Source: an uncultured bacterium
Lineage (GTDB): Bacteria > Auribacterota > Erginobacteria > Erginobacterales > Erginobacteraceae
Length of the DNA: 64,000 bases
Assembly: GCA_964587835.1 (NCBI GenBank)
Contig: CAZPMN010000003.1
Location: 76,565-140,564 of the forward strand
Reading direction: 5' to 3'
In this document: positions 1-64,000 of the stretch, piece by piece
Numbering within the stretch: position 1 is the stretch's first letter
How the letters are laid out: every line of letters starts with the position of its first letter
The notes under the pieces: model-generated
What the model was told of the DNA's origin: nothing
Database searches by the model: none
Seen by the model: the letters and a program-made list of their open reading frames with translations, nothing else
Made by a program: the position numbers and the translations under genes

Positions 1-706
1 CCCAGAACTCGATCCTCAGGACCCGATCGGCTTCGTAGGCCGGAAAGATTTCGACCGTGTCCCCCCGGACCCGGAAGGTTCCCCGATGGAGGTCGAGATC
101 GTTCCTTTCGTACTGGCCCTGGATCAGTGAACGGAGCAGCTCCCGGCGGGCGAGGACCTGGCCAGCATTGAGCTCGATCACCTGGTCTCGATACTGTTCG
201 GGAGAACCCAGACCGTAAATGCAGGAGACGGAAGCCACGATGATAACATCGCGGCGGGTCCAGAGGGAATAGGTGGCGGAATGACGCATCCGGTCAATCT
301 GCTCGTTGATGGCCGAGTCCTTCTCGATGAAGGTATCGCTGGCCGGGAGATAGGCTTCCGGCTGGTAGTAGTCGTAATAGCTGACAAAGTACCCCACGGC
401 GTTGCGGGGAAATAATTCCCTGAATTCGCCGTAAAGCTGCCCGGCCAGGGTTTTGTTGGGGGCGATAATCAGGCTGGGGCGATTGAGCTCGGCGATCACG
501 TTGGCGATTGTGAAGGTCTTGCCCGACCCGGTCACCCCGAGCAGGGTCTGGTGTTCCCGGCCCCGGCGGATCCCCTCCACCAGCTTGGCGATCGCCCGGG
601 GCTGGTCGCCCTGCGGGAGATAGTCGCTGGTTAGCTGGAAGGTATGTTCAGCCGCTCCCCGGATTTCCGGGACCGTCTTCCGAGTTAACCGGATACCGTC
701 TTTCAT
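1..706 (-). CDS. uvrB: excinuclease ABC subunit B (UvrB), N-terminal ~235 aa; runs off the window edge
   Basis: Manual translation of minus strand from ATG at 706: [10 protein letters not shown]...[14 protein letters not shown]...[19 protein letters not shown]...[16 protein letters not shown]. This is the helicase motif I / Walker A and conserved UvrB N-terminus. Further down: [20 protein letters not shown], typical of UvrB. Not in ORF track because it is partial. Confidence 0.9.
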
Positions 707-927
707 CTTCTCGCGCCGAATTGGATTTCCTTAGCCTGAATTATTCACGAAAAATGAAATTTTTCTTGAATATTGTAGGTTATTTTCCCGGACCGGCCAA
801 GTCGGATAGCTTTAACCCGATAGCTTTTTCCTATAAATTTTCCCTTGGCCGGGACCCGGAGCGATGCTATATTTTAGCCCTGCTGACCGGTTCCGCCACC
901 GGTCCCACACCTGGAAAAAGTCGACCC

Positions 928-1482
928 ATGAGAAATTTGACCTTCATAGCCCTATCTCTCCCAATGATTCTCTTCGCCCGACCGCCGTTTGCCGCCGGGC
1001 AACCCAGGGAGAGAAGGGAGAGAAACCTGGTCCGGGTGCCGGGCCTTGCCATCAGCGAGACCGTCACCGTCCCCGGGTTCTGGCGCCCCCGCTACCGGGC
1101 GGGGTATCGCTGGGTCCGGGCGGCCCGCGACGACGTCGGACGCTGGCACGGGGGATACTGGGAACCGCTCCATCGCGAGAAAGAAGAGCAGGTTACCGTC
1201 CCCGGTTATTGGGGCCCGCCCGGCCGCCTGGGCTATATCCGGATCACGACCCAGGACCGGCCCGGGGATTACCTGGCCGGTTCCTGGGAACTGATGAACT
1301 CCTTTGAGATCCGACGGACGCCCCGGGAGTGGGTCCCCGGCTACTGGAATCGAAGGAGATGGGTCCCCGGCTACTGGCGCCAACCGGAGAAAGAGGGTTA
1401 TATCTGGGTGGGAGGCTACTACCGGACGGACGGGCGCTGGCAGGAAGCTCGCTGGGAACCGGCGCCGGATGGCAAGGGTTAG
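928..1482 (+). CDS. secreted Trp/Tyr-rich repeat protein (repeated W-V-P-G-Y-W / G-Y-W motifs), function unknown
   Basis: ORF 721..1482. Internal Met at 928 begins a classic signal peptide (MRNLTFIALSLPMILFARPPFAAGQP). Mature part has repeated VPGFW/VPGYW/GYW...W motifs. Confidence 0.5.
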   Translation: MRNLTFIALSLPMILFARPPFAAGQPRERRERNLVRVPGLAISETVTVPGFWRPRYRAGYRWVRAARDDVGRWHGGYWEPLHREKEEQVTVPGYWGPPGRLGYIRITTQDRPGDYLAGSWELMNSFEIRRTPREWVPGYWNRRRWVPGYWRQPEKEGYIWVGGYYRTDGRWQEARWEPAPDGKG

Positions 1483-1811
1483 AGCAGCAGTCTCCAGACT
1501 ATCCAGGCGGCCGCCAACAGGCCGACCACACCCCCCCCGATCAGCAGCCTCCTCCGCCTGACCAGGTCGCTGCGGAACTTGGGATGAGCGATGGTCTGGA
1601 AGGATCCGGCGCTCAGATAACTGGCCAGCCTTTTCCCGTTGAGATCATCCTGATCATCCCCCTCCCGCTCGGCCGGAAGTCCGTAACCGGAGATCCGCCG
1701 GGCCCGCCGCTCCATCTTCTCCCGAGCCCGGATCTCTCGGGAAACCGCCTTTAGTTCCTGCTCCACTTCGGCGATCTGGAAATCCAGGTAACTTTTTCTC
1801 CCGATCCGCAT
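1479..1811 (-). CDS. hypothetical small protein with C-terminal transmembrane helix
   Basis: ORF 110 aa. Charged N-terminal part then hydrophobic tail LLIGGGVVGLLAAAWIVWRLLL. Confidence 0.35.
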   Translation of the reverse strand: MRIGRKSYLDFQIAEVEQELKAVSREIRAREKMERRARRISGYGLPAEREGDDQDDLNGKRLASYLSAGSFQTIAHPKFRSDLVRRRRLLIGGGVVGLLAAAWIVWRLLL

Positions 1812-1848
1812 AATCCGCTTATCCCGCGGTTATCTTACTGAACTCGGC

Positions 1849-2514
1849 TCACATTAACAGACCCACCAGCCGGATCAGCACCGCGACCACCAGAGCCAGC
1901 AGAGCCGCCGGGAGGAAAAAGAAGAACCCCTTCTTCAGCTGGTCGGCGGGACCGGAGTCGGGCGGGCCGGCCGGGACCACCGCCGCGGAACCCGGCCCAG
2001 GCTTGTTTTCTTCCAGACCCCGGGTGCTGAGGGCATCAACCCTACCCCGAGCCGCAGTGTATTCCCGCTTGGCCTTGGCGACCACGGCCAGGGCCCGGCT
2101 CAGTTCCCCCTTCAGGTCTTCTTCCCGCCAGGTTTCTTCCCGAATCCCCCTCACTTCGGAGATGATCTTTTCGAACTCCTCCCGGGTCGCCTTGACCATG
2201 GTATTGGTCCGGGTCAGCTCGCTCTCCTCCTTGTCCAGAATGGCGATCCCCCTCTCCAGGTTGGTCAGGGCTTCCCGCTTGAGAATGTCCAACTCTTCCC
2301 GCTGCCTCTTCAGTTCCTCGAGGTCGGCCTTCCGCCGGGTAAGTTCCTCCTGTTTCTTCTTGAGAAAGGATATGTTACCGGTGGTCTGGTCAACCATCTC
2401 GGTCAGGTTGTCGATCGGAGCTTTGCGCGGAATCTCCTCTTCGGCGGGCTTGGTTTCCGACGACGGCTTCGCCTCCGGCTTGACCCCTGCCCTCGTTTTC
2501 TCCTTCTCGCTCAT
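1849..2514 (-). CDS. coiled-coil protein with C-terminal membrane anchor (hypothetical)
   Basis: 221 aa. Long heptad-like charged region (EELTRRKADLEELKRQREELDILKRE...) and C-terminal TM (FFFLPAALLALVVAVLIRLVGLL). Confidence 0.5.
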   Translation of the reverse strand: MSEKEKTRAGVKPEAKPSSETKPAEEEIPRKAPIDNLTEMVDQTTGNISFLKKKQEELTRRKADLEELKRQREELDILKREALTNLERGIAILDKEESELTRTNTMVKATREEFEKIISEVRGIREETWREEDLKGELSRALAVVAKAKREYTAARGRVDALSTRGLEENKPGPGSAAVVPAGPPDSGPADQLKKGFFFFLPAALLALVVAVLIRLVGLLM

Positions 2515-2744
2515 ATCGTCATTCTCCCCTGGTCTTTGTCCTTTATCCGACGGAAATTACGGGGGTTGCCGCCTCCGAGCCGTCACCCCGAAGATTCCCC
2601 CGTCTGTCGATTTCTCTTTCCGGACCACCCTCCGGCGGATAATATCCTTCCCGCGTCAGATCTCCGTAACCGGCGGATGCCACGGTTCAAGGATAATAAG
2701 CCCCGTCCGGTCCACGGTCAACAAAACTCTCTCCGCTCCGGGAT

Positions 2745-3914
2745 ATGAAGCCAACCTCTTCCATCTGCCGCCATTTCGGGGATTGCGGTGGCTGCCAATT
2801 TCAGGATATTCCCTACCGAGTTCAGCTCCAGAGGAAGGAGGAGCGTTGCCGGGTTCTCCGGGACGAGGCCGGCGTGGCGACAGATGTCAGACCGATCATC
2901 CCCTCTCCGCAAATCTTCTACTACCGAAACAAGATGGAGTTCACCTTCGGCGCGGAGGAGGGCGGGGTGATCTGCGGTCTCCACCGCCGTGGGAGAAAAC
3001 GATCGATCCTCCCGGTCAAGGAATGCCTGATCTCCTTTCCCGAGACGGGAGTTATCCTGGAAGCAATTACCACCCTGGCCCGGCAAAGCGGCAGGCCCGC
3101 CTACGACCCCTACCGCCACCAGGGATTCTGGAGAAACCTGGTAATCCGGGAGGGCAAGTTCACCGGCGATCTCCTGATCAACCTGGTCACTTCTTCTTCC
3201 GGGGAACTGGACCAGGCCGGGTTGTTCTCCGCTCTCAACCGGGTTCTGCCGGAAGGGAGGATCACCTCCCTGATTCACACCGTCAACGACAGCATCTCCA
3301 ACGCCGTCATCCCCGAGCAATGGGAAGTCCTCCAGGGTAATCCCTTCCTGGAAGAGAGGATAGCCGGCCTGACCTTCCAGATTCCGCCCTTTTCTTTCTT
3401 CCAGGTCAATCCGGCGATGATGGAGATATTCTACCGGGAGCTGAAGGAAATACTCCGGCTGAGGGGCCGGGAGAGAATCCTCGACCTCTTCTCCGGGTGC
3501 GGCGCCATCGGGCTTGTCCTCTCCCGACCGGCCGATTCGATTCTCGGCATCGAGATCGAACCGGAGGCGGTACAGACCGCCTATCTCAACGCCCGGCGCA
3601 ACGGAATTGGCAACCTCTCGTTCCGCTCCGGGAAGGTGGCCCGGGTGCTGGCCGAGAACCGCGGAGATTGGCCGGGGAGGTTCGACCTGGTAATCGTCAA
3701 TCCGCCCCGCTCCGGGATCAGCAGTAAGATCGCCCGGCGGCTGTTGGAACTCGAGGCGGACCGAATCGTCTACTCTTCCTGCAACCCCGAGACCTTCTTT
3801 CCCCAGGTCGGGCTACTGGAAAGCCGGTACCGGCCGGTGGTCCTCCAACCATTCGACTTCTTCCCCCATACCCCGCACCTGGAAATGCTGGCGATATTCG
3901 AGAAGAAGGGTTAA
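2745..3914 (+). CDS. RumA/TrmA-family SAM-dependent RNA (uracil-C5)-methyltransferase with N-terminal Fe-S cysteine cluster; no TRAM domain
   Basis: N-terminus CRHFGDCGGCQFQ (RumA-type 4Fe-4S ligands). C-terminal methyltransferase motifs DLFSGCGAIG, FDLVIVNPPRSG, FDFFPHTPHLE. Confidence 0.8.
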   Translation: MKPTSSICRHFGDCGGCQFQDIPYRVQLQRKEERCRVLRDEAGVATDVRPIIPSPQIFYYRNKMEFTFGAEEGGVICGLHRRGRKRSILPVKECLISFPETGVILEAITTLARQSGRPAYDPYRHQGFWRNLVIREGKFTGDLLINLVTSSSGELDQAGLFSALNRVLPEGRITSLIHTVNDSISNAVIPEQWEVLQGNPFLEERIAGLTFQIPPFSFFQVNPAMMEIFYRELKEILRLRGRERILDLFSGCGAIGLVLSRPADSILGIEIEPEAVQTAYLNARRNGIGNLSFRSGKVARVLAENRGDWPGRFDLVIVNPPRSGISSKIARRLLELEADRIVYSSCNPETFFPQVGLLESRYRPVVLQPFDFFPHTPHLEMLAIFEKKG

Positions 3915-3980
3915 CCAAAAGACGCTTGATTCACATCTTGAAGTTAAGCTCAATCCATGCCTCGTACTCTTACGCTTAAT

Positions 3981-4058
3981 CGTACTCGTACTCGAGATCA
4001 AGCCGGGTTGGCGGACGAGTACGAGTAAGAGTAAGAGTAAGAGTAAGAGTAAGAGATA
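3981..4058. repeat. inverted repeat (CGTACTCGTACTCG ... CGAGTACGAGTA) fused to a (GAGTAA)n hexanucleotide microsatellite, 5-6 perfect units, ending ~10 nt upstream of the mpg start
   Basis: Read directly. gagtac then gagtaa x5 at ~4017-4052. The complementary arm cgtactcgtactcg is at 3981-3994. Confidence 0.8.
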
Positions 4059-4066
4059 GCGCAAAT

Positions 4067-4654
4067 TTGCAAAAGGTTATGAACAAGGAAACGATCCTCG
4101 ACCACGCTTTTTACCGTCGCTCCACGGTCCGGGTAGCCCGCGATCTGCTGGGCCAGATCCTGGTCAGGAAGATCAACGGGGAACTTCTCTCCGGCCGGAT
4201 CGTCGAAACCGAGGCCTATACCGGCCCCGGAGACCCGGCCTCTCACGCCGCCCGGGGCGCGACCCCCCGTTCAGCGATCATGTTCGGCCGGCCGGGACGT
4301 GCCTATGTCTACTTTTGTTACGGGATGCACCACCTGCTCAACGTGGTCACGGAGAGGGAGGGGACGGCCGGCGCGGTCCTGATCCGGGCCCTGGAACCGG
4401 GGGAAGGTCTTGCCCGGATGCTGAGGAACCGGGAGAGAAATAAACTCAGGGGACTCCTTGACGGACCGGGCAAGTTAACCCAGGCACTGAAGATCGGGCG
4501 GGAACTCAACGGCTGGGATTTGACCGGGGGAGGAGAACTCTATATCTTGGGGGGAACACCCCGGATCGGGGAAACCGTCATCGCCGGGCCCCGGATCGGG
4601 ATCAGAAGAGGCACGAAAAAACTCTGGCGGTTCCGCCTCCATCTTCCCTCCTGA
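4067..4654 (+). CDS. mpg: DNA-3-methyladenine glycosylase (Mpg/AAG family)
   Basis: [49 protein letters not shown] matches the Mpg family signature. Confidence 0.85.
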
Positions 4655-4673
4655 TTTCAACTCCGGTAACGCC

Positions 4674-5429
4674 TTAATCCCGCGCTCCCTCCAGGATCGG
4701 GATGATCTCGGTCAAACTGGTGACCTGGTAATCCGGAACCTTGATGTGCGCCTCCGGATCGAACCGGGCCTCCTCGACCTCCCTCTCCAGGGTCTCGATC
4801 AATTCCTGTCCGTCCTCCGCCGCCCGCTTCACCAGGAAGGTGGTCATTCCAGCCAGATTGCCCATCATCACGTCGGTCAGGCGATCACCGACCATCGCTG
4901 TTTCTTCCGCCTTCAGATCCAACTGCTCGAGAACGATCTCGGCGATCCGGGGGTTGGGTTTCTCCAGGTGCAGACGCAACGAGTCGTTCCAGTCGAAGAA
5001 ACCCTTCGGCCGGGGAACCCCAGCCTGCTGGGCAAAGGCTTCCATCACCACGTTCTTGGTGGTGAAGGTGGCCACCGCGAACTTGATCCCCTCCCGGTCG
5101 AGATAGTTTAAGATCTCAACCGCGTCGGGAAAGAGCCCGGCTTTCCCGGCCCGGGTATAAGCAATCCGCTCCCGTTCATCCACCACACCCTTTACCCTCT
5201 GGAATTCGTCCCAACTGGTCTTCAGTCCGATCGTCTCCAGTTTCTCGATGAATCCCTTCCCGGTATAGTAGGCGAGCATATACTCGTCTTCCTTTCCCTC
5301 GGGAACCGCGCCGCCGCACTCTTCCACTACCTTGATGAACACATCCCGCCAGTAGATTCTCGGGTTGGGATATACCTTGGCGATCGTGTTGTCGTTATCA
5401 AAAACTATACCCTTGAGCCTGACGGCCAT
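4674..5429 (-). CDS. HAD-superfamily hydrolase
   Basis: Motif I FDNDNT (DxDxT), motif IV VGDRLTDVMMGNLAGM. Confidence 0.75.
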   Translation of the reverse strand: MAVRLKGIVFDNDNTIAKVYPNPRIYWRDVFIKVVEECGGAVPEGKEDEYMLAYYTGKGFIEKLETIGLKTSWDEFQRVKGVVDERERIAYTRAGKAGLFPDAVEILNYLDREGIKFAVATFTTKNVVMEAFAQQAGVPRPKGFFDWNDSLRLHLEKPNPRIAEIVLEQLDLKAEETAMVGDRLTDVMMGNLAGMTTFLVKRAAEDGQELIETLEREVEEARFDPEAHIKVPDYQVTSLTEIIPILEGARD

Positions 5430-5487
5430 AACAACCTCCGGTTGATGATTTCTCCAAGTTTTGCTGTGCTCCCGGCTCGGCCCTGAA

Positions 5488-5514
5488 ACCCGGATACCGA
5501 TTACCGATCACCGA
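5488..5514. repeat. short heptamer tandem array CCGATTA/CCGATCA x3 directly downstream of the giant HEAT gene stop
   Basis: ggataccgattaccgatcaccgattaccg read directly. Same heptamer family as at 59326-59440. Confidence 0.6.
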
Positions 5515-8500
5515 TTACCGTCTGTCGATCTCGCTCCCGGGCGGCAACAGATTGCGCTTGATCTTGCGGATTGCCTCCGCCGCCGTCGCCCGAACGGTTT
5601 CGCTGTCATCTTGCAACAGTCCCCGGAGCGGTTCCTCCGCCTCCGGTTCCCCCAGCTCGCCGAGGGCCGCCGCGGCGACCCGGCGGACGCCGGAGTGACG
5701 CTCCCGGATCGCCTCCAAGAGCTGATCGACCGCCCGCAGGTCGCCGAGCTTGCCCAGGGACGCCGCCGCCCGGAACCGGACGGCAACCTCATCTTCCTTG
5801 AGGGCCAGCAACAACGGTTCCACCACGGTGCTGTCGCCGGATTCTCCCAAGGCCAGGGCGGCTTCGGCCCGGACCCCGACATCCGGATCGGCCAGAAGTT
5901 TGAGCAGAGGCTGGGCCGCCCGGGAGTCTTTCAACTTTCCCAGGGCAGCCGCTACCGCCCGGCGGACCCAGCAGTCCCGGTCTTCAGCAGCGGCGATCAG
6001 GGAATCAAGCCAGGCGGGATCGTTAAGCCGGCCCAGAACCGCGGCGGCGGTCGCCCGGACCCCACTTTCCCGATCTTGCAGACACCCGGCGACTGCCGGG
6101 CCCGCCCGGAGATCATCCAGTCGGCCCAAAATCAGAAGCGCGTTGTTCCGAACTGAGGCGGATTTGTCTTTTAAAGCCGCCATCAATGGTTCCACCGCAT
6201 CCTTTGATTGCAAGTCGCCCAGGGCCATCGTCGCGCTTACCCTGACCGCCTCGGCGGGATCCTTCAGCACCTCGATCAGGGCGGAGAGAGAAGAGGTATC
6301 CCCGATCTTGCCCAGGGCTTCGGCGGCGGAGGAGCGGACGGGAACGGCGGGATCCTGCAGGGCTTCAATCAGGGGGCCGGACGCACGCTGATCCGGAATC
6401 CGGGACAGGGCAAGGGCGGCCGCCTGTTTCACCGCATCGGATTCATCCTTCAGGGACTCGATCAGTGGCTCGATCCCCTGCGGGCTCTTCAGTTGCCCCA
6501 GGGAATCGGCCGCCGCCCGCCTGACCCAGGACTCCTCATCCCGCAAGGCCTCCACCAGGGGAGCGACCACCCGGGCATCCCCGATCCGGCCCAGCGCGAC
6601 CGCGGCCGCCCGTCGCAGTTCCCGGTCCGGATCCTGGAGTTTATCCAGCAGGGGATCCACCGCGCGACCCGATCCGACTTTCTCCAGGGAGGAAACCGCC
6701 GCCAGGCGGACATCAGTCTGATCGTCCTCCAGCATCCCGATCAGGTGATCCAGCGCCCGCTCGCCGCCGATCGCGCCCAGGGCGGAAACCGCCGCCTCCC
6801 GAACCTCGGTCGTCGGATCGGAAAGAACTTCAATCAGGGCCTCGAGGGCCTGTTCGTCGCCGATCGCGCCTAGGGCGGTGCACGCCCGGCACCGGATCTC
6901 CCGATCGGGGTCCTTCAGGACGGCGATCAGGGGTTCGATCGCCCGGGGATCGCGGAGGCGAATCAGCAGCTGAACCGCGATCTTTCTGGTTTCCGGATCC
7001 TCTTCCGACAAAGCCGCCAACAGGGATTCCGCCGCTCCCCGGTTGACTATATCCTCCAGGGCCCGGATCGCGATCTCCCGATCGAGGGCGGCATCTTCCT
7101 GCAGGGAACGCAGCACCTGGGGGACAACGGCGGAGGGCGACATCCGCCCCAGGGCCCGCGCCGCCGTCCGGCGGACCCAGATCTCCGGATCGTGGAGGGC
7201 CCTGACCAGCGGCCGGATCGCCGACTCGTCCCCGATCCGGCCCAGGGCGTCCGCCGCGGCCCGGCGGCCGGAAGGTCCCCCCTTCTCCAATTCTTCAATC
7301 AGAAGGATCACCGCCTTCTCCTCCTCCAAGCGGCCGAGCATAACGGCCGCGGTTCCCCGAACTGCGGAGGAATTGTCCTGAAGTGCTCGGATCAGGTGAC
7401 CGGCCACCGCTTCCCCGCCGAGGCGGCCCAGGGCGTCTACCGCGGCCCGGCGCACCCAGCTCTCGGGATCCTTAAGCGTTTCAACCAGTGGTTCCAGGGC
7501 CCGCCGGTCGCCCAGCATCCCCAACGCGTTAGCCGCCCGGCTCCGCACCCCCCGATTGGGATGGCGAAGAGACTCGAGCAGGGGGGGAACCGCTCTCACA
7601 TCCCCGATCCGACCCAGGGCGTCGATGACCTGCCGCTGGACCGGGGGATCGGGATCTTCCAGCAACTCCAGCAGTTTCGGCACCGCCTCGACCGCCTCCA
7701 TCTTTCCCAGGGTCTGGGCGGCGTTCGCCCGGACGGCGGTGTCCTGATCTTCCAGAGCGGCCAACAGGGTCTCGACCACCTTCCGGTTCTTGAAGGAAGC
7801 CAGCAGCTTGGCGGTCAGCTTGCGCACTTGCTGGTTGGCATCGTTCATAATCTCCATCAGCCGATCGACCATTTCTTCGTCCACCAGTTTCTCCAGAGCG
7901 CGGGCGGCCGCTCGGGCCACCTCCGGGTCGTCATCCCGGAGGGCGGAAATCACCGTCTCGGCGGCCCGGCGATTCCCGCTCTCTCCCAGGGAGTAAACCG
8001 CCGCCGCCCGTACGCCGGTTTCCGGATCGCCGGCGGCCTGGATCAAAGCCGGCACAACCCGGTCTTCCTGCACCCCACTCAGGGCCAGTACCGCCGCCCG
8101 CCGGACGTCCCGGTCCCGGTCCTGCAGGGCCCCGGTCAGTTCATCAACCACCCCCGTTCCTCCAATCCGCCCCAGAGCCCGGGCGGCTTCAACCCGGACC
8201 GGGGGAGCGTCGTAGAGAAGCGCCTCGGCCAACACTCCGATATCGTCGCTTTCGCCCACGGCTCCCAGAGCGGCGGCGGCGGCGACCCGTTCCTCCAGCA
8301 ATCCTTCCCGAAGGGTATCCAGGACTACCGGTCGGGCGGCCGGATCGGCGAACCTCTTGCAGGCCACCAGAATCCGGCGGCGGACAGAACCCGAAGCCGC
8401 CGGCATCAGATCAAGCAAAGGCTCCAGGGCCGAACGATCGCCGATCTCGGCCAGGGCGGATACGGTATTTTCCACCACCACCGGGAGAGGATCTTTCAGG

Positions 8501-10266
8501 GATTCGATCAACAAGGGAACCGCTTCCGCTCCGCCGATCCTTCCCAGAGATCGGGCGGCGGCGGCCCGGACTTCGTTGGCATCGTCTTTCAGGGCGGCGA
8601 GGAGAAGCGCGGTTGACTTCGGATTACCGATTGAACCAAGGGCCTCGGCCGCCGCCGCCCGGACCAGCGAAGACTCGTCGGTCAGGAGTTTCTCGAGCGG
8701 CTCCCGGGCCCTCCCGTCGGAGAGGCGCCCGAGGGCTCCGGCGGCCTTCTGTCTCACTTCTCGTTCCGGATCCCACAGAGCGGCGGCCAGCGGTTCCAGG
8801 GCCTCCGGAGAATCAAGCCGGCCCAGGGCCTCGGCAGCCGCCGACCTCACCTTGCGATCCTCGTCGCGAAGCAGCCGGATCAGGGGTCGAACCCCAGCTT
8901 CGTCTCCGGAACGCCCCAGGGCCCGGGCCGCCTGGGCCCGGATATCACTCTGCTCGTCGTCAAGCGCGGCCAGCAGAGAATTGATCGAACGGCTGGTACT
9001 CACCCTGCCAAGAAGCGAAAGAGCCAGGGCCCGGTCTTCCGGCTGGCCGGTATCGAGAATTTTCTGCAGGGGTTCCACCGCCCGTTCATCGACCAGGTCC
9101 TCGAGGATGCGATGGATGTGTTCTTTAACCGCGGCTTCCTGATCCCGGTGCAATTCGATCAGGGGCCCCACCGCGCGGGTATCTTTCAGGTCGCCGAGGG
9201 CGTCCAGGGCGCTGAGCTTCAATTCGGGATCTTCCTCCCGGAGGATCTGTAACAGGGGCTTGACCGCCCGGGGATCCCCGATCTTGCCCAGCGCGAAGGC
9301 GGCGGCCCGTCGGACGCCGGAATCGTCGTACCGGAGTGCCTGGAGCAGGGTGGGGACTGCAGCCCGCCCCCCGACCCGTTTCAATACCGACGAGGTCAGT
9401 TCCCGGATTCGCTCCGCCTCAATTTCTTCCGGGCTCGGCGCGGCCGCCGGTTTCTCATCCGCCGGTTTAGCCTCCTCAAGGTTAAAATCTTCCTCCGGGG
9501 CCTCTTCCGCAATCGTAATTTCTTCCAGAACTTCCGGGGCGGCTTCAATCTTCTGCGCTTCCCCGGCCAGCAGGGTGGAGATCAGGGGATCCACTGCTTC
9601 ATCGGCTCCGATCTCTCCCAGGGCCAGGGCAGCGCTGATCCGGACCTGCGGTTCCTTGTCCTTGAGAGTTCCCACCAGCGGCCGGACCGCCTTCTCCGCG
9701 TGGAGTGCGCCCAGGGCGGAGGCGGCGGCGGCGCGAACGGAGGAGGAGGTATCCTGAAGGGCTTCAACCAGGGGGGGAGTCGCGCGGGAAGAACCTATCC
9801 GGCCCAGGGCCAGGGCCGCGCTGGATCTGACCTCTTCTTTTTCCTCCCCGCCCAGCAAAGCGATCAGCGGCTCAACGGCTTCCTCGCCGCCGACCGCACC
9901 CAAGGCCAGCGTCACGGCCGACCGGACCCGGAGATCCTCATCGGCAACGGCCTGCCGGAGCGCGGGAAACGCCTCCTGGTCTCCGATGACTTCCAGGGCG
10001 GCGGCGGACGCCCGGCGAACTTCCGGCTCCTTATCCCGCAACAGGGCGGTTACCGGACCTACCGCCCGGTGATCACCTATCTCCCCCAGGGCGCGGACGG
10101 CCGCCGCCCGAACGTCGGTTTCCCCGGCGGAGAGCAGTTCGAGAAGCGGGGCCACGGCCCGAGGGTTACCGATCTCACCCAGGGTCTCCGCCGAGAGAAC
10201 CCGGATTTCGGGAGAGGGATTACCCAGGGCGGCGATCAGGGTTTCAATGTCATCTTTCAGGCTCAT
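5515..10266 (-). CDS. giant HEAT-repeat protein (PBS-lyase/E-Z type HEAT-like repeats, ~50 tandem ~31-aa units), 1583 aa
   Basis: Uninterrupted ORF. Nearly every ~31 aa repeats VRxxAAxALGxIGDxRAVxPLIxxLxDxDxxVR. One acidic low-complexity linker (EAAPEVLEEITIAEEAPEEDFNLEEAKPADEKPAAAPSPEEIEAER). No signal peptide, no other domain. Confidence 0.85.
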   Translation of the reverse strand: MSLKDDIETLIAALGNPSPEIRVLSAETLGEIGNPRAVAPLLELLSAGETDVRAAAVRALGEIGDHRAVGPVTALLRDKEPEVRRASAAALEVIGDQEAFPALRQAVADEDLRVRSAVTLALGAVGGEEAVEPLIALLGGEEKEEVRSSAALALGRIGSSRATPPLVEALQDTSSSVRAAAASALGALHAEKAVRPLVGTLKDKEPQVRISAALALGEIGADEAVDPLISTLLAGEAQKIEAAPEVLEEITIAEEAPEEDFNLEEAKPADEKPAAAPSPEEIEAERIRELTSSVLKRVGGRAAVPTLLQALRYDDSGVRRAAAFALGKIGDPRAVKPLLQILREEDPELKLSALDALGDLKDTRAVGPLIELHRDQEAAVKEHIHRILEDLVDERAVEPLQKILDTGQPEDRALALSLLGRVSTSRSINSLLAALDDEQSDIRAQAARALGRSGDEAGVRPLIRLLRDEDRKVRSAAAEALGRLDSPEALEPLAAALWDPEREVRQKAAGALGRLSDGRAREPLEKLLTDESSLVRAAAAEALGSIGNPKSTALLLAALKDDANEVRAAAARSLGRIGGAEAVPLLIESLKDPLPVVVENTVSALAEIGDRSALEPLLDLMPAASGSVRRRILVACKRFADPAARPVVLDTLREGLLEERVAAAAALGAVGESDDIGVLAEALLYDAPPVRVEAARALGRIGGTGVVDELTGALQDRDRDVRRAAVLALSGVQEDRVVPALIQAAGDPETGVRAAAVYSLGESGNRRAAETVISALRDDDPEVARAAARALEKLVDEEMVDRLMEIMNDANQQVRKLTAKLLASFKNRKVVETLLAALEDQDTAVRANAAQTLGKMEAVEAVPKLLELLEDPDPPVQRQVIDALGRIGDVRAVPPLLESLRHPNRGVRSRAANALGMLGDRRALEPLVETLKDPESWVRRAAVDALGRLGGEAVAGHLIRALQDNSSAVRGTAAVMLGRLEEEKAVILLIEELEKGGPSGRRAAADALGRIGDESAIRPLVRALHDPEIWVRRTAARALGRMSPSAVVPQVLRSLQEDAALDREIAIRALEDIVNRGAAESLLAALSEEDPETRKIAVQLLIRLRDPRAIEPLIAVLKDPDREIRCRACTALGAIGDEQALEALIEVLSDPTTEVREAAVSALGAIGGERALDHLIGMLEDDQTDVRLAAVSSLEKVGSGRAVDPLLDKLQDPDRELRRAAAVALGRIGDARVVAPLVEALRDEESWVRRAAADSLGQLKSPQGIEPLIESLKDESDAVKQAAALALSRIPDQRASGPLIEALQDPAVPVRSSAAEALGKIGDTSSLSALIEVLKDPAEAVRVSATMALGDLQSKDAVEPLMAALKDKSASVRNNALLILGRLDDLRAGPAVAGCLQDRESGVRATAAAVLGRLNDPAWLDSLIAAAEDRDCWVRRAVAAALGKLKDSRAAQPLLKLLADPDVGVRAEAALALGESGDSTVVEPLLLALKEDEVAVRFRAAASLGKLGDLRAVDQLLEAIRERHSGVRRVAAAALGELGEPEAEEPLRGLLQDDSETVRATAAEAIRKIKRNLLPPGSEIDRR

Positions 10267-10485
10267 CCGGAATTGATTGTGCCCGTCGCGGTTCGGGAGG
10301 CGAACGATAACAAACCCATCATAACATCGCGGGCCTTTCGGGGGAACAGAAAATAACCGCCGGATAAGTCACTCCGGGAATAAAAACATTGTTGAATTCC
10401 GTCCGGGCCAATATATTCATAAGAGATCGCACAACCTAAAGGGGGACTGCCCCGCTGATGCGCCGGTACAGCTAGCAGACCGGCA

Positions 10486-11304
10486 GTGACGCTGATGCCT
10501 ATCTCATTCATCTACTGGACAACTTCCCCGGAACTGTGCCAGATCGGTCCGGTTACTATCCGCTGGTACGGCCTCCTCTTCGCCCTCGGTTTTTTCCTCG
10601 GCTACCTCCTCATCCAGAAAATCTTTCGCCGGGAGGGCGTCCCCGAGAACGACCTGGGGACATTGCTCCTTTACGTACTCGCCGGCGCCCTGATCGGGGC
10701 CCGGTTGGGCCATTGCCTTCTCTATGAACCCGCCTATTACCTCAAGCATCCGGAAGAGATCATCCTGGTCTGGCGGGGCGGACTGGCCAGCCACGGCGGC
10801 GCGGCGGGAATATTGATCGCCCTCTTCTTCTATACCCGCCACCGTCCGGCCCAATCATACCTCTGGCTGTTGGACCGGCTGGCGATCGCCGTGGCCCTGA
10901 GCGGGACTTTGATCCGGATCGGGAATCTCTTCAACTCCGAGATCATCGGAACCGCCAGCGACCTTCCCTGGGCCTTTGTCTTCCCTCGTTCCGGAATCTC
11001 TCCGACGGTACCCCGCCACCCGGCCATGCTCTACGAAGCCGCCGCCTACCTTCTGATCTTCTTCCTCCTTTTGATTATCTACCGCCGCCAGGGCCGCCGG
11101 GTCCCTCCCGGGGAACTGATCGGACTCTTCCTGCTCACCGCCTTCACTGCCCGGTTCTTCATTGAATATGTTAAGGTTCCCCAGGCGTCCTACCGGCTCC
11201 CCTTTCCCTTGCGCGTCGGCCAGCTGCTGAGCCTCCCCGCCGTCGCCGCCGGGTTCATCCTTCTGGCGAACAGCCGAAGACGATCGCTGATAAAACGGAA
11301 GTAG
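10486..11304 (+). CDS. lgt: prolipoprotein diacylglyceryl transferase
   Basis: IRWYGLLFALGF, GGLASHGGAAG, PRHPAMLYEAAAY. Collinear with E. coli Lgt motifs. Confidence 0.9.
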   Translation: MTLMPISFIYWTTSPELCQIGPVTIRWYGLLFALGFFLGYLLIQKIFRREGVPENDLGTLLLYVLAGALIGARLGHCLLYEPAYYLKHPEEIILVWRGGLASHGGAAGILIALFFYTRHRPAQSYLWLLDRLAIAVALSGTLIRIGNLFNSEIIGTASDLPWAFVFPRSGISPTVPRHPAMLYEAAAYLLIFFLLLIIYRRQGRRVPPGELIGLFLLTAFTARFFIEYVKVPQASYRLPFPLRVGQLLSLPAVAAGFILLANSRRRSLIKRK

Positions 11305-11305
11305 G

Positions 11306-12100
11306 ATGATGGAAGCCTCAGCTCCCTTCGGAGATGTCGGTATCCGGACCGGAAGGGGTGATTACCGGTCGCCTCCGCGAACACCGGGCTGGCTGGCCCG
11401 GCGTTTCCCGACCGCGGTCTTTTATCTGAAGTTGCTTTGGATTGTCGGTGCGGCCGGCCGGACGGCTCAGCGGCGTGATTACCACGGCCAGGATTGGATC
11501 CGGGACAGTCAGAGGACCCTCAAGGCGCTGGAATCGGTCGGGGTCCGGATTACGGTCGAGGGGACTGACAGCTTCATCCGACTGGAAGCGCCCGCCGTCT
11601 TCGCGGCTAATCATATGAGTATCCTGGAGACTTTTGTTCTCCCCTCGATAATCCGTCCCCACCGGAGGGTCACCTTCGTAACCAAGAAGGAGCTTCTCGA
11701 TTACCCGTTCTTCGGCCCGGTTTTGGCCAGCCGCCGCCCGATCGTCGTCTCCCGGCGGGATCCCCGCCGGGATCTCCAGACCGTCCTGGAGAAAGGCGCT
11801 GATCGCCTCCGGAAGGGAATCTCGGTCATCGTCTTTCCCCAGAATACCCGAATGGCGGTTTTTGACCCCGACCGGTTCAACTCGCTGGGGGTGAAACTGG
11901 CCCGGCGGGCCGGGGCACCCTTGATTCCGATCGCCCTCCAAACGAATGCCTGGGGAACCGGGAAGTGGCTCAAGGACTTTGGCAGAATCTCGCCCGCCAT
12001 ACCGGTCCGGATAGTCTTCGGAACTCCAATCATGGTCCGGGGCGGGGGGCGGGAGGCCCAGTCCGGGCTGATCGACTTTATCTCCCGGCGGCTGGGGTGA
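11306..12100 (+). CDS. lysophospholipid (1-acyl-glycerol-3-phosphate) acyltransferase family protein, PlsC-like
   Basis: Acyltransferase motif region AANHMSILETF (HX4-type block), FVTKKEL, PIVVSRRD, VIVFPQNTR. Immediately follows lgt with a 1-nt gap. Confidence 0.7.
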   Translation: MMEASAPFGDVGIRTGRGDYRSPPRTPGWLARRFPTAVFYLKLLWIVGAAGRTAQRRDYHGQDWIRDSQRTLKALESVGVRITVEGTDSFIRLEAPAVFAANHMSILETFVLPSIIRPHRRVTFVTKKELLDYPFFGPVLASRRPIVVSRRDPRRDLQTVLEKGADRLRKGISVIVFPQNTRMAVFDPDRFNSLGVKLARRAGAPLIPIALQTNAWGTGKWLKDFGRISPAIPVRIVFGTPIMVRGGGREAQSGLIDFISRRLG

Positions 12101-12109
12101 AGTGGTCGG

Positions 12110-12409
12110 TCACAACCAGGAAAACCAGCCCAGATCAAAGATCTCCGACACCGTACCCAGGGCGAGCACGGTGACGTAAGCAATCAAGAGGACCATTCCG
12201 ACGGCCGGACCGTGTTTCTTGAAAAAAGGAAATTCCGAGCGGAAGAGGCAGTAAGCCAAGCCGACAATCCAGAGCAAGAGCGAGATCACCAGCAGACACT
12301 TCTGGGCCAGACTGTACGGTGGGAAGATCCGGGAGAGTCCCCAGAGTCCGCCGAAAATCAGAACCAACAGGATCAAGAAGATCTCCCCGTGGCGGCGTAG
12401 ATAGGTCAT
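12110..12409 (-). CDS. small integral membrane protein (3 predicted TM), hypothetical
   Basis: 99 aa, three hydrophobic segments. Confidence 0.45.
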   Translation of the reverse strand: MTYLRRHGEIFLILLVLIFGGLWGLSRIFPPYSLAQKCLLVISLLLWIVGLAYCLFRSEFPFFKKHGPAVGMVLLIAYVTVLALGTVSEIFDLGWFSWL

Positions 12410-12423
12410 CGTAGCCTCCCTAG

Positions 12424-13455
12424 TTATTTCCTGAGCCGGACTGTTACTTCGACCGTGGCGTCCACCCGGAGGTCGATATTCCGGCCCGGGAGGAACTTTT
12501 CCAGACCAATCCGAATATCCAGTTTCTGTTCCAGTCGCGAAGTGCTGGAAATCACCCGGCCCGCCGGCAGGTCAAAACGGGTCGTCCCGCTCAGCTGGTG
12601 GGAAGATGCAAGCAGGCCGGCCCTCCCCTCTCGCTCTTCGTCCGAAATTTCCTGCCGGAAACTTCCGGTGGTATCGAGCAGGGCTATCTCCCGTTGCGGC
12701 CCGGAGCGATCGCGCAGGGTGGTCTCAAGTTGGATCGACCATTCTTCGCCCTGGTCCCAGTCCCGGTCGATCCCCGGCCCCGGGATTTCCAGGGTCCTCG
12801 ACCAGGATGTCCCGAGCGGGACAGGCTGGAGGGGAAACTCGGGCTGCATCCGTTCCAGGAATGAATCAAATTGGAGCGACGGGAAGAGACGCTCAGGGGC
12901 TTCGGGAACCCGGGCCATCAGAATCGTTCCCCGGCTGTTGACCTGAAATTCAAATTCTTCCCCGACCACCCCCCGGAGGGGGAAATCGTCATCTTCCCCG
13001 GCTACCTCCCTGGTGACTCGGCCTGCTTCCGAGACGAGAAGTTTCCGGTCGGTCAGGTGCACGGATATTTCCCGATTATGAACGGCACTGACCGTGGTCA
13101 GGTCAAAATCCCGGTAGCTGAGTAACAGTTTGGCCTCTCCGTCCGGAAAAACCTGGTCGACCCGGAATCGCATCAGATAGCTTCCCTCCAACCGGACCGG
13201 GAGGCCGATCCGGTCTTCCTCGGCGTCTTCCCGGCCGTAAGTCATCGTCACCTCCCCCTCTCCCCGCAGGGCAACCTCATAGGTAATTTCCTCGCCCGGC
13301 CGGAATTTGTAACGCAAAAGAACGGTTTCCGGCGGCGGGCGGCGGCACCCGGCGGGAAGGCAGATCAGGATGAGCATCCCCAGGCGAAGAATTCCGGACA
13401 GGCGCGGACCAGCCCGCCGAGCGGGTCTCAAGCCGGAATCAAAACGGGAGGTCAC
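12424..13455 (-). CDS. putative lipoprotein, hypothetical
   Basis: N-terminus LGMLILICLPAGC resembles a signal peptide with lipobox cysteine. No recognisable catalytic motifs. Confidence 0.55.
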   Translation of the reverse strand: MTSRFDSGLRPARRAGPRLSGILRLGMLILICLPAGCRRPPPETVLLRYKFRPGEEITYEVALRGEGEVTMTYGREDAEEDRIGLPVRLEGSYLMRFRVDQVFPDGEAKLLLSYRDFDLTTVSAVHNREISVHLTDRKLLVSEAGRVTREVAGEDDDFPLRGVVGEEFEFQVNSRGTILMARVPEAPERLFPSLQFDSFLERMQPEFPLQPVPLGTSWSRTLEIPGPGIDRDWDQGEEWSIQLETTLRDRSGPQREIALLDTTGSFRQEISDEEREGRAGLLASSHQLSGTTRFDLPAGRVISSTSRLEQKLDIRIGLEKFLPGRNIDLRVDATVEVTVRLRK

Positions 13456-13494
13456 GGTTTTCTCTCCTTGCTTCGGGGAAGTTTGGGACGGCGC

Positions 13495-14232
13495 CTAACG
13501 TCGGGGGATACCCTGTGATCTCTCCAGCAATTCGCTGACAATCGGCGCCATCTCCTCCTGGCCGGCCAGCAGGCGGAGAGCGGCGATGACGATCTCCTTG
13601 TAGAACCAATCCAGACTCGCATCATTGACCATACTGACCAGAGCCTCGGCTGATTCCCGGACCGGGGTATGCGCCAAGTCCCAGATCGCTGCCTGCCGGA
13701 TCTGGTCGGATTGGCCGGTATCATTGAAGATCCCGACCAGCGGAGCCACGACCCGAGCGTCTTCGATATATCCCAGCAGCTGCATCGCCGTCATCCGGTC
13801 CTCTTCCCGGCCCGACCGGACCTGGCTCAGGAGGTACCCCTGGTACCGGTTGTAATTGTGATCAAATCGGCAGAGCGCCTGCGCGGCTCGCATCTTCACC
13901 GGGATGGATTCGGAATTCTGCCATATCTTTTCCACCGCGGCCGCCGCCGGACGATAACGGATCAGAGCCAGAATCTCAATCAGGCCGTCGGCCAGCTGAT
14001 CATCGGCCCCCTCCAGGGCCTTCACCAGCGCGGGGCCGGCCGCTTCCCCCCTCCCGACCAGATCCGCCCGGGCCCGCAGCCGGACCGCCTCATCGGAGTC
14101 AGCCAAGCGATCGACGAGGGTGGAAATCTCCGCGGGTTTTTCCCCGGCCGCCTCCTCCTCCTGGCCCGGACAGGTCCCGGAGGCGGCGAGGACGATAAAC
14201 ACCAGAAAAACTACCAAGAAAAGATTTTTCAT
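13495..14232 (-). CDS. secreted HEAT-repeat protein
   Basis: ORF 13495..14292. Likely start at MKNLFLVVFLVFIVLAASG (signal peptide). Body contains DxxVRLRARADLVGRGEAAGPALVKAL and AQALCRFD HEAT-like units. Confidence 0.6.
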   Translation of the reverse strand: MKNLFLVVFLVFIVLAASGTCPGQEEEAAGEKPAEISTLVDRLADSDEAVRLRARADLVGRGEAAGPALVKALEGADDQLADGLIEILALIRYRPAAAAVEKIWQNSESIPVKMRAAQALCRFDHNYNRYQGYLLSQVRSGREEDRMTAMQLLGYIEDARVVAPLVGIFNDTGQSDQIRQAAIWDLAHTPVRESAEALVSMVNDASLDWFYKEIVIAALRLLAGQEEMAPIVSELLERSQGIPRR

Positions 14233-14396
14233 AAAAGTGCCCCCTGCCCCCTCCCTACCCTCGTTGATGTACCGCCCCTTGACAGCGCACAACGTGAGGA
14301 GAAACCCGACTCCTGATCGCCAACTGCCGGGGTCTGCTCACTCCTTGCCTATTACTATATCTCACAATCTTAAACCAACAAAACACTTTTCCCGGC

Positions 14397-15179
14397 TCAT
14401 CGGGATGATCCGGGGCGACTCAGTTCCCACTTCTTCAACTCGGGCAGCAAGGCGTAATCGGTCATATTGTAATGAAGGGGAGTGACCGATATAAAATTTT
14501 CCAGCAGGGCGGTATGGTCGGAGCCATGGTCGTCGGAGGGGCGGTCCATTTCCCCCCCCAGCCAGTAATACTTACGCCCCCTGAGGTCGACCCGTTCTTC
14601 CATCACCTCCTGGAACCGAGCGATCCCCTGATGGGTCACCTTGACCCCGCGGATCTCCCCGGCGGGCACGGCGGGAACGTTGACGTTGAGGAGGAGCCGG
14701 GACGGTTCCTTTCGGCCCAATACCTGCTCCGCCAAGGAGCCGGCGAAGCGGGCGGCCGCGCCGTAATCCGGGTTGACAAAGGTCCCCAGGGAGACGGCAA
14801 TCGCCCGGATCCCCAGGATGGCCGCTTCGGTGGCGGCCGAGACAGTCCCGGAATAAATCACGTTGGTGCCGGTATTCGGACCCAGGTTGATCCCCGAGAC
14901 GACCAGGTCCGGGGTCCGGTCGAGGAGGGCTTTCACCGCGACCTTGACCGAGTCAGCCGGGGTCCCGTTGACCCCGTAACCGTACAGGCTGTCGTCGCGA
15001 AAGACCTTGGTGGCCCGGAGCGGCTCGGTCAGGGTGATGGAATGTCCCGCCGCCGAACGCTCGGAGTCGGGGGCGACGATCGCCACGTCGCCCAGGCGTC
15101 TGATCTCTTCCCAGAGGGCGTAGAGTCCCCCGGCGTTAATTCCGTCGTCGTTGGTCAGCAATATGTATGGTCGGCCCAT
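14397..15179 (-). CDS. surE: 5'/3'-nucleotidase SurE
   Basis: MGRPYILLTNDDGINAGGL...VAIVAPDSERSAAGHSITL. The ORF-track extension upstream of this Met overlaps the next gene and is judged non-coding. Confidence 0.85.
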   Translation of the reverse strand: MGRPYILLTNDDGINAGGLYALWEEIRRLGDVAIVAPDSERSAAGHSITLTEPLRATKVFRDDSLYGYGVNGTPADSVKVAVKALLDRTPDLVVSGINLGPNTGTNVIYSGTVSAATEAAILGIRAIAVSLGTFVNPDYGAAARFAGSLAEQVLGRKEPSRLLLNVNVPAVPAGEIRGVKVTHQGIARFQEVMEERVDLRGRKYYWLGGEMDRPSDDHGSDHTALLENFISVTPLHYNMTDYALLPELKKWELSRPGSSR

Positions 15180-15184
15180 AAACG

Positions 15185-15928
15185 TTATCTCCTCTTTCCC
15201 GGGCGGCCGGAACGGATCCTCTTCCAGACCGCCCAGATAAACCACCGGCAGTACTCCGGACCAACCTTGCAGAGCTTGAAATGCGACTTTCCCTCGGCCC
15301 GGTCCTGCCAGACCGTGGGAACCTCGGCGATCCGGAATCCCGCCAGGTGGGCCTTCACGGTCAGCTCCAGACCGGTGGTGTAGTTGTCCGACCTGAGGAT
15401 GCCCACCCGGTCGAGGATCTCCGCCCGGTACATCTTGTAAGCGTTGGTGGCGTCGTTGGTCGGCAGCCCGACCAGCAGTTTCAGGGACCACCCGAGCAGC
15501 CGGGAGAGGAAATGCTTCAGTCGATCCCGGTGCTCCCCTTCCCCGCCGGGGATATAGCGGGAAGCCGAGACCAGGTCGTACCCCTCCTTGATCTTCTCCA
15601 GCATCGCCGGGATAGCGCTGACATCGTCGGCCAGATCGGCCATCACCACCACGATCACCCCGCTCTCGACCTCCTCATACCCCCGGTTGATGCACCGGCC
15701 CAGTCCGTGATTGCCCCGGCGATTGATCAAGACAATATCATCATTCTCTTCCTGGAGTTTCCTGACGATATGCTCCGTCCGGTCGGTCGAGTTGTCGTTG
15801 ACCACGATCAGCTTGTGGGGAATCTTGACCCGGTCCTGGATCTCCCGAATGGTCTTGATGGTCTGGGAGATGTTGAGTTCCTCGTTGTAAGCCGGAACTA
15901 TGATATTGAGAAAGTAAGGATTATTCAT
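15185..15928 (-). CDS. family 2 glycosyltransferase (dolichyl/polyprenyl-phosphate sugar transferase-like)
   Basis: IIVPAYNEE, LIVVNDNSTD, DxD-like ADLADD. GT2 N-terminal architecture. Confidence 0.8.
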   Translation of the reverse strand: MNNPYFLNIIVPAYNEELNISQTIKTIREIQDRVKIPHKLIVVNDNSTDRTEHIVRKLQEENDDIVLINRRGNHGLGRCINRGYEEVESGVIVVVMADLADDVSAIPAMLEKIKEGYDLVSASRYIPGGEGEHRDRLKHFLSRLLGWSLKLLVGLPTNDATNAYKMYRAEILDRVGILRSDNYTTGLELTVKAHLAGFRIAEVPTVWQDRAEGKSHFKLCKVGPEYCRWFIWAVWKRIRSGRPGKRR

Positions 15929-16367
15929 CTCCCTTCTCCAGAATGATGGTCACCGGCCCGGCGTTCTCCAGCCGGACCAGCATATCGGCCCCGAAAACCC
16001 CCTTTTTCGGGGGAAACCCCAGGTCCTCCAGCCGACGGCAGAAATACTCATAGAGCTGCTCTCCCTCTTCGGGGGCGGCGGCGGCGCTGAAGCCCGGCCG
16101 CCGGCCGCGGCGGCAGTCCCCGTAAAGGGTGAACTGGGAGACGACCAGGACCTCCCCCCCGATATCCCCCAGGGCGAAATTCATCTTTCCTTCCGAATCG
16201 GGGAAGATCCGCAACCCGACCGTCTTCTCGGCCAGGTAGTCGGCCTCCCCCTCGCCGTCGCCCCCACCGACCCCGAGCAAGACCAGCATCCCCGGACCGA
16301 TCCGGGAGACTTCTTTTTCCTCCACCTCGACTGTCGCCGTTCTCACGCGTTGAATCACGGCTTTCAT
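15921..16367 (-). CDS. dtd: D-aminoacyl-tRNA deacylase
   Basis: MKAVIQRV...SQFTLYGD...GPVT. Canonical Dtd motifs. Confidence 0.9.
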   Translation of the reverse strand: MKAVIQRVRTATVEVEEKEVSRIGPGMLVLLGVGGGDGEGEADYLAEKTVGLRIFPDSEGKMNFALGDIGGEVLVVSQFTLYGDCRRGRRPGFSAAAAPEEGEQLYEYFCRRLEDLGFPPKKGVFGADMLVRLENAGPVTIILEKGDE

Positions 16368-16429
16368 TACCTTATATTATCTCTCCCGGGATAATTTTCA
16401 ATCCAATTCAGGTAGGGGCACGGCATGCC

Positions 16430-17434
16430 GTGTCCCTGCGAATCGTCGCTTGGATGACACCGCCAACAGAAAACAACGGCCGCCGGACCTGCCGGACCTG
16501 TCCCCGGCTCTGCCCGGTTGATTGGGCGGATCCGCTCCGGGGCTACTGCCGGACCGGCGACGGGGCAGGGGTGGCGGCGATCTGCCTCCACCGGGGGGAG
16601 GAACCCCCTGTCTCCGGTCCCGAGGGAATCTGCAATGTCTTCTTCGCCCACTGCAACCTTAGGTGTCTCTTCTGCCAGAACTACCAGATCAGCCGCAACC
16701 GCACTCCCCTCCCCCGCGTCCTGGATTCCCTGGAAAACATTATCCCGGCAATCGAAGAGATCCTCGACCGGGGGGCGAGGGCGGTGGGCTTCGTCTCCCC
16801 CTCCCACCGGATCCCCTGGATGGTCCGGGTCATCCGGGAACTGCGCCGCCGGGGAAGAAACCCGGCGATGGTAATGAACACCAACTGCTACGACCGGGCG
16901 GAGACGATCGCCGATCTGGAGAGCGAGATCGACCTCTACCTCCCCGACCTCAAGTACCTCGACGAGGACCTCGCCCTCCGCTGGTCGGGGGCGGGCGACT
17001 ACCCCGGGGTAGCGACAGCGGCCTTGCGGGAGATGTTCCGGCAGAAGGGTGCCGCACTGAACCTGGACGAGAAAGGGGCGGCGACCGGCGGCCTGATCGT
17101 CCGCCACCTGGTCCTGCCGGGGGCGGTGGAAAACTCCCGGGCCTGTCTGCGATTCATCGCCGAGGAGCTCTCCCCCGACGTTCACCTCTCCCTAATGGCT
17201 CAGTATCACCCGACCCCGGACGTCCGCGGCCACCCCGTCCTGGACCGGACCTTGCGGGCGGAGGAGTACGGCGAGGTGCTCGCGGAAATGGAACGGCTGG
17301 GGTTCCACCGCGGCTGGATCCAGGAACTGGAGAGCCACAGGGCCTTCCTCCCCGACTTCAGTCGCTCAGAGGTCTTCACGACGAAGCAATCTCAACCCGG
17401 ATCCGGTCCCCGGCCTTCACCCCACCCCCGGTGA
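16430..17434 (+). CDS. radical SAM protein (PflX/activating-enzyme-like, CxxxCxxC)
   Basis: AHCNLRCLFCQNYQ cluster motif. True start may be the internal Met at ~16454. Confidence 0.7.
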   Translation: MSLRIVAWMTPPTENNGRRTCRTCPRLCPVDWADPLRGYCRTGDGAGVAAICLHRGEEPPVSGPEGICNVFFAHCNLRCLFCQNYQISRNRTPLPRVLDSLENIIPAIEEILDRGARAVGFVSPSHRIPWMVRVIRELRRRGRNPAMVMNTNCYDRAETIADLESEIDLYLPDLKYLDEDLALRWSGAGDYPGVATAALREMFRQKGAALNLDEKGAATGGLIVRHLVLPGAVENSRACLRFIAEELSPDVHLSLMAQYHPTPDVRGHPVLDRTLRAEEYGEVLAEMERLGFHRGWIQELESHRAFLPDFSRSEVFTTKQSQPGSGPRPSPHPR

Positions 17435-17861
17435 TCACCTTCGCAAAGATCCCCTCCCGGGGCATCACGCAGTCTCCGGTCAGCCGCCGGATGGCGCACC
17501 CGGTATGACACTCCTTACCGATCTGGGTCACCTCGAGGACAACCTCCTCTCCAACCCGCAGCAGGGACCCCACCGGCAGGATGTAAAGCGTCAGCCCCCG
17601 GGTGAGCAGGTTTTCGGCGAAGTCCCCGGGCCGGAAGGAAACCGCCGCCGCGGGGCCGGAATCCCACAGGGAGGCGGCCAGCTTCTCCGTGCTCTCCGCC
17701 GCCAGAAGGCTGACCTGGCGATGCCAGCGACCGGAGTGGGCGTCCCCCTCCAGCCCCCAACCGGAGCGGAGACGGGCTTGCCCGACATTCTCCTTCCGGA
17801 CCCCCTTCCGGTCGCTTAAACAGACCGCGACCACCTCCCCCCGCAATTCCTGCTCATTCAT
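17376..17861 (-). CDS. MOSC domain-containing protein
   Basis: ~160 aa. Conserved Cys (IGKECHTGCAIRR) and GDRIRV typical of MOSC/YiiM beta-barrel proteins. Confidence 0.6.
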   Translation of the reverse strand: MNEQELRGEVVAVCLSDRKGVRKENVGQARLRSGWGLEGDAHSGRWHRQVSLLAAESTEKLAASLWDSGPAAAVSFRPGDFAENLLTRGLTLYILPVGSLLRVGEEVVLEVTQIGKECHTGCAIRRLTGDCVMPREGIFAKVITGGGVKAGDRIRVEIASS

Positions 17862-18187
17862 AGCCTAACCTCGCCCCGCAGCCAGTCAAGGTACTCCCGG
17901 CTCCCTCCGACCAGGGGAAGGGCGACGATCTCCGGGACCTCGTAACCGTGGATCTCCTTCACCGTGGCGATCAACCCCTCCAGCAGCTCCCGAGTGGTCT
18001 TGGCGATCAGGAGTAACTCCTCGGCCCGATCAATCTCTCCCCGCCACCAGAAATAGGACTCCCCTTTGGGGTGAATCCCGACGCAGGCCGCCTGACGCTT
18101 CTCCAACAGGGTCCGGGCGATCTTCCTCGCCTCCTCCCTCTCCGGGCTGGTCACCATCACCACGACAAATTCATTCATACCAAACAC
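17858..18187 (-). CDS. cutA: divalent-cation tolerance protein CutA
   Basis: VVVMVTSPEREEARKIARTLLEKRQAACV...SYFWWRGEI...IHGYEVPEIVALP...EYLDWL. Confidence 0.85.
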   Translation of the reverse strand: MFGMNEFVVVMVTSPEREEARKIARTLLEKRQAACVGIHPKGESYFWWRGEIDRAEELLLIAKTTRELLEGLIATVKEIHGYEVPEIVALPLVGGSREYLDWLRGEVRL

Positions 18188-18204
18188 CTCGGACGGAAAA
18201 AATG

Positions 18205-18380
18205 AACCGCAGAGAACACAGAGAAATTTTCACCGCAAAGACGCAAAGAACGCAAAGAGATTTGTAGTTATTTTACTCCGAGAGGAATACTGATACCGGG
18301 TTACTACCAATATTGAACCAGCCTGTGGTTACCAAATTGAAACGCTTATCTTCCTTTGCGTTCTTTGCGTCTTTGCGGTG
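18205..18380. repeat. intergenic inverted-repeat element A. 27-bp perfect arms CACCGCAAAGACGCAAAGAACGCAAAG, each a triplet of CGCAAAG heptamers, flank a ~95-bp AT-rich core. A partial third copy sits upstream.
   Basis: Read directly. Left arm 18231-18257, right arm (reverse complement) 18354-18380. ccgcagagaacacagagaa at 18207-18225. Confidence 0.8.
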
Positions 18381-18414
18381 ATGACTTTTTTGGGACGTCC
18401 TTGGGTGAATTCTT

Positions 18415-20127
18415 TCAGGTACAGCGCAGGCTGCGCAGACGGTTGAGCGCCGCGGCGACCTCGAACCGGCGGGGCCGGGCGAGGTTTCCCTTCTTGTAAA
18501 CGCTGGCGATATCCAGTCCCTCCCGGTCAAGATCCGCCTCCACCAGGTCCAGGACCTCCCCCAGCGTCTTGTGCCCGTCAATATATCTCTCGCGGGCGTA
18601 GTTGAGGATCTCCCCGATCGCCCGGGTCTGGCTGACATCCACCAGCTGCTCGACGGCGGAGAGGTCGATCCAGTTCTCGCCGAAGCCGATAAGTTTGGGG
18701 CTCTTGGCCGAGATCTTTACCTGCTTCTTCGCCCCCCGACGGGGGTCGATGCTCTCGGGCCGGGGACAGCGGGACCGGACCGTCCCGAAGGTCTCCCCAC
18801 CCTCGAAATTCCGGCGGGTGGAGAAGTCTTCGGCGATCCGTCGGGCCTCGACGGTCCGGTCGCGGGGGACGTATTCGTCCATCATAATCACGGTATCGGC
18901 GACGTCGAAATAATCCCCGCTCCCCCCCATCACCAGGACGGTGGAGACCCCATGGTTGCGGTAGAGCTGCCGGACCTTGTCCAGGAAAGGAGTGATGGGC
19001 TCCTTGTCCCGGGCAACCAGGGCCTGCATCCGACCGTCCCGGATCATGAAGTTGGTGGCCGAGGTATCCTCGTCGATCAGCAACAGCCGGCTCCCCGCTT
19101 CCAGGGCTTCCATAATATTGGCCGCCTGGGAGGTCGATCCGCTGGCGTCGGAAGATGAGAAGTCGCGGGTATCGAGACCCCGGGGGAGATCCCGGATAAA
19201 GGGGCTGATGTCGACCGAGGAGATCGAGCGGCCGTCCTCGGCCCGGATCTTCACCCCGGAAGGGTCGGTTACCACCAGTTCCCGGCCGTCGCCGGGGATG
19301 TGATCGTAGACCCCCTTCTCCAGGGCGTCGAGCAGGGTCGACTTGCCGTGGTAACCGCCGCCCACGACCAGGGTCACCCCGACCGGGATCCCCATCCCCC
19401 GGACCTTTCCCCCCCGGGGACAATCGAACTCGACTTCCAGTCCGGACGGGGACTGGAAGGGGACGGCCTCTCCCGGCGGCAGCGAACGGTCGTCCACGCC
19501 GGAGCGGCGGGGCAGGATCGCACCGTTGCCGACAAAGGCCACCAGCTTCTTCTCCGGCAGCGAGCGGCGGATAGAGTCGGCGTCCTCGGCGACGGCGACG
19601 AACTTCTCCAGGATTTCCCGGTCGAGGGCGGAAGCGATCAGGATTTTCCCGACCAGTTCGGGAACCTCCTCGAAAAAGATCTCCTCCGCCTGGCGGCCCA
19701 GGATCTTCCTCCCCCGGGCCGGAAGACCGACCACGAATCGGGCCTCGACCCGGTCGGGACCGACCGACATCGCTGTCCGCTGGAGGATCTCCTGGGAGGG
19801 GGGGTCGATAGCCAGCAGTCCGCTGTGCCCGGTCCCCCTCCTTCCCTTGACCACCATTTCGGCCTGGCGGAGAAAGTGGCGGGTCAGGCAGTCCTCCAGA
19901 GCGAGCCGGCGGACCGGGGTATCGTACAATTCGGGGGGGAAACCGGCTTTGACCTGGTCTACCCGGACCGACGCCTGACTGGGGGGAGCGAACGGGTCGG
20001 GCTGTACGTAATCGATGGCCAGGAGAAAATTATCGAAGTCGTAAACGCCCTTCAGGTCCCGGTAGAAACTATAGGGCTTGGAGTCGATCCGGCGAAGAGT
20101 CTCGCGCAGCTGCGCTTGTGTTTTCAT
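18415..20127 (-). CDS. ABC_ATPase family protein ('predicted ATPase of the ABC class')
   Basis: 570 aa with a central Walker A GGGYHGKSTLLDAL, and later DEDTSATNF / MGGSGDYF blocks typical of this family. Confidence 0.7.
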   Translation of the reverse strand: MKTQAQLRETLRRIDSKPYSFYRDLKGVYDFDNFLLAIDYVQPDPFAPPSQASVRVDQVKAGFPPELYDTPVRRLALEDCLTRHFLRQAEMVVKGRRGTGHSGLLAIDPPSQEILQRTAMSVGPDRVEARFVVGLPARGRKILGRQAEEIFFEEVPELVGKILIASALDREILEKFVAVAEDADSIRRSLPEKKLVAFVGNGAILPRRSGVDDRSLPPGEAVPFQSPSGLEVEFDCPRGGKVRGMGIPVGVTLVVGGGYHGKSTLLDALEKGVYDHIPGDGRELVVTDPSGVKIRAEDGRSISSVDISPFIRDLPRGLDTRDFSSSDASGSTSQAANIMEALEAGSRLLLIDEDTSATNFMIRDGRMQALVARDKEPITPFLDKVRQLYRNHGVSTVLVMGGSGDYFDVADTVIMMDEYVPRDRTVEARRIAEDFSTRRNFEGGETFGTVRSRCPRPESIDPRRGAKKQVKISAKSPKLIGFGENWIDLSAVEQLVDVSQTRAIGEILNYARERYIDGHKTLGEVLDLVEADLDREGLDIASVYKKGNLARPRRFEVAAALNRLRSLRCT

Positions 20128-20155
20128 CCAAGATCTTCCGCGAATTTTACCACGG

Positions 20156-20452
20156 CTACTTTTCCGCGGAGGTGGAACTCGGGGTGACCGTTTTTTTCTT
20201 CTCCGAGGAAGATTTCTTCTCCGGGGGCTTGAACGCCTCCTTATCCTTCTTCTCTCCTTCCCGGTAACTCTGGGATCGGTAGTCGGTCTGGTAAAACCCC
20301 GACCCCTTGAAGATTACCCCGGCGCCGGGGCCGATCAGTCTCCGCAATCTCCCCCCGCAGCGCGGACAGCGGGTGAGCTTGCGCGCCTTGATACTCTGGA
20401 ATTTCTCGAATCGGTAGCCGCAATCATCGCAGCCGTAATCGTAGGTGGGCAT
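20156..20452 (-). CDS. FmdB-family zinc-ribbon protein
   Basis: MPTYDYGCDDCGYRFEKFQ...CPRCGG. Classic FmdB CxxC...CxxC start, with a Lys/Ser-rich tail. Confidence 0.7.
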   Translation of the reverse strand: MPTYDYGCDDCGYRFEKFQSIKARKLTRCPRCGGRLRRLIGPGAGVIFKGSGFYQTDYRSQSYREGEKKDKEAFKPPEKKSSSEKKKTVTPSSTSAEK

Positions 20453-20541
20453 CTTCTCGCTTCCTTATCCGGTTTTCCTTCGGGAATGAAGGATAATAGG
20501 CGGATATTGCTCCTTGTCAAGAAAGTTGCCGCCGGATTAAA

Positions 20542-21441
20542 ATGCTCCTGATGAACGAGCTGGAATTTCAAAACTTTCTCTCCGAAAAGAGAGAGGTGGT
20601 AGATCTCGCCCTGGCCGACCTCCTGGAACGCGCCGGTTCCGTTAATCCACGGCTGGGGGAGGCGATCCGATACTCACTCCTCGGTGAAGGGAAACGGATC
20701 CGCCCGATCCTCTGTCTCAGCACCTGCCGGGCGGCCTCCGGGGTGGAGGCTCCGGCCCTGACCACGGCCTGCGCCCTGGAGATGATCCACTGCTACTCCC
20801 TGATCCACGACGATCTCCCGGCGATGGACGACGACGATCTCCGGCGGGGCCGCCCCTCCCTCCACCGAGCCTTTGACGAGGGCACCGCCATCCTGGCCGG
20901 GGACGCTCTTTTAACTCTGGCCTTCGAGACCGTCGCCCGCGACCGGGCACTTTCCGCCGGCCGGGCTCGGGAGATCATCGCCGAATTGGCCCAAGCGGCC
21001 GGGCAGCGGGGGATGGTGGGAGGGCAGCAGGCTGACCTGGACGCGGCGGGGCGGGCGATCAGCCGGGAGGAACTGGCCCGGATCCACGCCGGCAAGACCG
21101 GCGCCCTGATGGTCGCCGCCGTAACTAGCGGGACAATCGCCGGCGGCGGCAAGGTGGAACTGGTCGCCCGGATGCGCGACTACGGCCGCCAGATCGGGCT
21201 GGCCTTCCAGATCAAGGACGACCTCCTTGACGTCGAGGGAGAAGAGAAGGAACTGGGTAAGGCCGTCGGCCAGGACTCCCGGGGAAAGAAGGCCACCTAT
21301 CCCGCTCTCTGGGGCCTGTCCCGGAGCCGGGAGGAACTGCAGGGGGCGGTCCGGCAGGCCCACCGAGCCCTGGATGGACTGGGAGAAGAGGCCGAGCCGC
21401 TGAGATGGATCGCCGACTTTATCGCCCGGCGACGGAGCTGA
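20542..21441 (+). CDS. ispA: polyprenyl diphosphate synthase (FPP/GGPP synthase, IspA family)
   Basis: First DDxxD motif LIHDDLPAMDDDDLRRG, second motif FQIKDDLLD. Confidence 0.85.
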   Translation: MLLMNELEFQNFLSEKREVVDLALADLLERAGSVNPRLGEAIRYSLLGEGKRIRPILCLSTCRAASGVEAPALTTACALEMIHCYSLIHDDLPAMDDDDLRRGRPSLHRAFDEGTAILAGDALLTLAFETVARDRALSAGRAREIIAELAQAAGQRGMVGGQQADLDAAGRAISREELARIHAGKTGALMVAAVTSGTIAGGGKVELVARMRDYGRQIGLAFQIKDDLLDVEGEEKELGKAVGQDSRGKKATYPALWGLSRSREELQGAVRQAHRALDGLGEEAEPLRWIADFIARRRS

Positions 21442-22078
21442 CCTTCTTCCGCAGCCACTCGCTCCACCGTCCTGTCCCCTCCCCCGTCCGGCAGGAGATC
21501 TCGACCACCTCCAGGTCGGGGTTGATCTCCCTCAACCCCCCGTAAAAGGAATCCCGATCGAAGTCACTGTGAGGGATGAGGTCGATCTTGTTCAGGATCA
21601 CCACCTCGGCCTCCCGGAAAAGCAAGGGATACTTGGTCGGCTTGTCATCCCCCTCGGCCACGCTCACCAGCCCGATCTTGGCCGTCTCCCCGAGATCGAA
21701 GCTGACCGGACAGACCAGGTTGCCGACGTTCTCGATGATCAGCAGATCGAGCCCGGACAGGTCGATCGCCGGCAGGGCCTCCTTGATCATCAGCGGGCTC
21801 AGATGGCACCCACGGCCGGTATTGATCTGCAGCGCCGCCAGTCCCAGGCGCCGGAGCCGGACGGTATCCTTGTCCGAGGCTAGGTCGCCCTCGATCACCC
21901 CGATCTTCAGCTCCTCGCCCAGTTCCCGGTGGGCCGCCTCGATCAGGGAAGTTTTTCCTGAACCCGGCGAGCCGATCAGGTTGAAGACGGCCACGTGGTG
22001 TTGCTGGAAAAGTTTCCGGTTCTCTCCCCCGATCCGGTCTTCTTCTTTGAGAATGTCTTCCTTGATCGCGATCTTCAT
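21419..22078 (-). CDS. hypB: hydrogenase/urease nickel-incorporation GTPase HypB
   Basis: GSPGSGKTSLI (P-loop), IENVGNLVCP (HypB-specific CP motif), NKIDL. Confidence 0.85.
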   Translation of the reverse strand: MKIAIKEDILKEEDRIGGENRKLFQQHHVAVFNLIGSPGSGKTSLIEAAHRELGEELKIGVIEGDLASDKDTVRLRRLGLAALQINTGRGCHLSPLMIKEALPAIDLSGLDLLIIENVGNLVCPVSFDLGETAKIGLVSVAEGDDKPTKYPLLFREAEVVILNKIDLIPHSDFDRDSFYGGLREINPDLEVVEISCRTGEGTGRWSEWLRKKVSSVAGR

Positions 22079-22081
22079 CTT

Positions 22082-22104
22082 AAAATTTTCCTGCAGAAAA
22101 TTTT
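22082..22104. promoter_or_regulatory. 23-bp perfect AT-rich palindrome AAAATTTTCCTGCAGAAAATTTT abutting the hypB start codon (candidate operator)
   Basis: Read directly. Stands out in a ~65% GC background. Only 3-4 nt from the hypB ATG and ~90 nt downstream of the hypA stop. Confidence 0.5.
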
Positions 22105-22149
22105 AGTATCGGGGTTTTTGTCCGCGGGCGATCAGGCTCACTTCTTCCC

Positions 22150-22185
22150 GCCCACCGCTTACCGCTCACTGCTTACCGCTTACTA
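22150..22185. repeat. heptamer array (CCGCTTA / CCGCTCA / CTGCTTA) between hypA and hypB
   Basis: cccaccgcttaccgctcactgcttaccgcttact read directly. Related to the arrays at 59326-59440. Confidence 0.55.
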
Positions 22186-22196
22186 TTCCCCATCCC

Positions 22197-22538
22197 CTAC
22201 TCCCCCTCCAGGCAATCGAGAAAGAGCTCGTCCCCGGAGAGGATCTCCAGATCGGTGGATCCGCACTCGCCGCAGGTGAAGGCCAGGTCATCCCCGGCCT
22301 TCCCCGCCCCGCAGCTCCGGCAGCGCACCGCCAGGGGGATCTCCTCGATCTTCAGCTCGGCCCCGGCGAACTCCGTCTCCCCGATCAGATGCCGGAAGGC
22401 GGTCTGGAGCGTCTCCGGAACCACCTGCCGCAGCACCCCGACCTTGACGTGAACCTCGGATATCTTGCCCAATCCCTCTCTCCGGGCCGCGGACGCCGCC
22501 AGGCGGACCAGGTTATCAGCGATCGTCCACTCGTGCAT
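22197..22538 (-). CDS. hypA: hydrogenase nickel-insertion protein HypA
   Basis: Start at MHEWTIA. C-terminal CxxC...CxxCGS zinc site (CRSCG...CGECGS). The ORF-track N-terminal extension is judged non-coding. Confidence 0.8.
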   Translation of the reverse strand: MHEWTIADNLVRLAASAARREGLGKISEVHVKVGVLRQVVPETLQTAFRHLIGETEFAGAELKIEEIPLAVRCRSCGAGKAGDDLAFTCGECGSTDLEILSGDELFLDCLEGE

Positions 22539-22605
22539 ATCTTTACACCCGTCATCTTTCCTTATTGCACAAAACCGGTATGACTTGAATTGTGCAATAA
22601 GAGAG

Positions 22606-23532
22606 TCAGGCGGGTTTGGGTTCTGGGGCAAAATCGATCTCGTAGACGTCGAGGTCGCGGGCGATCCGGGTGGCCGGGAACTCCTTCCGCGCCTCTTGCA
22701 GCATCGGTTTGATCGAGAGGTAGCGGGGACTGATGTGGACCAGGACCAGCTTTCCCACCCCAGCCCGACGGGCCAGGCCGGCCGCCTCCCGGGCGGTGGA
22801 GTGGCCCTTGAGCCCGCTCTCGGAGGCCATATCGTCGCCGAACATCCCGTCGTGGATGAGCAGGTCGGCCCCCCGGACGAACTCCTCCGCCCCGGCGAAG
22901 GGTCGGGTATCGACCATATAGACCAGCGTCCGCCCCGGACGGGGCGGGCCGAGAACCTCCTCCGGCTTCACCACCCTCCCTCCCTCCAGGGTGACCTCCT
23001 CCCCTGACTGGAGACGTTTGTAAAGCGGCCCGGCCGGGATCCCCAGCCGCTCGGCCGCCTCCAGGTCGAATCGGCCGGGCCGGGGATATTCCTTGAGCCG
23101 GTAGGCCAGGGTGAAGACCCGGTGATCGACCGGAAGGGCGTCGATCCGGTAATTGGACTCCTCGATCACCGCCCCCCCCTTGATCTCCCTCACCTCCAGC
23201 GGGTAGGCCACTCCGAACCTCAGGTACTTTCGGGAGAGGTCGACGTAGCCGCGGATCCCGGGAGGCCCGTAGATGGTCAGCGGATCGGTCCGCGAGCCCA
23301 TCGACATTGTCATCAGCAGCCCGGCCAGGCCGATCACGTGGTCGCCGTGGAGGTGGGTGACGAAGATCGCCCGGAGCCGGGCCCAGCCCAAATGGGACTT
23401 CGCCAGCTGAAGCTGGGTCCCCTCCCCGCAGTCGAAGATAAACATCTCCCCCTCCCGGAGCACCGCTGTCGCCGGGAGCATCCTCCGGGAGGTCGGGAAT
23501 GCTCCCCCCGAACCAAGCACAACCACTCTCAT
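22606..23532 (-). CDS. rnz: ribonuclease Z (tRNA 3' endonuclease, metallo-beta-lactamase fold)
   Basis: VVLGSGGAFP, THLHGDH, HIS...PRY motifs. Confidence 0.85.
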   Translation of the reverse strand: MRVVVLGSGGAFPTSRRMLPATAVLREGEMFIFDCGEGTQLQLAKSHLGWARLRAIFVTHLHGDHVIGLAGLLMTMSMGSRTDPLTIYGPPGIRGYVDLSRKYLRFGVAYPLEVREIKGGAVIEESNYRIDALPVDHRVFTLAYRLKEYPRPGRFDLEAAERLGIPAGPLYKRLQSGEEVTLEGGRVVKPEEVLGPPRPGRTLVYMVDTRPFAGAEEFVRGADLLIHDGMFGDDMASESGLKGHSTAREAAGLARRAGVGKLVLVHISPRYLSIKPMLQEARKEFPATRIARDLDVYEIDFAPEPKPA

Positions 23533-23740
23533 TATCCATACGCCCCTTGCACGCGATAGGTTGGGAAGAGAATAAGTTGAGTCTGTTTATTTCCCGATTT
23601 TTGTCAACGGAGAATTCCGAGATGAAAGGACAAAATGCCCCAACGGCCCCTGAATCCGGTCCATCCCTAAGATCCCCTTGAAAAATATAGTTGCTTTTAC
23701 CCCTATTCCCCGCTACCTTACTGACTCTTCAAAACAATCT

Positions 23741-23814
23741 GGGGGCGTAGCTCAACTGGTTAGAGTACCGGACTGTCGATCCGGGTGTTGCGGGTTCGAG
23801 TCCCGTCGTCCCCG
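23741..23814 (+). tRNA. tRNA-Asp (anticodon GTC)
   Basis: Manually folded cloverleaf: acceptor GGGGGCG/CGTCCCC, anticodon arm CCGGA-CTGTCGA-TCCGG giving GTC, T-loop GGTTCGAGTCC, discriminator G. CCA not encoded. Confidence 0.9.
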
Positions 23815-23816
23815 TG

Positions 23817-23850
23817 AAAGGCCCCGGGGGATTTTTCCCCCGGGGCCTTT
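23817..23850 (+). terminator. rho-independent terminator after tRNA-Asp
   Basis: AAAGGCCCCGGGGG-atttttc-CCCCGGGGCCTTT hairpin, with T-rich tract in the loop and flank. Confidence 0.75.
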
Positions 23851-24065
23851 CTATTGGAATCGAAGTATTCCAACACCCGCAACAAGTTGTTTCTTCCCTC
23901 TTTCGTGGTAAAGTTAATTTTCAGTCCGTTCCAATCTCCGCGGTTTCCCTTTTCCCAATCATTTCACCCTGCAGAAGGTGAAAATCTATATTCACCGGTG
24001 TCTGAATATTATTGCAAAAAGGTTATGAATATCGTAACCTTCCTGCAAATTCTATGGTGCAAGCT

Positions 24066-24719
24066 ATGCAAACATTAACCGAGAAAGTTTACCGGCTGGC
24101 TCCTCCGGGCGGAATTTTTGCTGAATCCGTGGTGCGAAATCTCTTGCCGTCGGCCTCGGATACAGCCCGGAAACAGTTCATCTACCGGGCGGTGAGCAAC
24201 GGAGAGATCCTGAGACTCAAGCCCGGACTTTACTGCCTGGCGGAAGCATATCGAAAAACCCATCCCCACCCGTTTGTTGTGGCCGGCTTGCTTCATTCTC
24301 CCTCCCACATCAGCCTGGAATCAGCGCTCTCGTATTATGGACTGATCCCGGAGGCGGTCCACGGCGTAACCAGTGTGACCGACCGCCGAGGCCGGACGTT
24401 CCGGACGCCGCTGGGAGATTTCAGTTTTACAAGAGTCCCCGCCGACGAACCCCGTGCCGGAGTCCGGCATATCAATATCGATAACCAGGGATGGATCTTC
24501 ATCGCCGGGCCGATGAGGGCTATTGCCGATTTGATCTATCTGCGAAAAGGGGTCTTCTGGAAAAAAGACGGCTTAAGATTTCTAACGGAATCCCTGCGCA
24601 TTGAAAAAGACGATCTTCATAAGATCCCGCTGGATGATTACGAAGAAGTCTTCAGCAGCCTGAGAAACAAAAGAACTAAAACATATCTCAAAGGTCTGAG
24701 ATCGGAGTTGGAGCGATGA
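24066..24719 (+). CDS. type IV toxin-antitoxin AbiEi-family antitoxin (wHTH transcriptional regulator)
   Basis: ORF 24012..24719. Probable start at MQTLTEKVYRL. 4-nt overlap (ATGA) with downstream AbiEii gene, the typical AbiE arrangement. Confidence 0.7.
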   Translation: MQTLTEKVYRLAPPGGIFAESVVRNLLPSASDTARKQFIYRAVSNGEILRLKPGLYCLAEAYRKTHPHPFVVAGLLHSPSHISLESALSYYGLIPEAVHGVTSVTDRRGRTFRTPLGDFSFTRVPADEPRAGVRHINIDNQGWIFIAGPMRAIADLIYLRKGVFWKKDGLRFLTESLRIEKDDLHKIPLDDYEEVFSSLRNKRTKTYLKGLRSELER

Positions 24720-25582
24720 TTGGAGAGATTATCAGCGAAAGAGTGCGGGATTATGCTCCAGTCGACGCCCTGGAGCAGGAGAATATTCTGGTCGAACTGC
24801 TTCAGCGCTACGTATTGGCCGCGCTTTCCCGGACCCGCTTTTTTTCCCAGGCCGGTTTTCACGGCGGGACCTGCCTTCATATCTGTTACGGGATAAGACG
24901 TTTCTCGGAAGATCTTGATTTCCTGCTGAAAGAACCCGATCCAAGTTTTGCTTGGGGGCCGTATATTGAGAAGGTTATCGCGGACAACCGGGATGAAGGG
25001 ATCCGTTTCGAACCTCAGGACAAATCGAAATCGGGAACGGCGGTGAAAAAGTATTTTTTGAAAACCGGACTCAGCGGGGAAGAGATGCGGGGATTAAAAC
25101 TTCCTTTTCCTCGCCACCCGGGCCAAAAGATCCGGATCAAGCTGGAAGCGGATGCCGATCCCCCCGGCGGGTCGGGCTTCGAGACGCGATACATCGATTT
25201 CCCAATGACGGCGGCAATCACAACTCAAACTCTTGCCTCGGGGTTCGCGACCAAATCACACGCCTTGCTTTGCCGGGAGTATGTCAAGGGTAGGGACTGG
25301 TATGACTTTCTCTGGTACGTCACGAAAAAAATTGTCCCCGATTCGGCGCTTCTCGCTAATGCCCTTAAACAGCAGGGGCCGTGGGCCGGTCAATCCATCC
25401 GGATGACCCGCGCGTGGTATCTTGAAACGATGAGGCAGAGGATCAAAGAAATCGACTGGGGCAAAGCCAGAGAGGACGTCAATCGTTTTATCCCCGCCCG
25501 GGAGCGGGAGAGCCTTAATGCGTGGGGCCCGGACTTATTCCTGCAGTCCCTCGATCGAATGGCAGAGATTATGGGGGATTAA
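24716..25582 (+). CDS. AbiEii/AbiGii-family nucleotidyltransferase toxin
   Basis: GGTCLHICYGIRRFSEDLDF (AbiEii NTase signature with the conserved RFSEDLDF block). Confidence 0.8.
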   Translation: MIGEIISERVRDYAPVDALEQENILVELLQRYVLAALSRTRFFSQAGFHGGTCLHICYGIRRFSEDLDFLLKEPDPSFAWGPYIEKVIADNRDEGIRFEPQDKSKSGTAVKKYFLKTGLSGEEMRGLKLPFPRHPGQKIRIKLEADADPPGGSGFETRYIDFPMTAAITTQTLASGFATKSHALLCREYVKGRDWYDFLWYVTKKIVPDSALLANALKQQGPWAGQSIRMTRAWYLETMRQRIKEIDWGKAREDVNRFIPARERESLNAWGPDLFLQSLDRMAEIMGD

Positions 25583-25718
25583 CGGAGCGGATCATCGTCG
25601 TCCCTTTCGTCAGCACAATCTTGTAATTTTTTGCCGCCCATCCCTTACTATCCGGAAGCAGATCTTCATAAAATTCCAGATCAACCACGCTCTGGGACAC
25701 CCGTCATCCCCGTAAATA

Positions 25719-25755
25719 AGCCGGAGGTGAATTTTACCTCCGGCCTCTTTATTTT
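25719..25755 (+). terminator. rho-independent terminator after abiEii
   Basis: GCCGGAGGT-gaatttt-ACCTCCGGC followed by ctctttatttt. Confidence 0.7.
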
Positions 25756-25856
25756 GGGGAGAGTTGTCCCGGTCACAGACCGGGATCGTCCCCGTTAGCG
25801 AAATTCGTTCGCAGCAAAAAATTGACCTGAGCGGCAGATTGGAGTATTATTTCAGT

Positions 25857-26087
25857 ATGAGCATAACAGCAGAGAAGGTCATAACAGAAGCCCTGGCCCT
25901 CTCCCCGCAGGCGCGGGCGTTCGTGGCCGAGCGCCTGATTGAAAGCCTTGACGCCGGCCCGGGAGAAGCTATTTCCCCGGCGTGGCGCGACGAACTGCGC
26001 AAGCGATGCCGGGAGATGGACGAGGGCGCGGTCGAGTTGCGCGAGGCCGCCGATGTGTTTGCTCAAGCCTATGCTGCGCTCGGATGA
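25857..26087 (+). CDS. putative addiction-module antitoxin component (TIGR02574-like)
   Basis: ORF 25764..26087. Internal Met gives MSITAEKVITEALALSPQARAFVAERLIESLD..., typical of this small helical antitoxin family. Overlaps the toxin start by 4 nt. Confidence 0.65.
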   Translation: MSITAEKVITEALALSPQARAFVAERLIESLDAGPGEAISPAWRDELRKRCREMDEGAVELREAADVFAQAYAALG

Positions 26088-26374
26088 AGCCCATCCGATT
26101 TCATCCGGACGCCGATACGGAGATGCTTGATGCCGCGGTATGGTACGAATCCCAACAACCAGCCCTCGGCAAGCGTTTCCTTGCCGCCGTCCAGGATACC
26201 CTGAATCGGATTGAGCTGAACCCCGAGCTCTACGCCCCCGTCGAGGGGGATGTCCGACGATGCCTGACCAGGACTTTTCCCTTCGGCGTTTTATTCCGGA
26301 TCAAACCAGATTTCATCGCAGTCATAGGCGTAATGCATCTGCATCGCGAGCCGGATTACTGGAAAAGTCGGTAA
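26084..26374 (+). CDS. RelE/ParE-family type II toxin
   Basis: ORF 25982..26374. Start at MKPIRFHPDADTEMLDAAVWYE. ~96 aa. ATGA overlap with the antitoxin. Confidence 0.7.
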   Translation: MKPIRFHPDADTEMLDAAVWYESQQPALGKRFLAAVQDTLNRIELNPELYAPVEGDVRRCLTRTFPFGVLFRIKPDFIAVIGVMHLHREPDYWKSR

Positions 26375-26416
26375 TTGTCGCGAAGCGGTGCCGGCTGTCG
26401 CCGCTCACCGCTGACT

Positions 26417-26632
26417 ATGATCCCACAGTATCTCCCGGTGCCCATCCCGAACCGTCCGGAACAGGGTGAGCCTATTGACGAGCCCCAGAAGAACCCGGAA
26501 CCGGCCATCGAGCTGATTCTGGAGGGGATCGCCGAACTCGGGATCTCCCCCCGCCGGAACGAGACCATCACGACCAAGCTCGAAGTCGATACCAATTTCA
26601 ACACCAGTCCACAAACGGCGCACGGATTATGA
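26417..26632 (+). CDS. small ORF (~71 aa, Pro-rich N-terminus), hypothetical; first gene of the overlapping NUDIX-PHP-kinase operon
   Basis: ORF track 26375..26632. Strong GC third-position bias. Stop overlaps the NUDIX ATG by 4 nt (ATGA), suggesting translational coupling. Confidence 0.4.
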   Translation: MIPQYLPVPIPNRPEQGEPIDEPQKNPEPAIELILEGIAELGISPRRNETITTKLEVDTNFNTSPQTAHGL

Positions 26633-27057
26633 AACGATTCAGCGGGATAATCGCCGAGGTTTACCTGGTCCCGGTCCGGGAGGGGCGCATCCTGCTCCTG
26701 CGGCGTTACCGGACCGGCTACGAAGACGGAAACTACGGCCTGGTCTCCGGGCACGTAGAGGCGGGGGAGACCTGCCGGGAAGCGATGATCCGGGAGGCGG
26801 AAGAGGAGGCGGGCCTGGAGATCCAGGCCCGGGAGCTGGAGCTGGTCCATCTTATGCACCGGCTCTCGGAGAAGAAGAGAAGGATCGCCTTCTTCTTCCG
26901 CCCCGGGGAATGGCGCAATGAACCCGAGAACCGGGAGCCGGACAAGTGCGACGATATGAGCTGGCACTCCCTCGACCGCCTCCCCTTGAACACCATCCCC
27001 TACATCAGGGAAGCCTTGCGGCAGATCGCCGGGGAAAGCCGGTACAGTGAGTTCTGA
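26629..27057 (+). CDS. NUDIX hydrolase
   Basis: Nudix box GHVEAGETCREAMIREAEEEAGL (GX5EX7REUXEEXGU). Confidence 0.8.
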   Translation: MKRFSGIIAEVYLVPVREGRILLLRRYRTGYEDGNYGLVSGHVEAGETCREAMIREAEEEAGLEIQARELELVHLMHRLSEKKRRIAFFFRPGEWRNEPENREPDKCDDMSWHSLDRLPLNTIPYIREALRQIAGESRYSEF

Positions 27058-28561
27058 GTCCAGCCCATTCGTCCACCTCCACAATCATTTCTCCGGCTCG
27101 ACCTCGGACAGCATCCTGAAACTGGACGAGGCGATCGGGGTGGCAAAAGACCGCCGACAGGTTGCCCTGGCGATCACCGACCACGGAAAATTATCCGCGA
27201 TCTGGCCGTTTTACTTCCACTGCCTCGAGCGGGGGATCACTCCCCTGCTGGGCTGCGAACTCTATTTTCTCCCGGAGTCCTCCCGGCCCTCCCCGGTCGC
27301 CCACCTGGTGGTCCTGGCCAGAGACCTGCCGGGGCTCTTCAACCTGGTCCGGCTCTCTTCCTGGAGCTGGGAGCGCAACTTCTCCCCCCCCGATTACGGA
27401 CTGGTGGACTGGAATATGCTGGAACGTTTCCGTGATGGACTGATCGTCCTCTCGGCCTGTATCAGCGGTCCGATCGGACTCGCCCTCCGGCGCCACCAGA
27501 CCGCCCGGGCACAAGAACACTTTGACCGGCTGGAGGAGATCTTCGGGGATGATTTCTACCCCGAGGTCTCCGGCCACAACCTCAAGGAGCAACCCCGACT
27601 CAACCGGTTCATCGCCGACCAGTGCCGGCGGCACCACAAGATCCCCGTGGTCACCAACGACTGCCACTATCTGGCCGCCGCGGATTGGCGCGCCCACGAC
27701 ATCTTCGTCAAGACCGCCGACAAGTATCCCTCGGACTTCGCCTATTCGGCCCGCTGCTTCTACCTGAAAGACGATCGTGAGATGGCCGGCCTGGGGTTCC
27801 CTCCCGCCTGGCTGAACAAGACCCGGGAGATAGCGGAGAAGACGACGGTTCACGTTGAACTTGACGGATACCTGAAACCCGGGTCCCCGGCCCCGGCCGA
27901 GAAGGCCGTCCGGCGCAGTCTGCCGGTAGTCCGCCCGCTTTGCCTCGGACCGGCGGCAGCGCTGCGGACCGCCGGGCGGGTCCTTAATTCGGAGAGCCGG
28001 AAACTCCATATCCTGGCCGGGCTGGCGGACGGCCGCGAGACGCTCGAAGAGTGCTCCCGAGGCAGCCGGGAATTTCGCGCCCTCATCGACACGGAACCCG
28101 AACTCTGGCGTGAAGCCCAAAAGCTGGAAGGCGTGGTGCGGGAGTTTATCCCTGATTTCCGCCGGTGGGTAGACCTGGACGCGAAGATGGCCCGTTTGAT
28201 ACCGATCCGGCTGATCAACGGCGAACCGGCCGCGGATATTGAGGAGGGGATGCTGGCGAAGCTGGGGGTTGAGGCCCGGGCCGCCGCCGCGGAGGAGGAG
28301 GCGGCCGGAGTCGATTTCACTGACGGCTACGCTTCCTGGTGGGATGACGACTACGACGATGTCATTGACAAGCTGGGCCGAATTGGTATAATTAGGCGGG
28401 ATGTGTACTTCCTTTTGGGAGACAGCTGTCTCCGCCGGGGCCGGCGGAAGCAGGCTGTCATCTTCCTGGAACTGTTTCTGCGTTCCGGGGATATATCTTT
28501 CCACCGTGGTTTCCCCCGGCTGGCCCGGGAGTACCTGGAACGCTTGCGGGATCAAGGATGA
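27047..28561 (+). CDS. stand-alone PHP-domain protein resembling the N-terminal ~330 aa of DNA polymerase III alpha (DnaE), with an unrelated ~170-aa C-terminus; no polymerase core
   Basis: FVHLHNHFSGSTSD...ALAITDHG...GCELYF, HFDRLEEIFGDDFYPEV, IPVVTNDCHYL...AHDIFV. Collinear with E. coli DnaE residues ~5-330 (compared by eye against the remembered DnaE sequence). Confidence 0.65.
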   Translation: MSSESSPFVHLHNHFSGSTSDSILKLDEAIGVAKDRRQVALAITDHGKLSAIWPFYFHCLERGITPLLGCELYFLPESSRPSPVAHLVVLARDLPGLFNLVRLSSWSWERNFSPPDYGLVDWNMLERFRDGLIVLSACISGPIGLALRRHQTARAQEHFDRLEEIFGDDFYPEVSGHNLKEQPRLNRFIADQCRRHHKIPVVTNDCHYLAAADWRAHDIFVKTADKYPSDFAYSARCFYLKDDREMAGLGFPPAWLNKTREIAEKTTVHVELDGYLKPGSPAPAEKAVRRSLPVVRPLCLGPAAALRTAGRVLNSESRKLHILAGLADGRETLEECSRGSREFRALIDTEPELWREAQKLEGVVREFIPDFRRWVDLDAKMARLIPIRLINGEPAADIEEGMLAKLGVEARAAAAEEEAAGVDFTDGYASWWDDDYDDVIDKLGRIGIIRRDVYFLLGDSCLRRGRRKQAVIFLELFLRSGDISFHRGFPRLAREYLERLRDQG

Positions 28562-29775
28562 GCGGCAAGTCTGACAGTCTGGATAGGTTGTCCCAGCGTT
28601 ACTGCCGGGAACTGCTGAAGATCAGCCTGGCGATAAACGCCGAGCTGGACCTGAAGGAACTGCTGGATATGATCGTCCACTCCGTGCGCGATCTGACCTC
28701 CTGCGACGATGCCAGCATAGTCCTCTGGTGTCCCCGCCAGGCCTGTTTCAAGATCGGGGCTTCCACCAATATCGGAGACACGGTCAGCCGGCGAGTCCGG
28801 CAATCCGGCGGGGCCAGCCGGTGGGTGGTGGATCACGGGAAACCGGTGGTCGTCAAGGACACCCGCCGGGATCCCTTCGTGGCCAACCCGATGATCCCCC
28901 AGGCGGGGATACTTTCCTACACCGGTGTCCCCATCAAGCAGGCCGACAAGGTAACGGGGGTGCTTTATGCCCTCTACCTGCGCGTTCACGCGGCCACCTC
29001 GGATGAACTGTGGGTAATGGAGCAGGCGGCAGCCAGCGCCGCCGCGGCCATCCATAACGCCAGCCTGGTCGATTCGTTGCGCAACCTGAATGCCTTCAAG
29101 AGCGCGATGACCCGGATGCTGGTCCATGACCTGCGCAATCCCCTGACCACCTTGATGGGGGGGGTGGAACTGATGCAGCTGGAACTGGAGGAGACCAGCC
29201 CGGAATTTCAAAAGTGGCTGTCGGTCATTGGGCAGCAGGCCGCCCGGATGGATGGGATGATTACCAGCATCCTCACCTACGATAAGATCAACTCCATCGA
29301 GGAGATCGAGCGCAAGCCTCTTGACCTCAACCTTCTTGTCCGCGAGGCCGCCGCCGACCTCAAGGAAGCGGCGGTGCAGAAATCCCAACGGCTGAAGCGG
29401 CAGGTATCCGCCCAGCCTCTCTGGACTTACGGCAACCGGGTGATGCTCCGCGAAGCGGTCGAAAACCTGCTGATGAACGCCATCAAGTACACTCCCGCCG
29501 GGGGAAGTATAACCGTGAGGACCCGGCGGACCGGCAAGTATTGCCTGCTGACGGTCAGCGACACGGGACCGGGGATCCATCCGAAAGACCAGAAGAAGCT
29601 ATTCCAGCCGTTTGTCCGGCTGGAACATCACAGCGGGGAAAGGGGCAGCGGTCTGGGCCTGTGCCTGGTGAAACTGATCATCGAGCGGCACGCCGGCGAG
29701 GTCGCCGTGGAGAGCACTCCCGGAGAAGGATCGACCTTCTCGATCCGCCTGCCCCTCTTCACTGAGGGAGATTGA
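28558..29775 (+). CDS. cytoplasmic GAF-domain sensor histidine kinase (GAF-HisKA-HATPase_c), no receiver partner in window
   Basis: H-box MLVHDLRNPLTTL, N-box ENLLMNAIKYT, G-boxes SDTGPGI / GSGLGL. No TM segment. Confidence 0.8.
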   Translation: MSGKSDSLDRLSQRYCRELLKISLAINAELDLKELLDMIVHSVRDLTSCDDASIVLWCPRQACFKIGASTNIGDTVSRRVRQSGGASRWVVDHGKPVVVKDTRRDPFVANPMIPQAGILSYTGVPIKQADKVTGVLYALYLRVHAATSDELWVMEQAAASAAAAIHNASLVDSLRNLNAFKSAMTRMLVHDLRNPLTTLMGGVELMQLELEETSPEFQKWLSVIGQQAARMDGMITSILTYDKINSIEEIERKPLDLNLLVREAAADLKEAAVQKSQRLKRQVSAQPLWTYGNRVMLREAVENLLMNAIKYTPAGGSITVRTRRTGKYCLLTVSDTGPGIHPKDQKKLFQPFVRLEHHSGERGSGLGLCLVKLIIERHAGEVAVESTPGEGSTFSIRLPLFTEGD

Positions 29776-29984
29776 CCGCGAGCCGCGGGGGATCAGGTGA
29801 CCCAAAGGCCTCCGCTTCCAGGACAGCCCCGCTTTTACGGCCGCTTCCGGGCAAAGTTTACCGAGGAAGCATTCTCCGCGGTCCGGCCGATAATGATCCC
29901 CAGGGTCCGTAAGGCGAAGATAATGGCCGGGTTTCGCTTCAAGGTCGGCTCCCATCTTCACGTTGGCGCTTACCGGCCGAACTC

Positions 29985-32900
29985 TTAACCGCGAGCGAGG
30001 TCGGCCAGTTCGGCATCGATCCGGACTACCCTGCCCTTTCGGATATCACGGGCGGCGCTGCCCCTGACCTCGCCGCCGGCGACGGCGACTTTCCGACCGT
30101 TGCCGTAGGTGAGCCGGTAGTTGACCACGCCTGTCCCCGACTGCCGGGAGACCGGACCCTGGCCCCCGCGGTGATAGACGACCAGGATCCGGCCGAGCAG
30201 GAGAAAGGCGAAAGAACCGGCCGGCAGCCTTAGTTTTTTCCGCCGGCCGGATCGATCCAGGTACCCGGTTTCACGCCCTGAACGGGTGAATAGCCATTCG
30301 GGAAGTGCGGGATCAAGACGGAAAGCGAGACGGGCGTCGCCTCCCAGGTAGAAGGGCCGGGGACCGGCGGTCATCAGGGTCCAGATGTGGATCATCTCCC
30401 CGGTGACCCCGCTCAGCCGGGGCTGGAGACCGCGGCCGTGCAGCGTCGGGTCCGGAAAGGCGGAGGAGACGATGAAGGAGACGTTCTCCAGGGGACTGCG
30501 GCCGTAAACCTCCGGGGAGAGGAAGGGAGGAAGCGCCGTCTTCAGGTCGGCGAAGAACTCCCGGTGGAGACCGGCGCGGAGCAGCTCGAGCAGGTACTTG
30601 AACTCCATATGGGTGTAGATCGATTCGTTCTCGATCCAGCCCGGGCCCCAGGCCTTGACCCTCCCGATCTCGAACGGCGCCTCCTCGAGGGACTCGCAGA
30701 CCTTGTACATCTTCAGCTTCCCGTCGAAGAGCCCGGAATCCCGGACCGCCCGGTAGATGGTTTCGCCTCCTTCCGGATGCACCCGGAGGTAGTGAACCGG
30801 CCCCTCGAGGAAGAGGGGGAGCGGTTCCTGACGGAAGGAGAGCGGCTCGACCAGGGGGAGTCCGTCGGGGTTGCGCAGGATTTGGCCATCGCTCCCCCGG
30901 CAGCGGCGAAAGCGGGTGACCCGGTTGACCAGGTAGGTGTAGGGAATTCCGGCCGGGTTGAAGACCCGGCGGCGATTCTCCGGACGGTAGATGAGTCGGA
31001 CCACCTTCAGCCCCGATTCGAGGAAGCAGGCCAGTTCATCCCGGGTCAGGGTCTTCTCCCCTCCCCCGATGCCATAGGCGGTGGCGGCGCGGTACTTCTC
31101 CTTCAGGGTGTTGCTCAGGTCCCAGTAGCGGCGGGGGCCGATCTTGCCGGCCCCCCGGCGGGCGGCCAGCCGGGTCAGGCTGGCGATAAAATCGGCCAGC
31201 TCGGAATAAACCCGGACCGGCCGCTCGAGGCCGGCGAGACAAGAAAGGAGGAATTCCAGGGCCCGCTCCAGCTCGAAGGTCTGGCAGAGCGAGGAGCCAT
31301 TGATCCCGGGCAATCCGTTCATCGAGTCGTTCCAGCCGGGCTTGTCGGCCTCCATCTCGATCCCGAACCCCTCCGGATCAAGGGTGGCCAAACGGTTAGC
31401 GACCAGGCAGAGCAGCTTGGTCAGGAGGCAGGTGTAGTAGACCTCCCCCCGGCCGCGCCGGGCCCGCATCCGGAGGGGGGAGCTTTCCCGGGCGGCGATC
31501 ATCGCCGATTTCTTCCCGTCGCGGACCACGGCGCCGTAGCGCCTCACACCCTCGTCGGTGAGAACGTACTTCTCCGAGCGGGGCACGACCAGGTCGGGGT
31601 TGTCGTAAAAATAATACCGCCGGTTCCCCACCAGCAGCTCCTCGGCCCGATCGGGGAAGACGGAAAGGAAGGCGTCAAGGAGGTCAAGGTTGTAGAGCCA
31701 GTGGTCGACCCAGTAGCCTTCGTGGACCCCGGCGGAGTCCTCCTCGACGCAGAAGCCGAGCAGCTTGTTCAGCAGCCGGCCGGGGTTATTCGACCCCCGG
31801 ATTTTCAGTTTTTCGGCCGCCATCGCGAACTCTCCCGGAGAGAAGGAGCCGGCGAGCAGCTCGCCCAGCCGGCGGGATTTCTCCTTCCCGGCGATAGTTT
31901 TCAGCCAGCGGCGGCAGCCCGCCCGGTTCTCGACCCGATAAACGACCTGGTTGACCTCCAGGGGGTTGTAACCGTCGGTCTGGATCAGGTTGAGGAAGAG
32001 CCGGATGTTCTCGTCCTCGGTCTCGGGGAAGAACCTCACGTCGCAGCGCCGGTTCTGGTTGACGGAGCGGTAGTGCCCGGTCCCCTGGGAGTAGTAGGTG
32101 GGGTCGAGGACGAAAAAATGGTAATCGCGCTCCAGGTCGCCGTTCTGGCGGGAGTAGAGGTAGAAGGCCGATTTCCCCTCGGCGGCGTTAAAGACGGTCG
32201 GCATCCCTCCCCGGATCACGTTGTCGAGAAAGGTCTGCCGGCAGTAGTTATCGAAGTCGGGCTCGCCGGAGGCGGTGAAGCACAGATCCTCGATCCCCCG
32301 GACCAACTCCGCGTTCTCCTTGCGCTTGGCGGCCAGGTAGCGGGGACCGAGACGCCGGATCAACCCCGGTATCTCTTCCTCGTCTTCCTGGCCGATCACG
32401 GAGTAAATCCGGAAGGTCTCTCCCGGTTTAAGGCGGAACGGCGCGGCAGCGAAGGCGCAGGGCGTTTTGTTCTGCCGGGCCTGGCTCTGCTGGAATACCT
32501 CGCCCGGGGCTAGCCGGGCCAGGCGCCAGGGCTGGTCGTAGATCTCGCTGTCGGCGAAGATTACCGCCGGATCGACGATGTAGGAGGTCCGGCGGGGGTC
32601 GGGCCGGTCGGAGGCAAAGGCGGCGTAGAAGTTGCCCCGGCGGATTTGCTCGATTTGCTCTACGTCGGCCGGGCTCTGCTTGAGCCGGAAGAGCGGCACC
32701 CCAAAGCAATCGAAGACCCCGATCATCCCCTCGATATGGCGGGCGGTGGTCTTAAGGATCTCCAGGTCGCAGCCGAAGGGAAGGATCCGGGCCGCCCCGT
32801 CGACCACCTCTCCCTCCAGGGTCCGCTGGGAGATATTGCGCAGGGAGAGGACCCGGACCAGGGCGGGAAAGCTCTCCCCGGGTAGGGTGTAGTAATCCAC

Positions 32901-33275
32901 CCCGGTCACCAGTCCCCTCCGGGGAGAGGACTCGCCCAGGGTCAGTTCGGCCGGGGACACCGTCAGAATCTGCCTGATCCCCCGCTCCCGGCTCTTCCGG
33001 AAAGGCTCGTATATTCGGCCCTTCCCGATCCGGATAAAGGTCCGGAACCCCTGATGACCCACCACCTGGAGGGCCCGGTTGAAGGAGAGGAATTCCAGGA
33101 TCTGGTTGTCCTTGTCCCCCACCCCCGCCGAGCAAAGGCACTGACCCCGGCTGACGTAGTAAGCCCAGAGGGGGATGCCGGTCTCCCCGGCGATCCCGGG
33201 GAGAAAGTTGGAAAAGGAAGGCTGCCAGTTGTAATCTTCGACGAGAAACAAACCTTCCGGGGTGGTCTGGTACAT
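29985..33275 (-). CDS. large (1096 aa) conserved hypothetical protein, possibly a six-hairpin (alpha/alpha)6 glycoside hydrolase/phosphorylase-like enzyme
   Basis: Uninterrupted ORF. Start chosen at MYQTTPEGLF, 7 nt after GGAGG. Blocks such as KPGWNDSMNGLPG and GYWVDHWLYNLDLL are reminiscent of GH15/65/94-type barrels, but assignment is tentative. Confidence 0.55.
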   Translation of the reverse strand: MYQTTPEGLFLVEDYNWQPSFSNFLPGIAGETGIPLWAYYVSRGQCLCSAGVGDKDNQILEFLSFNRALQVVGHQGFRTFIRIGKGRIYEPFRKSRERGIRQILTVSPAELTLGESSPRRGLVTGVDYYTLPGESFPALVRVLSLRNISQRTLEGEVVDGAARILPFGCDLEILKTTARHIEGMIGVFDCFGVPLFRLKQSPADVEQIEQIRRGNFYAAFASDRPDPRRTSYIVDPAVIFADSEIYDQPWRLARLAPGEVFQQSQARQNKTPCAFAAAPFRLKPGETFRIYSVIGQEDEEEIPGLIRRLGPRYLAAKRKENAELVRGIEDLCFTASGEPDFDNYCRQTFLDNVIRGGMPTVFNAAEGKSAFYLYSRQNGDLERDYHFFVLDPTYYSQGTGHYRSVNQNRRCDVRFFPETEDENIRLFLNLIQTDGYNPLEVNQVVYRVENRAGCRRWLKTIAGKEKSRRLGELLAGSFSPGEFAMAAEKLKIRGSNNPGRLLNKLLGFCVEEDSAGVHEGYWVDHWLYNLDLLDAFLSVFPDRAEELLVGNRRYYFYDNPDLVVPRSEKYVLTDEGVRRYGAVVRDGKKSAMIAARESSPLRMRARRGRGEVYYTCLLTKLLCLVANRLATLDPEGFGIEMEADKPGWNDSMNGLPGINGSSLCQTFELERALEFLLSCLAGLERPVRVYSELADFIASLTRLAARRGAGKIGPRRYWDLSNTLKEKYRAATAYGIGGGEKTLTRDELACFLESGLKVVRLIYRPENRRRVFNPAGIPYTYLVNRVTRFRRCRGSDGQILRNPDGLPLVEPLSFRQEPLPLFLEGPVHYLRVHPEGGETIYRAVRDSGLFDGKLKMYKVCESLEEAPFEIGRVKAWGPGWIENESIYTHMEFKYLLELLRAGLHREFFADLKTALPPFLSPEVYGRSPLENVSFIVSSAFPDPTLHGRGLQPRLSGVTGEMIHIWTLMTAGPRPFYLGGDARLAFRLDPALPEWLFTRSGRETGYLDRSGRRKKLRLPAGSFAFLLLGRILVVYHRGGQGPVSRQSGTGVVNYRLTYGNGRKVAVAGGEVRGSAARDIRKGRVVRIDAELADLARG

Positions 33276-33437
33276 CAGAGGACCTCCGTGAGCTCGATTT
33301 CCGGGAAGTTCCACCATAACAGCGCCGGACCCGGCCGGTCAAGGACAAGGACCGGCCGGGCCCGGGCAAACTTTATCTTGCCTCCCGAACCGGGCCGGAT
33401 TATCTTTTTCCGGAGCCAACCTCGCCCCGGAGACAGG

Positions 33438-35081
33438 ATGAAGATCGCCCTCGGACAGCTCAACCCCACGGTGGGGGATATCGCGGGAAACCTGGAGAAG
33501 CTGGAGAAGGTCCTGGCCAGGCTGGAAACCGGCGTCGAGCTGGCCGTCTTCCCGGAACTCTTCCTGACCGGTTACCCCCCCCGGGACCTGCTGGAGAAGG
33601 CCTGGTTCAACCGGCGGGTAGCCGAAGCCGTCGACCGGGTGGGCGAACTCTCCCGACGCCACCCCGGAACCGGGATTCTTCTCGGCGCCCCCCTCCCCTC
33701 CGGCCGGAAGATTGGCAAGGGTCTGCACAACTCCGCCCTCCTCTTCTGGCGGGGCGAGATCGTCCACCGGCAGGCCAAGACGCTCCTGCCCAGTTACGAC
33801 GTCTTTGACGAGACCCGCTACTTCGACCCCGCCGGCGACCAGATCCCGGCCGATTTCCGGGGGGAGAAGCTCGGGATCTCGATCTGCGAGGACGCCTGGA
33901 ACGACCCCGAGTTCTGGCCCCGACAGTACTATCGGGACAATCCCCTCCGGATCCTGGCGGATAAAGGATCAACCATCCTGATCAACATCGCCGCCTCCCC
34001 TTTCGCCGCCGGCAAGGATCGGTTGCGGTTCGACCTCCTGCGCGGCCAGGCCGACCGCTTCCGGCTTCCCCTGCTTTATGTCAACCAGGTCGGGGGAAAC
34101 GACGAACTGATCTTTGACGGGGGGAGTTTCCTCCTCGACCGGAAAGGTCGCCCGACGGCGGTGTTACAATATTTCCAGGAGGAGGTCCGGGTGGTCGATA
34201 CGGGGGCGGACGGGCAACCGGGACTCTTCGCCCCCCGGGAGAAGATCGAGACCATCCGCCGGGCCCTGGTTCTGGGGATTGCGGACTACGGCCGAAAATG
34301 CGGCTTCCCCTCGGCCCTGGTCGGCCTCTCCGGAGGGATCGACTCCGCGGTCACCGCCGCCCTGGCGGTCGAGGCCCTGGGTCGGGAAAACGTAACCGGG
34401 GTGACGATGCCCTCCCCCTTCACCGCCCAGAGATCAATCGACCTGGCTCGGGAACTGGCCGACAACCTGGGGATCGCCCTCCACAACATCCCGATCACCT
34501 CCATCTATGAAAGCTACCTGGCGGCCCTGGGGGAGGTCCTGCCCCGAGAAGAACAAGCGGCCGATCTGGCCCGGGAGAACATCCAGGCCCGGATCCGGGG
34601 CAACATCCTGATGACCTTCTCCAACCGCTACGGCTCCCTGGTCCTCTCCACCGGGAACAAGAGCGAGATGGCCACCGGCTACTGCACCCTCTACGGGGAT
34701 ATGTCGGGGGGGCTGGCCGTCCTCTCCGACCTCCCCAAGACCGGGGTTTACGAACTGGCCGAATTGATCAACCGGAAGCGGGAGATCATCCCCGCCGAGA
34801 CCATCTCCCGACCCCCCTCGGCGGAACTCAAGCCCGGCCAGACCGACCAGGACACCCTCCCCCCCTACCCCGTCCTCGACCGAATCCTGGCCTATTACAT
34901 CGAGGACAACCTCTCCGGGGAGGATATCATCGCCCGGGGGCTGGATCCGGCGGCGGTGGACTGGACGATTAAGGCGGTCAACCACAACGAATACAAGCGG
35001 CGGCAGGCCCCGCCCGGTTTGAAGTTGACCACCAAGGCCTTCGGCAGCGGGCGGCGGATGCCGATCTGCGCCCGGTACTGA
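33438..35081 (+). CDS. nadE: glutamine-dependent NAD+ synthetase (nitrilase domain + NAD synthase domain)
   Basis: MKIALGQLNPTVGD...VFPELFLTGYPP (CN-hydrolase). LSGGIDSAV (PP-loop SGGxDS) in the C-terminal domain. The ORF-track N-terminal extension is discarded. Confidence 0.9.
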   Translation: MKIALGQLNPTVGDIAGNLEKLEKVLARLETGVELAVFPELFLTGYPPRDLLEKAWFNRRVAEAVDRVGELSRRHPGTGILLGAPLPSGRKIGKGLHNSALLFWRGEIVHRQAKTLLPSYDVFDETRYFDPAGDQIPADFRGEKLGISICEDAWNDPEFWPRQYYRDNPLRILADKGSTILINIAASPFAAGKDRLRFDLLRGQADRFRLPLLYVNQVGGNDELIFDGGSFLLDRKGRPTAVLQYFQEEVRVVDTGADGQPGLFAPREKIETIRRALVLGIADYGRKCGFPSALVGLSGGIDSAVTAALAVEALGRENVTGVTMPSPFTAQRSIDLARELADNLGIALHNIPITSIYESYLAALGEVLPREEQAADLARENIQARIRGNILMTFSNRYGSLVLSTGNKSEMATGYCTLYGDMSGGLAVLSDLPKTGVYELAELINRKREIIPAETISRPPSAELKPGQTDQDTLPPYPVLDRILAYYIEDNLSGEDIIARGLDPAAVDWTIKAVNHNEYKRRQAPPGLKLTTKAFGSGRRMPICARY

Positions 35082-35149
35082 GCCGACCGGAGGGTTGAGG
35101 TCTCCTCTACCCTCGATGAACGCCCGGGGACGGCGAAAGGGATGATTCT

Positions 35150-35647
35150 TCAGGGCAATTCGACGATATTGCTCAGCACTACCGGATCGGCGTAGGGGTT
35201 GTCGGAGGCTTCCACCAGGTAGAGGGTCCAGCCGGAGGGAACGGCCAGAGAGAGGGTGAATTCCCCGGTCTGGGCGCTGAAAAGCCCCAAGTTGTTCTGA
35301 TCGACCAGGATCCGGTTGTCGGTGGTCAGCCGGGTATGGACGGCGATCCGAACGTCCCCCCGGTAGGGTTGGAGCAGGCGGTAGGAGAAGGAGAGGTTAT
35401 CCGGCTTCTCACCGCTGACGGCGATCAGATAAACGTCTCCCCCCTCCGGCTGAAAATCCAATTCCGGCAGGACCGAATTCCAGAAGCAGCTTACCGTCTG
35501 GCCGGATGCCGGAGACTCCGGCACCGCCGCGGGGGTCGAGACGGGGGACAGGGCTGGCGGCGGGGAGACCACCTCTCCGACCGCCGGAAGACCCGGAAGC
35601 AACAAAAGCAGCAGAGCCAATCGCCACGTCGTTTTCAGCATATCCAT
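35150..35647 (-). CDS. secreted hypothetical protein
   Basis: Signal peptide LALLLLLLPGLPAVG. No known motifs. Confidence 0.45.
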   Translation of the reverse strand: MDMLKTTWRLALLLLLLPGLPAVGEVVSPPPALSPVSTPAAVPESPASGQTVSCFWNSVLPELDFQPEGGDVYLIAVSGEKPDNLSFSYRLLQPYRGDVRIAVHTRLTTDNRILVDQNNLGLFSAQTGEFTLSLAVPSGWTLYLVEASDNPYADPVVLSNIVELP

Positions 35648-35671
35648 ATCCTTCCCGCCCCCGGTGAATTC

Positions 35672-36658
35672 TCAGCCGCCGAGGTCATTCCGGTTAAACT
35701 TCACCCGCTTCCGCCAGTATTCAAGGATCGCCCTCAGCGTATCTTCGATTCCGTGTTCCGGCCGCCAGCCGGTAGCTTCCGAAAACCGGGTGTGATCCCC
35801 CTGAAAGATCGGAACCTCGGTCTTCCGCATCCTCTCCTCGGCGACCCGAACCTCGATCTTCGACTTGCTGAGCGCCAGCAACCGGTCGAGAATTTCCCGG
35901 ATCGGGTAGGCCTGCCCGGAACAGATATTGTAGATCCCCCCGGGTTCGCACCGGTCGACCGCCAGACAATAACCCCGGACCATATCCCGGACATCGGTGA
36001 AGTCCCGGGCCGGGGTGAGGTCACCGACCTCCAGGACCGGTGGCTGTACTCCCCGTTCGATCCGGGCGATCTGGAGGGCGAAAGAGGCGGTGACGAAACG
36101 GGGCCGCTGACCGGGACCGATGTGGTTAAAGGGGCGAAGCACGACCGCGTCCAGTCCCCGGTTCCGGAAATAGTAGGCGGCGGTCTGCTCGGCGCAGAGC
36201 TTGGTCAGTCCGTAGATCGAGGCGGGGCGGAGGGGGTGGTCCTCGGCGAGAGGCATCTCTTCCGGCCGGGCCTTGCCGTAAACCTCGGCCGAGCTGACCA
36301 GGATCAGCCGGACCCGTTTGGCGAGGTCGGCGGCGGCCTCGAAAACGTTCAGGCTGCCCTTGATATTGGTCTCAAAGGCCAGCTGGGGGTCGGACTGGGC
36401 CATTGGGATATGGGTGGTTCCGGCCAGGTGGAAGATCGCGTCCGGGCGGAATTTCTCAATCACCCTCCCCAGTTCCCTCACCGCCAGGATGTCGCATTCC
36501 TCCACCCTGACCCGGTTGAGGAGGAAGATGGGGTGGTCGAAGACAGCGCCGTGACGCTCGATCCCGATCACTTCCCACCCCGCCTCGACCAGGGACCAGG
36601 CCAGATGCCCCCCGGCAAAGCCGGCAATCCCGGTTATCAGCGCCTTGCGCATTTTCAA
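35672..36658 (-). CDS. rmd: NAD-dependent epimerase/dehydratase, GDP-4-keto-6-deoxy-D-mannose reductase (Rmd)-like
   Basis: ALITGIAGFAGGHLA Rossmann motif, YxxxK (YGLTKLCAE). Located next to gmd as in GDP-D-rhamnose clusters. Confidence 0.65.
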   Translation of the reverse strand: MKMRKALITGIAGFAGGHLAWSLVEAGWEVIGIERHGAVFDHPIFLLNRVRVEECDILAVRELGRVIEKFRPDAIFHLAGTTHIPMAQSDPQLAFETNIKGSLNVFEAAADLAKRVRLILVSSAEVYGKARPEEMPLAEDHPLRPASIYGLTKLCAEQTAAYYFRNRGLDAVVLRPFNHIGPGQRPRFVTASFALQIARIERGVQPPVLEVGDLTPARDFTDVRDMVRGYCLAVDRCEPGGIYNICSGQAYPIREILDRLLALSKSKIEVRVAEERMRKTEVPIFQGDHTRFSEATGWRPEHGIEDTLRAILEYWRKRVKFNRNDLGG

Positions 36659-36660
36659 AC

Positions 36661-36840
36661 CACTAATTACACTAATTAACTTGCATTATCCCCCCACCTC
36701 GCCCCCTTTGAAGTCCACTAATTACACGAATTATCACTAATTTTATTTAGAATCCCCCACCTCACCCCCTTTCAGTCCACAGATTACACTGATTACTCAG
36801 ATCAGTTCCCCCTGCCCACTGCCTACTCCCCACTGCCCAA
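36661..36840. repeat. repeat-rich intergenic region between gmd and rmd. ~40-bp direct repeat x2 (ATCCCCCACCTCGCCCCCTTTGAAGTCCACTAATTACAC), plus CACTAATTACAC and CACTGCC sub-repeats.
   Basis: Read directly at 36688-36727 and 36747-36785. Confidence 0.7.
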
Positions 36841-37953
<1,113 letters not shown>

Positions 37954-37968
37954 CTACTTCAGGGTCCG

Positions 37969-39222
37969 ATGAATTCAAAGCGGAAAGATACTGTGAAGAA
38001 GCCATTCCGACAGATCCTGCTTTTAGACAACCCGGTAATGGAATACGCCTGGGGTTCGTTTACCTTCATTCCCGAACTGCTGGGTCGCCCCTCCCCTTCC
38101 CCCAAACCCGCGGCCGAACTGTGGATGGGAGCCCATCCCCGGGCTCCTTCCCGGGTGATGATCGGCGACGAATTTGTTTCCCTCGACCGATTCGTCCGGG
38201 ATAATCCTTTGGAGATTCTCGGCCCCCCGACAGCGGATAAGTTCGGGGACCGGTTGCCCTTCCTTTTGAAGATCCTCGCCGTCGAACGGCCGCTCTCTAT
38301 CCAGGCTCACCCCGACCGGACCCGAGCCCGCCAGGGCTGGCAGCGAGAGAACGCGGCCGGGATCCCTCTGGACGGTCCCGAACGGAACTATCGCGACCCC
38401 GAGGCGAAACCGGAGCTTATCTCCGCCCTGACTTCCTTCGAAGCCTTCTGCGGTTTCCGCCCCCCGGACGAGATCGCCGCCACCCTGGCCGGGCTCGACC
38501 TGGACTCCATTCTGCCCGCGGCGCAACATTTCGCAGCGGAGCCGCACGGGGGGAACCTCCGTTCTCTCTTCCGGAACCTGCTCGCCCTCACCCCCCCGGA
38601 GAAAGACAGACTCCTGCACCTGACCGCCGAAGTGATCGACCATCCGGAGAAGACATTCCCGGTTCCCGCAGCGGCCAGAAACTGGTTCGCCCGGCTGCGG
38701 AATCTCTATCCCGGCGACATCGGGGCTTTCGTCTCGCTCCTGCTCAACTACGTCCGCCTGGAACCGGGGGAGGCTCTCTTCCTCGCACCCGGAGAGATAC
38801 ACGCCTACCTCGGTGGGGCCGGAGTGGAGATAATGGCCTCCTCCGACAACGTCCTCCGGGGAGGTTTGACCGTCAAGCATATCGACGGCCCCGAACTCTG
38901 CCGTGTCCTGAGCTGCTCCTGCGGGGCGGTTTCTCCCCTGCGGCCGGACGCCGGCGCCGGGGTCGAAACCGTCTATCCCTGTCCGGCCGAGGATTTCCGG
39001 CTCTCCCGCCTGTTTTCCGTATCCTCAGAACCTTTCCTGAGCCGCGGGCGGGGTGGGCCGGAGATTGTCTTCTGCTATCGGGGGCGGGCCCGGGCGGAGG
39101 GCGGCGCCGGGCCGACCGTTGATCTCACCCCGGGCAGTTCGATCTTCATTCCCTTCGCGGTGGGAGAATATTCGCTCCAGGGGGAAGCCGTTCTTTACCG
39201 GGCTTCCCTTCCGGCCGGGTAA
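37969..39222 (+). CDS. manA: mannose-6-phosphate isomerase, class I
   Basis: YAWGS, ELWMGAHP, LSIQAHPD, ENAAGIPLDGPERNYRDP, EIMASSDNVLRGGLT. Confidence 0.85.
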   Translation: MNSKRKDTVKKPFRQILLLDNPVMEYAWGSFTFIPELLGRPSPSPKPAAELWMGAHPRAPSRVMIGDEFVSLDRFVRDNPLEILGPPTADKFGDRLPFLLKILAVERPLSIQAHPDRTRARQGWQRENAAGIPLDGPERNYRDPEAKPELISALTSFEAFCGFRPPDEIAATLAGLDLDSILPAAQHFAAEPHGGNLRSLFRNLLALTPPEKDRLLHLTAEVIDHPEKTFPVPAAARNWFARLRNLYPGDIGAFVSLLLNYVRLEPGEALFLAPGEIHAYLGGAGVEIMASSDNVLRGGLTVKHIDGPELCRVLSCSCGAVSPLRPDAGAGVETVYPCPAEDFRLSRLFSVSSEPFLSRGRGGPEIVFCYRGRARAEGGAGPTVDLTPGSSIFIPFAVGEYSLQGEAVLYRASLPAG

Positions 39223-39394
39223 ACGGAAAAGAGGGGAAGCTCTTCCGGGGAAAATTCGTCTTGACTTCACCGAAGGGTCTGTTAACCTGCGCTTCCGGCA
39301 GCCTGATCGGGTTGCAAACAGTTTAATATATCTAATTCAGCGCGGGGCGCTGGATTAAACAATCTCAATCTTTCCATAACAAGGAGGAAAGAAA

Positions 39395-39673
39395 ATGGCC
39401 AAGTCAAAGAAAGACATCATCGCCCAGATCGCCAAGGACGCGGGCATTACCAAGAAGGCCGCCGAGGCGGCATACTCCTCACTGGTCGCCCAGGTTTACA
39501 AGGGCGCTAAATCCAAGGATGGGATCACCCTCCCCGGGCTGGGCAAGTTTGTCAAGACCCGCCGGAAAGCCCGGAGCGGCCGGAACCCGCAGACCGGCGC
39601 CAAGATCAAGATCCCGGCCAAGACCGTGGTCAAGTTCAAGGTCTCCAAGGCCGCCCAGGACGCCGTCGTATAA
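39395..39673 (+). CDS. hup: HU-family DNA-binding protein
   Basis: 92 aa. GFGKF..RARSGRNPQTG...I motif. Good RBS AAGGAGG 8 nt upstream. Confidence 0.9.
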   Translation: MAKSKKDIIAQIAKDAGITKKAAEAAYSSLVAQVYKGAKSKDGITLPGLGKFVKTRRKARSGRNPQTGAKIKIPAKTVVKFKVSKAAQDAVV

Positions 39674-39690
39674 TCCCGGCGAACGGGGAA

Positions 39691-39726
39691 AAGGCCGCGG
39701 CAGCAATGCCGCGGCCTTTTTTTTAT
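39691..39726. terminator. bidirectional rho-independent terminator (hup on +, malQ on -)
   Basis: AAGGCCGCGGCAGCAATGCCGCGGCCTT followed by TTTTTTT. A-tract on the other side. Confidence 0.8.
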
Positions 39727-41216
39727 CTCCCCGATTCGCCCGCCAGCCGCCGGAGACGGGCGGCCAGTTCCCGGGTCAGCGCACCGGAATCGAACCGCCA
39801 CTCCCACTGACCGGTCGACCGGCCGGGGATGTTCATCCGCCCCTCGCTCCCCAACCCGAGAGGATCCTGGAAGGGGACGATTGCGGTGTCGGCCCGGGAG
39901 TGGAAGACGGCCGCCACCATACCCCAGTTAATCTCCCGGGGATCGGTTCCGAGAAACGACAGGACGCGCTTCTTCATCTTCGGAGAGAGTGTGCGGTACC
40001 AACCCCGACAGGTATCGTTGTCGTGCAGTCCGGTATAGTAGGCGCAGTTTTCGGGGATCCGAGCCGGATGATGGTAATTTCTCGATCCGCCTTCCAGGCC
40101 GAACTGCAGTTCCCGAACCCCGGGGATCTCGAATTTTTTCATCAGCCGGTCCACCGGCTGCTCGATCTCCGCTTCCAGGGCTTCGGCGATGATCGGCAGC
40201 GGCTGGCCGCCCTTTCCCTCCAGGGAACGGAAGAGGGCGGCCCCCGGGCCGCGGACCCAGCTCCCGTTCCGGGAGGAGGGACGGCGGGGGGGGATATGCC
40301 AGCAGGCGTAAAAGCCGGAGAAATGATCCACCCGGACGATATCGACCAGCCCCAGCACCCGCTGAAAACGGCGGCGCCACCAGCCGTAGCCGTCCCGGCG
40401 CATCTGCGCCCAGTCGTAGAGCGGGTTCCCCCAGACCTGGCCCACCCGGCCGCCCCGGGGAGGGGGGACTCCGGAGAGAGCTGAACGCCGGCCGTTTCCG
40501 TCAGCCAGGAAGAGGCCGCGACCGGCCCAGAGATCGGCGCTGTCCAGGTTGACGAAGAAGGGGAGGTCGCCGATCAGCATTACCCCCCGCCGGTTAACCC
40601 GGCGCCGAAAACGTTCCCACTGCCGGAAGAAAAGGTACTGCCCGAACTCGACCTCGGCGATCCGCTCCGCCAGTTTCTCCCGGGCGGCTTCCAGGGCCTT
40701 CTCCTCCCGGCGGCGGAGGGGAGCCGGCCATCGATACCAGGGCCGATAGCCGAGTTCCTCCCGCAGGGCGACGAAAAGGGCGTAGTCTTTAAGCCAGTGG
40801 TCGTTCTCCCGGCAAAATCGGTCCAGCCGGCGGCGGTCCCGGGGCGTGGATTCGGCTCCATACCGCCGGAAGGCTTCGTGGAGCAGGCGCGACTTGAAGC
40901 GGATGACCCGGGAGAAATCCACCCGTCCGGAGGGGAAGGACGGGCGTTTCTTCAGCTCACCTTGCTCCAGCAGGCCCTCACCGGCCAGATCCTCCAGGCT
41001 GATCAGAAGCCGGTTGCCGGCGAAGGCCGAGCAACTGGAATAAGGGCAGTTCCCCGCCCCGATCGGATTCAGGGGGAGGATCTGCCAGAGCTTGAGGCCC
41101 GCCCCGGCCAGAAAATCAGCGAACCGCAGAGATTCCGGGCCGAGATCGCCGATCCCGAACGGTCCGGGGAGCGAGGTCAGGTGGAGGAGAATTCCGGCCC
41201 GGCGGGGAAAGCGCAT
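39723..41216 (-). CDS. malQ: 4-alpha-glucanotransferase (amylomaltase, GH77), paralogue 1
   Basis: RRAGILLHLTSLPGPFGIGDLG, RVDHFSGFYACWHIP, GDLPFF, LHDND. Confidence 0.9.
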   Translation of the reverse strand: MRFPRRAGILLHLTSLPGPFGIGDLGPESLRFADFLAGAGLKLWQILPLNPIGAGNCPYSSCSAFAGNRLLISLEDLAGEGLLEQGELKKRPSFPSGRVDFSRVIRFKSRLLHEAFRRYGAESTPRDRRRLDRFCRENDHWLKDYALFVALREELGYRPWYRWPAPLRRREEKALEAAREKLAERIAEVEFGQYLFFRQWERFRRRVNRRGVMLIGDLPFFVNLDSADLWAGRGLFLADGNGRRSALSGVPPPRGGRVGQVWGNPLYDWAQMRRDGYGWWRRRFQRVLGLVDIVRVDHFSGFYACWHIPPRRPSSRNGSWVRGPGAALFRSLEGKGGQPLPIIAEALEAEIEQPVDRLMKKFEIPGVRELQFGLEGGSRNYHHPARIPENCAYYTGLHDNDTCRGWYRTLSPKMKKRVLSFLGTDPREINWGMVAAVFHSRADTAIVPFQDPLGLGSEGRMNIPGRSTGQWEWRFDSGALTRELAARLRRLAGESGR

Positions 41217-41221
41217 CGTAT

Positions 41222-42712
41222 TTACCTCCCGGAATCCCGGGTCGCCCGGCCAAGCCGGCCGGCGACCTGGTCGGTCAGCATCTTCCGTTCAAACCGCCAC
41301 TCCCACTGCCCGCTCCCGGCGCCGGGGATATTCATCCGCGCCTCACTGCCCAGGCCGAGAACGTCCTGCAGGGGAATGACCGCGGTGGCGGCCGGGGATT
41401 GCTGGACGGCCTGGATAAACCGATGATTGATCTTCCGGACAGTCCGGACGCCCAGATAGTCCAGGACCCGTTTTCGGACCGAGGGGTCCCGGGAGGCGAA
41501 CCAGCCGATCGCGGTATCGTCGTCGTGGGTGCCCGGGTAGGCGACGCACCGGGCGGGATAATTTTCCGGCAGGTGGGGGTTGGCGGGGTTGCCGGAGAAA
41601 CCATGCTGGAGGATCCTGATCCCCGGGTAGCCGAGTTCTTCCAGGAGCAATTCGGTCCGGGACATCAGCTTCGGCTCCAGGGCCTCGCCGATGATCGGGA
41701 GCGTTTCCGGATCTTCGGCCAGCACCCGGAAGAGGGCGGATCCCGGCCCGCTGACCCACCGACCCTCGGCCGAGGTGGTCGCTCCCGGCCTCACGTGCCA
41801 GCAGGCGTAAAAACCGGAGAAATGGTCCACCCGGACGATGTCAAAAGCGGAAAACATCTCGGCAAACCTCAGCCGCCACCAGGGGAAACCGGCCTTCCCC
41901 ATCACCTTCCAGTCATAGAGGGGCATATCCCAGATCTGGCTCACCCCGGCCCGGCTGGGCGGTACCCCGGAAAGTTCCCGCAGCCCCCCCTGCTGGTTGA
42001 TGAGGAAAAAGTCGCGATGGCTCCAGACGTCGACGCTGTCGTGATTGGCGAAGAAGGAGAGATCGCCGATAATCCGGATGCCCCGTTCGTGGGCGTATTC
42101 GCCCAGGCGCCCCCACTGCCGGGAAAATAGATACTGCCGGAAGCGGACGGCGGCGATCCCCGCCGCCTGTTCCGTCCTGGCGGCGCGGACAGCCTCCGGG
42201 CGGCGCCGGGCGATCCCTTCCGGCCAGTCGTACCAGGGGATTCCCCGATACTTGTCCTTGAGGGCGAAAAAGAGGGCGGCGTCATCCAGCCAGCTCGACT
42301 TCCGACGGGCGAATTCCTTCAGTTCCCTCCTCTCCTTCTCCCCGGCATCGGTCAGGAAATTTCGATAGGCCCGGTCGAGCAATTTAAACTTGAACGCCGT
42401 CGCCGCTACATAATCGACCCGGCCGCCGGGAAACCGCGGGGCGGAGGCGAGATCGGAGGAACCGAGGAGACCATCCCCGACCAGTTCCTCCAGGCTGATC
42501 AACAAGGGGTTGCCGGCCAGAACCGCGGGGCTGGAATAGGGAGAGTTCCCGAAACCGAGCGGAGAGAGGGGCAGGACCTGCCATAGCCGCTGGCCCGATG
42601 CCGCCAGGAAATCAATGAAGCGGCGGGCTTCCGCTCCAAGGTCACCGATCCCTCCGGGGGACGGGAGGGAGGTGGGGTGGAGGAGGATTCCGGATCTACG
42701 GGGAAATTTCAT
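41222..42712 (-). CDS. malQ: 4-alpha-glucanotransferase (amylomaltase, GH77), paralogue 2 (tandem duplicate)
   Basis: RRSGILLHPTSLPSPGGIGDLG, RVDHFSGFYACWHV, GTHDDD. Collinear with paralogue 1. Confidence 0.9.
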   Translation of the reverse strand: MKFPRRSGILLHPTSLPSPGGIGDLGAEARRFIDFLAASGQRLWQVLPLSPLGFGNSPYSSPAVLAGNPLLISLEELVGDGLLGSSDLASAPRFPGGRVDYVAATAFKFKLLDRAYRNFLTDAGEKERRELKEFARRKSSWLDDAALFFALKDKYRGIPWYDWPEGIARRRPEAVRAARTEQAAGIAAVRFRQYLFSRQWGRLGEYAHERGIRIIGDLSFFANHDSVDVWSHRDFFLINQQGGLRELSGVPPSRAGVSQIWDMPLYDWKVMGKAGFPWWRLRFAEMFSAFDIVRVDHFSGFYACWHVRPGATTSAEGRWVSGPGSALFRVLAEDPETLPIIGEALEPKLMSRTELLLEELGYPGIRILQHGFSGNPANPHLPENYPARCVAYPGTHDDDTAIGWFASRDPSVRKRVLDYLGVRTVRKINHRFIQAVQQSPAATAVIPLQDVLGLGSEARMNIPGAGSGQWEWRFERKMLTDQVAGRLGRATRDSGR

Positions 42713-42774
42713 AATTAGCCACGAAGATGACGGCCGGCCACCGCCCGCCGGTTATCTTGGAAAAAGGCCCGGGT

Positions 42775-44259
42775 TCACTCCAGTCGGCGCAACCGGGGGA
42801 TCCCGTACTGGGAGGAGATCCGCTCATCTGCCTCGGCCAGCTCGGCGGCCCCAAAGACGATCTCCCGATCAAATTCCTCGAACCGGAACCGCTGAAACCC
42901 CCCTTCCGGAGATTTCAACGCCGCGGATACGTCCTCGATTTTCGCGATCGGCCGGCCGTTGACCGAGGCCAGGACCAGGTCCTCCAATCCCTGATATCCG
43001 AGATTGACTTCGTCGGGAAGGACCCGGTTCAGGATCACGATTCTTTCCCGGTCCGTCCCGGGCCGCCGCAGATTATAGTAATACTGGTACAAGAGTTTCT
43101 TGCTGGTCCGAAGCCGCCACTGATTTCCCCACTCCTTCAGGTAATCCAGGGTAAGCTCCTGAAAGATCGCCCCACCGACGATCAGGTACTTGGTCACCGT
43201 TCCAAAGCTGTATGGCGGAACCAGGTAATCGGCCAGCTGCCAGCGGCGCAGGTTCATCTCGACTTCCCCCGGCTCGCCGGCGCGGATTAGGTCCAGCCGG
43301 ACCCGGTCGCCGGGGCGGTAAAACCGGGTGATGAGATCCCGGTAATCGAGTCGGCCCCACCGGGGGTCCTCATAGTAACCCTCCGCGTCCAGGGCCCGAC
43401 CGTCAATCGCCAACAGGACATCTCCCTCCTCAAGCAGCCCGGCAGCGGAACCCCGGGGATAGATGCCAGCGACATAGACCCCTCCGGCATCATGGGGGAG
43501 CCGGAGAAACTTGCGAAAGGCGGGAGACCGGGTGGAAGACCCGAAGAAACCCTCGTGGGGGAAGCCGGCATAACCCTCCGGACCGACCGCGGAGAGAAAC
43601 CGGGCGATAATCGTCGCCGGAATTATGGTGGCGTACTGCCGTTGACCGTCATAGGTCATCGTCATACCGACCAGCTTTCCCTCCGAGACCACCGGTTCGC
43701 TCCACCCCCCGCCGCGATCCTCAAAGTTGACCGACGCGCCCAGAGCCAGGAAACGTTCCACCCCCAGGTAGTAGAATTCAACCGAGGCCTTGACCAGCGA
43801 GCCGGGGATGGCCCGGATCTTGTCCGCCTCTTCAAAGACCAGGAACTGGACCGGCTGGTCGAGTTCCACCTCTTCCTCCAGTTCCATCGGGGGAAGATCG
43901 GAGAAAAAGGAAGCGTCATCGACCGTAATCAGGGCCAGATCAACATCGTAATCGATCACCTCGAGCCGGCCCTCAAAGTAACGCTTCTCCCGTCTTTTCT
44001 CCACCTTGATCATCGTAGCGTCCGCGACGATATCGGCGGTGGTGAGAATCTTTCCCGGCGCGACCACGCAACCGTAACCGGAACGGCTTTCTTCCCGCTC
44101 CCGTTTCCAGGGACTGGCAAAGTCGGTCTTCTGACTGGCCACGTGGAGCCGGACCAGGGACGGTTCCGCCGCCGGACCGGCGGCGGAACCGTTCGTGGAA
44201 AACGGGAGCAATAAAAGCCCGGCTAACCCCAATAAGGCCAGATATCTTTTCGCCGTCAT
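42775..44259 (-). CDS. HtrA/DegP-like secreted protein with degenerate catalytic triad (pseudo-protease paralogue) plus PDZ
   Basis: Signal peptide. Aligns with the neighbour, but TNAHVV becomes TTADIV (His lost) and GNSGGP becomes EDRGGG (Ser lost). Asp block DVDLALI is retained. Confidence 0.65.
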   Translation of the reverse strand: MTAKRYLALLGLAGLLLLPFSTNGSAAGPAAEPSLVRLHVASQKTDFASPWKREREESRSGYGCVVAPGKILTTADIVADATMIKVEKRREKRYFEGRLEVIDYDVDLALITVDDASFFSDLPPMELEEEVELDQPVQFLVFEEADKIRAIPGSLVKASVEFYYLGVERFLALGASVNFEDRGGGWSEPVVSEGKLVGMTMTYDGQRQYATIIPATIIARFLSAVGPEGYAGFPHEGFFGSSTRSPAFRKFLRLPHDAGGVYVAGIYPRGSAAGLLEEGDVLLAIDGRALDAEGYYEDPRWGRLDYRDLITRFYRPGDRVRLDLIRAGEPGEVEMNLRRWQLADYLVPPYSFGTVTKYLIVGGAIFQELTLDYLKEWGNQWRLRTSKKLLYQYYYNLRRPGTDRERIVILNRVLPDEVNLGYQGLEDLVLASVNGRPIAKIEDVSAALKSPEGGFQRFRFEEFDREIVFGAAELAEADERISSQYGIPRLRRLE

Positions 44260-44300
44260 TTAAACGTAGAGTTGATCCTGTTATCCCGTCAAAATTACTT

Positions 44301-45788
44301 TTAGGGAGCGGTTAGATAGCGATCGGCGGGGATATGGTACCGCTCGAGGATCCGCTCTTGTTCCTCGGCCGACGCTGCGGCGTCAAGGACCAGCGGGGGT
44401 CCGCCGTCGTCAAATTCCACCAGGTGGTAATCTTCGGACGGATGGGCAAAAGCCCCCGCCAGGTCGGCCAGGGCGGAGATCTTCCGTCCGTTGACCCGGT
44501 CCACCACCTTCTGGGTCAGATTGCTGTAATACTGGTTGACCGGGGCGGGCAAGACCCGGGAGAGGATAACTATCTCCGGGCGTTCCCGGTAAATCCGGTC
44601 CTGGTTATAGTAGAAGAAGTAATAGGCCAGACGCGGATCGGAACGACTGGCCCAGTCATCGCTCCAGGTCTTGAGGTATTCCCGGGAGAGCGGCTGGAAG
44701 AGTAGGCCGGCGAAGATGAAGTACTCCGGTCGGGCTTCATATTCATTCCAGCTTCTCATTACCTCCCGGCCCGCGGTCAAGGATAAGGGAACCTGCATCT
44801 CTTTTCCTTCCCGGATCAGCCCCAGCATCACCCGGTCCCCCACCTGTTTGCGCTCCACCACTTCCTGCAGGAGATAGTTTTCCCCCTCGATTAAAATCGT
44901 TCCATCGTTCTGAATCGGGTTGCCGTCAATCGTCAGGAGGAGATCGCCGGAGCGGACCGCATCCTGGGCCGAATATCCTTTGAGCAGGGCGGTCGCCAGG
45001 ACTCCGGTTCTCTCTTCCGGGAGTCCGGCGTAACTCCGGTGGGCCGGGTTGAGCAGGTTGGCGGTGATGATCCCCAGATCGGGGTAGCCGTCGTAACGGC
45101 CGTCGGCGATATCTTCCAGGAAGTGGTCGATAACCGTAATCGGGATCACGTGGCCGACGTTCTCCGAGGACTGGACCCCCTGGAAGACGATCCCGGCGAT
45201 TTTTCCTTCCCTCAGAACCGGCCCTCCGGAGTTCCCCGGGTTGACGGCGGCGTCGATCTGGGCGATCAGATGGTAATCCCGGCCGGTGTGACTGTAGAGG
45301 GTATAGTCGATCCGGGAGACCACACCGCGGGTGACCGTGATCCGGCGGCCGCCCACCGGGAACCCATAAGCCTCGACCATTGTTCCCAGGGGGGGGATCT
45401 CCCGGTGAAAGTCAAGCTGCGTGGTACCCTCAAAGAATGCCGGATCGAGGACCTCGAGAAGTGCCAGGTCGCAGTCGTGCCCGATGTAGGAAACCACCGC
45501 CTTAAAGGGCGTCCCGCAGTCCTCCTTCTCGACCTCCAGGTAACGGGAGTCGCTGACTACGTGGGCATTGGTCAGGATCCGGTTGTCGGATATGATGACC
45601 CCGGAACCGCGTCCGACGGAAATACTCTTGCGCTGCCAGGGAGAGGCGTAATCCGGGCGCTGGCTGACGTTCTTGATCTTGACGATCGCCGACCGGATCC
45701 GGGAAAGTTCGCCGTCTCCCCCAGCGAGAGCCGGGCGCGCGGGGAGCAGAATACCCAGGCCAACCAGCGCGCAGATGAATCTCCTCAT
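44301..45788 (-). CDS. HtrA/DegP-family (S1C) serine protease with PDZ domain(s), secreted
   Basis: GSGVIISDNRILTNAHVV (His), DCDLALL (Asp), NPGNSGGPV (Ser). PDZ-like GDLLLTIDGNPIQNDG. Confidence 0.8.
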   Translation of the reverse strand: MRRFICALVGLGILLPARPALAGGDGELSRIRSAIVKIKNVSQRPDYASPWQRKSISVGRGSGVIISDNRILTNAHVVSDSRYLEVEKEDCGTPFKAVVSYIGHDCDLALLEVLDPAFFEGTTQLDFHREIPPLGTMVEAYGFPVGGRRITVTRGVVSRIDYTLYSHTGRDYHLIAQIDAAVNPGNSGGPVLREGKIAGIVFQGVQSSENVGHVIPITVIDHFLEDIADGRYDGYPDLGIITANLLNPAHRSYAGLPEERTGVLATALLKGYSAQDAVRSGDLLLTIDGNPIQNDGTILIEGENYLLQEVVERKQVGDRVMLGLIREGKEMQVPLSLTAGREVMRSWNEYEARPEYFIFAGLLFQPLSREYLKTWSDDWASRSDPRLAYYFFYYNQDRIYRERPEIVILSRVLPAPVNQYYSNLTQKVVDRVNGRKISALADLAGAFAHPSEDYHLVEFDDGGPPLVLDAAASAEEQERILERYHIPADRYLTAP

Positions 45789-45789
45789 C

Positions 45790-46947
45790 TCATTCCACCT
45801 TCACCAGGCGGTAGGCGCGGTCGCCCAGCCCGGCGCGCCGGGCGGCATCCAGAAAAGGCTCAAGGTCGACCCCGAAGAGGGTCTGAAACTTGTCCGGAAG
45901 CCTCGGGAGACAGCAGTACTGCCCGGCAATCTTCTCGGTAACCCGGCGGGGTGATACCTTCACCCGCTTGGCCACCGCGGTCGCCCCCGGAATCAGGGGG
46001 GCCCGCTTGATCAGGTCGATCGAAGCCTGGTCGACGGCCAGGATATCTTGGGAAGCGAGAAGCCCCTGGTCGGGGACGAAGGGCGGTTCGCTCCAATCGC
46101 AGCAGTCGCAGTCGGGGGCGATGTCGAGGAGGAAGTTGAGGAAGAGGACCCGGCCCTCTTTGCCCTGGAGCACCGCCCGCGCGTAGGCGGCCGTCTTCTC
46201 GGCTAGGGATGAGGGATCCGCCTTCCAGATTGGGGGGATCGCACCCTCGGGGCAGACGGCGATGCACTCCCCGCAGCCGATGCACTTCTCCCGGTCGATA
46301 ACGGCCTTCCCCTCCCGGTTGAGCTTGATCGCCGAGACCGGGCAGTACTTCACACAGGTTCCACAGCCGACGCACTTCTCCCCGCGGACCTGCGGCTTTA
46401 GATCGCTGTGCATCACCTGCTTCCCGGCCGGGGAGGCCAGACCCATGCTGACGTTCTTGATCGCCCCACCGTAACCGAAGATCACGTGCCCGGTGGCGTG
46501 GGTGATGACCAGCAGGCTGTCGGCCTCCTTGACCGACCGAGCGATCAGGACCTTCCGTTGGCCGATCGCCAGACCCTCCTCCTCCAGGAATCGGTCGGAG
46601 ATCCTGATCGGGGCGCCGATCGACTCCTCGGTGAATCCGTGACGGAGGGCGGTCTGGAGGTGGTCGGCGGTCCGGTGCCGGCCGCCCCGATAAAGGGTGT
46701 TGGAATCGGTCAGGAACGGCTTGGTTCCCAGGTCCCGCAGTTTCTCCACCAGCCGGCGGGCGTAAGCCGGGCGGAGGTAACCGGTATTGCCCTCCTCCCC
46801 GAAGTGCAACTTGACCGCCACCCGATCTCCAGGTCGGAAGATCTCCCCTCCTCCGGACCGGTCAAAGAGGTCGGATAATTTGTCCAGCCAGGACCTTCCG
46901 GCCCGGGCGGTGGGATCGGTGTGATAAACCGTTGCGGTCATCTCCAT
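45790..46947 (-). CDS. DUF362-like iron-sulfur protein with two 4Fe-4S ferredoxin motifs
   Basis: CVGCGTCVKYCP and CIGCGECIAVCP. DUF362-type N-terminal region. Confidence 0.7.
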   Translation of the reverse strand: MEMTATVYHTDPTARAGRSWLDKLSDLFDRSGGGEIFRPGDRVAVKLHFGEEGNTGYLRPAYARRLVEKLRDLGTKPFLTDSNTLYRGGRHRTADHLQTALRHGFTEESIGAPIRISDRFLEEEGLAIGQRKVLIARSVKEADSLLVITHATGHVIFGYGGAIKNVSMGLASPAGKQVMHSDLKPQVRGEKCVGCGTCVKYCPVSAIKLNREGKAVIDREKCIGCGECIAVCPEGAIPPIWKADPSSLAEKTAAYARAVLQGKEGRVLFLNFLLDIAPDCDCCDWSEPPFVPDQGLLASQDILAVDQASIDLIKRAPLIPGATAVAKRVKVSPRRVTEKIAGQYCCLPRLPDKFQTLFGVDLEPFLDAARRAGLGDRAYRLVKVE

Positions 46948-46972
46948 GAACTCCTTCTCGATTCTTTTATCT

Positions 46973-49710
<2,738 letters not shown>

Positions 49711-49793
49711 CGGGGATATCTCAGCTCCAGTGGTCCACCATCGTGGCACGCGGGGGATCCCGGCCGGGGAGCTTTGCTCCCCGGCCGGGAGGA

Positions 49794-49868
49794 TCGGGGC
49801 GGGCGGATTCGAACCGCCGACCTCACGGACCCGAACCGTGCGCGCTAGCCGGACTGCGCTACGCCCCG
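49794..49868 (-). tRNA. tRNA-Pro (anticodon CGG)
   Basis: Reverse complement folds as CGGGGCG acceptor, anticodon arm CACGG-TTCGGGT-CCGTG giving CGG, T-loop GGTTCGAATCC, discriminator A. Confidence 0.85.
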
Positions 49869-49913
49869 GACTGTCGAAAAATCAATTAGGGATAAGGAAA
49901 CCGCGGCGTTTTG

Positions 49914-50933
49914 TCAAGGGGCATTTGTCTCCGCCGTCGGAAGTTCGAGCGGGGCCAGCCGGCGGGCGGCGGCAATCACCGCCCCCCCGACCACCGCCGC
50001 CGCCAGACAGCCGAGCACCATCCCCCACCCGTCCGGGAGGCGGGGACTCATATTGCCCCAGTGCGGGATCAGTTTGGGCAGGTAATGGCTCTTCCAGGGC
50101 CAGAGAGAGATCAGGCTGCCGCCCATCAGTCCGCTCAGGACCGCCATCGTCCGGTCGTGGTAGCGGTGGAGGATCCGGCGGAGGAGGGGGACGAAGAGCA
50201 GAAGCCCGGCCGCCATCCCCGCCCCGAAGATCAGAAGAATCCCGAACTGTCGGTTATGGACCGCGCCGGTCACCGGCTGGTACATCCCGATCACCAGCAG
50301 GGCCAGGCTGCCGCTGATTCCGGGCAGGAGCATCACGCTGATCGCCAGGGCCCCCGCCCCGAGCAGGGAAAGTGGATGGATGGGGATACCTAGGCCGGGG
50401 AGGAGCGCCAGGGCGGCCGGGGGGAACGCCCCGAGCAAAAACAGGAGCGGGTCCAGCGGCTTCCTCACCCGGATCTTTTTCCAGGGATCCTGAATACTCC
50501 AGAAGACCAGGCCGAAGAAGAAGGCAAAGACATAGGGAGCGGTCCAGGGGTTGATGAGCAGGCCAGAGGGCGGATTCTTAGCCAGGAAGATCCGGCCGGC
50601 TTCCAGGCTCAGCTCCGGGAGTCGTTCCGCCCCGGGAAAATCTTTTCCCACCAGAAAGCGGGTGGCGGTGAAGAGGGCGACACCGATCCCCAGGGCCAGG
50701 GGAGCAAGGAAAGAGAGGGCCCGCCAGAATTTATCCCGGGCGGCCCGGGCCCGGGGCGATTTAACCACCCGGAACAAATCCGAGATGGAATCGATCAGCC
50801 GGTCGTAAAACCCCAGGATCAGGGCGATCGTCCCCCCGCTAACCCCGGGGATGGCGTCCGCCACCCCCATACACATCCCCCGGACCACGGTCTTGGCCAC
50901 CTCTTTCAATGTTCGCTCCTGACCATAACTCAT
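49914..50933 (-). CDS. DUF368-like polytopic membrane protein (candidate polyprenyl-phosphate translocase family)
   Basis: Two repeats of the PG(V/I)SG(G/S) re-entrant-loop motif (IPGVSGGTIALILG, LPGISGSLALLVIG), ~10 TM. Family assignment moderately confident. Confidence 0.55.
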   Translation of the reverse strand: MSYGQERTLKEVAKTVVRGMCMGVADAIPGVSGGTIALILGFYDRLIDSISDLFRVVKSPRARAARDKFWRALSFLAPLALGIGVALFTATRFLVGKDFPGAERLPELSLEAGRIFLAKNPPSGLLINPWTAPYVFAFFFGLVFWSIQDPWKKIRVRKPLDPLLFLLGAFPPAALALLPGLGIPIHPLSLLGAGALAISVMLLPGISGSLALLVIGMYQPVTGAVHNRQFGILLIFGAGMAAGLLLFVPLLRRILHRYHDRTMAVLSGLMGGSLISLWPWKSHYLPKLIPHWGNMSPRLPDGWGMVLGCLAAAVVGGAVIAAARRLAPLELPTAETNAP

Positions 50934-51074
50934 AATTTCTTTCCTCGATACAGTTCGGCTGATCGTATTACCGTTCCTTCAACCTTGGCTATTCCTTGTT
51001 GAATATTGGATATTCAATTCCCCTTTCTTGTTAGATTCTTTGATCTTCATTATTCGCCATCGTCCTTGCGAACC

Positions 51075-51737
51075 TCACCTCCGCTCCTTCCAACCATACT
51101 CCCCGATCAGGGGGACGAAGACGCAGCCCCCCTCGTCGCGTTCGATCACCTTCTCTCCCCTCCGTTCCAGGACCAGCAGCCGCTGGGAGTATCCGCCCCC
51201 GGCCGGGATCACCAGTCTCCCCCCCTCCGCCAGCTGCTCGACCAGGGGCGGCGGGATACCGGGCGAGCCGGCGGTGACGATGATCGCGTCAAAGGGGGCG
51301 AACTCTTTCCAACCGAGGGTACCGTCCCCGACCCGGATCGAGATGTTGTCGTATCCCAGTCTTTGGAAGAGCTCGCCGGTCCGCTCGGCCAGCGCGGCCA
51401 CTCTCTCCACGGTATATACCTCGGCCGCCAGCCGGGAGAGGATCGCCGCCTGGTAACCGGACCCGGTCCCGATCTCCAGGACCTTCTCCCCCCCGGCCAA
51501 CCCCAGACACTGGGTCATCAGGGCCACCATATAGGGCTGGGAGATGGTCTGCCCCTCTCCGATCGGGAGAGGATGATCGGCGTAGGCCTCCCCCAGGGAG
51601 GCCCCCGGGGCAAAGAGATGCCGGGGCACCTCCCGGAAGGCCGCCAGCACCCGCTCGTCCCGGATCCGCCGCGGTGCCAACTGCCGGGAGACCATCTCCT
51701 CCCGCAGCTGCCTTGCCAGTTGCGCCTTGTCTTCCAT
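51075..51737 (-). CDS. pcm: protein-L-isoaspartate O-methyltransferase
   Basis: TISQPYMVA, VLEIGTGSGYQAA, LIPLGE-like tail. Start likely at MEDKAQL. Confidence 0.85.
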   Translation of the reverse strand: MEDKAQLARQLREEMVSRQLAPRRIRDERVLAAFREVPRHLFAPGASLGEAYADHPLPIGEGQTISQPYMVALMTQCLGLAGGEKVLEIGTGSGYQAAILSRLAAEVYTVERVAALAERTGELFQRLGYDNISIRVGDGTLGWKEFAPFDAIIVTAGSPGIPPPLVEQLAEGGRLVIPAGGGYSQRLLVLERRGEKVIERDEGGCVFVPLIGEYGWKERR

Positions 51738-51761
51738 TACCTTTCCCGGTCGGGCTGTTTT

Positions 51762-51930
51762 GAACCGCAGAGAACGCAAAGAACGCGAAGAGAAGTTAAT
51801 TTTTAATTTTCAATCGGTGTTGTTCCTCAAAAGTAAGCCACCACCATTCCACCGCACCTCTTTTTAGATCGTTTTCATCTCCTGATTTAATTTCCCGGAC
51901 CCTCGGCGTCCTCTGCGTTCTCTGCGGTTC
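51762..51930. repeat. intergenic inverted-repeat element B. Arms GAACCGCAGAGAACGCAAAGAACGCGAAGAG and its inverted copy ...CTCTGCGTTCTCTGCGGTTC flank an AT-rich core. Same heptamer-triplet family as element A.
   Basis: Read directly. Left arm 51762-51792, right arm 51911-51930. Confidence 0.75.
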
Positions 51931-52627
51931 ATTGTTTCTTCGGGAAGAGCGAGCGAAAGAGGAGGCGGATGAACCGGAGCGTATCCCGGCCGGGCCGGAT
52001 CCGGGAAACCTCGCCGGCGTAGATCGTCCGGATCGGGACGGAAGAAATCCCGAAACCCCGCCGTCCCGCCTCGATCAATATCTCCGATTCGGTGTCGTAG
52101 TTGCCGGTGGAGAAGGAAAGCATTTGGATCACCTCCGCGGTGAGCAGGCGAAAGCCGCACTGGCTGTCTGGAACCTTCTGGCCGATCAGCCGGGAAAGGA
52201 TGGCGGACATCGTCCGGTTGGTCCAGTAACGCACCTTCGGCATCGACTCCGCCGTCGCCATCCGGTTGCCGACCACGATCGCGGCAGAGCTCGAGCGGGC
52301 CACGGCCAGGAAGGCCGGGATCTCGGCCGGATCGTGCTGGCCATCGCCGTCGACGATGATCACCGGATCACAACCCCGCGCCACCAGGGCCCGGAGACCG
52401 GTCTCCAGCGCCCTTCCCTTCCCCCGATTGACCGGGTGACGGATCACCTCCGCCCCGGCCGCCGCGGCCGACGCCCCGGTCCGGTCGGTGGAGCCGTCGT
52501 CAAGGACCAGAATTCGGTCGGCATATTTCGTCGCTTCCTTCACCACCGCCCCCACCGATGCTTCCTCGTTGAAGGCCGGGATCAGAATCCCGACCTGATT
52601 TTTCCCGTTATTGACCATGGCTCCCAT
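51929..52627 (-). CDS. family 2 glycosyltransferase
   Basis: ILIPAFNEE, LVLDDGSTD, DGDGQHD (DxD). Start at internal Met (MGAMVNNG). Confidence 0.75.
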   Translation of the reverse strand: MGAMVNNGKNQVGILIPAFNEEASVGAVVKEATKYADRILVLDDGSTDRTGASAAAAGAEVIRHPVNRGKGRALETGLRALVARGCDPVIIVDGDGQHDPAEIPAFLAVARSSSAAIVVGNRMATAESMPKVRYWTNRTMSAILSRLIGQKVPDSQCGFRLLTAEVIQMLSFSTGNYDTESEILIEAGRRGFGISSVPIRTIYAGEVSRIRPGRDTLRFIRLLFRSLFPKKQ

Positions 52628-52650
52628 TTGATCTGTCGGTTCAGGGCGCG

Positions 52651-53529
52651 TTATTCCCAGATCGGGTAGTACATATACCACTGATCGAGATGGTCGGCTA
52701 TGCACTCTTCCATCTCCCGGACCAATCCCTGGATAATCTGCCTCTCCTGGATTTGCCGGCCGGCCGTCCGGTCGATCTCCAACGGCGGACGGAAGACCGC
52801 CCGATAGCGGTGAGTCGATTCCCGGACCAGGTAACCGAAGAAGACCGCCGCCCCGGCCCGGGCGGCCAGTCCGGCCGGGCCCCGAGGGATGGAAACCGGC
52901 CGGCCGAAGAACTTGACCTCGACCCCTCGCTCGGTGATATCCCGGTCCCCCAGGATCAGGACCACCTTGTTCTTTTTCAAAAGCCTCAGACTTCTCAGGG
53001 CGGCCCGACCGACCGGGATCACCTTCATCCCGGTCATCGCCCGCTGGTTGACGAAGAGGCGATTGAGCCTGGTGTTCTGGTGGGAAAGGGCGATCGCGTT
53101 AACCGGGAATCCGGCCAGAGCCAGCATCATCCCTCCCAATTCCCAGTTCCCCACGTGGGCGGTCACCCCGAGCGCGCCCTGGCCCCCGCGCAGGGCCCCC
53201 CGGATATTCTCCAGACCGACGAATTTTACCAACCTTCTCATCTCCTCCGCGTCAAACCGCGAGAACCGGAAGAAATCGATCAGATAGTAGGAAAAATTAC
53301 GGAAATTTTTCCGGGCCAGCGCGCGGAGCCGCCACCGTGCTTCCGGACTCTCGGTATCCTCGCCCCGGTAGCGGAGAACCCATTTCACATTGGCGAGAAA
53401 ATTGGGCTTGCTCTTCCGCGAGAAGAGATAGGTCGCCTCGGCCAGGAAAGCGCCGATCCCGTAGGCCAGCCGGGGCGGAACCAGGTGAACCAGAAAACGC
53501 AGCAGCTCGAAAAGGTAGTACCTGATCAT
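52651..53529 (-). CDS. lipid A biosynthesis (Kdo)2-lipid IVA acyltransferase-like (LpxL/HtrB/MsbB family)
   Basis: N-terminal TM, then VTAHVGNWELGG (HX4D-type motif, H...E variant). ~290 aa typical of the family. Confidence 0.65.
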   Translation of the reverse strand: MIRYYLFELLRFLVHLVPPRLAYGIGAFLAEATYLFSRKSKPNFLANVKWVLRYRGEDTESPEARWRLRALARKNFRNFSYYLIDFFRFSRFDAEEMRRLVKFVGLENIRGALRGGQGALGVTAHVGNWELGGMMLALAGFPVNAIALSHQNTRLNRLFVNQRAMTGMKVIPVGRAALRSLRLLKKNKVVLILGDRDITERGVEVKFFGRPVSIPRGPAGLAARAGAAVFFGYLVRESTHRYRAVFRPPLEIDRTAGRQIQERQIIQGLVREMEECIADHLDQWYMYYPIWE

Positions 53530-53538
53530 AATCAGATT

Positions 53539-54681
53539 CTATCCGGCCGGCGAGGTTTTGGAAAAGGACGAAATGATCTGCCGGGCGGCGTCCCGGGCTG
53601 CGTGGGGTTTGCGGATAGCCTCCATCGCCGCCAAAACCCTTCCCCGGAGATATCCCTCCCGAAGCGCATCTTCCACCGCCTTCACCGCCAAAAGATCGTC
53701 CCCGGCGTGGATTGCCGCTCCCGCGCCCGCCAGGAAGCGCGCGTTCAATTCCTCCTGCCCGGGAAGCGGATCGACCAGGACCAGGGGAAGTCTTCTGACC
53801 AGAGCCTCGGCGGTGGTCAATCCCCCCGGTTTGGTCACGATCACCTCCGCCGCCGCCATCAATTCCTCGATCAAATCGGTGAAACCGAAAACCCTCAGCG
53901 GGTGGTTTAAAGATCCCCGGAGCGACTGGAGCCGGAGATACCGCCTTTGGTTTCTTCCGGTCAGGGCCGCCAGCTGGAATTCCTCCCCACTGCGGTCCAG
54001 GGTATTGATCAGGCGCTCCAGGGATAACGTCCCCTCCCCGCCCCCCATCAGGAGCACCACAGGAAGCCCGGAAATCAACCCGTACTTTTCCTTCATTCGG
54101 GCGGGTTCCAGTTTCCGATTGAAGACCGGCCGCACCGGGATCCCGGTCAACCGGATCCTTTCCGGCGGCACCCCCAGGACGGCCAGTCGTTCCACGCTCC
54201 AGCGGGTGGGCAGGAGATAGAGATCAACCTCCGGGTAGATCCAGTAGGCATGGACTTGGAAATCGGTCGGAACCGCGGCCAGGACAAACCCGGACGCAGT
54301 CCGGGAACGGCACTCCGCCGCCAGGGCGCAGGGGAAAGCCTGGGTACAGACCACCGCGGCCGGGGCCAGTTCTTTAATCATCCGTTCGAGACGGCCCCGG
54401 AGAAGCCGCTGGGCGATCCTCAGCGGCCGGTCGAGCCGAGTTTTCACCTCAGGCCGGTCGTAGAGATAAGTCCAGACCCCGGGAGCCGTCCGGACCAGGG
54501 AACGATAGAAGGCCGCCACCAGGCGGGCCGCGCCGGAAGGCCAGAGTTCGAGGAGATCAAAGCTGACGATCCGGAGAAACGGAGCCTCCTCCCTCAAGGC
54601 CTCCTCAAGGGCGAGGGCCGCCCGGCGATGGCCCTGGCCCACGGAGATGTAGAGGATCAGGATGGTGTGGGAACCGGTCAC
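53539..54681 (-). CDS. GT28/MGDG-synthase-like GT-B glycosyltransferase (UgtP/MurG-type)
   Basis: N-terminal ILILYISVGQGH, C-terminal FTDLIEELMAAAEVIVTKPGGLTTAEAL. GTG start chosen to avoid overlapping the upstream gene. Confidence 0.6.
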   Translation of the reverse strand: MTGSHTILILYISVGQGHRRAALALEEALREEAPFLRIVSFDLLELWPSGAARLVAAFYRSLVRTAPGVWTYLYDRPEVKTRLDRPLRIAQRLLRGRLERMIKELAPAAVVCTQAFPCALAAECRSRTASGFVLAAVPTDFQVHAYWIYPEVDLYLLPTRWSVERLAVLGVPPERIRLTGIPVRPVFNRKLEPARMKEKYGLISGLPVVLLMGGGEGTLSLERLINTLDRSGEEFQLAALTGRNQRRYLRLQSLRGSLNHPLRVFGFTDLIEELMAAAEVIVTKPGGLTTAEALVRRLPLVLVDPLPGQEELNARFLAGAGAAIHAGDDLLAVKAVEDALREGYLRGRVLAAMEAIRKPHAARDAARQIISSFSKTSPAG

Positions 54682-54688
54682 CGCAGGC

Positions 54689-55888
54689 TTATTTCCCGAG
54701 GTAGCCGACCATAAAGCGGGCAATGGCCCGGTAAGCACGCTCCAGGACCGGCTCCGGGGCCAGGAAAACGACCCGGAAGTGGTTGGTCCCCGGCCGCTGG
54801 CCGAACCCGGATCCCGGCACCACCACCACCCCGGTCTCCCGGATCAGACCGGCCACAAATTCGCCGTCGCTTCCCGGGATCTCCAGGCGGGGAAAAGCGT
54901 AGAAGGCCCCCTCGGGGCTGACGCAGCTGATCCCCCCGATGGAGTTGAGCATCTCCACCGTTAGATCCCTCCTCCGGGTCAGTTTCTCCCGCGCGGCGAT
55001 CAGGTGGGCCCGTTCCCCTTCCAGGGCAGGCTTGATCGCCCACTGGACCGGATGACTGGCGGAGAGGCGGGCCCGGAGCAATTTGTTCACCGCCAGTAAA
55101 TAATCGCTCAAAACCTCCTCCGGACCGCTGACAATTCCCCAGCCGATCCGGAAACCGGGAGCAAGGTAATTCTTGGAGAGACCGTTGAGGGTGATCACCG
55201 CGGCCTGGGGATCAAGGGCGGCGGTGGAGATATGTTTTCTTCCATCCAGGGTCAGACTGTCGTAAATCTCGTCGGAGAGGATGACCAGGTTATGCTCCCG
55301 GGCCAGGGCGATAATTCCCCGCAAGGTCCCCTCCCGGTAGACCGCCCCGGTCGGGTTGTTGGGGTTGATGATCACGATCGCCCGGGTCCGGGCATCGATC
55401 CGGGAGGCAATGTCATCGAGGTCGGGCTGCCAGCCGTTTTCCTCGTCGAGAAAGTATGACCTCGGTTCAGCCTCCAGTTTATGGGTGATCGCCCCGTAAA
55501 GCGGGTACCCCGGAGCGGGGAGCAGGATGTTGTCACCCGGGTTGAGCAGAGCGGTCAGGCAGATGTCAACCGCCTCCGAGGCGCCGGTGGTGATAAAGAC
55601 GTCCCGGATCGACCCGATTCCCTGCCGCTGGGAATCCTGGCGGATCGCCTCCCGAGCCTCTTCGATCCCGGAGGAAGGAGCATAGCCGTTCCGGTTGCTG
55701 AGCATCGCCCGGTGAACGGAATTGATGATCTCGGGATCGGTCTGAAAGTCAAAGATATTGGGGTCCCCGATATTGAGATAGATCATCTCCTTGCCCTGCC
55801 GGGCCGCTTCCTCGGCCAGGAGGACAACATCGCGGACCGCGTAGGTGATCTTCTCGGTCCGGCGGGCGGGTGTTATCTTCTTCTTCAT
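54689..55888 (-). CDS. PLP-dependent aminotransferase (class I/II, alanine/aspartate aminotransferase-like)
   Basis: NPNNPTG, SDEIY, LNGLSKNY (PLP lysine), R near C-terminus. Confidence 0.8.
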   Translation of the reverse strand: MKKKITPARRTEKITYAVRDVVLLAEEAARQGKEMIYLNIGDPNIFDFQTDPEIINSVHRAMLSNRNGYAPSSGIEEAREAIRQDSQRQGIGSIRDVFITTGASEAVDICLTALLNPGDNILLPAPGYPLYGAITHKLEAEPRSYFLDEENGWQPDLDDIASRIDARTRAIVIINPNNPTGAVYREGTLRGIIALAREHNLVILSDEIYDSLTLDGRKHISTAALDPQAAVITLNGLSKNYLAPGFRIGWGIVSGPEEVLSDYLLAVNKLLRARLSASHPVQWAIKPALEGERAHLIAAREKLTRRRDLTVEMLNSIGGISCVSPEGAFYAFPRLEIPGSDGEFVAGLIRETGVVVVPGSGFGQRPGTNHFRVVFLAPEPVLERAYRAIARFMVGYLGK

Positions 55889-56078
55889 CTCAAATCCCAT
55901 TGCCAGGGTAAAACTCTTTCTCGGACTCCGGACGAGGTTGAGCCCCCGGCCGAGTCAAATGGAAACTGTAGCGGAGAAATTCACGGGAGACAAGCTCATT
56001 CCCGGTTCTTGCCCCGCAGCGGCGATATGCCCTTGATCCCCCGGAACGTCACCTGTTACCGATGGTATGATCGCCCCT

Positions 56079-56501
56079 TTATTTACCGGTTCCGGCCGGC
56101 AACCGGGGACAGATTAATCTCACCGTCGGGAAGTATGTGCTCACCCGGCCGGGATCTCGGGTGAGCAGCGGAATACCGGAGGCCTCCGCGTGACCGCCGA
56201 TGAAAAAGTCGGGGAGAACCGAAACCTTCGTCCCTTTTTGTGTCCGGTATCGGGCAAATGCCCGAGCCGCCCGGAAAAGTCCCTGCCGGGGAATCTCCTG
56301 GAGGGTAAGGCCGAATTTTCTCACCACGTCGTCGACAAACTCTACCGAAGGGCTGCCAAAGCACAACTCCGAGTAGATCACAGGATTGATGATCAGCCCG
56401 CTGCCGCTGTGGCGCTCCAGTTGCGAGATCGACCACTCGGCCCACCGCTCATCATCGGTGAGAACATCAATGATGATATTGGTGTCCACCAGAACAGGCA
56501 T
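56079..56501 (-). CDS. vapC: PIN-domain VapC toxin
   Basis: MPVLVDTNIIIDVL (PIN Asp1)... Overlaps the upstream antitoxin stop by 1 nt. Confidence 0.7.
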   Translation of the reverse strand: MPVLVDTNIIIDVLTDDERWAEWSISQLERHSGSGLIINPVIYSELCFGSPSVEFVDDVVRKFGLTLQEIPRQGLFRAARAFARYRTQKGTKVSVLPDFFIGGHAEASGIPLLTRDPGRVSTYFPTVRLICPRLPAGTGK

Positions 56502-56725
56502 CAGACCATCCTGGTCTCCCGCATCCATTCCCGGGTGGTACGTCCTCCCCGCAGAACTCCGCGCAACTCCGAGAACCGGCCGCTATCCCCCTTTCGTTTC
56601 TTCTGCTTGACCAGAACGACCACTCCCTTGGCAATCCGGAAATCGACGTCGCTATGCGGCGCGATTCCGAGGTATTCCCGGATCCGCGCCGGGATGGTAA
56701 CCTGTCCTTTGGTTGTCACTTTCAT
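56501..56725 (-). CDS. vapB: AbrB/MazE/SpoVT-type antitoxin VapB
   Basis: MKVTTKGQVTIPARIRE. Classic swapped-hairpin antitoxin start. Confidence 0.7.
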   Translation of the reverse strand: MKVTTKGQVTIPARIREYLGIAPHSDVDFRIAKGVVVLVKQKKRKGDSGRFSELRGVLRGGRTTREWMRETRMV

Positions 56726-56797
56726 AGTATTACTGTCGCATGTATTACATTCGGTGTCAAGTCGCTACCCGTTTTATGAATATATCGGATTAACCGG

Positions 56798-57352
56798 CTA
56801 CTCCTGGCCGAATAAACGGTAGAGGTCGAGCAGGACCTCGGCGTCGAGCACGGCGTAGTTGAGCTGGGCGGTCAAGAGCGGCCGGCGGGTCCAGTCCGAA
56901 GTCTGCCATCTCTTATCCAGCTCAATTCCCAGTTCCCGGCGGCAGACCGCCCCCAGGCCGTGACCCCCGGGAATCCGGTATCCCCGGAGTCTCCGCGAGG
57001 CGGCCAGGGTGTCAAAAACCGAGGTGATCCGACAACCGAGCTTGCCCAGGACCGCCCGCTCAAAGCGGGCGTTGTGGATGATGACCCGGATGCCCGGATC
57101 CTCCAGGACCAGGAAGAGGGGGGTGAGATCATCCAGTTCGAAGACGTCGATCACCGCGTTGTAATCCCCGGTGGCGAGCTGGGCCAGGCAGAGAGTTCCC
57201 CAGTCGAGGCTGGTCTCGACATCAAGGGCGATCACCTCCTCCCGGACCAGCTCCCGGCAGAGATCTTCCAGGCCGCTCTGGCTGGCGATCAACCGAACCG
57301 GGCGGCGGAAGGAAAAACCATCCTCCCCCGGGCGGATGATGCCCTCTCTCAT
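56798..57352 (-). CDS. 3'-5' exonuclease (RNase D / DnaQ-like DEDDy fold)
   Basis: Start MREGIIRP. VIALDVETS (Exo I), HNARFE (Exo II), YAVLDAEVLLDLY (Exo III with Tyr). 4-nt overlap with the queC stop. Confidence 0.7.
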   Translation of the reverse strand: MREGIIRPGEDGFSFRRPVRLIASQSGLEDLCRELVREEVIALDVETSLDWGTLCLAQLATGDYNAVIDVFELDDLTPLFLVLEDPGIRVIIHNARFERAVLGKLGCRITSVFDTLAASRRLRGYRIPGGHGLGAVCRRELGIELDKRWQTSDWTRRPLLTAQLNYAVLDAEVLLDLYRLFGQE

Positions 57353-58035
57353 CTCCTCTCCTCCTTCAGGATCGGATCGGGAACCCCGGCCTCCTGGAAG
57401 CCGCGAGCCCGCAGGCGGCAGCTGGCACAAGTCCCGCAGGGCCGGGGACCGGAGCTGGAGTAGCATGACCAGGTGAGGTGGAGGGGAGCGCCGAGCTCCC
57501 TCCCCCACCGGACCACCTCCGCCTTGGTCAGGTGAATCAGGGGAGTCTCGACCGCGATCCCCGATCCGGGGGCGGTACCGAGCGCGACCGTCCGGTTGAA
57601 GGCCCGGAAGAACTCCTCCCGACAATCGGGGTAGCCGGAGGAGTCTTCTTCCATCGCCCCGATGAAGATCTTTCCCGCACCGATCACCTCCGCCCAGGAA
57701 ACGGCCAGGGCCAAGAGGTTGGCATTGCGGAAGGGAACGTAAGTGGAGGGGATCCGTCCGGGTTCGGCAGCCTCGGCGGGGATCTCGAGTTCCGGGTCGG
57801 TCAAGCTGGATCCTTTGATCTGGCGAAAGTAACCGAGGTCCACCACCAGTCGAAGATTTCCGGCCACGGCGAAGAAATCGGCCAGGTCGGCAAAAGCCCG
57901 CAGCTCCCTTTCCTCGGTCCGTTGGCCGTAATTGCCGTGCAGAAAGGCCAGGCGGAACTCCCCGGCCGCCACCGCCGCGGCGACGCAGCTGTCCAGACCG
58001 CCGCTGACCAGGCAGACCGCCAATTTCCGGGTCAT
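57349..58035 (-). CDS. queC: 7-cyano-7-deazaguanine synthase
   Basis: AVCLVSGGLDSCV (PP-loop), C-terminal CGTCASC zinc site. Confidence 0.9.
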   Translation of the reverse strand: MTRKLAVCLVSGGLDSCVAAAVAAGEFRLAFLHGNYGQRTEERELRAFADLADFFAVAGNLRLVVDLGYFRQIKGSSLTDPELEIPAEAAEPGRIPSTYVPFRNANLLALAVSWAEVIGAGKIFIGAMEEDSSGYPDCREEFFRAFNRTVALGTAPGSGIAVETPLIHLTKAEVVRWGRELGAPLHLTWSCYSSSGPRPCGTCASCRLRARGFQEAGVPDPILKEERR

Positions 58036-58388
58036 TTTTTCTTGCCCCCTCGGGGTTTGACGTACTCGGCGATTACAGTGGAGGTGATCCCTCCCCGGGG
58101 GGTGAAGTCACCCGTCACCGTCATTCGCCGGGGCTTTGCCGCGGCCACCAAGTCGTCGAGAATCTCGTTGACCAGGCTCTCATAGAAGATCCCCCGGTCG
58201 CGGAAACCGAAGAAGTAGAGCTTGAGCGATTTCAGTTCCAGGCAGAGCTTCTCCGGAACGTACTCGACGGTGATGGTCCCAAAATCCGGGTTGCCGGTGA
58301 TCGGGCAGACCGAGGTGTACTCGGGGTTACGGATGGTGATGGTGTAATCCCGGCCGGGATACTTGTTGGGAAAAGTCTCGATGGTCAT
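58032..58388 (-). CDS. queF: NADPH-dependent 7-cyano-7-deazaguanine reductase
   Basis: EYTSVCPITGNPDFGT (QueF catalytic Cys motif), ~118 aa unimodular type. Confidence 0.9.
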   Translation of the reverse strand: MTIETFPNKYPGRDYTITIRNPEYTSVCPITGNPDFGTITVEYVPEKLCLELKSLKLYFFGFRDRGIFYESLVNEILDDLVAAAKPRRMTVTGDFTPRGGITSTVIAEYVKPRGGKKK

Positions 58389-58504
58389 ATTTTTCTCCTG
58401 GCGAATATTATCCGTGATTCGGCACCCTTCCGGGGTGCTTATTGAACTAATTTCCTTATCTATATTGAACAGAGCACCGCTTGGTTCAAGAATGAACGGG
58501 CGGA

Positions 58505-59308
58505 TTACGGACCCGAAAATATAAGGGGCCGGCCGGTTTCCGGGTGGGGCAAGACCTCAAGCCGCGCCCGGTAAAGTTGCGAGAGATGCCCCCTGGTGAT
58601 CAGCTCTCCGGTGGGGCCGTCCTTCCAGACCATCCCCTCCTTGAGAAAGACCAGCCGGTCGCAGTAGGCGGAAGCCAGGTTCAAATCGTGAAGGACGGTC
58701 AGGATCGTCATCCCCCTCTCCTGGTGCAGTCTCCTCAGGAGCCGGAAGATCTCCTGCTGGTAACCGAGGTCAAGGTGGAGAGTGGGCTCGTCGAGGATCA
58801 GCAGCTCCGGCTCCGAAGCCAGGGCGACCGCGATCAGGACCCGCTGCTGCTCCCCCCCGCTCAGGTCCCTGAAGTTCTTCTTTCCCAGCTCCGTGCTGGC
58901 GGTGGCCTCCAGGGCCCAAACCACCGCCGCCACGTCCTCCAGACGGGGCCGCCACTGAAAAGAACGAAAATAGGGCAGCCGCCCGAGGAGGACCAGGTCC
59001 TCTACCGCCAGGTCGATATCCCCCCCCCGGTTCTGGGGGACCACCGCCCGGCGCCGGGCCAGCTCTCCGGGGTCCCAATCAGAGAAATCCCGGCCCCGGT
59101 AAGAAAGCCTGCCCCTCCAAGGCGGGAGAACGTTGGAGAGTACCCGGACCAGAGTGGTCTTCCCCGATCCGTTGGGTCCGGCCAAACCGACAAACTCCCC
59201 CCGGCGGATAGCGAGATCGAGCCCTTTAAGGATCGTCTCCCGACCGTAACCGGCGGTAATGTTCCGGGCGGTGATCAGTTCCGCAGTATTTAATGTTTTC
59301 TCTTCCAT
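58505..59308 (-). CDS. ABC transporter ATP-binding protein (iron-siderophore/cobalamin importer type)
   Basis: GPNGSGKTT, LSGGEQQRV, ILDEPT, H-loop. Confidence 0.85.
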   Translation of the reverse strand: MEEKTLNTAELITARNITAGYGRETILKGLDLAIRRGEFVGLAGPNGSGKTTLVRVLSNVLPPWRGRLSYRGRDFSDWDPGELARRRAVVPQNRGGDIDLAVEDLVLLGRLPYFRSFQWRPRLEDVAAVVWALEATASTELGKKNFRDLSGGEQQRVLIAVALASEPELLILDEPTLHLDLGYQQEIFRLLRRLHQERGMTILTVLHDLNLASAYCDRLVFLKEGMVWKDGPTGELITRGHLSQLYRARLEVLPHPETGRPLIFSGP

Positions 59309-59325
59309 CAGAGGATATAAATTAA

Positions 59326-59440
59326 GACTAAGTAATCAGTAGTCAGTAATCAGTAATCGGTAATCGGTCAGGCGACTGCTCACTGCTCACTGCTCACCGC
59401 TTACTGCTCACTGATCACTGATTACCGATTACTGCTTACC
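59326..59440. repeat. palindromic heptamer-array region. (GTAATCA/GTAATCG)x5 then (CTGCTCA/CCGCTTA)x6, then the inverted copy (CTGATTACCGATTACTG)
   Basis: Read directly. CAGTAATCGGTAATCGG and CCGATTACCGATTACTG are exact reverse complements. Confidence 0.75.
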
Positions 59441-60459
59441 CCCCCTCCCCCCCTACCCCCGCCGGAGGCCAGGAAGTAAATGAAGAGGCTTCCCCCCAGG
59501 ATACCGCTGACCACTCCCACCGGCAGTTCGGCCGGCGCCCGGACGGTTCGGGCGATCAGGTCGCAGAAGACCAGGAAAGTCCCGCCGGCCAGGAAAGAGG
59601 CCGGGAGGGTGAACCGGTGGTCGTTGCCGAGAAAGAGCCGGACGACGTGGGGGACTACCAGGCCGACAAAACCGATCACCCCGGCCGCCGCCACTGCCGT
59701 TCCGGCCAGGATCGACCCGAGAAAGAAGAGCTGGCGCTGGGCCCGGCCAAGCCTCACCCCAAGACCGGCCGCACCCTCCTCCCCCAGTTCCAGGGCGTTC
59801 AGGGTCCAGGCCCGGGTCAGGGCGGCCGCGGAGCCGAGCAGGATAACCGGTCCGGCGATCCAGAGCAGGGCCGGGTCGGCCCCGTCCAGGGACCCCATCG
59901 TCCAGTAGATGACCGCCCGGAAACGCCCCAGGTCGGCCACCGAGAGCAGGAGCATAATCAGGGCGGAGGAGATGAAAGAGATCATCACCCCGATCAGGAG
60001 CAGGTAGGGGATGTGAAGGAAGCGGCGGCGGCGGGCGATGGCGTAAGCTGTCGTAACCGCCAGCCAGGCCCCGGTAAAGCCGAGCAGCGGGAGAGCGAAG
60101 CGGGGGAGGGCCGGCCCGATGATGAACCCGAGGCTGATCCCCAGGGCCGCCCCGCCGGAGACCCCCAGGGTGTAAGGCTCGACCAGGGGGTTGCGGAAGA
60201 GCCCCTGGAAGAGCACCCCGGCCACCGCCAGTCCGCCGCCGACGATCAGCCCCAGAACCACCCGGGGAAGGCGGAGGCGGAGGATGACCACGGAATGGAG
60301 GGACTCCTCTCCCCCCCCGAGGACGGCGGAGCGAAGAACCCGGCAGACCTCCCCGGGGGAGAAGGAGACGGCCCCGACGGAGAGGGCCAGGCCGGAGACG
60401 ACGGCCAAAGCCGCCAGGAGGGAGAGAAAGAAGACCGCCGGGCGGACGGGTCTCTTCAC
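59422..60459 (-). CDS. ABC transporter permease, FecCD/BtuC family
   Basis: ~10 TM. The Gly-rich C-terminal tail is encoded by the adjacent repeat and may be an artefactual extension. Confidence 0.85.
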   Translation of the reverse strand: MKRPVRPAVFFLSLLAALAVVSGLALSVGAVSFSPGEVCRVLRSAVLGGGEESLHSVVILRLRLPRVVLGLIVGGGLAVAGVLFQGLFRNPLVEPYTLGVSGGAALGISLGFIIGPALPRFALPLLGFTGAWLAVTTAYAIARRRRFLHIPYLLLIGVMISFISSALIMLLLSVADLGRFRAVIYWTMGSLDGADPALLWIAGPVILLGSAAALTRAWTLNALELGEEGAAGLGVRLGRAQRQLFFLGSILAGTAVAAAGVIGFVGLVVPHVVRLFLGNDHRFTLPASFLAGGTFLVFCDLIARTVRAPAELPVGVVSGILGGSLFIYFLASGGGRGGGGVSSNR

Positions 60460-61376
60460 CGGACCTCCTCCTGCCCGGAGCTGGAGATGAAGCGCGCGAT
60501 CCGCTTCAGGCCTTCCTCCAGCCGGGGACCCAGACGGCAGACGGTATCCGGGTCAAGGCTGAAGACCCGGCGGTTTTTGACCGCCCTCATTTCCGGGAAC
60601 CGCTCCCAGGAAGTGACAGCCCACCGTGCCTCGCTCCCCATCGCGGCGATAATGATCACCGCGGGGTCGCTCAGGAGAACCTGCTCCCGGCTGATCACCG
60701 GGTAACGGGGACTGAGGGAGGCGGCGATATTCTCCCCCCCCACCAGTTCGATCATCTCCCCGATCAGGGTCTGCCGGGAGGCGGTGATCAGGGGCTGGAG
60801 GCCGATCTGAACGAAGACCGATACCGGCGGCCGGGAGGAGGTATCGGTTCGGACCTGCTCGACGACCGCCGCCAACTCCCCGATCCGGCGGGCGGCGGCC
60901 TCCTCCCGGCCCAGGATCCGGCCCAGCCGCCGGAGAAAGGAGAAGTAGTCGGTGAAGTTTCTCGCCTCGTCAAAGACGGTCACCTTGATCCCCAGGTCCC
61001 GCAGCCGACGGACCGTCTCCGGACTGTTCCCTTCTCGGGTAGCCAGGACCAGGTCGGGGGCGAGGGTGGTGATCCTTTCCAACCCGGGGTTCTGCAGGCT
61101 GCCGAGCCGGTCGACACCGTCCGAGTCCGCGGGTAAGGGGCAGAAGTCGCTCACCCCGACCAGACGTCCACCGGCCCCCAGGGCGATCACGTTTTCGGTC
61201 AGGTCGGGGTTGAGCGAGACTATCCTCTCCGGCGGTTTGGACGGAGAGGATTCCGCTTCGGGGAGCCGGGGAGAAGACGAGGGCGCTCCGTCGGACTCCG
61301 GGCATTCCCCGACGGTGAGCAGGAATATTCCCGGGAGGAGAATGACCGAGATCAATTTCAGGAGATCGTGGAACAC
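60456..61376 (-). CDS. periplasmic substrate-binding protein (BtuF/FhuD-like, cluster A-2)
   Basis: ORF-track start at 61475 would run through tRNA-Leu. A GTG at ~61376 (V of VFHDLL) or a nearby alternative start is required. Hydrophobic N-terminal segment then PBP fold motifs. Confidence 0.65.
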   Translation of the reverse strand: MFHDLLKLISVILLPGIFLLTVGECPESDGAPSSSPRLPEAESSPSKPPERIVSLNPDLTENVIALGAGGRLVGVSDFCPLPADSDGVDRLGSLQNPGLERITTLAPDLVLATREGNSPETVRRLRDLGIKVTVFDEARNFTDYFSFLRRLGRILGREEAAARRIGELAAVVEQVRTDTSSRPPVSVFVQIGLQPLITASRQTLIGEMIELVGGENIAASLSPRYPVISREQVLLSDPAVIIIAAMGSEARWAVTSWERFPEMRAVKNRRVFSLDPDTVCRLGPRLEEGLKRIARFISSSGQEEVR

Positions 61377-61433
61377 GGGCCAGTTATCCGGTTTTTCACC
61401 GCCGAGGGAGAGGAGAAGGATGCGGCGCCTCGA

Positions 61434-61518
61434 TGCCGGAGGCGGGACTCGAACCCGCACGGCACTGCGTGCCAAGGGATTTTAAGTCCCTTGTGTCTGC
61501 CAGTTCCACCACTCCGGC
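61434..61518 (-). tRNA. tRNA-Leu (anticodon TAA), long variable arm
   Basis: Reverse complement GCCGGAGTGGTGGAACTGGCAGACACAAGGGACTTAAAATCCCTTGGCACGCAGTGCCGTGCGGGTTCGAGTCCCGCCTCCGGCA. Anticodon loop CTTAAAA. Confidence 0.85.
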
Positions 61519-61686
61519 GGCCGGAATCGCAAATTGATCAAACGGTTCGTATCCTCCCCTCACCAAAGCCATTATATCGGAATCGCCCCGGAAGATACAA
61601 TAAGCGATCAGGCAGGGACCGCGAAAACCGTTTCCGGAACGCCAACCGGACACTTTGTCAACGGTTGGGGATACCCCCGAGCGACC

Positions 61687-62327
61687 TGGTGGGGCGGACG
61701 GAGGAGGTTATCCTCCCCCGGGAGCAGGCGGAAGTGATCTGGGCCCACGAGCGGGAGGTGATTGAGTCGGGACGGCCCCGGACCAATATTGTTTGGTCGG
61801 TTGAATACAACGGTAAACAGCTCTGGCTCCTGATCGATCTCTTCCCCTCTTACGACGCGCAGGGGACCATCAACGGAACCATCGGGTGCGGGATGGACAT
61901 TACGGCTTTAAAGAAATCCCAGGAAGCCTTGATGGTGGGCTACCGGCAAGAGCGACGGCTCCGCCGGGAGCAGGAAGAACTGGTCGAACAGCTGCAGGCC
62001 CGGGTGGCGGTAACTCGGGAACCGGAATCACCTCTCCAGATCTGCCCGGTCTGCAAGAATATCCGTGACGAAGGGGGGCGGTATATCGCCTTGGAGAGTT
62101 ACTTCAAAGACCACCTCGGCGTGGAATTCTCTCCCGGTTTCTGTCCGGAATGCGCCGAGAAGGTACACCGGGAAATTCAACCGCAAAAACCCACCTGCCA
62201 GGAATGCGGAAGCGACCTGGATGTGATGAGATACACGGTGGGCGGAAGGCATTTCCGCAGGTACTCCTGCCCGATCTGCGGACATACCCGGGACTTCGTC
62301 CGGGAAAGAAGAGAGAAAGCGGGGTAA
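61687..62327 (+). CDS. PAS-domain protein with C-terminal double zinc-ribbon (4 x CxxC)
   Basis: ORF 61368..62327. The first ~105 codons are antisense to tRNA-Leu and discarded. PAS-like core IVWSVEYNGKQLWLLIDLFPSYDAQGTINGTIGCGMDIT. C-terminus CPVC...CPEC...CQEC...CPIC. Start codon uncertain (GTG candidates ~61687/61730). Confidence 0.5.
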
Positions 62328-62483
62328 GAAACTCTTCCTGGGATCAGCTTGAGCCCGGATAACGTCCCGGCCCCGGAGTCCGGCCGCCGCCGACTGTGGG
62401 GAAAGTTTGGGCGGGTTATTTCATTCCGCGTGGGCTTGGCCAGCCAGTCATTGCGAGGAAACCCGAAATCTTTCGGGCCGACC

Positions 62484-62575
62484 AAGCAATCTCACCTCCC
62501 CGATCATTGCCAGTCCAGAGGACGAAGCAATCTCACCCCCCGGTCATTGCCAGTCCAAAGGACGAAGCAATCTCG
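62484..62575. repeat. tandem ~41-bp direct repeat, 2.3 copies (AAGCAATCTCACCYCCCSGRTCATTGCCAGTCCARAGGACG)
   Basis: Read directly. No unique spacers between copies. Preceded by palindrome CCCGAAATCTTTCGGG. Confidence 0.8.
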
Positions 62576-62751
62576 TTACTTGTCTTCCCGCAGGTTGCCG
62601 TTCCGGTCCCACTCCCGACGGGGGATCGGCTCGATTCATAGTGCCGGTTCGGTTGCTTGAATATATCAGCCTGTCCGACCGGGAAAAATGGAGAAATACC
62701 CCCTTCCCGGCCAACCGGTTCTTCAACACCGGCTTACCTGCCCGGATCCTT

Positions 62752-62780
62752 TTGACCGCCGCTATATATTTTGATATATA
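62752..62780 (+). promoter_or_regulatory. near-consensus sigma70-type promoter (TTGACC-17-TATATA) in an AT-rich patch
   Basis: Read directly. Drives the TauE/SafE remnant ~130 nt downstream. Confidence 0.4.
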
Positions 62781-62908
62781 TCGTGTAGCCGCGGGGAAGG
62801 TATCTTCGACTTCGCGGCGACGTATAAGGTCTTCTGGGTAACATTCCAGTTAGGAACCTCGCGCCGGGTCGGGGCTCCGGAGTCTTTAGATCTAAGGAGC
62901 CACCCTAA

Positions 62909-63121
62909 ATGGATACAGCCATCCTCTTACTGTAGGGAATAGCCGCCGGCGTGGTCAGCAGTCTGGTGGGACTGGCCGGGGGCTTTCTCCTCATCCCCTT
63001 CCTGGTCCTCGGACTGAAGATGTCCCAGCACGGCGCCCAGGGGACCTGCCTGTCGGCAATGTTCCTTCCGGAGACCTTCCTCGGGGCCCTGCTCTACTCA
63101 CGTATCGGATATACGCAATGA
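62909..63121 (+). pseudogene. TauE/SafE (DUF81) sulfite-exporter family gene remnant. In-frame TAG at codon 9, truncated after ~70 codons.
   Basis: MDTAILLL*GIAAGVVSSLVGLAGGFLLIPFLVLGL...GTCLSAMF...YSRIGYTQ* matches the TauE N-terminal TM1-TM2 signature. Good RBS AAGGAG 8 nt upstream. Confidence 0.5.
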
Positions 63122-63167
63122 ATGAGGCAAAAAGAGGAATATCGGCGGCAATGCCCACGCGGATTAC

Positions 63168-63663
63168 GTGCGCGCCGCTGATATGCGTCCCGACTTGCCG
63201 GAACTGGAGGTCGTCCTGCTGGAGGAGGAGCTCAGGAATTTCCAACGGGTGGGGAGCACTGTGCTGGCCAATCGGCAGGGAGTCCTGTGGCAGTCCGATC
63301 ACGAAAACCTGGAACCACAGAACGCCGCCGTCGGGGAGTTCTGCCTGGAAACCCCTGGACTCGAAATCTGGTGCCGGAGCCGCCACGACACGGACCAGAC
63401 GCCATTTGTCTTCGATGCGCAAGGCCGCGTGATCGCCTCCTGGAAGATGGACGATGTCGCCCCCGCGGACTGGATCGACCGGGGGGCTGTACACGGCGGA
63501 TGTCTCGGGAGACTGGCGAGAAGAGATCATCGTCCTGAGCGGGAATGAGCTTCACGTCTATTATAATGAGGCGCCCAACCCCCGGCCTGACCGCCCGCGC
63601 CTCTGGTCGGATCGGAACTACCACCGCAAGAAGATGACCTGGAACTACTACATCCCGGGATGA
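63168..63663 (+). pseudogene. frameshifted remnant of a larger protein (C-terminal beta-propeller/FG-GAP-like blade ...ADVSGDWREEIIVLSGNELHVYYNE...)
   Basis: ORFs 63168..63548 and 63454..63663 are contiguous in sense but in different frames. No N-terminal part present. Confidence 0.4.
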
Positions 63664-63799
63664 AAAGCAGAACGCGGTTTGGAACGACGACCGGCTGCTG
63701 AACCCAACGTTTCGGACAACGGCGGACGCCGTGCTTGAACGCGGTCGGCGGGCGCAGGAAATGAGCGGAGCTATTCGAGAATGTGCGGTTTTTAACTTA

Positions 63800-63871
63800 A
63801 GGCGCGGACCGGACTCGAACCGGTGAATAGCGGTTTTGCAGACCGCCGCCTTACCACTTGGCTACCGCGCC
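63800..63871 (-). tRNA. tRNA-Cys (anticodon GCA), discriminator U73
   Basis: Reverse complement GGCGCGGTAGCCAAGTGGTAAGGCGGCGGTCTGCAAAACCGCTATTCACCGGTTCGAGTCCGGTCCGCGCCT. Anticodon loop CTGCAAA. Confidence 0.85.
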
Positions 63872-63900
63872 ATAATTTTTACTGCGCAAAAATTATGGGG
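63872..63900. promoter_or_regulatory. 11-bp-arm inverted repeat CCATAATTTTT-actgcgc-AAAAATTATGG immediately upstream of tRNA-Cys
   Basis: Read directly. AT-rich palindrome in the promoter position of the tRNA. Confidence 0.4.
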
Positions 63901-64000
63901 GAAACTCCCCCGGGCTGAACAATAGCCTTTGGGATTACCCCATAATATCAGTACCACTAACCTTCCAGATACCAGACCCGGAAGAAGTCCTCGTGCGTCT

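Follow-up and report, generated by a model that had tools for sequence, protein, structure and literature searches.

This locus raises the question of what a bacterial protein of 1583 residues, built almost wholly of tandem HEAT repeats, is for, and whether its array is an old, fixed structure. The gene lies on the minus strand of the window, that is, the whole 64-kb stretch of DNA analysed here. The genome belongs to the little-known phylum Candidatus Auribacterota, near Ca. Erginobacter. In the literature on Auribacterota and on bacterial HEAT_PBS giants, we found no description of the 1583-residue protein.

Two HEAT arrays joined by a disordered linker

The gene and its parts are as follows.

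5515..10266, minus strand: giant HEAT-repeat gene (open reading frame and translation, ATG start; HEAT_2 and HEAT_PBS matches)
9562..10266, minus strand: N-terminal solenoid, residues 1-235; cap helix and 7 HEAT hairpins (units 1-7 of the HMM described below; AlphaFold2)
9433..9561, minus strand: acidic Pro/Glu/Ala-rich disordered linker, residues 236-278 (AlphaFold2, charge)
5569..9432, minus strand: C-terminal solenoid, residues 279-1566; long cap helix and ~41 unbroken HEAT hairpins (HMM units 8-48)
7786..7866, minus strand: irregular, strongly conserved segment, residues 801-827, DRLMEIMNDxNxxVRKL..LL.SFKN (invariant columns in the orthologue alignment)
7189..7560, minus strand: conserved patch, residues 903-1026 (repeats 27-30), a candidate partner-binding site
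5515..5568, minus strand: C-terminal tail with a conserved RKIK...LPPG motif, and stop codon (orthologue alignment)

The protein (hereafter the HEAT giant) has a mass of 167 kDa, a pI of 4.9 and a net charge of -63, and it shares the start MSLKxDIE with all of its orthologues. In Pfam it scores 953 bits over 24 stretches for HEAT_2 and 576 bits over 23 stretches for HEAT_PBS; all other Pfam matches are to further HEAT/ARM-type families, and no additional domain is found. With an HMM trained on the units of the protein itself, 48 units with a period of 31 residues are detected, 7 of them in residues 17-232 and ~41 in residues 294-1565. The tandem ~31-residue units match the HEAT_PBS and HEAT_2 profiles and are thus repeats of the PBS-lyase type.

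These results bear out most of what the initial annotation stated from the sequence. Open reading frame, Pfam and own-unit HMM agree on a protein almost wholly made of tandem HEAT repeats, and the count of ~48 hairpins obtained by profile HMM and AlphaFold2 is near the "~50" given there. The single acidic linker is real, with a net charge of -14 over residues 233-293. The described lack of enzymatic, transmembrane and secretion features holds: Pfam reports HEAT/ARM-type families only, the peak Kyte-Doolittle value in a 19-residue window is 1.36, no signal peptide is present, and outside the two arrays there are only the disordered linker and short termini. Likewise, the DNA is indeed not repetitive, since Tandem Repeats Finder detects no 93-nt array in it and the DNA copies of the repeats are just 60-75% identical. 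An 82-residue open reading frame at 10263-10511 on the minus strand, which overlaps the HEAT start codon, was judged not to be a gene; it has no family match, runs into the start of lgt and is located within the divergent promoter region.

AlphaFold2, supplied with an alignment of distant HEAT proteins, yields all-helical models that contain no strands and in which helix-turn-helix hairpins stack as a continuous alpha-solenoid. In the model of residues 1-420, a cap helix is followed by 7 hairpins at pLDDT 97-98, residues 236-273 are disordered (pLDDT <50), and the second solenoid opens with a long helix (279-310). In the model of residues 294-1493, 38 consecutive hairpins follow the cap helix without interruption at pLDDT 92.4, although its global shape is unreliable because the pTM is 0.54. 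Residues 801-827 are irregular in sequence, yet they too are modelled as helical hairpins. The nearest solved structures by sequence are the alphaRep proteins (E = 1e-95, PDB search), and local superposition on alphaRep crystal structures gives a TM of 0.91 at an rmsd of 2.2-2.5 A. The best global fold matches are eukaryotic HEAT scaffolds, with a TM of only 0.15-0.33 and 11-16% identity. The protein thus comprises two rigid arrays of alphaRep type (7 + ~41 hairpins) tethered by an acidic disordered linker of ~40 residues; it is neither a new fold nor a new domain.

Orthologues and the age of the array

Orthologues were collected in two ways: Lgt homologues served as starting points from which to reach neighbouring HEAT genes, and a metagenome was scanned with an alignment of the orthologues. 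Seven further orthologous loci were found, of which six are intact and encode 1577-1585 residues; the seventh, L020 (JGI 3300017992), is interrupted by a TGA in frame at codon 1282. No record of the exact protein exists in the sequence collections, and five of the orthologues are absent from the protein collection searched. Word-indexed and exhaustive protein searches return only relatives that match at the level of the repeat, with identities of at most 48%, and the sole match in a scan of genome contigs is an unrelated Schlesneria protein (29% identity).

The six intact orthologues, found in assemblies of other samples by other assemblers (NCBI MAGs, ENA, JGI and Logan), are 50-70% identical, with 0-6 gap columns that all fall in the linker or the C-terminal tail. 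Each repeat is 59-72% identical to the orthologous repeat, as against 43% to its neighbours within the same protein. The sequence of the linker is poorly conserved and its length is constant within 2 residues; in the tail, R1567, K1568, I1569 and P1575 are invariant in a 5-sequence alignment. The fixed length and gap-poor collinearity mean that the repeat number is old and fixed, and both number and register were set before the sampled Auribacterota clades split and have stayed as they were. An old, maintained solenoid, not a recent expansion, had been proposed, and this is what the orthologue lengths, the same-repeat identities and a dN/dS ratio of 0.26-0.38 among orthologues support, although a ratio near 0.3 indicates rather relaxed constraint.

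That the assembly fused several shorter HEAT genes into one, by chimeric collapse or joining, is a negligible possibility; chimeric collapse is what the initial annotation had named as its refutation. In the Logan short-read assembly of SRR8186049, the source sample, the gene is split (window 9328-9345), but the pieces on either side are both 100% identical to the window, the DNA copies of the repeats share too little identity (only 60-75%, as above), and such a collapse is excluded by intact collinear orthologues in independent assemblies.

Gene neighbourhood and proposed role

The neighbouring genes considered here are the following.

4067..4654, plus strand: methylpurine-DNA glycosylase, Mpg (Pfam Pur_DNA_glyco, 221 bits); convergent with the HAD gene; in the conserved block
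4674..5429, minus strand: HAD-superfamily phosphatase (Pfam Hydrolase, HAD_2, Hydrolase_like); directly downstream of the HEAT giant, 85-nt gap
10486-11304, plus strand: lgt (Pfam LGT); divergent from the HEAT giant; in the conserved block
11306-12100, plus strand: PlsC-type acyltransferase (Pfam Acyltransferase); after lgt; in the conserved block
13495..14232, minus strand: small secreted HEAT protein, 245 residues (HEAT_2, 42.8 bits); outside the conserved block

The block Mpg / HAD-HEAT / (OsmC) Lgt-acyltransferase is kept in all orthologous loci with flanks, even where the outer flanks differ; in L007, L019 and L020, an OsmC gene separates HEAT from lgt. HAD, Mpg and lgt, suggested earlier as neighbours to look for in relatives, are therefore all conserved. 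In all eight loci, the HEAT gene is single-copy, syntenic and vertically inherited amid housekeeping genes. The second, secreted HEAT protein reported at 13495-14232 is confirmed by its HEAT_2 match and a hydrophobic, signal-peptide-like N-terminus (MKNLFLVVFLVFIVLAASG). A functional link between it and the HEAT giant is not borne out: it lies beside the block only in the close relatives L005, L006 and L009 and is missing from that position in L007, L019 and L020, which are more distant.

No terminator-like site is found on the minus strand in the 85-nt gap between HEAT and HAD, and wherever an orthologous locus reaches that far, HAD and HEAT genes adjoin each other, at distances of 66-222 nt. 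Judged from this arrangement, HAD is a probable co-transcription partner. Note that such gaps leave room for a separate promoter, and that the loci compared represent one phylum with limited spread (Lgt identity 66-83%), so that the adjacency may reflect inherited gene order and not function. The HAD protein has only sub-threshold NCBIfam subfamily matches, the YqeG family among them, and a Pfam PGP_phosphatase score of 28.7 bits with no single stretch passing.

Two further ideas suggested by the neighbourhood were discarded. The presence of Mpg prompted the idea that the HEAT giant binds DNA as the HEAT-like AlkD glycosylases do; the net charge of the giant speaks against this, as does the orientation of Mpg, which is convergent and not co-oriented. 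A general association of HEAT giants with HAD and Lgt was checked in one other family, that of P0009, where the context is unrelated.

On balance, we lean towards reading the HEAT giant as a cytoplasmic alpha-solenoid that is specific to the Candidatus Auribacterota lineage, is inherited vertically and serves as a non-enzymatic, protein-binding scaffold. That it is non-enzymatic is probable from its sequence: only HEAT/ARM-type families are matched, and the 512 columns invariant in 7 orthologues include no His and no Cys, the whole protein holding only 10 His.

Conservation across the six orthologues is mostly structural, with 57% of core positions invariant as against 28% of helix-A variable and 18% of helix-B variable positions. 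Mainly hydrophobic and structural repeat positions are retained, so that what selection acts on is how long the rod or superhelix is and what shape it takes. The exception is the patch on repeats 27-30, with the Arg/Trp-rich segments NRGVRSRAA..., ESWVRRAAVDALGR..., SAVRGTAAVMLGR and GRRAADALGR, where 13 of the 22 helix-A positions equivalent to the variable positions of alphaRep are invariant in 7 orthologues, against a background of 22.5%. The binomial p is 2e-4 uncorrected and ~0.01 after correction for ~45 windows, so that the enrichment is only moderately significant. In alphaRep, positions 18, 19, 22, 23, 26 and 30 form the concave binding face (PMC3754942), and the patch is placed on the concave face by homology to alphaRep, not from model coordinates.

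Under the scaffold reading, partners would bind where the variable helix-A positions line the concave face, a mode shared with alphaRep binders and CpcE/F, and residues 903-1026 would be the best candidate docking site. More tentatively, the HEAT giant may be co-expressed with the HAD phosphatase and may hold or position this enzyme or its substrates. The arrangement would be formally analogous to the PR65 HEAT scaffold that carries the PP2A catalytic subunit. A far more specific version is a long shot: that the fixed-length, Auribacterota-specific scaffold and HAD (possibly of phosphatidylglycerophosphate-phosphatase type, feeding Lgt) form a holoenzyme-like complex organising lipoprotein and phospholipid biogenesis on the membrane's inner face. 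If true, it would be a bacterial, PBS-type-HEAT counterpart of the eukaryotic HEAT scaffold-phosphatase assemblies.

The alternative that survives best, though we consider it unlikely, is a self-assembling architectural element (a ruler, a cytoskeletal rod or a coat-like lattice) for envelope, lipid or lipoprotein biogenesis, in which the fixed length itself, and not a bound client, is the function. The length is constant within 4 residues at 50% identity, the linker length is also kept, and selection bears mainly on structural positions. However, a separate giant HEAT family of 1233 residues (P0040, P0045, P0069 and P0098) is likewise gap-free at 58-87% identity, and fixed length may therefore be typical of such arrays. 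A lipid theme is suggested by the lgt and PlsC-type acyltransferase neighbours, by PssA, Psd and MlaD genes close by in a distant clade, and by the fact that the donor substrate of Lgt is phosphatidylglycerol, but it depends on the weak PGP_phosphatase and YqeG matches of HAD. Moreover, the protein is strongly acidic and has no membrane-binding segment or amphipathic region, and the membrane-coat-like proteins of the PVC group consist of an N-terminal beta-propeller and then an alpha-solenoid (PMC2799638), whereas the models of the HEAT giant contain no strands.

A sensor or accessory of a conflict (anti-phage) system is a decidedly improbable role. Models for it would be the HEAT/ARM proteins found in type XIII retrons and the HEAT arrays fused to NACHT/STAND, SIR2, CHAT, TIR or caspase domains. 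The PADLOC profile HEAT-ARM_XIII scores 442 bits, but this match is scattered over 14 repeat-level stretches. About one third of the 120 best giant HEAT matches carry NACHT, nSTAND, SIR2, CHAT, TIR or caspase domains, and the most similar HEAT-only protein, P0009, has HEPN_AbiV, SWIM and AAA_15 genes as neighbours; in the HEAT giant itself, Pfam finds no fused NTPase or effector domain. Type XIII retron accessory proteins go with an adjacent reverse transcriptase, an msr-msd ncRNA and a SWIM/DEDE protein (PMC7736814), whereas within ~10 kb of the HEAT giant no reverse transcriptase, SWIM/DEDE protein, NTPase or effector is encoded, and Rfam detects only 4 tRNAs in the 64-kb window. The single-copy, vertical and syntenic pattern in all eight loci also lacks the presence/absence and repeat variation of defence genes.

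It is very improbable that the HEAT giant belongs, as an enzyme or chaperone, to one of the named HEAT_PBS families, such as the CpcE/CpcF-type bilin lyases, the phycobilisome-degradation protein NblB or metalloenzymes like the di-iron deoxyhypusine hydroxylase (DOHH). CpcE (5n3u) and DOHH (4d4z) are among the PDB search matches, and the NCBIfam whole-protein scores exceed the curated cut-offs (CpcE 508 against 330, NblB 477 against 300, CpcF 289 against 220). The cut-offs are exceeded because repeat scores add up, the totals being sums over 13-23 repeat-level stretches; the best CpcE stretch spans only profile positions 49-122 of 260, so that there is no collinear full-length match to these profiles of 200-260 residues. 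CpcE/CpcF and NblB share the repeat type but have 200-280 residues and act on phycobiliproteins, whereas the host is probably a non-phototrophic anaerobe, Auribacterota being inferred anaerobic fermenters (PMC9324843). The His-Glu metal sites of DOHH are absent, since no His or Cys is invariant. Automated annotation could nevertheless misname the HEAT giant as a phycobilin lyase.

Comparison with known systems

We return to the preferred reading, a protein-binding scaffold, and to the proteins that it resembles. Giant all-HEAT scaffolds had been considered unusual in bacteria, and this does not stand. HMMER, run exhaustively over 1.84 billion cluster representatives, gives 134,818 matches at E<=1e-3, of which 9,272 reach E<=1e-30; the top 150 have 788-7989 residues. 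A word-indexed search gives at least 120 proteins of 943-2751 residues, most with HEAT-type domains only; the hosts among the 120 best include Planctomycetota, Chloroflexota, Armatimonadota, Omnitrophota and Asgard archaea. The class is ordinary because such proteins are common in uncultured bacteria, and only the Auribacterota family is new. These giant HEAT-only proteins ("HEAT repeat domain-containing protein") share the repeat type over ~0.8-8 thousand residues with no other domain, but none is collinear with the HEAT giant, and the likeness is confined to the repeat level. HEAT giants of ~1500-1800 residues, including P0067 with exactly 1583, were tried as distant collinear orthologues and rejected, as no main-diagonal signal was seen. 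P0009 lies in a defence-like neighbourhood, in contrast to the conserved housekeeping block of the Auribacterota HEAT giant.

Among the wholly uncharacterised large proteins of uncultured bacteria and archaea, giant HEAT-only proteins form one of the largest classes. The Auribacterota family is a clean case, being single-copy and syntenic, with a frozen repeat number and a localised, conserved candidate patch; repeats 27-30 and the HAD neighbour therefore make a concrete interaction target.

The long, uninterrupted alpha-solenoids of eukaryotes (PP2A PR65/A, CAND1, karyopherins, mTOR and huntingtin) are similar in architecture and do their work by wrapping around or carrying other proteins. 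PR65 has a phosphatase as its partner, and the next gene downstream of the HEAT giant also codes for one, a likeness in gene position; the repeat families differ, and HAD is unrelated to the PPP phosphatases.

The closest counterpart of known structure is alphaRep with its template family (MTH187, PDB 1te4), which has the same 31-residue unit with the consensus xxVRxxAAxALGxIGDxxAVxPLxxxLxD. AlphaRep chains are 39-47% identical to the HEAT giant (local TM 0.91, rmsd 2.4 A), and the variable positions of the HEAT giant are spaced like those of alphaRep listed above. However, alphaRep proteins are man-made and have 1-7 internal repeats, and MTH187 has 131 residues, whereas the HEAT giant is natural and consists of ~48 units in two blocks with a disordered linker, each unit being individually conserved across species.

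Architecture of the giant HEAT protein

The HEAT gene begins with ATG and lies on the minus strand of the window:

5515-10266, (-), giant HEAT-repeat gene, 1583 aa

The initial annotation had described its product as an array of about 50 HEAT repeats only, with a single acidic linker, no enzymatic, transmembrane or secretion features, and repeats that are degenerate at the DNA level. In Pfam searches, the protein matches HEAT_2 (953 bits in 24 stretches) and HEAT_PBS (576 bits), and beyond these only further HEAT/ARM-type families and no other domain. With a profile trained on its own units, 48 repeats of 31-residue period are counted, for which "about 50" is fair; they form two separated blocks, one of seven (residues 17-232) and one of about 41 (residues 294-1565). 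The protein (167 kDa, pI 4.9, net charge -63) has a high content of Ala, Leu, Arg and Glu and nowhere contains a hydrophobic segment of membrane-spanning length. Tandem Repeats Finder reports no 93-nt array in the gene, whose DNA copies of the repeats are 60-75% identical. On the Pfam, unit-profile, composition and DNA repeat results, therefore, the description was accurate.

Purely by summed repeat-level matches, the protein also surpasses the NCBIfam equivalog cut-offs for CpcE, CpcF and NblB and the TIGR02270 cut-off; automated annotation could thus misname it a phycobilin lyase.

AlphaFold2, run on residues 294-1493 with an input alignment of 37 distant HEAT proteins, predicts a cap helix followed by 38 uninterrupted helix hairpins (mean pLDDT 92.4), and models the sequence-irregular units around residues 375-437, 593-685, 807-841 and 1058-1100 as hairpins as well; the pTM of 0.54 means that the overall curvature of this model is not trustworthy. 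In a model of residues 1-420, a cap helix and seven hairpins (pLDDT 97-98) are followed by a disordered segment (residues 236-273) and a 32-residue helix (279-310) that starts the second solenoid. By sequence, the nearest solved structures are artificial alphaRep proteins (E down to 1e-95), followed by CpcE (5n3u), deoxyhypusine hydroxylase (4d4z) and MTH187 (1te4). The alphaRep chains superpose locally on the HEAT model with TM 0.91 and rmsd 2.2-2.5 A.

Orthologues and conservation of the array

The Lgt encoded in the window is 78% identical to that of Candidatus Erginobacter occultus (phylum Ca. Auribacterota, PVC group), and several window proteins are also recorded in Logan assemblies of the source sample, SRR8186049. 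There, the HEAT gene is spread over two contigs that meet with an 18-nt overlap at window 9328-9345, each piece being 100% identical to the window on its side of the junction. By itself, this junction would leave room for doubt about the integrity of the gene. Orthologues were found by walking from Lgt homologues to their contigs, and in one case by a metagenome scan.

Orthologues of the HEAT gene
L004, 5057-9808, Ca. Erginobacter occultus GCA_030765265.1, 1583 aa
L005 and L006, L005 4952-9697, two Logan runs, 1581 aa, mutually identical
L009, 5045-9790, GCA_964465735.1, 1581 aa
L007, 4253-8986, ENA metagenome, 1577 aa
L019, second ENA assembly, 1585 aa
L020, 4353-9101, (-), JGI metagenome 3300017992, 1582-codon frame with one in-frame TGA
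L012 (= L013), metagenome scan with the orthologue alignment, 1584 aa

The TGA of L020 stands alone at codon 1282 (..GVR*GAATALS..) in a frame that is otherwise intact; a sequencing error, a polymorphism or very recent pseudogene formation could each explain it.

Since the gene recurs in independent assemblies, the doubt raised by the Logan break is removed. The six intact orthologues are 70, 68, 65, 70, 55 and 50% identical to the window protein, and their alignments to it contain 0-6 gap columns, namely two linker residues and a few at the extreme C-terminus; a chimeric collapse of several shorter HEAT genes, which the initial annotation had named as the outcome that would overturn it, is therefore excluded.

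Both a 15-billion-protein collection and a representative library lack this orthologous family altogether, including the proteins encoded on L004, L005, L007, L009 and the window. A contig index lists these genes without a Pfam record, and their same-contig neighbours are present in the libraries. That searches of these libraries found no close homologue thus reflects what the libraries contain and wrongly suggests that none exists; the phylogenetic spread reported here is a minimum.

Within the window protein, units share a mean mutual identity of 43% (maximum 64%), whereas each unit compared with its positional counterpart in the orthologues shows 59-72% identity. Individual units had therefore already become distinct in the common ancestor of the sampled orthologues, since which, as the alignments indicate, no unit has been gained or lost; the solenoid had rightly been called old and maintained. 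Pairwise dN/dS is 0.26-0.38, which points to purifying but not stringent selection; for comparison, Lgt identity over the same genome set is 66-83%.

Among six orthologues, invariant cells make up 57% of the repeat-core positions of the unit (V4, R5, A8, A9, A11, L12, G13, L24, L28, D30), 28% of the helix-A variable positions (2, 3, 6, 7, 10, 14) and 18% of the helix-B variable positions. The spacing of the helix-A positions equals that of alphaRep positions 18, 19, 22, 23, 26 and 30, which form the concave, target-binding face (PMC3754942), and by this homology they would be placed on the concave face. In repeats 27-30 (residues 903-1026), seven orthologues agree at 13 of the 22 helix-A variable positions, where the background rate of invariance is 22.5% (p = 2e-4; about 0.01 once corrected for the windows tested); this patch is Arg-rich and contains an invariant Trp (ESWVRRAAVDALGR). 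Two further conserved stretches are not generic to the repeat, namely an irregular segment at residues 801-827 (DRLMEIMNDxNxxVRKL..LL.SFKN) and the C-terminal tail (RKIK..LPPG). The 512 columns invariant in seven orthologues include zero His and zero Cys, which speaks against a metal centre and against thiol catalysis.

Gene neighbourhood and function

Every locus that reaches far enough contains a common block, consisting of Mpg (+), a HAD hydrolase (-), HEAT (-), and divergent Lgt and PlsC-type acyltransferase genes (+), so that all the neighbours proposed for checking (HAD, Mpg, lgt) are kept. L007, L019 and L020 have an additional OsmC gene between HEAT and lgt. The outer flanks carry RlmD-like, SurE, GT2 and Dtd genes in the window's clade, and cation ATPase, acetyltransferase, LysM-YkuD, PssA, Psd and MlaD genes in L019 and L020; because they differ between clades, the block is, within this one phylum, more than frozen global synteny. 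Beside the block in the window lies a trio of genes:

12110-14232, (-), 99-aa membrane protein, 343-aa lipoprotein-like protein (LPAGC motif, no family match) and 245-aa secreted small HEAT protein (13495-14232)

The trio is kept together in the close relatives L005, L006 and L009 and is absent beside lgt in L007, L019 and L020; as it accompanies the block in close relatives only, its three proteins were not counted as parts of the block.

The HAD gene lies downstream of HEAT on the same strand, at a distance of 66-222 nt across loci; in the window, the 85-nt gap contains no terminator-like site on the minus strand. Its product scores 28.7 bits with Pfam PGP_phosphatase, no single stretch passing, and its NCBIfam equivalog and named-subfamily matches (TIGR02253, YqeG and others) are all under the cut-offs.

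The best-supported reading, which we hold with moderate confidence, is that the window protein is a cytoplasmic, non-enzymatic scaffold; beyond the architecture, everything functional is what we infer. Selection would act on the length and shape of its two rigid, alphaRep-like solenoids, which a flexible acidic tether joins; the concave face of repeats 27-30 would be the most likely docking surface, and the conserved adjacency may reflect a working partnership with the HAD phosphatase. The main alternative is a self-assembling architectural element linked to the biogenesis of lipoproteins and envelope lipids. It agrees with the conserved length and with neighbours such as lgt and the acyltransferase gene (PssA, Psd and MlaD in L019 and L020), but we consider it rather unlikely, and the protein has no membrane-binding feature. 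A role in a conflict system, to which a PADLOC HEAT-ARM_XIII match and the company kept by other HEAT giants point, is improbable: the gene behaves like a vertically inherited core gene, and its surroundings lack any reverse transcriptase, SWIM protein, NTPase or effector. A bilin-lyase, NblB or DOHH-type function is more doubtful still, as their defining features are missing, and an assembly artefact, ruled out by the orthologues, is scarcely credible.

Elsewhere in the window, an AbiEii-type nucleotidyltransferase toxin gene (24012-25582, +) lies beside tRNA-Asp (23740-23815); it is preceded and overlapped by a 235-aa ORF without a family match, with which it probably forms a type IV toxin-antitoxin pair. 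Proteins of 1110 aa (29985-33317, -) and 447 aa (35336-36679, +) have no Pfam match at E<=1e-5. The region 39723-45788 (-) holds two tandem paralogue pairs, two GH77 4-alpha-glucanotransferases and two HtrA-like PDZ proteins, the first of the latter without a trypsin-domain match.

Giant HEAT arrays in other lineages

Residues 1-1200 were used to search 1.84 billion cluster representatives (50% identity) exhaustively with HMMER, which gave 134,818 matches at E<=1e-3, 54,035 at E<=1e-10 and 9,272 at E<=1e-30; lengths among the best 150 range from 788 to 7989 aa. A word-indexed search listed 120 proteins of 943-2751 aa, with named sources including Planctomycetota, Chloroflexota, Armatimonadota, Omnitrophota, Ca. 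Uabimicrobium, Beggiatoa and Asgard archaea; about two thirds of those listed have HEAT-type Pfam families only, and the rest add NACHT/nSTAND, SIR2, CHAT, TIR, caspase or similar modules. Enrichment of alpha-solenoids in Planctomycetes, HEAT_PBS proteins of non-phototrophs among them, has been noted before (PMC3837014). Given these counts and this precedent, there is no support for the view that bacteria seldom have giant all-HEAT proteins; the initial annotation was right in its observation and on the age and maintenance of the array, and unsupported on rarity.

None of 14 similarly sized HEAT proteins tested is collinear with the window protein, so the giants elsewhere are repeat-level relatives only. 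The most similar HEAT-only giant from another lineage, P0009 (1502 aa, contig L021 8001-12509), lies between an AAA_15/ABC fragment and HEPN_AbiV, SWIM and HTH genes, surroundings that resemble a defence island and differ from those of the Auribacterota family. Fixed length is not unique to the latter: the four clusters of a 1233-aa HEAT-only family (P0040, P0045, P0069, P0098) align without a single gap column at 58-87% identity, and giant HEAT arrays may in general have a frozen repeat number.

The analysis gave no sign of a new mechanism; what the alignments outline is a well-documented frozen architecture with one testable candidate binding site. To the eukaryotic HEAT giants (CAND1, mTOR, karyopherins, SF3B1, huntingtin) the resemblance is a generic fold match only (TM 0.15-0.33), and the Auribacterota proteins are a new orthologous family inside a known and very populous kind, the PBS/alphaRep-type HEAT arrays.

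Follow-up and report, generated by a model that had tools for sequence, protein, structure and literature searches.

Two operon-spacer palindromes as probable gene-less members of a heptamer-array family associated with GxxExxY nuclease genes

The stretch of DNA analysed here (hereafter the window, 64 kb in length) carries two intergenic elements whose arms are short inverted arrays of the heptamer CGCAAAG or close variants of it. Copy A lies between the stop of an ABC_ATPase gene and the start of cutA, and copy B between the stop of a glycosyltransferase gene and the start of pcm; as a first-pass annotation of the sequence had recorded, the two genes that border each element are both encoded on the minus strand. 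The features of the two loci, none of which is assigned to a strand, are the following.

18204–18226, no strand: outer arm of copy A on the side of cutA (TGAACCGCAGAGAACACAGAGAA), the end of an older element
18231–18257, no strand: inner arm of copy A (CACCGCAAAGACGCAAAGAACGCAAAG), which reads CAC followed by CGCAAAG-A-CGCAAAG-AA-CGCAAAG
18258–18353, no strand: variable core of copy A, 96 nt, 39% GC
18354–18380, no strand: second inner arm of copy A (CTTTGCGTTCTTTGCGTCTTTGCGGTG), a perfect complement of 18231–18257
18385–18409, no strand: putative degenerate outer arm of copy A (CTTTTTTGGGACGTCCTTGGGTGAA), adjoining the ABC_ATPase stop
51761–51792, no strand: arm of copy B (TGAACCGCAGAGAACGCAAAGAACGCGAAGAG), ending 24 nt before the pcm start codon
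51793–51899, no strand: variable core of copy B, 107 nt, AT-rich and unrelated to the core of copy A
51900–51931, no strand: second arm of copy B (CCCTCGGCGTCCTCTGCGTTCTCTGCGGTTCA), its final three bases forming the TGA stop of the minus-strand glycosyltransferase gene

For copy A, the annotation had described two perfect inverted arms of 27 nt, each with three CGCAAAG units, and this design was confirmed (18231–18257 and 18354–18380). The heptamers start 8 and 9 nt apart, as had also been reported, and the accompanying remark that such spacing corresponds to about one helical turn was inaccurate because a period of 8–9 nt falls short of the 10.5-bp turn. The core, annotated as AT-rich and roughly 95 bp long, is indeed 96 nt with 39% GC compared to 66% in the flanks, and we recognised neither an ORF nor an RNA family within it. 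The partial third arm noted upstream is real as well (TGAACCGCAGAGAACACAGAGAA at 18204–18226) and fits better as an arm belonging to an older, outer element. When the sense strand of the locus is folded as RNA (–75.8 kcal/mol, z = –7.8), this outer arm pairs with 18385–18409 and the inner arms pair with each other, outer with outer and inner with inner. Locus A therefore consists of one element inside what is left of another. In the Logan assembly of the source sample, a break falls within arm A, as expected because the arm is a repeat.

Copy B had been described as a second copy with the same arms and a different core. The statement about the core stands, given that the cores of A and B do not align, and the statement about the arms does not: those of copy B are variants that mix CGCAGAG, CGCAAAG, and CGCGAAG units and carry a TGAACC end. 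They are 92% complementary over 26 nt, and the sense strand folds with –69.2 kcal/mol (z = –4.8). With respect to their ends, the inner arms of copy A read CACC...GGTG, and both the outer arms of copy A and the arms of copy B read TGAACC...GGTTCA.

We scanned one genome per species for the pattern CCGCRRAG-N1-2-CGCRRAG-N1-2-CGCRRAG and obtained at least 120 matches; viral contigs yielded at least 120 matches to the triple-heptamer pattern. The genomic matches listed come from more than 10 phyla, including Chloroflexota, Acidobacteriota, Cyanobacteria, Planctomycetota, and Verrucomicrobiota, with Bacteroidota, Pseudomonadota, Thermodesulfobacteriota, and NC10 among the further taxa listed, and most of them form +/– pairs 6–150 nt apart. 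The annotation had proposed a scan of this one genome, and the heptamer arrays form a family that reaches beyond it and spans many phyla. Its alternative, ordinary gene-specific operators, is ruled out by the presence of the same arms beside unrelated genes in at least 240 genomic and viral stretches. The search pattern also catches unrelated tandem arrays: three viral contigs of 180–270 kb (L231, L263, and L274) contain long unbroken runs of the 9-mer CTTTGCGGA/G, which probably encode an amino-acid repeat and would not be element arms.

Across the family, an arm consists of a (T)TCACC, TGAACC, or TTAACC end followed by two to five CRCRRAG units, usually three, with a period of 8–9 nt. Within the unit, variation is confined to positions 2, 4, and 5, which are either A or G; positions 1, 3, 6, and 7 are fixed. 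The array is followed by a variable core of low GC (10–19 percentage points under the flanks in the mean) and then by the inverted array, such that the purine-rich array is 5' on either strand; the opposite outward ends read GGTGA(A), GGTTCA, or GGTTAA. The spacing between arms is trimodal, with classes of 6–60, 60–170, and 370–550 nt, and the window copies belong to the middle class. Cores are mostly unrelated among copies, in line with the different cores first noted for A and B. An all-against-all BLAST of 69 cores detected no similarity except between one pair on the same contig, which rules out a common small RNA or peptide in the cores. Arms also occur alone. The viral contig L273, for instance, has eight solo arms in one orientation over 13 kb (1124–13080), several of them followed by GGTTAAATCCTTTCCGTTCCC and then a start codon, and solo arms may have a context of their own.

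Arm pairs of the 370–550 nt class almost always enclose a GxxExxY gene (PF13366, a PD-(D/E)XK nuclease). An intact GxxExxY ORF lies within 35 of the 39 pairs spaced 300–700 nt apart, and in three further pairs the gene is frameshifted or on the other strand. Among the genomes selected by the pattern, pairs 370–520 nt apart in L061, L092, and L057 (frameshifted in the last) enclose the gene, and the enclosed product is assigned to PF13366 with E = 2e-43 and to TIGR04256 with E = 2e-45. We also worked in the reverse direction, taking 80 GxxExxY loci from metagenomes and checking their flanks for arrays. A heptamer array lies no more than about 200 nt away at 79 of the 80 loci, and the canonical inverted arrangement, upstream plus downstream, is present at 52. 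Arrays of at least three units are 30 times denser near GxxExxY than far away from it (3.3 vs 0.11 per kb). When 7-mers were counted independently of the pattern, the commonest upstream of the gene were CACAGAG, CGCAGAG, CACGAAG, CACGGAG, and CACAAAG, and the commonest downstream were the complements of this set; the CGCAAAG arms of the window are one flavour of this GxxExxY-flanking motif. Heptamer type tracks the similarity of the GxxExxY proteins weakly (0.64 vs 0.61 identity).

GxxExxY is the sole recurrent cargo of the heptamer-array family. No DDE transposase was seen between arms, and the long members that share the ends encode the PD-(D/E)XK protein. Both window copies have the array structure of the family, with at least two to three CRCRRAG units, inverted and with a period of 8–9 nt, and we consider it very likely that both loci are gene-less members of the heptamer-array/GxxExxY palindromic family. 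Decayed GxxExxY genes are ruled out as the origin of their cores, as hmmsearch of six-frame translations detected no GxxExxY remnant in either one (E > 0.8).

The arrangement around the gene is not uniform. Some GxxExxY genes (at L158 and L203) have a complete small hairpin element on each side and do not sit in one loop, which suggests that elements cluster or insert beside one another. In one GxxExxY clade (P0125–P0240), the called proteins have RRDAETQR at the N terminus and SSASLRLCGE at the C terminus, and these are the translated left and right arms; either the ORF truly runs through the arms, or gene callers over-extend it.

The GxxExxY family comprises at least 8000 matching sequence clusters at E ≤ 1e-10. 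An AlphaFold model of the protein (pLDDT 78.6) has generic PD-(D/E)XK nucleases as its closest solved folds (E ≥ 0.03), with alkaline exonuclease, Cas4 SSO0001, and the domain of the homing endonuclease I-Bth0305I among the matches, and a search by sequence found no relative in the PDB. Plasmids were rejected as vehicles, as GxxExxY occurs in just 8 of 72,556 plasmid records. Genes of the 'four-helix-bundle / 23S rRNA intervening-sequence' kind may offer a parallel to the system. A survey of the PD-(D/E)XK superfamily lists the function of GxxExxY as unknown and reports multiple transfers between divisions (PMC3424549). Our literature searches with family names and characteristic arm strings, made in an incomplete library, found neither the arms nor GxxExxY biology described; the link between arms and GxxExxY therefore appears, tentatively and within the limits of that library, to be new.

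Related genomes allow the same spacers to be compared. Three species carry an element between ABC_ATPase and cutA. In L122, where the flanking protein is 82% identical, the structure is nested as in the window and includes an extra arm (CTCTGCGTTCTTTGCGGTTCA). Its arm is identical to the window arm at 27 of 27 positions, and its core aligns with core A in the 3' part only; arms are conserved while cores drift. The element of L123 (79% identical) has arms of the TGAACC type around an unrelated core. A further locus lies upstream of dtd, where a 70% relative (L124) has a solo arm identical at 26 of 26 positions to the window arm at 18354–18380; at this site L123 retains a one-heptamer remnant and the window has nothing. 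The glycosyltransferase–pcm spacer carries a full element in the window and a reduced one in L328 (88%), in which the arm abuts the gene end, and no arms are present there in L327 (89%) or L329 (79%). The same spacer of L327 contains a perfect 25-nt palindrome starting with GTAG (9806–9878; GTAGCACAGGCATTCTTGCCTGTGG ... inverted), which looks like a GTAG-headed REP.

The clearest case of copying comes from the viral contig L236, in which two gene-less copies 2.8 kb apart (7865–7973 and 10693–10801) align through arms and core, including 47 nt of core at 85% identity. The homology starts with TTCACC and ends with GGTG(A/G)AA, and the flanks are unrelated. This duplication of a whole element with sharp ends provides direct evidence that the entire unit can be copied. 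The duplicates have no target-site duplication, and the short flanking duplications that the annotation had raised were likewise lacking in 116 pairs (2-nt matches in 17 of the 116, and one 4-nt match). Its idea of a MITE-like or REP-like element was thus supported by gain and loss at orthologous sites and by one clean duplication, and not by target-site duplications. Taken together, copies of the family come and go at orthologous spacers, and in at least some cases the unit is copied whole with no target duplication. In the lineage of the window, we see no sign of recent movement because the two copies have different arms and cores and are kept in relatives.

An IS110-family RNA-guided transposase gene (366 aa, NF033542 with E = 5e-58) lies at 5590–7085 of L122. 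It separates heptamer 1 from heptamer 2 in the left arm of the element orthologous to copy A. IS110-family elements also insert into REP sequences, and the arms may be a preferred IS110 target, like REP sequences for some IS110 members.

Several explanations that dispense with a nuclease have to be weighed. An intergenic hairpin could in principle be an inverted repeat that arose by chance or an ordinary intrinsic terminator, and one weak terminator-like match overlaps the end of arm B on the non-coding strand. Chance is countered by the triple-heptamer pattern, which has 3 matches in the window vs 0 in 100 shuffles, and a 16-mer pattern is found there 8 times vs 0.85 expected; the single heptamer CGCAAAG is not enriched in the window (9 observed vs 6.7 expected). 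As for a terminator, the annotation had judged that the element is not a simple one, rightly so: the hairpin is preceded by T runs and followed by A runs, opposite to the order at a terminator, the sense strand of either copy has no 3' U tract past the stem, and the loops, at 96 and 107 nt, greatly exceed those of a terminator. When both loci were scanned for promoters and terminators, no promoter and no convincing terminator emerged. Rfam 15 at gathering score matched tRNAs alone in the window and nothing at either element, and permissive thresholds added sub-threshold eukaryotic snoRNA/lncRNA noise. Because the arm sequence moreover recurs at hundreds of unrelated loci, we give chance or a terminator a negligible probability. 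The arms could also form an array of binding sites in duplex DNA for a host protein, such as a nucleoid-associated protein or global regulator, with the heptamer as the site, which is the 'paired iteron' idea of the annotation; the low-GC core would then be a bendable or promoter-like segment controlling the downstream gene. The heptamers are conserved as units while the 1–2 nt spacers vary, the unit has its fixed positions (1, 3, 6, 7) and its A/G positions (2, 4, 5), and arms end 19–30 nt before start codons at several loci, all of which would suit such a protein. However, no common theme links the genes next to the arms at hundreds of loci in many phyla, neither core has a sigma-70-like promoter, and the outer ends of solo arms face gene ends in 94 cases vs gene starts in 50. 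Nor is a host factor common to such distant phyla evident, and GxxExxY alone travels with the arms. What remains of the binding-site proposal is that each heptamer behaves as a motif in its own right, for a factor that would serve the whole family and not for a regulator of the local genes, and we regard an array for a host protein as improbable.

A host-selected RNA element is also unlikely, in our estimation, and has more to be set in its favour. In this view, RNase III would process the operon hairpin, or the hairpin would stabilise the 3' end of the upstream cistron; expression of ABC_ATPase would thereby be uncoupled from that of cutA, and expression of the glycosyltransferase from that of pcm, an effect that REP and Correia elements can have. 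The genes around each copy are co-oriented, both copies occupy the spacer to within about 24 nt of the downstream start, both give the strong sense-strand folds described above, and copy A is kept at one spacer in three species. If pairing were selected, a heptamer should match its partner better than it matches the other heptamers of the opposite arm. Pairing partners had an identity of 0.402, non-partners one of 0.398, and heptamers of the same arm one of 0.481, so that no partner-specific covariation between arms was found beyond element-level similarity. This indicates that the heptamers serve chiefly as repeated motifs for recognition, with the hairpin a consequence of their inverted layout. 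Nor do the arm mismatches of gene-bearing cassettes have a strand bias (40 G.U-compatible on the sense strand, 41 on the antisense strand, and 70 transversions). Where gene-less elements lie between co-oriented genes, 48 arm mismatches are G.U on the sense strand vs 29 that are A.C, and the window's lineage (copy B, L123, and L122) has 11 vs 2, as an RNA element would have it; the 48:29 bias is suggestive, but transcription-linked C-to-T mutation could explain it equally well. Convergent spacers hold 14 of 36 elements vs a background of 19%, based on crude gene calls; this speaks for the RNA reading, but it is also the pattern of any element tolerated at gene ends. Arms also occur in divergent and convergent spacers and as solo copies, no Rfam family covers them, and the link to one protein family would be left unexplained.

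We return to the reading in which the window copies are gene-less, non-autonomous family members and the family is a nuclease-associated selfish element analogous to REPIN–RAYT, to which, taken as a whole, we assign a probability of roughly 0.55. Under this reading, the heptamer arrays would be cis sites recognised by the GxxExxY nuclease, and the nuclease would move or copy the gene-bearing elements and, in trans, the gene-less ones. Dispersal of gene-less copies by GxxExxY would parallel the dispersal of REPINs by the RAYT transposase. We rate the nuclease-dependent step, by which GxxExxY would mobilise the elements, at somewhat short of an even chance. The window copies would be passengers, probably neutral, in two operon spacers, where, co-transcribed with its neighbours, copy A would form a hairpin of 27 bp and copy B one of about 30 bp; an effect on mRNA processing or stability is possible as a side effect.

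Several observations count against the nuclease-associated reading, among them the merely generic folds matched by the protein model, the weak tracking of protein similarity by heptamer type, and the lack of signs of recent movement in the window's lineage. No GxxExxY gene was found by tblastn in the 64-kb window nor in the contigs of its relatives, and none is present in 1 Mb of arm-bearing viral contigs; a source acting in trans within this genome is accordingly hypothetical. Element density in relatives is low, at 0–1 per roughly 20 kb. Finally, unrelated cores, even on one contig, are unusual for copy-and-paste elements.

A bolder version, which we hold tentatively and think more doubtful than not, is that arrays and GxxExxY together constitute an undescribed class of selfish element, whose sole protein, a PD-(D/E)XK nuclease of about 125 residues, would recognise CRCRRAG arrays and home or move without target duplication. 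Such a class would have spread across more than 10 bacterial phyla and into viral contigs, and its gene-less hairpins would be either REPIN-like non-autonomous forms or vacant landing sites. If the link holds, PF13366/TIGR04256, currently annotated just as 'GxxExxY protein', would gain a testable role, and multi-phylum intergenic repeats that now go unannotated or mistranslated would gain an explanation. It would also, if true, be a second, independent association of nuclease and palindrome in the style of REPIN–RAYT, with another fold and another repeat design. In practical terms, the arms break short-read assemblies and place hairpins of 27–30 bp inside operons.

For REP/REPIN–RAYT we drew on Bertels and Rainey 2011 (PMC3116915) and Di Nocera 2013 (PMC3733652), the latter of which describes a GTAG or CGTC tetranucleotide head on a palindrome of 20–40 nt. 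The heptamer family resembles this system in that its units are short, extragenic, and palindromic, often arranged as inverted doublets with a spacer, in that they are dispersed between genes, lack target-site duplications, and are conserved beyond neutral DNA, and in that one small nuclease-type gene is itself bordered by the repeats. The L122 arm, like REP sequences, has taken an IS110 insertion. In contrast to REPs, which are single palindromes of 20–40 nt, the arms are arrays of 7-nt units, and the GTAG/CGTC head is absent from the family, whose ends are TTCACC, TGAACC, or TTAACC. The gene between the arms also differs: RAYTs are of the IS200/IS605 Y1 type, whereas PF13366/TIGR04256 has a PD-(D/E)XK fold, and GxxExxY, unlike RAYT, is multi-copy and sits inside the element. 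The family further departs from REP/REPIN in having highly variable cores and nearly one motif across many phyla.

Other classes of repeat share single features with the family. Like MITEs, which measure less than about 600 nt, its gene-less elements have terminal inverted repeats, no ORF, and a length of 60–220 nt, and lie between genes or nested in one another. Longer members of the family have the same ends and carry the PD-(D/E)XK gene, and no DDE transposase was seen between arms. Unlike MITEs, the elements have no target-site duplication, and copies within one genome mostly have different cores. The STRRs, said to go back to Mazel in 1990 and Elhai in 2008, are reportedly tandem 7-nt units in intergenic DNA of heterocystous cyanobacteria, in longer direct arrays. 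The heptamer family likewise consists of tandem 7-nt units, and some of its matches are in Nostoc, Brasilonema, and Microcoleus; to our knowledge, no STRRs have been described in which inverted triplets enclose a core or a nuclease gene, and their unit sequences differ. Correia (CREE) and ERIC/IRU elements are, as are the heptamer elements, bounded by inverted repeats, about 100–150 nt long, and co-transcribed into long RNA hairpins. They have conserved cores and narrow hosts (Neisseria and enterobacteria), and Correia elements duplicate a TA target; we know of none with an associated nuclease gene or heptamer-array arms. Compared by eye with integron attC sites (RYYYAAC/GTTRRRY), the family ends GGTGAA and GGTTCA are unlike GTTRRRY.

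Short tandem arrays are generally abundant between the genes of this genome, and several others lie in the window. At 3940–4060, an intergenic hairpin of tandem units has CTCGTA-type hexamers (3961–3994) facing GAGTAA/CGAGTA hexamers (4017–4055) across a loop of about 20 nt; its design principle is that of copies A and B with a different unit. Three direct copies of a module of roughly 60 nt occupy 36650–36840, each an array of 9-mers of the CACTAATTA or CACAGATTA type followed by the motif CCCCCACCTC(G/A)CCCCCTTT; arms similar to the CACAGATTA units occur in one GxxExxY cassette (L201). STRR-like intergenic heptamer arrays are found at 59331–59460 (AGTAATC), 22136–22184 (ACTGCTC/ACCGCTT), and 5495–5520 (TACCGAT), and a 40-nt unit is repeated 2.3 times with 92% identity (score 162) at 62480–62574.

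Follow-up and report, generated by a model that had tools for sequence, protein, structure and literature searches.

The locus examined here raises the question of what a Nudix hydrolase, a phosphoesterase of the PHP type and a sensor histidine kinase are doing in one operon, and whether they form a conflict system, as a preliminary description of this DNA had supposed. The operon lies on the forward strand of a 64-kb stretch of bacterial DNA (the window, meaning the whole stretch analysed), with the following features.

26417–26632, + strand: small ORF, 71 aa from ATG (85 aa from the TTG at 26375), a doubtful gene outside the conserved module.
26629–27057, + strand: Nudix hydrolase of 142 aa (PF00293), of the small 'housecleaning' type resembling MutT/NUDT1/NUDX1.
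26749–26817, + strand: Nudix box, read from the translation as G41-x5-E47-x7-R55-E56-A-E-E59-E60-A-G62-L63.
27047–28561, + strand, GTG start: 'mini-DnaE', a DnaE1-derived protein of 504 aa in which the PHP site is intact, the polymerase centre is lost and a TPR tail is present.
27068–27901, + strand: PHP domain of mini-DnaE, aa ~8–285 (PF02811, phmmer and ligand columns in the alignment).
27914–28276, + strand: DnaE palm/thumb remnant, aa ~290–410, from which the PDxDxD-bearing segment is deleted.
28289–28558, + strand: C-terminal helical tail, aa ~415–504, with two TPR-like repeats.
28365–28392, + strand: perfect sigma-70 consensus, TTGACA-16 nt-(TG)TATAAT, in the 3' end of mini-DnaE, a candidate internal promoter.
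28558–29775, + strand: cytoplasmic orphan histidine kinase of 405 aa, with GAF (aa 30–166), HisKA (181–246, with H190) and HATPase_c (293–400) domains, all above the Pfam cut-off.

Reading of the ORFs and Pfam/NCBIfam searches bore out the coordinates and domain calls of the preliminary description, as well as the overlaps of 4, 11 and 4 nt between successive ORFs, and none of the four predicted proteins has a transmembrane-like segment. The proposed 'four-gene operon', however, held for the Nudix, PHP and kinase genes only. The small ORF, which runs 4 nt into the Nudix gene, has a coding-like GC content by codon position (0.61/0.42/0.74, including GC3), but no homologue upstream of the Nudix gene in the related loci L001, L007, L019 and L020; it had no match in Pfam, NCBIfam or PADLOC and no obvious Shine-Dalgarno sequence, and its region gave no Rfam or RNA-structure signal. 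As judged by these sequence comparisons, the conserved block is one of three genes, not four.

The Nudix–PHP–kinase order recurs in L001, L019 and L020 with different flanks, the PHP–kinase pair recurs in L014, and a Nudix–remnant–kinase arrangement is found in L007–L010. The test that the preliminary description had set itself, co-conservation across genomes, is thus passed by the three genes, flanks notwithstanding, whereas the neighbouring orphan enzyme (1110 aa; 1096 aa in that description) is not co-conserved with them. Linkage to mini-DnaE and the kinase is limited to the orthologue group of the window Nudix protein (at least 73% identity; 74–84% for the orthologues in L001 and L007). 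The partner genes were absent at 26 distant Nudix homologues (27 loci, L021–L047, one being too short to judge) and also beside a kinase orthologue at 56% identity. As the block is known from closely related lineages only, shared ancestry accounts for part of this linkage. Since the GC content of the operon equals that of the window (0.626 versus 0.625) and NadE and RNase Z–HypAB flank the block in both the window and L007, a core-chromosome synteny, the operon is best explained as native and vertically inherited in a narrow lineage of uncultured bacteria.

The most unusual gene product is the PHP protein. The preliminary description held that a stand-alone PHP domain is otherwise seen only fused to a polymerase, which is too broad, as RNase AM, YcdX, HisK and CpsB are among the structural matches; the unusual feature here is a DnaE-derived PHP domain without a polymerase. 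The protein matched PF02811 (8e-31) and, over positions 4–291, DnaE models, and its PHP domain matched those of the Taq, Mtb and E. coli DnaE proteins (phmmer, E 4e-29), so that it carries a DnaE-type N-terminal PHP domain. A histidinol-phosphatase-type housekeeping identity was rejected on the same profile and structural matches. All nine metal ligands (H12, H14, D21, H46, E71, H86, C138, D205 and H207) are present. An 'active' PHP domain has been defined by the nine-residue motif HHDHEH[C/H]DH (PMC12926913); in our alignment this motif occurs in the window protein and in its relatives P0002, P0160–64 and P0003–5, the nine ligands being invariant even in family members just 31–37% identical to the window protein. 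The DnaE-like fold continues past the PHP domain, with about 150 aa of palm/thumb retained in the structural matches. The PDxDxD motif is missing from the window protein and from every family member, whereas aligned fragments of genuine DnaE carry it; the alignment shows gaps at palm-1, and PF07733 was not detected.

Compared with DnaE1 (Pol III alpha; T. aquaticus 2HPI, M. tuberculosis DnaE1 5LEW), which has ~1150 aa and works in the replisome, mini-DnaE has 504 aa and a Nudix–histidine kinase operon for context. It lacks PDxDxD, the fingers, the clamp-binding motif, the OB fold and the tau-binding C-terminal domain, and has gained a tail of helix-turn-helix repeat pairs with TPR geometry. 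It is not a full-length DnaE (172 bits against PRK05673, cut-off 1002) and aligned over 403–418 residues to the compared DnaE chains of 919–1149 residues; its structure was predicted, with high confidence, as a compact fold. Having lost the catalytic segment of the palm along with the fingers and the clamp-binding and OB parts, mini-DnaE is, on sequence grounds, a DnaE1 paralogue shrunk to a predicted PHP enzyme and unable to polymerise. Stand-alone PHP enzymes (RNase AM/YciV/TrpH, Cv1693, YcdX, HisK, CpsB/YwqE) are far more distant from it than DnaE and have neither the palm/thumb remnant nor the TPR tail, and homology gives no ground for assigning it the substrates that they use (RNA 5' ends, pAp, histidinol-P, phospho-Tyr). 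In DnaE1-type polymerases the PHP domain acts as a 3'-5' exonuclease.

An exhaustive profile search returned about seven 50%-identity clusters of the mini-DnaE family among 1.84 billion representatives, and a search of 185,579 species genomes with two peptide patterns found none. In P0159 and P0160 the module is fused to two class III cyclase domains (Guanylate_cyc), an AAA_16 STAND domain and TPRs, so that the Guanylate_cyc, AAA_16 and TPR arrays of class III cyclase–STAND–TPR regulators also occur joined to distant mini-DnaE relatives. P0161 lies next to a PAS-HisKA-HATPase-REC hybrid kinase, whose stop codon it overlaps, and the extensions of P0162/P0163 resemble STAS and PilZ, a likeness that rests on a pLDDT-57 model and has no Pfam match there. 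The wiring runs to histidine kinases, class III cyclase–STAND proteins and STAS/PilZ-like modules. A sister family (P0003–5) keeps a whole but dead palm, so that the sequences form a reduction series from dead palm through deleted palm (the window) to an 88-aa remnant (L007).

Such stepwise reduction, together with the extreme rarity of the family, is what might be expected if mini-DnaE were an evolutionary relic, a decaying and functionless dnaE paralogue linked to its neighbours by recent common descent alone. In L007–L010 an in-frame loss has indeed left just 88 aa of the PHP protein (residues 1–61 joined to 474–504) with Nudix and kinase intact, from which it follows that the PHP enzyme is dispensable there and that the three proteins need not share a pathway. 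Elsewhere, however, the orthologous ORFs are intact (502–504 codons) at 60–61% identity, identity is 50% over the 233 C-terminal residues available from L014, the metal ligands stay invariant down to about 31% identity, and a compact fold is predicted with very high confidence. Moreover, the PHP gene is under purifying selection comparable to that of its neighbours and no more relaxed (dN/dS 0.29 versus 0.32 and 0.38), and that a conserved TPR tail and new fusions have been gained speaks for a function. We therefore give the relic hypothesis very little credence. The caveat in the preliminary description that the PHP protein might be a lineage-specific dnaE fragment was half right: the protein is a lineage-restricted DnaE derivative, but it is conserved, its PHP site is intact and it has been inherited together with its neighbours.

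Mini-DnaE apparently represents a rare, undescribed family repeatedly tied to signalling proteins. Because of this repeated wiring to signal-transduction modules, the combination of PHP domain, dead-palm remnant and TPR tail suggests a fragment of a replicative polymerase exapted as a regulated phosphoesterase. We propose more tentatively that the family might be an unrecognised class of signalling enzyme, an exapted fragment serving as a regulated phosphodiesterase of a nucleotide or oligonucleotide messenger or as a regulated nuclease effector, and that it might share one nucleotide-signal circuit with the GAF kinase and the Nudix protein. C-family polymerases are usually regarded as replication or translesion enzymes, and one DnaE survey excluded fragments without an intact polymerase site while another dropped strongly diverged or truncated sequences before phylogenetics. 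In the conserved lineage described here, DnaE has been cut to a PHP nuclease/phosphoesterase plus an interaction tail, beside or fused to signal-transduction proteins. There is a precedent in the X family, where noncanonical PolX and PolX-like proteins have lost synthesis and kept the PHP exonuclease (PMC9226535; PMC12926913), the noncanonical Deinococcus PolXs having been shown to be efficient 3'-5' exonucleases. Noncanonical PolX and the actinobacterial 'PolX-like' proteins carry deletions or substitutions in palm and fingers with PHP conserved, the same evolutionary logic as in mini-DnaE. If mini-DnaE is active, the PolX principle of an accessory nuclease outliving its polymerase would extend to the C family, and a small, defined and well-modelled protein would be available for studying a lone DnaE-type PHP domain. 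Its present importance is moderate, the family being very rare and its function inferred.

The Nudix protein scored well above the PF00293 cut-off (3.4e-18; 66 bits against 21) and combines a Nudix fold with a perfect box (GX5EX7REUXEEXGU at G41–L63), the motif-defining residues of which are invariant across a three-lineage alignment, with three intervening positions varying. Its nearest solved structures are NUDX1, NUDT15, MTH1 and MutT-family proteins, and with MutT, NUDT1 (MTH1), NUDX1 and NUDT15 it shares a ~140-aa single domain with the canonical box. Unlike these types, it fell below every NCBIfam equivalog cut-off, including those for MutT (NF008044, 40.4 versus 148 bits; TIGR00586, 36.9 versus 97.9).

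These relatives bring up DNA repair and nucleotide sanitation, in which the Nudix enzyme would clear oxidised or non-canonical (d)NTPs like MutT/MTH1 and mini-DnaE would trim damaged or mismatched DNA 3' ends in trans. Mini-DnaE would then be the C-family counterpart of noncanonical PolX, and the kinase a mere neighbour or a stress sensor. Besides the Nudix relatives, the proposal has in its favour a PHP site with the motif that marks proofreading DnaE1, the retention of palm/thumb parts, which in DnaE contact primer–template DNA, the sister family with its whole but dead palm, and the PolX precedent. Yet an adjacent repair gene was absent at every locus examined, the clamp-binding and OB regions are lost, and the family is found fused to or beside kinases, cyclase–STAND proteins and STAS/PilZ-like domains rather than repair proteins; the Nudix score, 40 against 148 bits, is also far under the MutT equivalog cut-off. 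A role in repair is possible but, on this balance, rather unlikely.

The kinase has the phospho-acceptor histidine of HisKA and the N, G1, F and G2 boxes of HATPase_c. H190 (H box), N303/N307 (N box), D335-G337-G339 (DxGxG) and G363-G365-L366-G367-L368 (GxGLGL) are invariant in 10 orthologues. Orthologues of the kinase range from 39 to 74% identity. That no response regulator lies near the kinase, as previously noted, was confirmed by tblastn for the window and every lineage examined: four receiver queries found no receiver domain in the 64 kb or in the regions flanking L001, L007, L014, L019 and L020, and the same queries recovered the receiver of locus L015 as a positive control. In its GAF-HisKA-HATPase layout with intact catalytic boxes the protein is like orphan cytoplasmic GAF kinases of the DosT/DevS type, from which it differs in the weak similarity of its GAF domain to solved GAFs (best E 4e-4) and in that its vicinity lacks a receiver, Hpt or regulator in every lineage. 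The earlier designation of this domain as nucleotide-sensing found no support, the nearest solved relatives (Nlh1, the best at 4e-4, DosT/DevS and PtsP) all being weak and a cGMP phosphodiesterase GAF reaching only E 0.31.

For the block as a whole, the best explanation, which we hold with moderate confidence, is a mini-DnaE phosphoesterase acting in a signalling operon. Mini-DnaE would be a metal-dependent phosphodiesterase or 3'-5' exonuclease acting on nucleic-acid or oligonucleotide/nucleotide 3' ends, and would be tethered through its TPR tail to a signalling partner, in this operon probably the kinase. Within the same pathway the Nudix enzyme would hydrolyse nucleoside di-/triphosphate-type substrates, and the conserved GAF pocket of the kinase would sense an intracellular ligand, with the signal passing to an unlinked regulator. 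By analogy, the PHP trinuclear metal centre might instead dephosphorylate a protein (the phosphorylated kinase, receiver or STAS domain), again with the TPR tail for docking, a role that we consider improbable. PHP-family tyrosine phosphatases (CpsB/YwqE) and PP2C–STAS partner switching offer parallels for such a protein phosphatase.

The preliminary description had favoured a nucleotide-signal or NAD/ADP-ribose conflict (anti-phage) system, in which a sensor kinase and two nucleotide-cleaving effectors would form part of a defence island. Pfam and PADLOC bore out the AbiEi/AbiEii and antitoxin/ParE pairs that lie directly upstream of the operon in the window, and in L020 a DUF433/truncated DUF5615 pair lies upstream. 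Moreover, distant relatives bear the PHP module N-terminal to a STAND NTPase–TPR region, as is typical of effector–STAND proteins, and in PADLOC-DB 2.0 the Nudix protein gave a weak, generic match to the candidate PDC-S07. In the same database, however, the PHP protein had no match and the kinase only a weak generic HATPase one, strong matches being limited to the neighbouring AbiEi/AbiEii. The AbiE pair is a low-GC insertion (0.53) beside an operon of average GC content, neither neighbouring toxin–antitoxin pair is conserved in relatives, and L007, with the same core-chromosome neighbourhood, has no such genes; their types vary by lineage, and the PHP 'effector' is deleted in one lineage. Nor does the block look like a mobile or phage-borne element: no relative was found on IMG/VR viral contigs, there was no tRNA-derived direct repeat (att), and its distribution within the clade looks vertical, not patchy. 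The operon is not a recognisable defence system, and we judge the conflict interpretation, which these data leave unsupported, to be distinctly unlikely.

Of the overlaps from which co-transcription and translational coupling had been read, the 11-nt one of Nudix and PHP genes, with the GTG start, is kept across all lineages examined, whereas the ATGA overlap of PHP and kinase genes is replaced by a gap of 2 nt in L020 and L014 and shrinks to 1 nt in L007, and the kinase has a candidate promoter of its own. Because the perfect sigma-70 consensus lies 166 nt before the start codon of the kinase gene, this gene need not be co-transcribed with the others, and the element may drive the kinase independently. 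This 12/12 match is the sole perfect one in the 64 kb (0 in 100 shuffles); its −35 element is conserved in L020 and L014, with a weaker −10 in both.

Reading of the window sequence recovered the four open reading frames that the preliminary description had joined into one operon, with successive overlaps of 4, 11 and 4 nt.

Genes of the operon region (window coordinates, strand, identity)
26417–26632, +, small ORF with an ATG start (the frame opens at TTG 26375)
26629–27057, +, Nudix gene (PF00293, 3e-18)
27047–28561, +, gene of the PHP protein, with a GTG start (PF02811, 8e-31)
28558–29775, +, kinase gene (GAF, HisKA and HATPase_c all above cut-off)

Profile searches bore out the domain calls (Nudix, PHP and GAF-HisKA-HATPase_c), and no membrane-spanning stretch was found in any of the operon proteins. 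Likewise, no receiver domain was detected in the 64-kb window by tblastn with four receiver-domain queries, as had been claimed; as a positive control, the same four queries detected the receiver in L015, the locus of a more distant relative. The small ORF has a coding-like GC3 profile and no family match, and none of the related loci showed a homologue of it 5' of the Nudix gene. Its region gave no Rfam match and no RNA structure above that of shuffled sequences (z 0.34); a riboswitch or leader role was considered and dropped. In our reading it lies outside the module, as an ORF that is not conserved and occupies the ParE-to-operon spacer; what we retain from the proposed four-gene operon is the conserved block of Nudix, PHP and kinase genes.

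A word-indexed search returned a sole full-length close homologue of the PHP protein (P0002, 61% identity), whose 2.2-kb contig encodes Nudix, PHP and the N-terminal part of the kinase, the Nudix and PHP genes again overlapping by 11 nt. A word-indexed search with a nine-sequence C-terminal alignment recovered no cluster at all, the query's own included. Among 29 loci that a metagenome scan retrieved with the Nudix protein as anchor, PHP and kinase genes lie beside the Nudix gene only in L019 and L020 (on 40- and 90-kb contigs; 73–74% identity for Nudix, 60–61% for PHP and 65–66% for the kinase). Neither gene adjoins any of 26 more distant Nudix homologues (41–55% identity), a set that comprises the 27 loci L021–L047 with the exception of L047, which ends after 99 nt. 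At L014, a kinase with 70% identity is directly preceded by a PHP C-terminus (50% identity), and in L011–13 the kinase (56% identity) occurs without a PHP or Nudix partner. In L007–L010, the closest relative, represented by an NCBI MAG and three independent assemblies, the gene order is Nudix, PHP remnant and kinase (74% identity for the kinase).

7735–8001 of L007–L010, +, in-frame PHP remnant of 88 aa, joining residues 1–61 to residues 474–504 of the window protein

This remnant keeps the 11-nt overlap with the Nudix gene and overlaps the kinase start by 1 nt; the last TPR helix persists in its product. Since the deletion is seen in at least four independent assemblies, it is real rather than an assembly artefact, and the PHP enzyme is thus dispensable in at least one lineage. 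Flanking genes in L020 are FG-GAP/CotH giants and DUF6790, and L014 has an ECF sigma factor there; the window and L007 share RNase Z-HypAB and NadE as flanks, and comparison of window 21419–35081 with L007 revealed an inverted tRNA-Asp-to-kinase segment, located in both between RNase Z-HypA-HypB and NadE. Because the flanks differ between lineages, the Nudix–PHP–kinase block has been held together through rearrangements, and its recurrence in gene neighbourhoods, on which the idea of a functional unit turned, is real within one narrow clade only.

In alignment with DnaE fragments, the PHP protein has an intact PHP domain, followed by a gap at the palm segment that bears PDxDxD in real DnaE; the alignment then resumes over the thumb and second palm blocks and is succeeded by a unique tail of ~90 aa. 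PDxDxD is absent from every family member and present in the genuine DnaE sequences of the same alignment. All nine PHP metal ligands are present (H12, H14, D21, H46, E71, H86, C138, D205 and H207) and make up the HHDHEH[C/H]DH motif by which PHP domains are called active (PMC12926913), so that by this criterion the domain of the window protein counts as active. Matches to DnaE models are confined to positions 4–291 and reach 172 bits, where the equivalog cut-off is 1002, and descent from a DnaE1-type polymerase follows from the 172 bits obtained with PRK05673 versus 32 bits with the DnaE2 model. The AlphaFold model was very confident (pLDDT 93, pTM 0.92), and Foldseek gave a TMq of 0.67–0.72 to DnaE chains, compared to 0.49 for a PHP-only construct. 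Judged from its sequence and predicted fold, the PHP protein is a polymerase-dead “mini-DnaE”, consisting of a PHP domain, a palm/thumb remnant and TPR. That it is a functionless relic appears highly improbable: between L019 and L020 the PHP gene had a dN/dS of 0.29, next to 0.32 (Nudix) and 0.38 (kinase), the estimate being restricted to this close pair on account of synonymous-site saturation in the window–L020 comparison (61% protein identity).

The PHP domain of polymerase-dead PolX hydrolyses phosphoesters at 3' ends (PMC9226535), and mini-DnaE may be regarded as its C-family analogue, residing in an unnamed operon. As the PHP domain has this activity in DnaE1-type polymerases as well as in polymerase-dead PolX, mini-DnaE would hydrolyse phosphoesters at the 3' ends of nucleic acids or (oligo)nucleotides. 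It would be docked through its TPR tail, probably to the kinase as partner; the Nudix protein would act on a related nucleotide substrate and the kinase would signal to an unlinked regulator. The Nudix protein, the best conserved of the three (74–84% identity), contains a perfect Nudix box; among solved structures it is nearest to NUDX1, NUDT15, MTH1 and MutT-family enzymes, and its scores stay below every NCBIfam equivalog cut-off. A module for repair or sanitation is an alternative that we consider unlikely, though deserving of some weight. In the kinase, the H, N, G1 and G2 boxes are invariant and the GAF core is strongly conserved. The GAF domain had been described as nucleotide-sensing, a reading we do not uphold, given its weak resemblance to solved GAF domains (Nlh1 at 4e-4, then DosT/DevS and PtsP) and an E of 0.31 for the cGMP-PDE GAF. 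We see little prospect that mini-DnaE, encoded beside this kinase, is instead a protein phosphatase.

A perfect TTGACA-N16-TATAAT sequence with an extended −10 TG lies at 28365–28392 (+), within the 3'-terminal part of the mini-DnaE coding sequence and 166 nt upstream of the kinase start. This sigma-70 consensus is the sole perfect match in the 64-kb window and was encountered in 0 of 100 shuffles; its −35 element is kept in L020 and L014, where it also codes for conserved residues and is followed by a weaker −10. From its sequence, the site is a candidate internal promoter that may uncouple the kinase from Nudix and PHP. Co-transcription of all three genes is plausible and, because of this site, not obligatory. 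No promoter-like site was found in the gap between ParE and the Nudix gene; the antitoxin gene is preceded by a 10/12 site, and a terminator-like hairpin lies 3' of AbiEii.

An exhaustive profile search with the post-PHP region against 1.84 billion representatives identified about seven clusters of the mini-DnaE family. In P0159 and P0160, from AT-rich organisms, PHP, remnant and TPR are fused to two class III cyclase domains and an AAA_16 STAND NTPase, the full-length member of the pair having an additional long TPR array. At L015 1972–7514, the gene of the distant relative P0161, truncated where its contig stops, begins a single base within the stop codon of a hybrid kinase gene (1332 aa, PAS-HisKA-HATPase-REC). 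P0162 and P0163, from GC-rich organisms, carry C-terminal extensions of 250–330 aa, in which Pfam gave no useful match; in a modest model (pLDDT 57), a STAS-like domain (E 3e-4, TMt 0.7) is followed by PilZ-like barrels (MrkH, YcgR, PA4608; E 2e-3 to 2e-2), and we tentatively describe the extensions as STAS/PilZ-like. P0164 is stand-alone. The TPR-tailed family is thereby tied to signal-transduction proteins in two clades and, tentatively, a third. A sister group, P0003–P0005 (530–550 aa), shares 34–37% identity with the window protein when the full alignment is counted and 38–42% in best local alignments. In its members the PHP site is intact and the palm is complete but catalytically degenerate, with SCPN/SCPH/SCPD at the position of PDxDxD; their genes stand alone, without Nudix or kinase, between ExbB-ExbD-TonB and a flavodoxin-like (Flavodoxin_2) gene. 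They have the appearance of an intermediate stage in the reduction of DnaE. The DnaE surveys consulted either left out fragments lacking an intact polymerase site or described PolX-like truncations alone, and we found nothing relevant in the literature on PHP combined with Nudix, kinase or cyclase. The mini-DnaE family, rare, narrowly distributed and of putative function, comes as a genuine surprise in the evolution of polymerases and lends itself easily to testing.

A scan of genome contigs with two C-terminal peptide patterns gave a WWDDDYD match in L006 alone (8001–8108), within a 680-aa secreted protein ('NTWWDDDYDHTTQKIGALGC') of an Elusimicrobia MAG, which we judged to be chance or convergent and not a relative.

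The toxin–antitoxin pairs reported upstream of the operon proved genuine, and a second, unrelated module occupies the same position in L020 as ParE does in the window.

Toxin–antitoxin features upstream of the block
23740–26374 of the window, tRNA-Asp, then AbiEi/AbiEii (GC 0.53), then Unstab_antitox/ParE
5520–5960 of L020, directly upstream of the Nudix gene, DUF433 antitoxin-like gene and 47-aa truncated DUF5615/PIN-like gene

Such modules directly upstream in two lineages, together with the STAND fusion of the distant relatives, the only feature recalling conflict systems, speak for the defence or conflict system initially proposed. Against it, the two modules belong to unrelated types (ParE in the window, DUF433/truncated DUF5615 in L020), PADLOC had no model for the PHP protein and generic weak matches for Nudix and kinase, and a scan of viral contigs with alignment A2 returned no relative. 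Moreover, the GC content of the operon (0.626) is that of the window (mean 0.625), which is core chromosome (LigA, SurE, polyprenyl synthase, HypAB, RNase Z, NadE) and syntenic with L007, a locus devoid of TA genes, where the AbiEi/AbiEii and Unstab_antitox/ParE pairs are absent and FG-GAP and methyltransferase genes occupy the tRNA-Asp-to-Nudix space. No att-like repeat of the tRNA-Asp 3' end was found. We therefore set aside the conflict-system reading as improbable.

Neither the convergent 1110-aa ORF next to the kinase gene (29985–33317, −) nor RNase Z or NadE was accepted as a module member, none being co-conserved with the operon in L019 and L020. The 1110-aa ORF has no Pfam match and a partial, weak NCBIfam match to GH149 beta-1,3-glucan phosphorylase (residues 524–717, E 2e-14). 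Two further window ORFs, at 35336–36679 (+, 447 aa) and 12424–13455 (−, 343 aa), have no Pfam family at E ≤ 1e-5, and a 1583-aa protein at 5515–10266 (−) consists nearly entirely of HEAT/PBS-lyase-type repeats, with 23 HEAT_2 stretches.

Follow-up and report, generated by a model that had tools for sequence, protein, structure and literature searches.

C-family DNA polymerases are usually regarded as replicases or translesion enzymes. The locus described here encodes a descendant of such an enzyme in which the polymerase core is missing. It lies in a stretch of 64,000 nucleotides from an uncultured bacterium (the window), in which positions 27047..28561 of the forward strand encode, from a GTG start, a polymerase-less DnaE paralogue of 504 aa. 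The frame had been proposed in an earlier note on this DNA and is a real entry of the open reading frame list. Judged from its sequence, the product is most likely a stand-alone zinc-dependent nuclease or phosphoesterase acting on predicted 3'-end substrates.

The N-terminal part of the protein is a PHP domain of the DnaE1 type (residues 6-287; 27062..27907, forward strand), identified by Pfam, a DnaE HMM and Foldseek. The Pfam PHP family (PF02811) matches residues 10-175 with an E-value of 8e-31 and 108 bits, above its gathering threshold of 26.4. The NCBIfam DnaE models cover residues 6-285 only, the best of them reaching 172 bits where 1002 are required, and the E-values are 1e-50 for the DnaE1 type, 4e-8 for DnaE2 and 4e-13 for PolC. 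Structures of DnaE from Taq, Mtb and E. coli align to residues 6-282, with E-values down to 4e-29. The predicted model has the (beta/alpha)7-barrel fold of the PHP superfamily, superposing on the solved E. coli PHP constructs 4gx8 and 4gx9 with an rmsd of 2.4-3.1 Å over 264-273 columns and 27-28% identity. The DnaE motifs quoted in the earlier note are in place (HLHNH at 10, ITDHG at 43, GCELY at 69, VVTNDCHY at 201 and AHDIFV at 216). The alignment to DnaE had been drawn there as far as residue ~330, but the collinear similarity stops at ~287-291, where positions 2-291 of the DnaE HMM have been matched with residues 6-287.

The metal site of this domain is complete. The ligand histidines had been described as intact, and the alignment check of all nine ligands found each of them present (H12, H14, D21, H46, E71, H86, C138, D205 and H207). 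The resulting string, HHDHEHCDH, corresponds to the nine-residue pattern HHDHEH[C/H]DH that has been used as the criterion for an active PHP domain (PMC12926913). The ligands are invariant across 17 aligned members of the family, whose identity to the window protein is 28-61%; they are present in 28 of the 29 representatives that carry the family signature and are kept by all full-length members. They also occur in 116 of 124 representatives outside the family, the nearest full-length DnaEs, and part of the conservation could therefore be inherited rather than newly selected. The site suggests that the protein is probably catalytically active. Around it, a PP[KRD]Y hairpin conserved in the subgroup of the window protein aligns with K136/W137 of the Mtb enzyme, residues required there for DNA binding by the exonuclease. 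The position aligned with K136 is an aspartate in the window protein, not K/R, and the Mtb primer-groove loop of 29 residues has a counterpart of only ~10.

The same domain could in principle serve as a scaffold or adaptor without catalysis, the PHP barrel being used for structure or partner binding and the C-terminal TPR-like tail for assembly. The structural role of the E. coli PHP domain, which in the alpha subunit binds epsilon (PMC3666897), and the tail itself would fit such a protein. The invariance of the nine ligands at such divergence speaks against it, as does the loss of five of the nine from non-catalytic PHP domains such as that of E. coli (PMC5636811), and we consider this role improbable.

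Beyond the PHP domain the sequence had been said to leave DnaE entirely, with no palm, thumb, fingers or OB fold. The catalytic palm, the fingers and the OB fold are indeed absent, but a thumb is present. At residues 288-299 (27908..27943, forward strand), 12 residues stand in place of ~138 DnaE positions (~292-429), a segment that holds GPGRGS and the catalytic PDxDxDF. This junction was located from a two-domain hmmsearch result and from alignment with genuine DnaE N-halves, and it is identical in the homologues P0056, P0059 and P0081. Then, residues ~300-407 (27944..28267, forward strand) are a remnant of the DnaE thumb and second palm segment, recovered by hhalign, phmmer, BLASTP and Foldseek. 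An hhalign comparison with 18 full-length DnaEs gives a probability of 96.2% and an E-value of 2.5e-9 over template positions 434-549, phmmer finds collinear matches to dozens of DnaEs at 428-540, and BLASTP against P0004 gives an E-value of 6e-5. In the structural comparison, the query-normalised TM-score is 0.68-0.72 with full DnaE and 0.49 with PHP-only constructs. Residues ~300-407 are thus homologous to DnaE ~434-549, and the thumb is not missing as had been claimed; the part foreign to DnaE is confined to residues ~410-504.

The remnant carries the motifs AALRTAGRVL, KLEGVVRE and LIPIR, has a family-specific PDF in place of the DnaE HAAGVVI, and stops before the counterparts of K553/D555. 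Consequently, GPGRGS and all three palm aspartates of E. coli (D401, D403 and D555) are without equivalents in the window protein. A Pfam search for the fingers (PF07733/PF17657) found neither in the window protein, whose sole Pfam match is PHP. Of the parts that define a DnaE, the protein has the PHP domain and lacks both the palm and the fingers/HhH/clamp-binding/OB region. It is an internally deleted DnaE from which the catalytic palm segment was excised, in which the thumb was kept and to which a TPR-like domain was added.

The added domain occupies residues ~415-503 (28289..28555, forward strand) and is recognized from AlphaFold helices, weak Pfam similarity and Foldseek. In it a conserved WW/W-x-D-D-Y-[DE] motif precedes a series of helical hairpins, and the modelled helices span residues 415-432, 436-444, 451-463, 467-479 and 489-503. 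The Pfam TPR_2 match is weak in the window protein itself (E 0.0055, 17 bits, the cut-off being 27), but residues 445-469 of the homologue P0052, in a region that aligns with this tail, pass the same threshold (29.1 against 27), and P0056, P0059, P0060 and P0068 have clear TPRs in Pfam. Foldseek gives local matches of the tail to the TPR proteins 4cgu, 6vfh and 6v8e (probability 1.0, E ~0.2). No match to the tail was found in PHROG, and a tail-only profile (A4) retrieved nothing at E<=0.001 from the indexed protein collection.

A shortened dnaE could in principle be the product of decay, truncation or mis-assembly, or else the N-terminal fragment of a split polymerase whose remainder is encoded by a second gene. 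The DnaE ancestry is compatible with these origins, and long contigs do carry DnaE N-halves of ~545 aa in which the catalytic motifs are intact (P0008, P0015 and P0024). However, the gene is internal to its 141-kb contig and its own stop overlaps the next gene, the identical deletion junction recurs in several lineages, and the catalytic dyad itself is gone from the window protein, so that no C-terminal fragment could restore a polymerase. A homologue of the same length (502 aa, 61% identical, with only two gap positions in the pairwise comparison with the window protein) shows no frameshift at a distance at which synonymous sites are saturated. In this comparison, dN/dS is 0.16 for the whole gene, 0.16 for the PHP segment and 0.14 for the middle segment; for the C-terminus, where dS is saturated, pN/pS is 0.47. 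Every segment of the protein is under purifying selection. The AlphaFold model built on a 17-sequence alignment is a single compact fold of high confidence (pLDDT 92.4, pTM 0.92), and it replaced a poor model from a 10-sequence alignment (pLDDT 63.5). With the selection, the fold and the recurrent junction, a pseudogene, an assembly artefact and a split polymerase have hardly any probability left and were rejected. The earlier view that this is not a decayed dnaE is upheld, as far as the sequence tells, by the same-length homologue, the purifying selection, the confident compact fold and the three-gene operon that both loci share. At least one full C-family polymerase is present in each of the bacterial genomes that have been surveyed (PMC3919608), and a full-length dnaE is therefore expected elsewhere in the genome of the window.

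The window protein belongs to a family and is not a one-off. Exhaustive HMMER searches yielded ~30 cluster representatives of the polymerase-less lineage, which is monophyletic (neighbour-joining bootstrap 180/200). In some members a palm-like segment persists, its catalytic motifs degenerate, and in P0051 and P0055 the whole PHP-thumb-TPR module is fused to two class III cyclase domains and a STAND ATPase. For the C-terminal extensions of P0053 and P0054, a by-eye assignment to STAS/PilZ domains was dropped after Pfam gave it no support even at E<=10. A contig profile search with the close-subgroup alignment found L014 as the only family member among the 80 loci retained, which were dominated by ordinary DnaE PHP domains and did not include the genome of the window; a profile of the family alignment (A3) retrieved chiefly DnaEs from the indexed collection and none of the family's diverse members. 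BFVD held no phage protein of PHP-thumb-TPR architecture. A literature search found no description of a polymerase-less DnaE or PHP-TPR family. Two surveys of the C family left out any protein whose polymerase domain was not intact or could not be identified reliably, and therefore would not have reported such proteins.

The gene has close neighbours on both sides. Upstream, a NUDIX hydrolase gene (26629..27057, forward strand; 142 aa) has an intact Nudix box, GHVEAGETCREAMIREAEEEAGL, and matches Pfam NUDIX at 3.4e-18; its best NCBIfam similarities are MutT-like and below the cut-off. Downstream lies the gene of a soluble GAF-HisKA-HATPase_c sensor histidine kinase (28558..29775, forward strand; 405 aa; Pfam). 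The operon with a NUDIX hydrolase and a kinase that had been claimed is borne out by overlaps of 11 nt between the NUDIX and PHP genes and of 4 nt (ATGA) between the PHP-gene stop and the kinase ATG. The trio of overlapping genes is conserved in the homologue at 61-74% identity, whereas its flanks differ. The NUDIX protein of that locus (L001) is 74% identical and has the same overlap with the PHP gene; a kinase lies 3' of the PHP gene in L001-L006 (65% identity, dN/dS 0.18). In the window, a consensus promoter at 28365-28392 may serve the kinase gene. Elsewhere, the P0052 gene begins where that of a PAS hybrid histidine kinase stops, ruvB lies 10 nt downstream of P0060, and an RNase HIII gene is found upstream of P0056 and of L014. 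Among the loci compared, no neighbour is common to all family members. Synteny with hyp genes more likely reflects shared neighbourhood ancestry than a functional link.

Immediately upstream of the trio and downstream of a tRNA-Asp gene, the window carries toxin-antitoxin pairs of the AbiEi/AbiEii and ParE types; a DUF433/PIN pair occupies the corresponding place at the homologue locus. It is conceivable that the trio is an anti-phage or stress-response island module composed of a NUDIX hydrolase, a nuclease and a sensor. These pairs, in both loci, and a weak match of the NUDIX protein to the PADLOC candidate PDC-S07 (E 3e-9) would fit such a module. That match is generic, the PHP protein matches none of the PADLOC families and the kinase match is marginal. 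The GC content of the trio equals that of the genome and other family members have housekeeping contexts, all of which makes an island module very improbable.

The neighbours also suit a small-molecule enzyme. The PHP module may be a nucleotide phosphoesterase of signalling or nucleotide house-cleaning (a cyclic or linear nucleotide phosphodiesterase, a pNp phosphatase or a pyrophosphatase) that processes the substrate or product of the NUDIX hydrolase, while the GAF kinase senses a related ligand. The conserved trio, the hybrid kinase beside P0052 and the cyclase-STAND fusions of P0051 and P0055 are in line with this function, and some PHP enzymes do act on nucleotides or PPi, as illustrated by the Foldseek matches to RNase AM and to 2yb1, which has AMP bound. 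A pyrophosphatase activity of the E. coli DnaE PHP domain is likewise reported (PMC4822814). On the other hand, the DnaE PHP domain is far closer (E 1e-25) than the nucleotide-acting PHP enzymes (E 1e-5, TM 0.25-0.28), the retained DNA-contacting thumb is hard to explain, and ruvB or RNase HIII stands beside other members. Against Rfam, positions 26300-30100 gave no match to a riboswitch or to any other kind of RNA, and the leader thus offers no ligand clue. A small-molecule function is, for these reasons, possible and not the favoured one. Less probable, though still to be reckoned with, is the co-option of the PHP-thumb-TPR module by signal transduction, in which it would work with sensor kinases (the GAF kinase of the window, the PAS hybrid kinase beside P0052) either by hydrolysing a cyclic or linear nucleotide messenger or as a regulated nuclease output. 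If so, P0051 and P0055 would combine synthesis and degradation in the manner of the GGDEF-EAL proteins. As a whole, the NUDIX hydrolase and GAF kinase, the hybrid kinase of P0052 and the cyclase-STAND fusions are as suggestive of signalling or nucleotide metabolism as of DNA repair.

The function that we favour, by a little better than an even chance, is that of a non-polymerising DnaE1 paralogue whose PHP phosphodiesterase works on nucleic-acid 3' ends while the thumb holds the substrate and the TPR-like domain provides docking. The protein cannot polymerise DNA: the palm segment with the catalytic Asp dyad has been excised, and everything from the third catalytic Asp onward (fingers, clamp-binding region and OB fold) has disappeared. 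What is left, all of it under purifying selection, is a PHP domain whose trinuclear site of nine residues is complete, the helical thumb and the added TPR-like tail. The DnaE1 thumb sits between the polymerase and PHP sites, and its remnant may help to grip the substrate. The zinc-dependent phosphodiesterase would then act apart from any polymerase, as a 3'-5' exonuclease or in 3'-end cleaning, an activity modelled on the PHP domains of Taq, Tth and Mtb DnaE1 and of PolX. The tail may dock the enzyme to a partner protein, and in this lineage the enzyme would be produced along with the MutT-like NUDIX hydrolase and the GAF sensor kinase, whose genes form a translationally coupled operon with its own.

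The lineage, which is conserved and monophyletic, matters because its polymerase was first inactivated and later cut out while the PHP metal site and the thumb stayed under selection; the PHP activity would therefore have a cellular use of its own. The protein is also a putative natural minimal stand-alone PHP enzyme for the study of PHP exonuclease chemistry, and the PHP exonuclease is a drug target in mycobacteria. The lineage raises the question of why such a module is coupled to NUDIX hydrolases, to sensor kinases and to proteins of the cyclase-STAND type.

Among known systems, the closest match in sequence and fold is the PHP proofreading exonuclease domain of DnaE1 from M. tuberculosis, T. 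aquaticus and T. thermophilus. Both have the trinuclear HHDHEHCDH site, in which Mtb D23, E73 and D226 have their counterparts, and the adjacent thumb. Unlike DnaE1, the window protein has no catalytic palm, fingers, clamp-binding region or OB fold, its active-site loop is short, it ends in a TPR-like tail, and its neighbours are NUDIX and kinase genes instead of replication genes. The cyanobacterial split DnaE N-fragment is also an N-terminal DnaE-derived polypeptide, but there the catalytic palm is intact and trans-splicing supplies the rest, whereas the window protein has the dyad deleted, lacks an intein and scores 91.6 bits against the cut-off of 1525 of NF007079. The best PHP-only structural match is the structural, epsilon-binding PHP domain of E. 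coli Pol III alpha (4gx8/4gx9; PMC3666897), which is inactive with five of nine ligands lost (PMC5636811), whereas the window protein keeps all nine. RNase AM/TrpH and Cv1693 (7ug9, 9etk and 2yb1) are likewise stand-alone PHP metalloenzymes that act on nucleic-acid ends or nucleotides; their fold likeness is distant (E ~1e-5) and they have neither DnaE thumb nor TPR. The PolX-like proteins of Actinobacteria, PolX1 homologues that have no polymerase domain and keep an active PHP domain (PMC12926913), follow the same logic, namely that a polymerase-associated PHP nuclease persists on its own once the polymerase is lost. They differ in the parent family (X instead of C), and the PHP domain of the window protein is N-terminal, of the DnaE type and accompanied by a thumb remnant and a TPR-like domain. 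The top sequence and fold matches all belong to the C family (DnaE or PolC) and PolX is absent from the significant ones. The window protein is thus an analogue of the PolX-like proteins, their C-family counterpart and not one of their members.

The PHP gene of the window occupies 27047..28561 on the forward strand, exactly where the earlier note placed it, and encodes a protein of 504 aa from a GTG start. The sole Pfam domain in this protein is PHP (residues 10-175, E 8e-31). The NCBIfam DnaE models cover only residues 6-285, with 172 bits vs a full-length cut-off of 1002, and those of the DnaE1 type outscore the DnaE2 and PolC models by far. Residues 6-282 are matched by the solved Pol III alpha structures of Taq, Mtb and E. 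coli (E down to 4e-29), and the PHP/DnaE motifs quoted previously are all found. The nine ligands of the trinuclear metal site are intact (H12, H14, D21, H46, E71, H86, C138, D205 and H207), and their string, HHDHEHCDH, is the criterion for an 'active' PHP domain in a 2026 survey (PMC12926913). D21, E71 and D205 align with D23, E73 and D226 of Mtb DnaE1, where mutation of D23 or D226 abolishes the exonuclease (PMC5636811). The PHP domain (residues 8-240) is also matched by PHROG phrog_7513, a phage family of unknown function with a profile length of 461 (E 1.5e-38), and PHP-only phage proteins are present in BFVD, e.g. A0A5Q2W3U5 (447 aa). Both may represent phage-borne, stand-alone PHP proteins of the DnaE type.

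The tail was earlier described as unrelated to DnaE and as lacking palm, thumb, fingers and OB fold. The catalytic palm, the fingers and the OB fold are indeed absent, but the thumb is retained, and the claim of an unrelated tail does not hold: residues ~300-407 are homologous to the DnaE thumb and the start of the second palm segment. Weak second HMMER alignments, linking residues ~304-401 to DnaE ~500-607, are already visible in the solved-structure search, and the relationship was then tested in six ways. The tail aligns with P0004, a relative of 533 aa (E 6e-5), which itself aligns end to end with the N-terminal half of a genuine DnaE (E 1e-55). Residues 286-400 alone match dozens of independent full-length DnaEs, always collinearly, at positions ~428-540. 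The hhalign comparison of the profiles of eight family tails and 18 full-length DnaEs gives a probability of 96.2% (E 2.5e-9), with tail columns 18-125 (window residues ~300-407) corresponding to DnaE 434-549. The full-length DnaE HMM hits the protein twice (HMM 2-291 to residues 6-287, HMM 430-502 to residues 300-366), so that twelve residues replace ~138 HMM positions; the same junction recurs in the relatives P0056, P0059 and P0081. For the high-confidence model, the TM normalised to the query is 0.68-0.72 with full-length DnaE structures vs 0.49 with PHP-only constructs, which indicates that ~100 further residues superpose on DnaE.

As the sixth check, the catalytic motifs in the DnaE alignment follow the E. 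coli numbering (D401, D403, D555), for which we take the domain boundaries to be PHP 1-270, palm 271-432 plus 511-560, and thumb 433-510. On these boundaries, the protein retains the thumb with the start of the second palm segment and has lost the first palm segment, bearing GPGRGS and the D401/D403 dyad. The DnaE homology ends just short of K553/D555, and a family-specific 'PD[FP]' motif stands where DnaE has the HAAGVVI strand. Residues ~415-503 form five helices in the model. Their TPR_2 similarity is weak (E 0.0055), whereas relatives show clear TPR similarity in the region that corresponds to it, and the model gives local TPR fold matches.

The gene is functional, and the earlier suggestion that it is not a decayed dnaE is borne out. 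There is a single cluster of close relatives, that of P0002 (19 members, 502 aa, 61% identity), and it can be aligned from end to end with two gap positions. The two genes are saturated at synonymous sites (pS 0.65-0.79); dN/dS is 0.16 in the PHP part and 0.14 in the middle, and the C-terminus has a pN/pS of 0.47. The GC contents of the two genes (63% vs 47%) indicate well-separated lineages. AlphaFold with a 17-sequence alignment yields a single compact structure (pLDDT 92.4, pTM 0.92). The gene is internal to the contig, and its stop codon overlaps the start of the gene that follows (ATGA). Selection, the full-length homologue, the compact fold and this overlapping stop exclude a pseudogene, an assembly truncation or a split polymerase. 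A full-length dnaE is expected in the same genome (PMC3919608). Three other proteins, P0008, P0015 and P0024 (541-553 aa, contigs of 19-125 kb), are DnaE N-terminal halves with PDxDxDF intact that stop at the KMDFLGL motif or shortly before it. Gene splitting, frameshifts or a hot-spot for insertions in genuine dnaE genes could account for them.

An exhaustive HMMER scan over 1.84 billion cluster representatives finds further proteins matching through the tail in a single stretch, both of 400-600 aa and as longer fusions. Of the best 150 representatives, 29 have the N-terminal signature of the family, HxHFxGSxSDS where DnaE has HxHSxYSLLDG, and also lack PDxDxDF. Two of these, P0120 and P0187, are as long as DnaE and may be genuine polymerases in which the motif varies, and this filter missed four members (P0055, P0063, P0064 and P0070); the family is therefore estimated at ~30 members. 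HHDHEHCDH is present in 28 of the 29, the remaining one having an alignment gap at one ligand position, and the nine ligands are invariant across the 17 members aligned, whose identity to the window protein is 28-61%. Such invariance makes it unlikely that the protein is a non-catalytic scaffold. In a neighbour-joining tree of PHP domains, built on simple distances and a biased DnaE sample, 24 short forms make one clade vs 45 full-length DnaEs (bootstrap 180/200), with the window's subgroup at 199/200. A palm-less DnaE-like protein of 417 aa, P0109, has the ordinary DnaE N-terminal motif YSLLDS and lies outside this clade; a separate deletion event or a fragment of a pseudogene may explain it.

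Two grades can be told apart within the family. P0003, P0004, P0005 and P0063 (530-552 aa) still have a palm-like segment, with degenerate catalytic and GPGRGS motifs, e.g. 'FAHLVIS' for 'PDIDIDF', and P0061 (455 aa), which groups with P0003-P0005, has only its distal part left. In most other members, including the window protein, the segment is excised. These grades suggest polymerase inactivation followed by deletion of the segment, the order being inferred. Many members have longer TPR arrays, and P0053, P0054 and P0057 carry C-terminal extensions without domain assignment. P0051 (1342 aa; locus L096) and P0055 (1765 aa) are fusions in which the complete PHP-thumb-TPR module precedes two class III adenylate/guanylate cyclase domains, together with an AAA_16 STAND ATPase and TPRs, in long arrays in P0055.

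The operon with a NUDIX hydrolase and a kinase proposed earlier is confirmed. The NUDIX gene (26629-27057), with an intact Nudix box and best similarities that are MutT-like and below threshold, overlaps the PHP gene by 11 nt, and the gene of a soluble GAF-HisKA-HATPase kinase (28558-29775) overlaps the end of the PHP gene by 4 nt; the gene after the kinase is convergent. The trio, with the identical NUDIX-PHP overlap, recurs around the 61% homologue in six metagenomic loci (NUDIX 74%, kinase 65% identity), where the flanking genes differ. PADLOC gives no match for the PHP protein and no riboswitch was found in the leader. A perfect extended sigma-70 consensus (TTGACA/16-nt spacer with TG/TATAAT, 12/12) lies at 28365-28392 (+), within the PHP gene near its 3' end and ~165 nt before the kinase gene begins, where it may serve the kinase as an internal promoter. 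This match is unique in the 64 kb and absent from 100 shuffles. Its -35 element is shared with the homologue's locus L001, but the residues encoded there (IDK) confound that comparison. The DNA directly upstream of the trio has tRNA-Asp (23740-23815) and then a stretch of low GC (53% vs ~62%) that encodes AbiEi/AbiEii (24012-25582) and an antitoxin/ParE pair (25764-26374). This region (23740-26374) looks island-like, and the homologue's trio is likewise preceded by a toxin-antitoxin pair (DUF433/PIN). The convergent ORF (29985-33317, minus strand, 1110 aa) has no Pfam or PADLOC match, the ORFs at 35336-36679 (447 aa) and 12424-13455 (343 aa) have no Pfam match, and the 1583-aa protein at 5515-10266 (minus strand) consists almost wholly of HEAT/PBS-lyase repeats (23 HEAT_2 stretches).

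Among about ten lineages sampled for gene context, no partner gene is common to all, and the recurring themes are signalling and DNA-metabolism genes. The start of P0052 coincides with the stop of the gene for a PAS hybrid histidine kinase of 1332 aa. P0060 is followed by ruvB after 10 nt. P0056 and the L014 member lie downstream of RNase HIII. These ruvB and RNase HIII arrangements are seen at L097 3989-6811, L013 6840-9746 and L014 8637-11743; in L013 and L014 the genes that come next encode a membrane protein (913-937 aa) and a TPR_21 protein. P0004 and P0005 lie between ExbBD-TonB and a flavodoxin-like gene, and P0059 upstream of hyp genes. Genes of the hyp type occur within a few kb of a family gene in three different lineages: hypB/hypA in the window (21419-22631), hypABEDC with a HypF_C protein (L007 1792-6328), and L098/L099 (9205-12897; HypF_C-HypC-HypD-HypE in L099). 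This may be a conserved neighbourhood or a coincidence.

The NUDIX-kinase operon, the second kinase adjacency (P0052) and the cyclase-STAND fusions (P0051, P0055) favor the main rival reading, in which the protein is a phosphoesterase for small-molecule nucleotides within a signalling pathway. Against it speak the retained thumb and a similarity that is much closer to the DnaE PHP than to nucleotide-acting PHP enzymes. DnaE1-type PHP domains that keep the full set of nine ligands are established Zn-dependent 3'-5' exonucleases. In Mtb, the primer path to the PHP site runs past the thumb (PMC5636811). From these two points we infer that the window protein most likely acts as a stand-alone 3'-end nuclease or phosphoesterase, in which the thumb remnant would assist substrate handling and the TPR tail would recruit a partner.

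Compared with known systems, the protein lacks the parts that define a DnaE polymerase (catalytic palm, fingers and OB fold) and has the features of an active-type PHP enzyme, its activity being predicted from sequence. A literature search did not find a polymerase-less DnaE/PHP-TPR family described, and two C-family surveys dropped proteins whose polymerase domain was not intact or not reliably identified (PMC12926913; PMC3919608). The closest published parallel is the 'PolX-like' group, PolX1 homologues that have lost the polymerase and kept an active PHP (PMC12926913).
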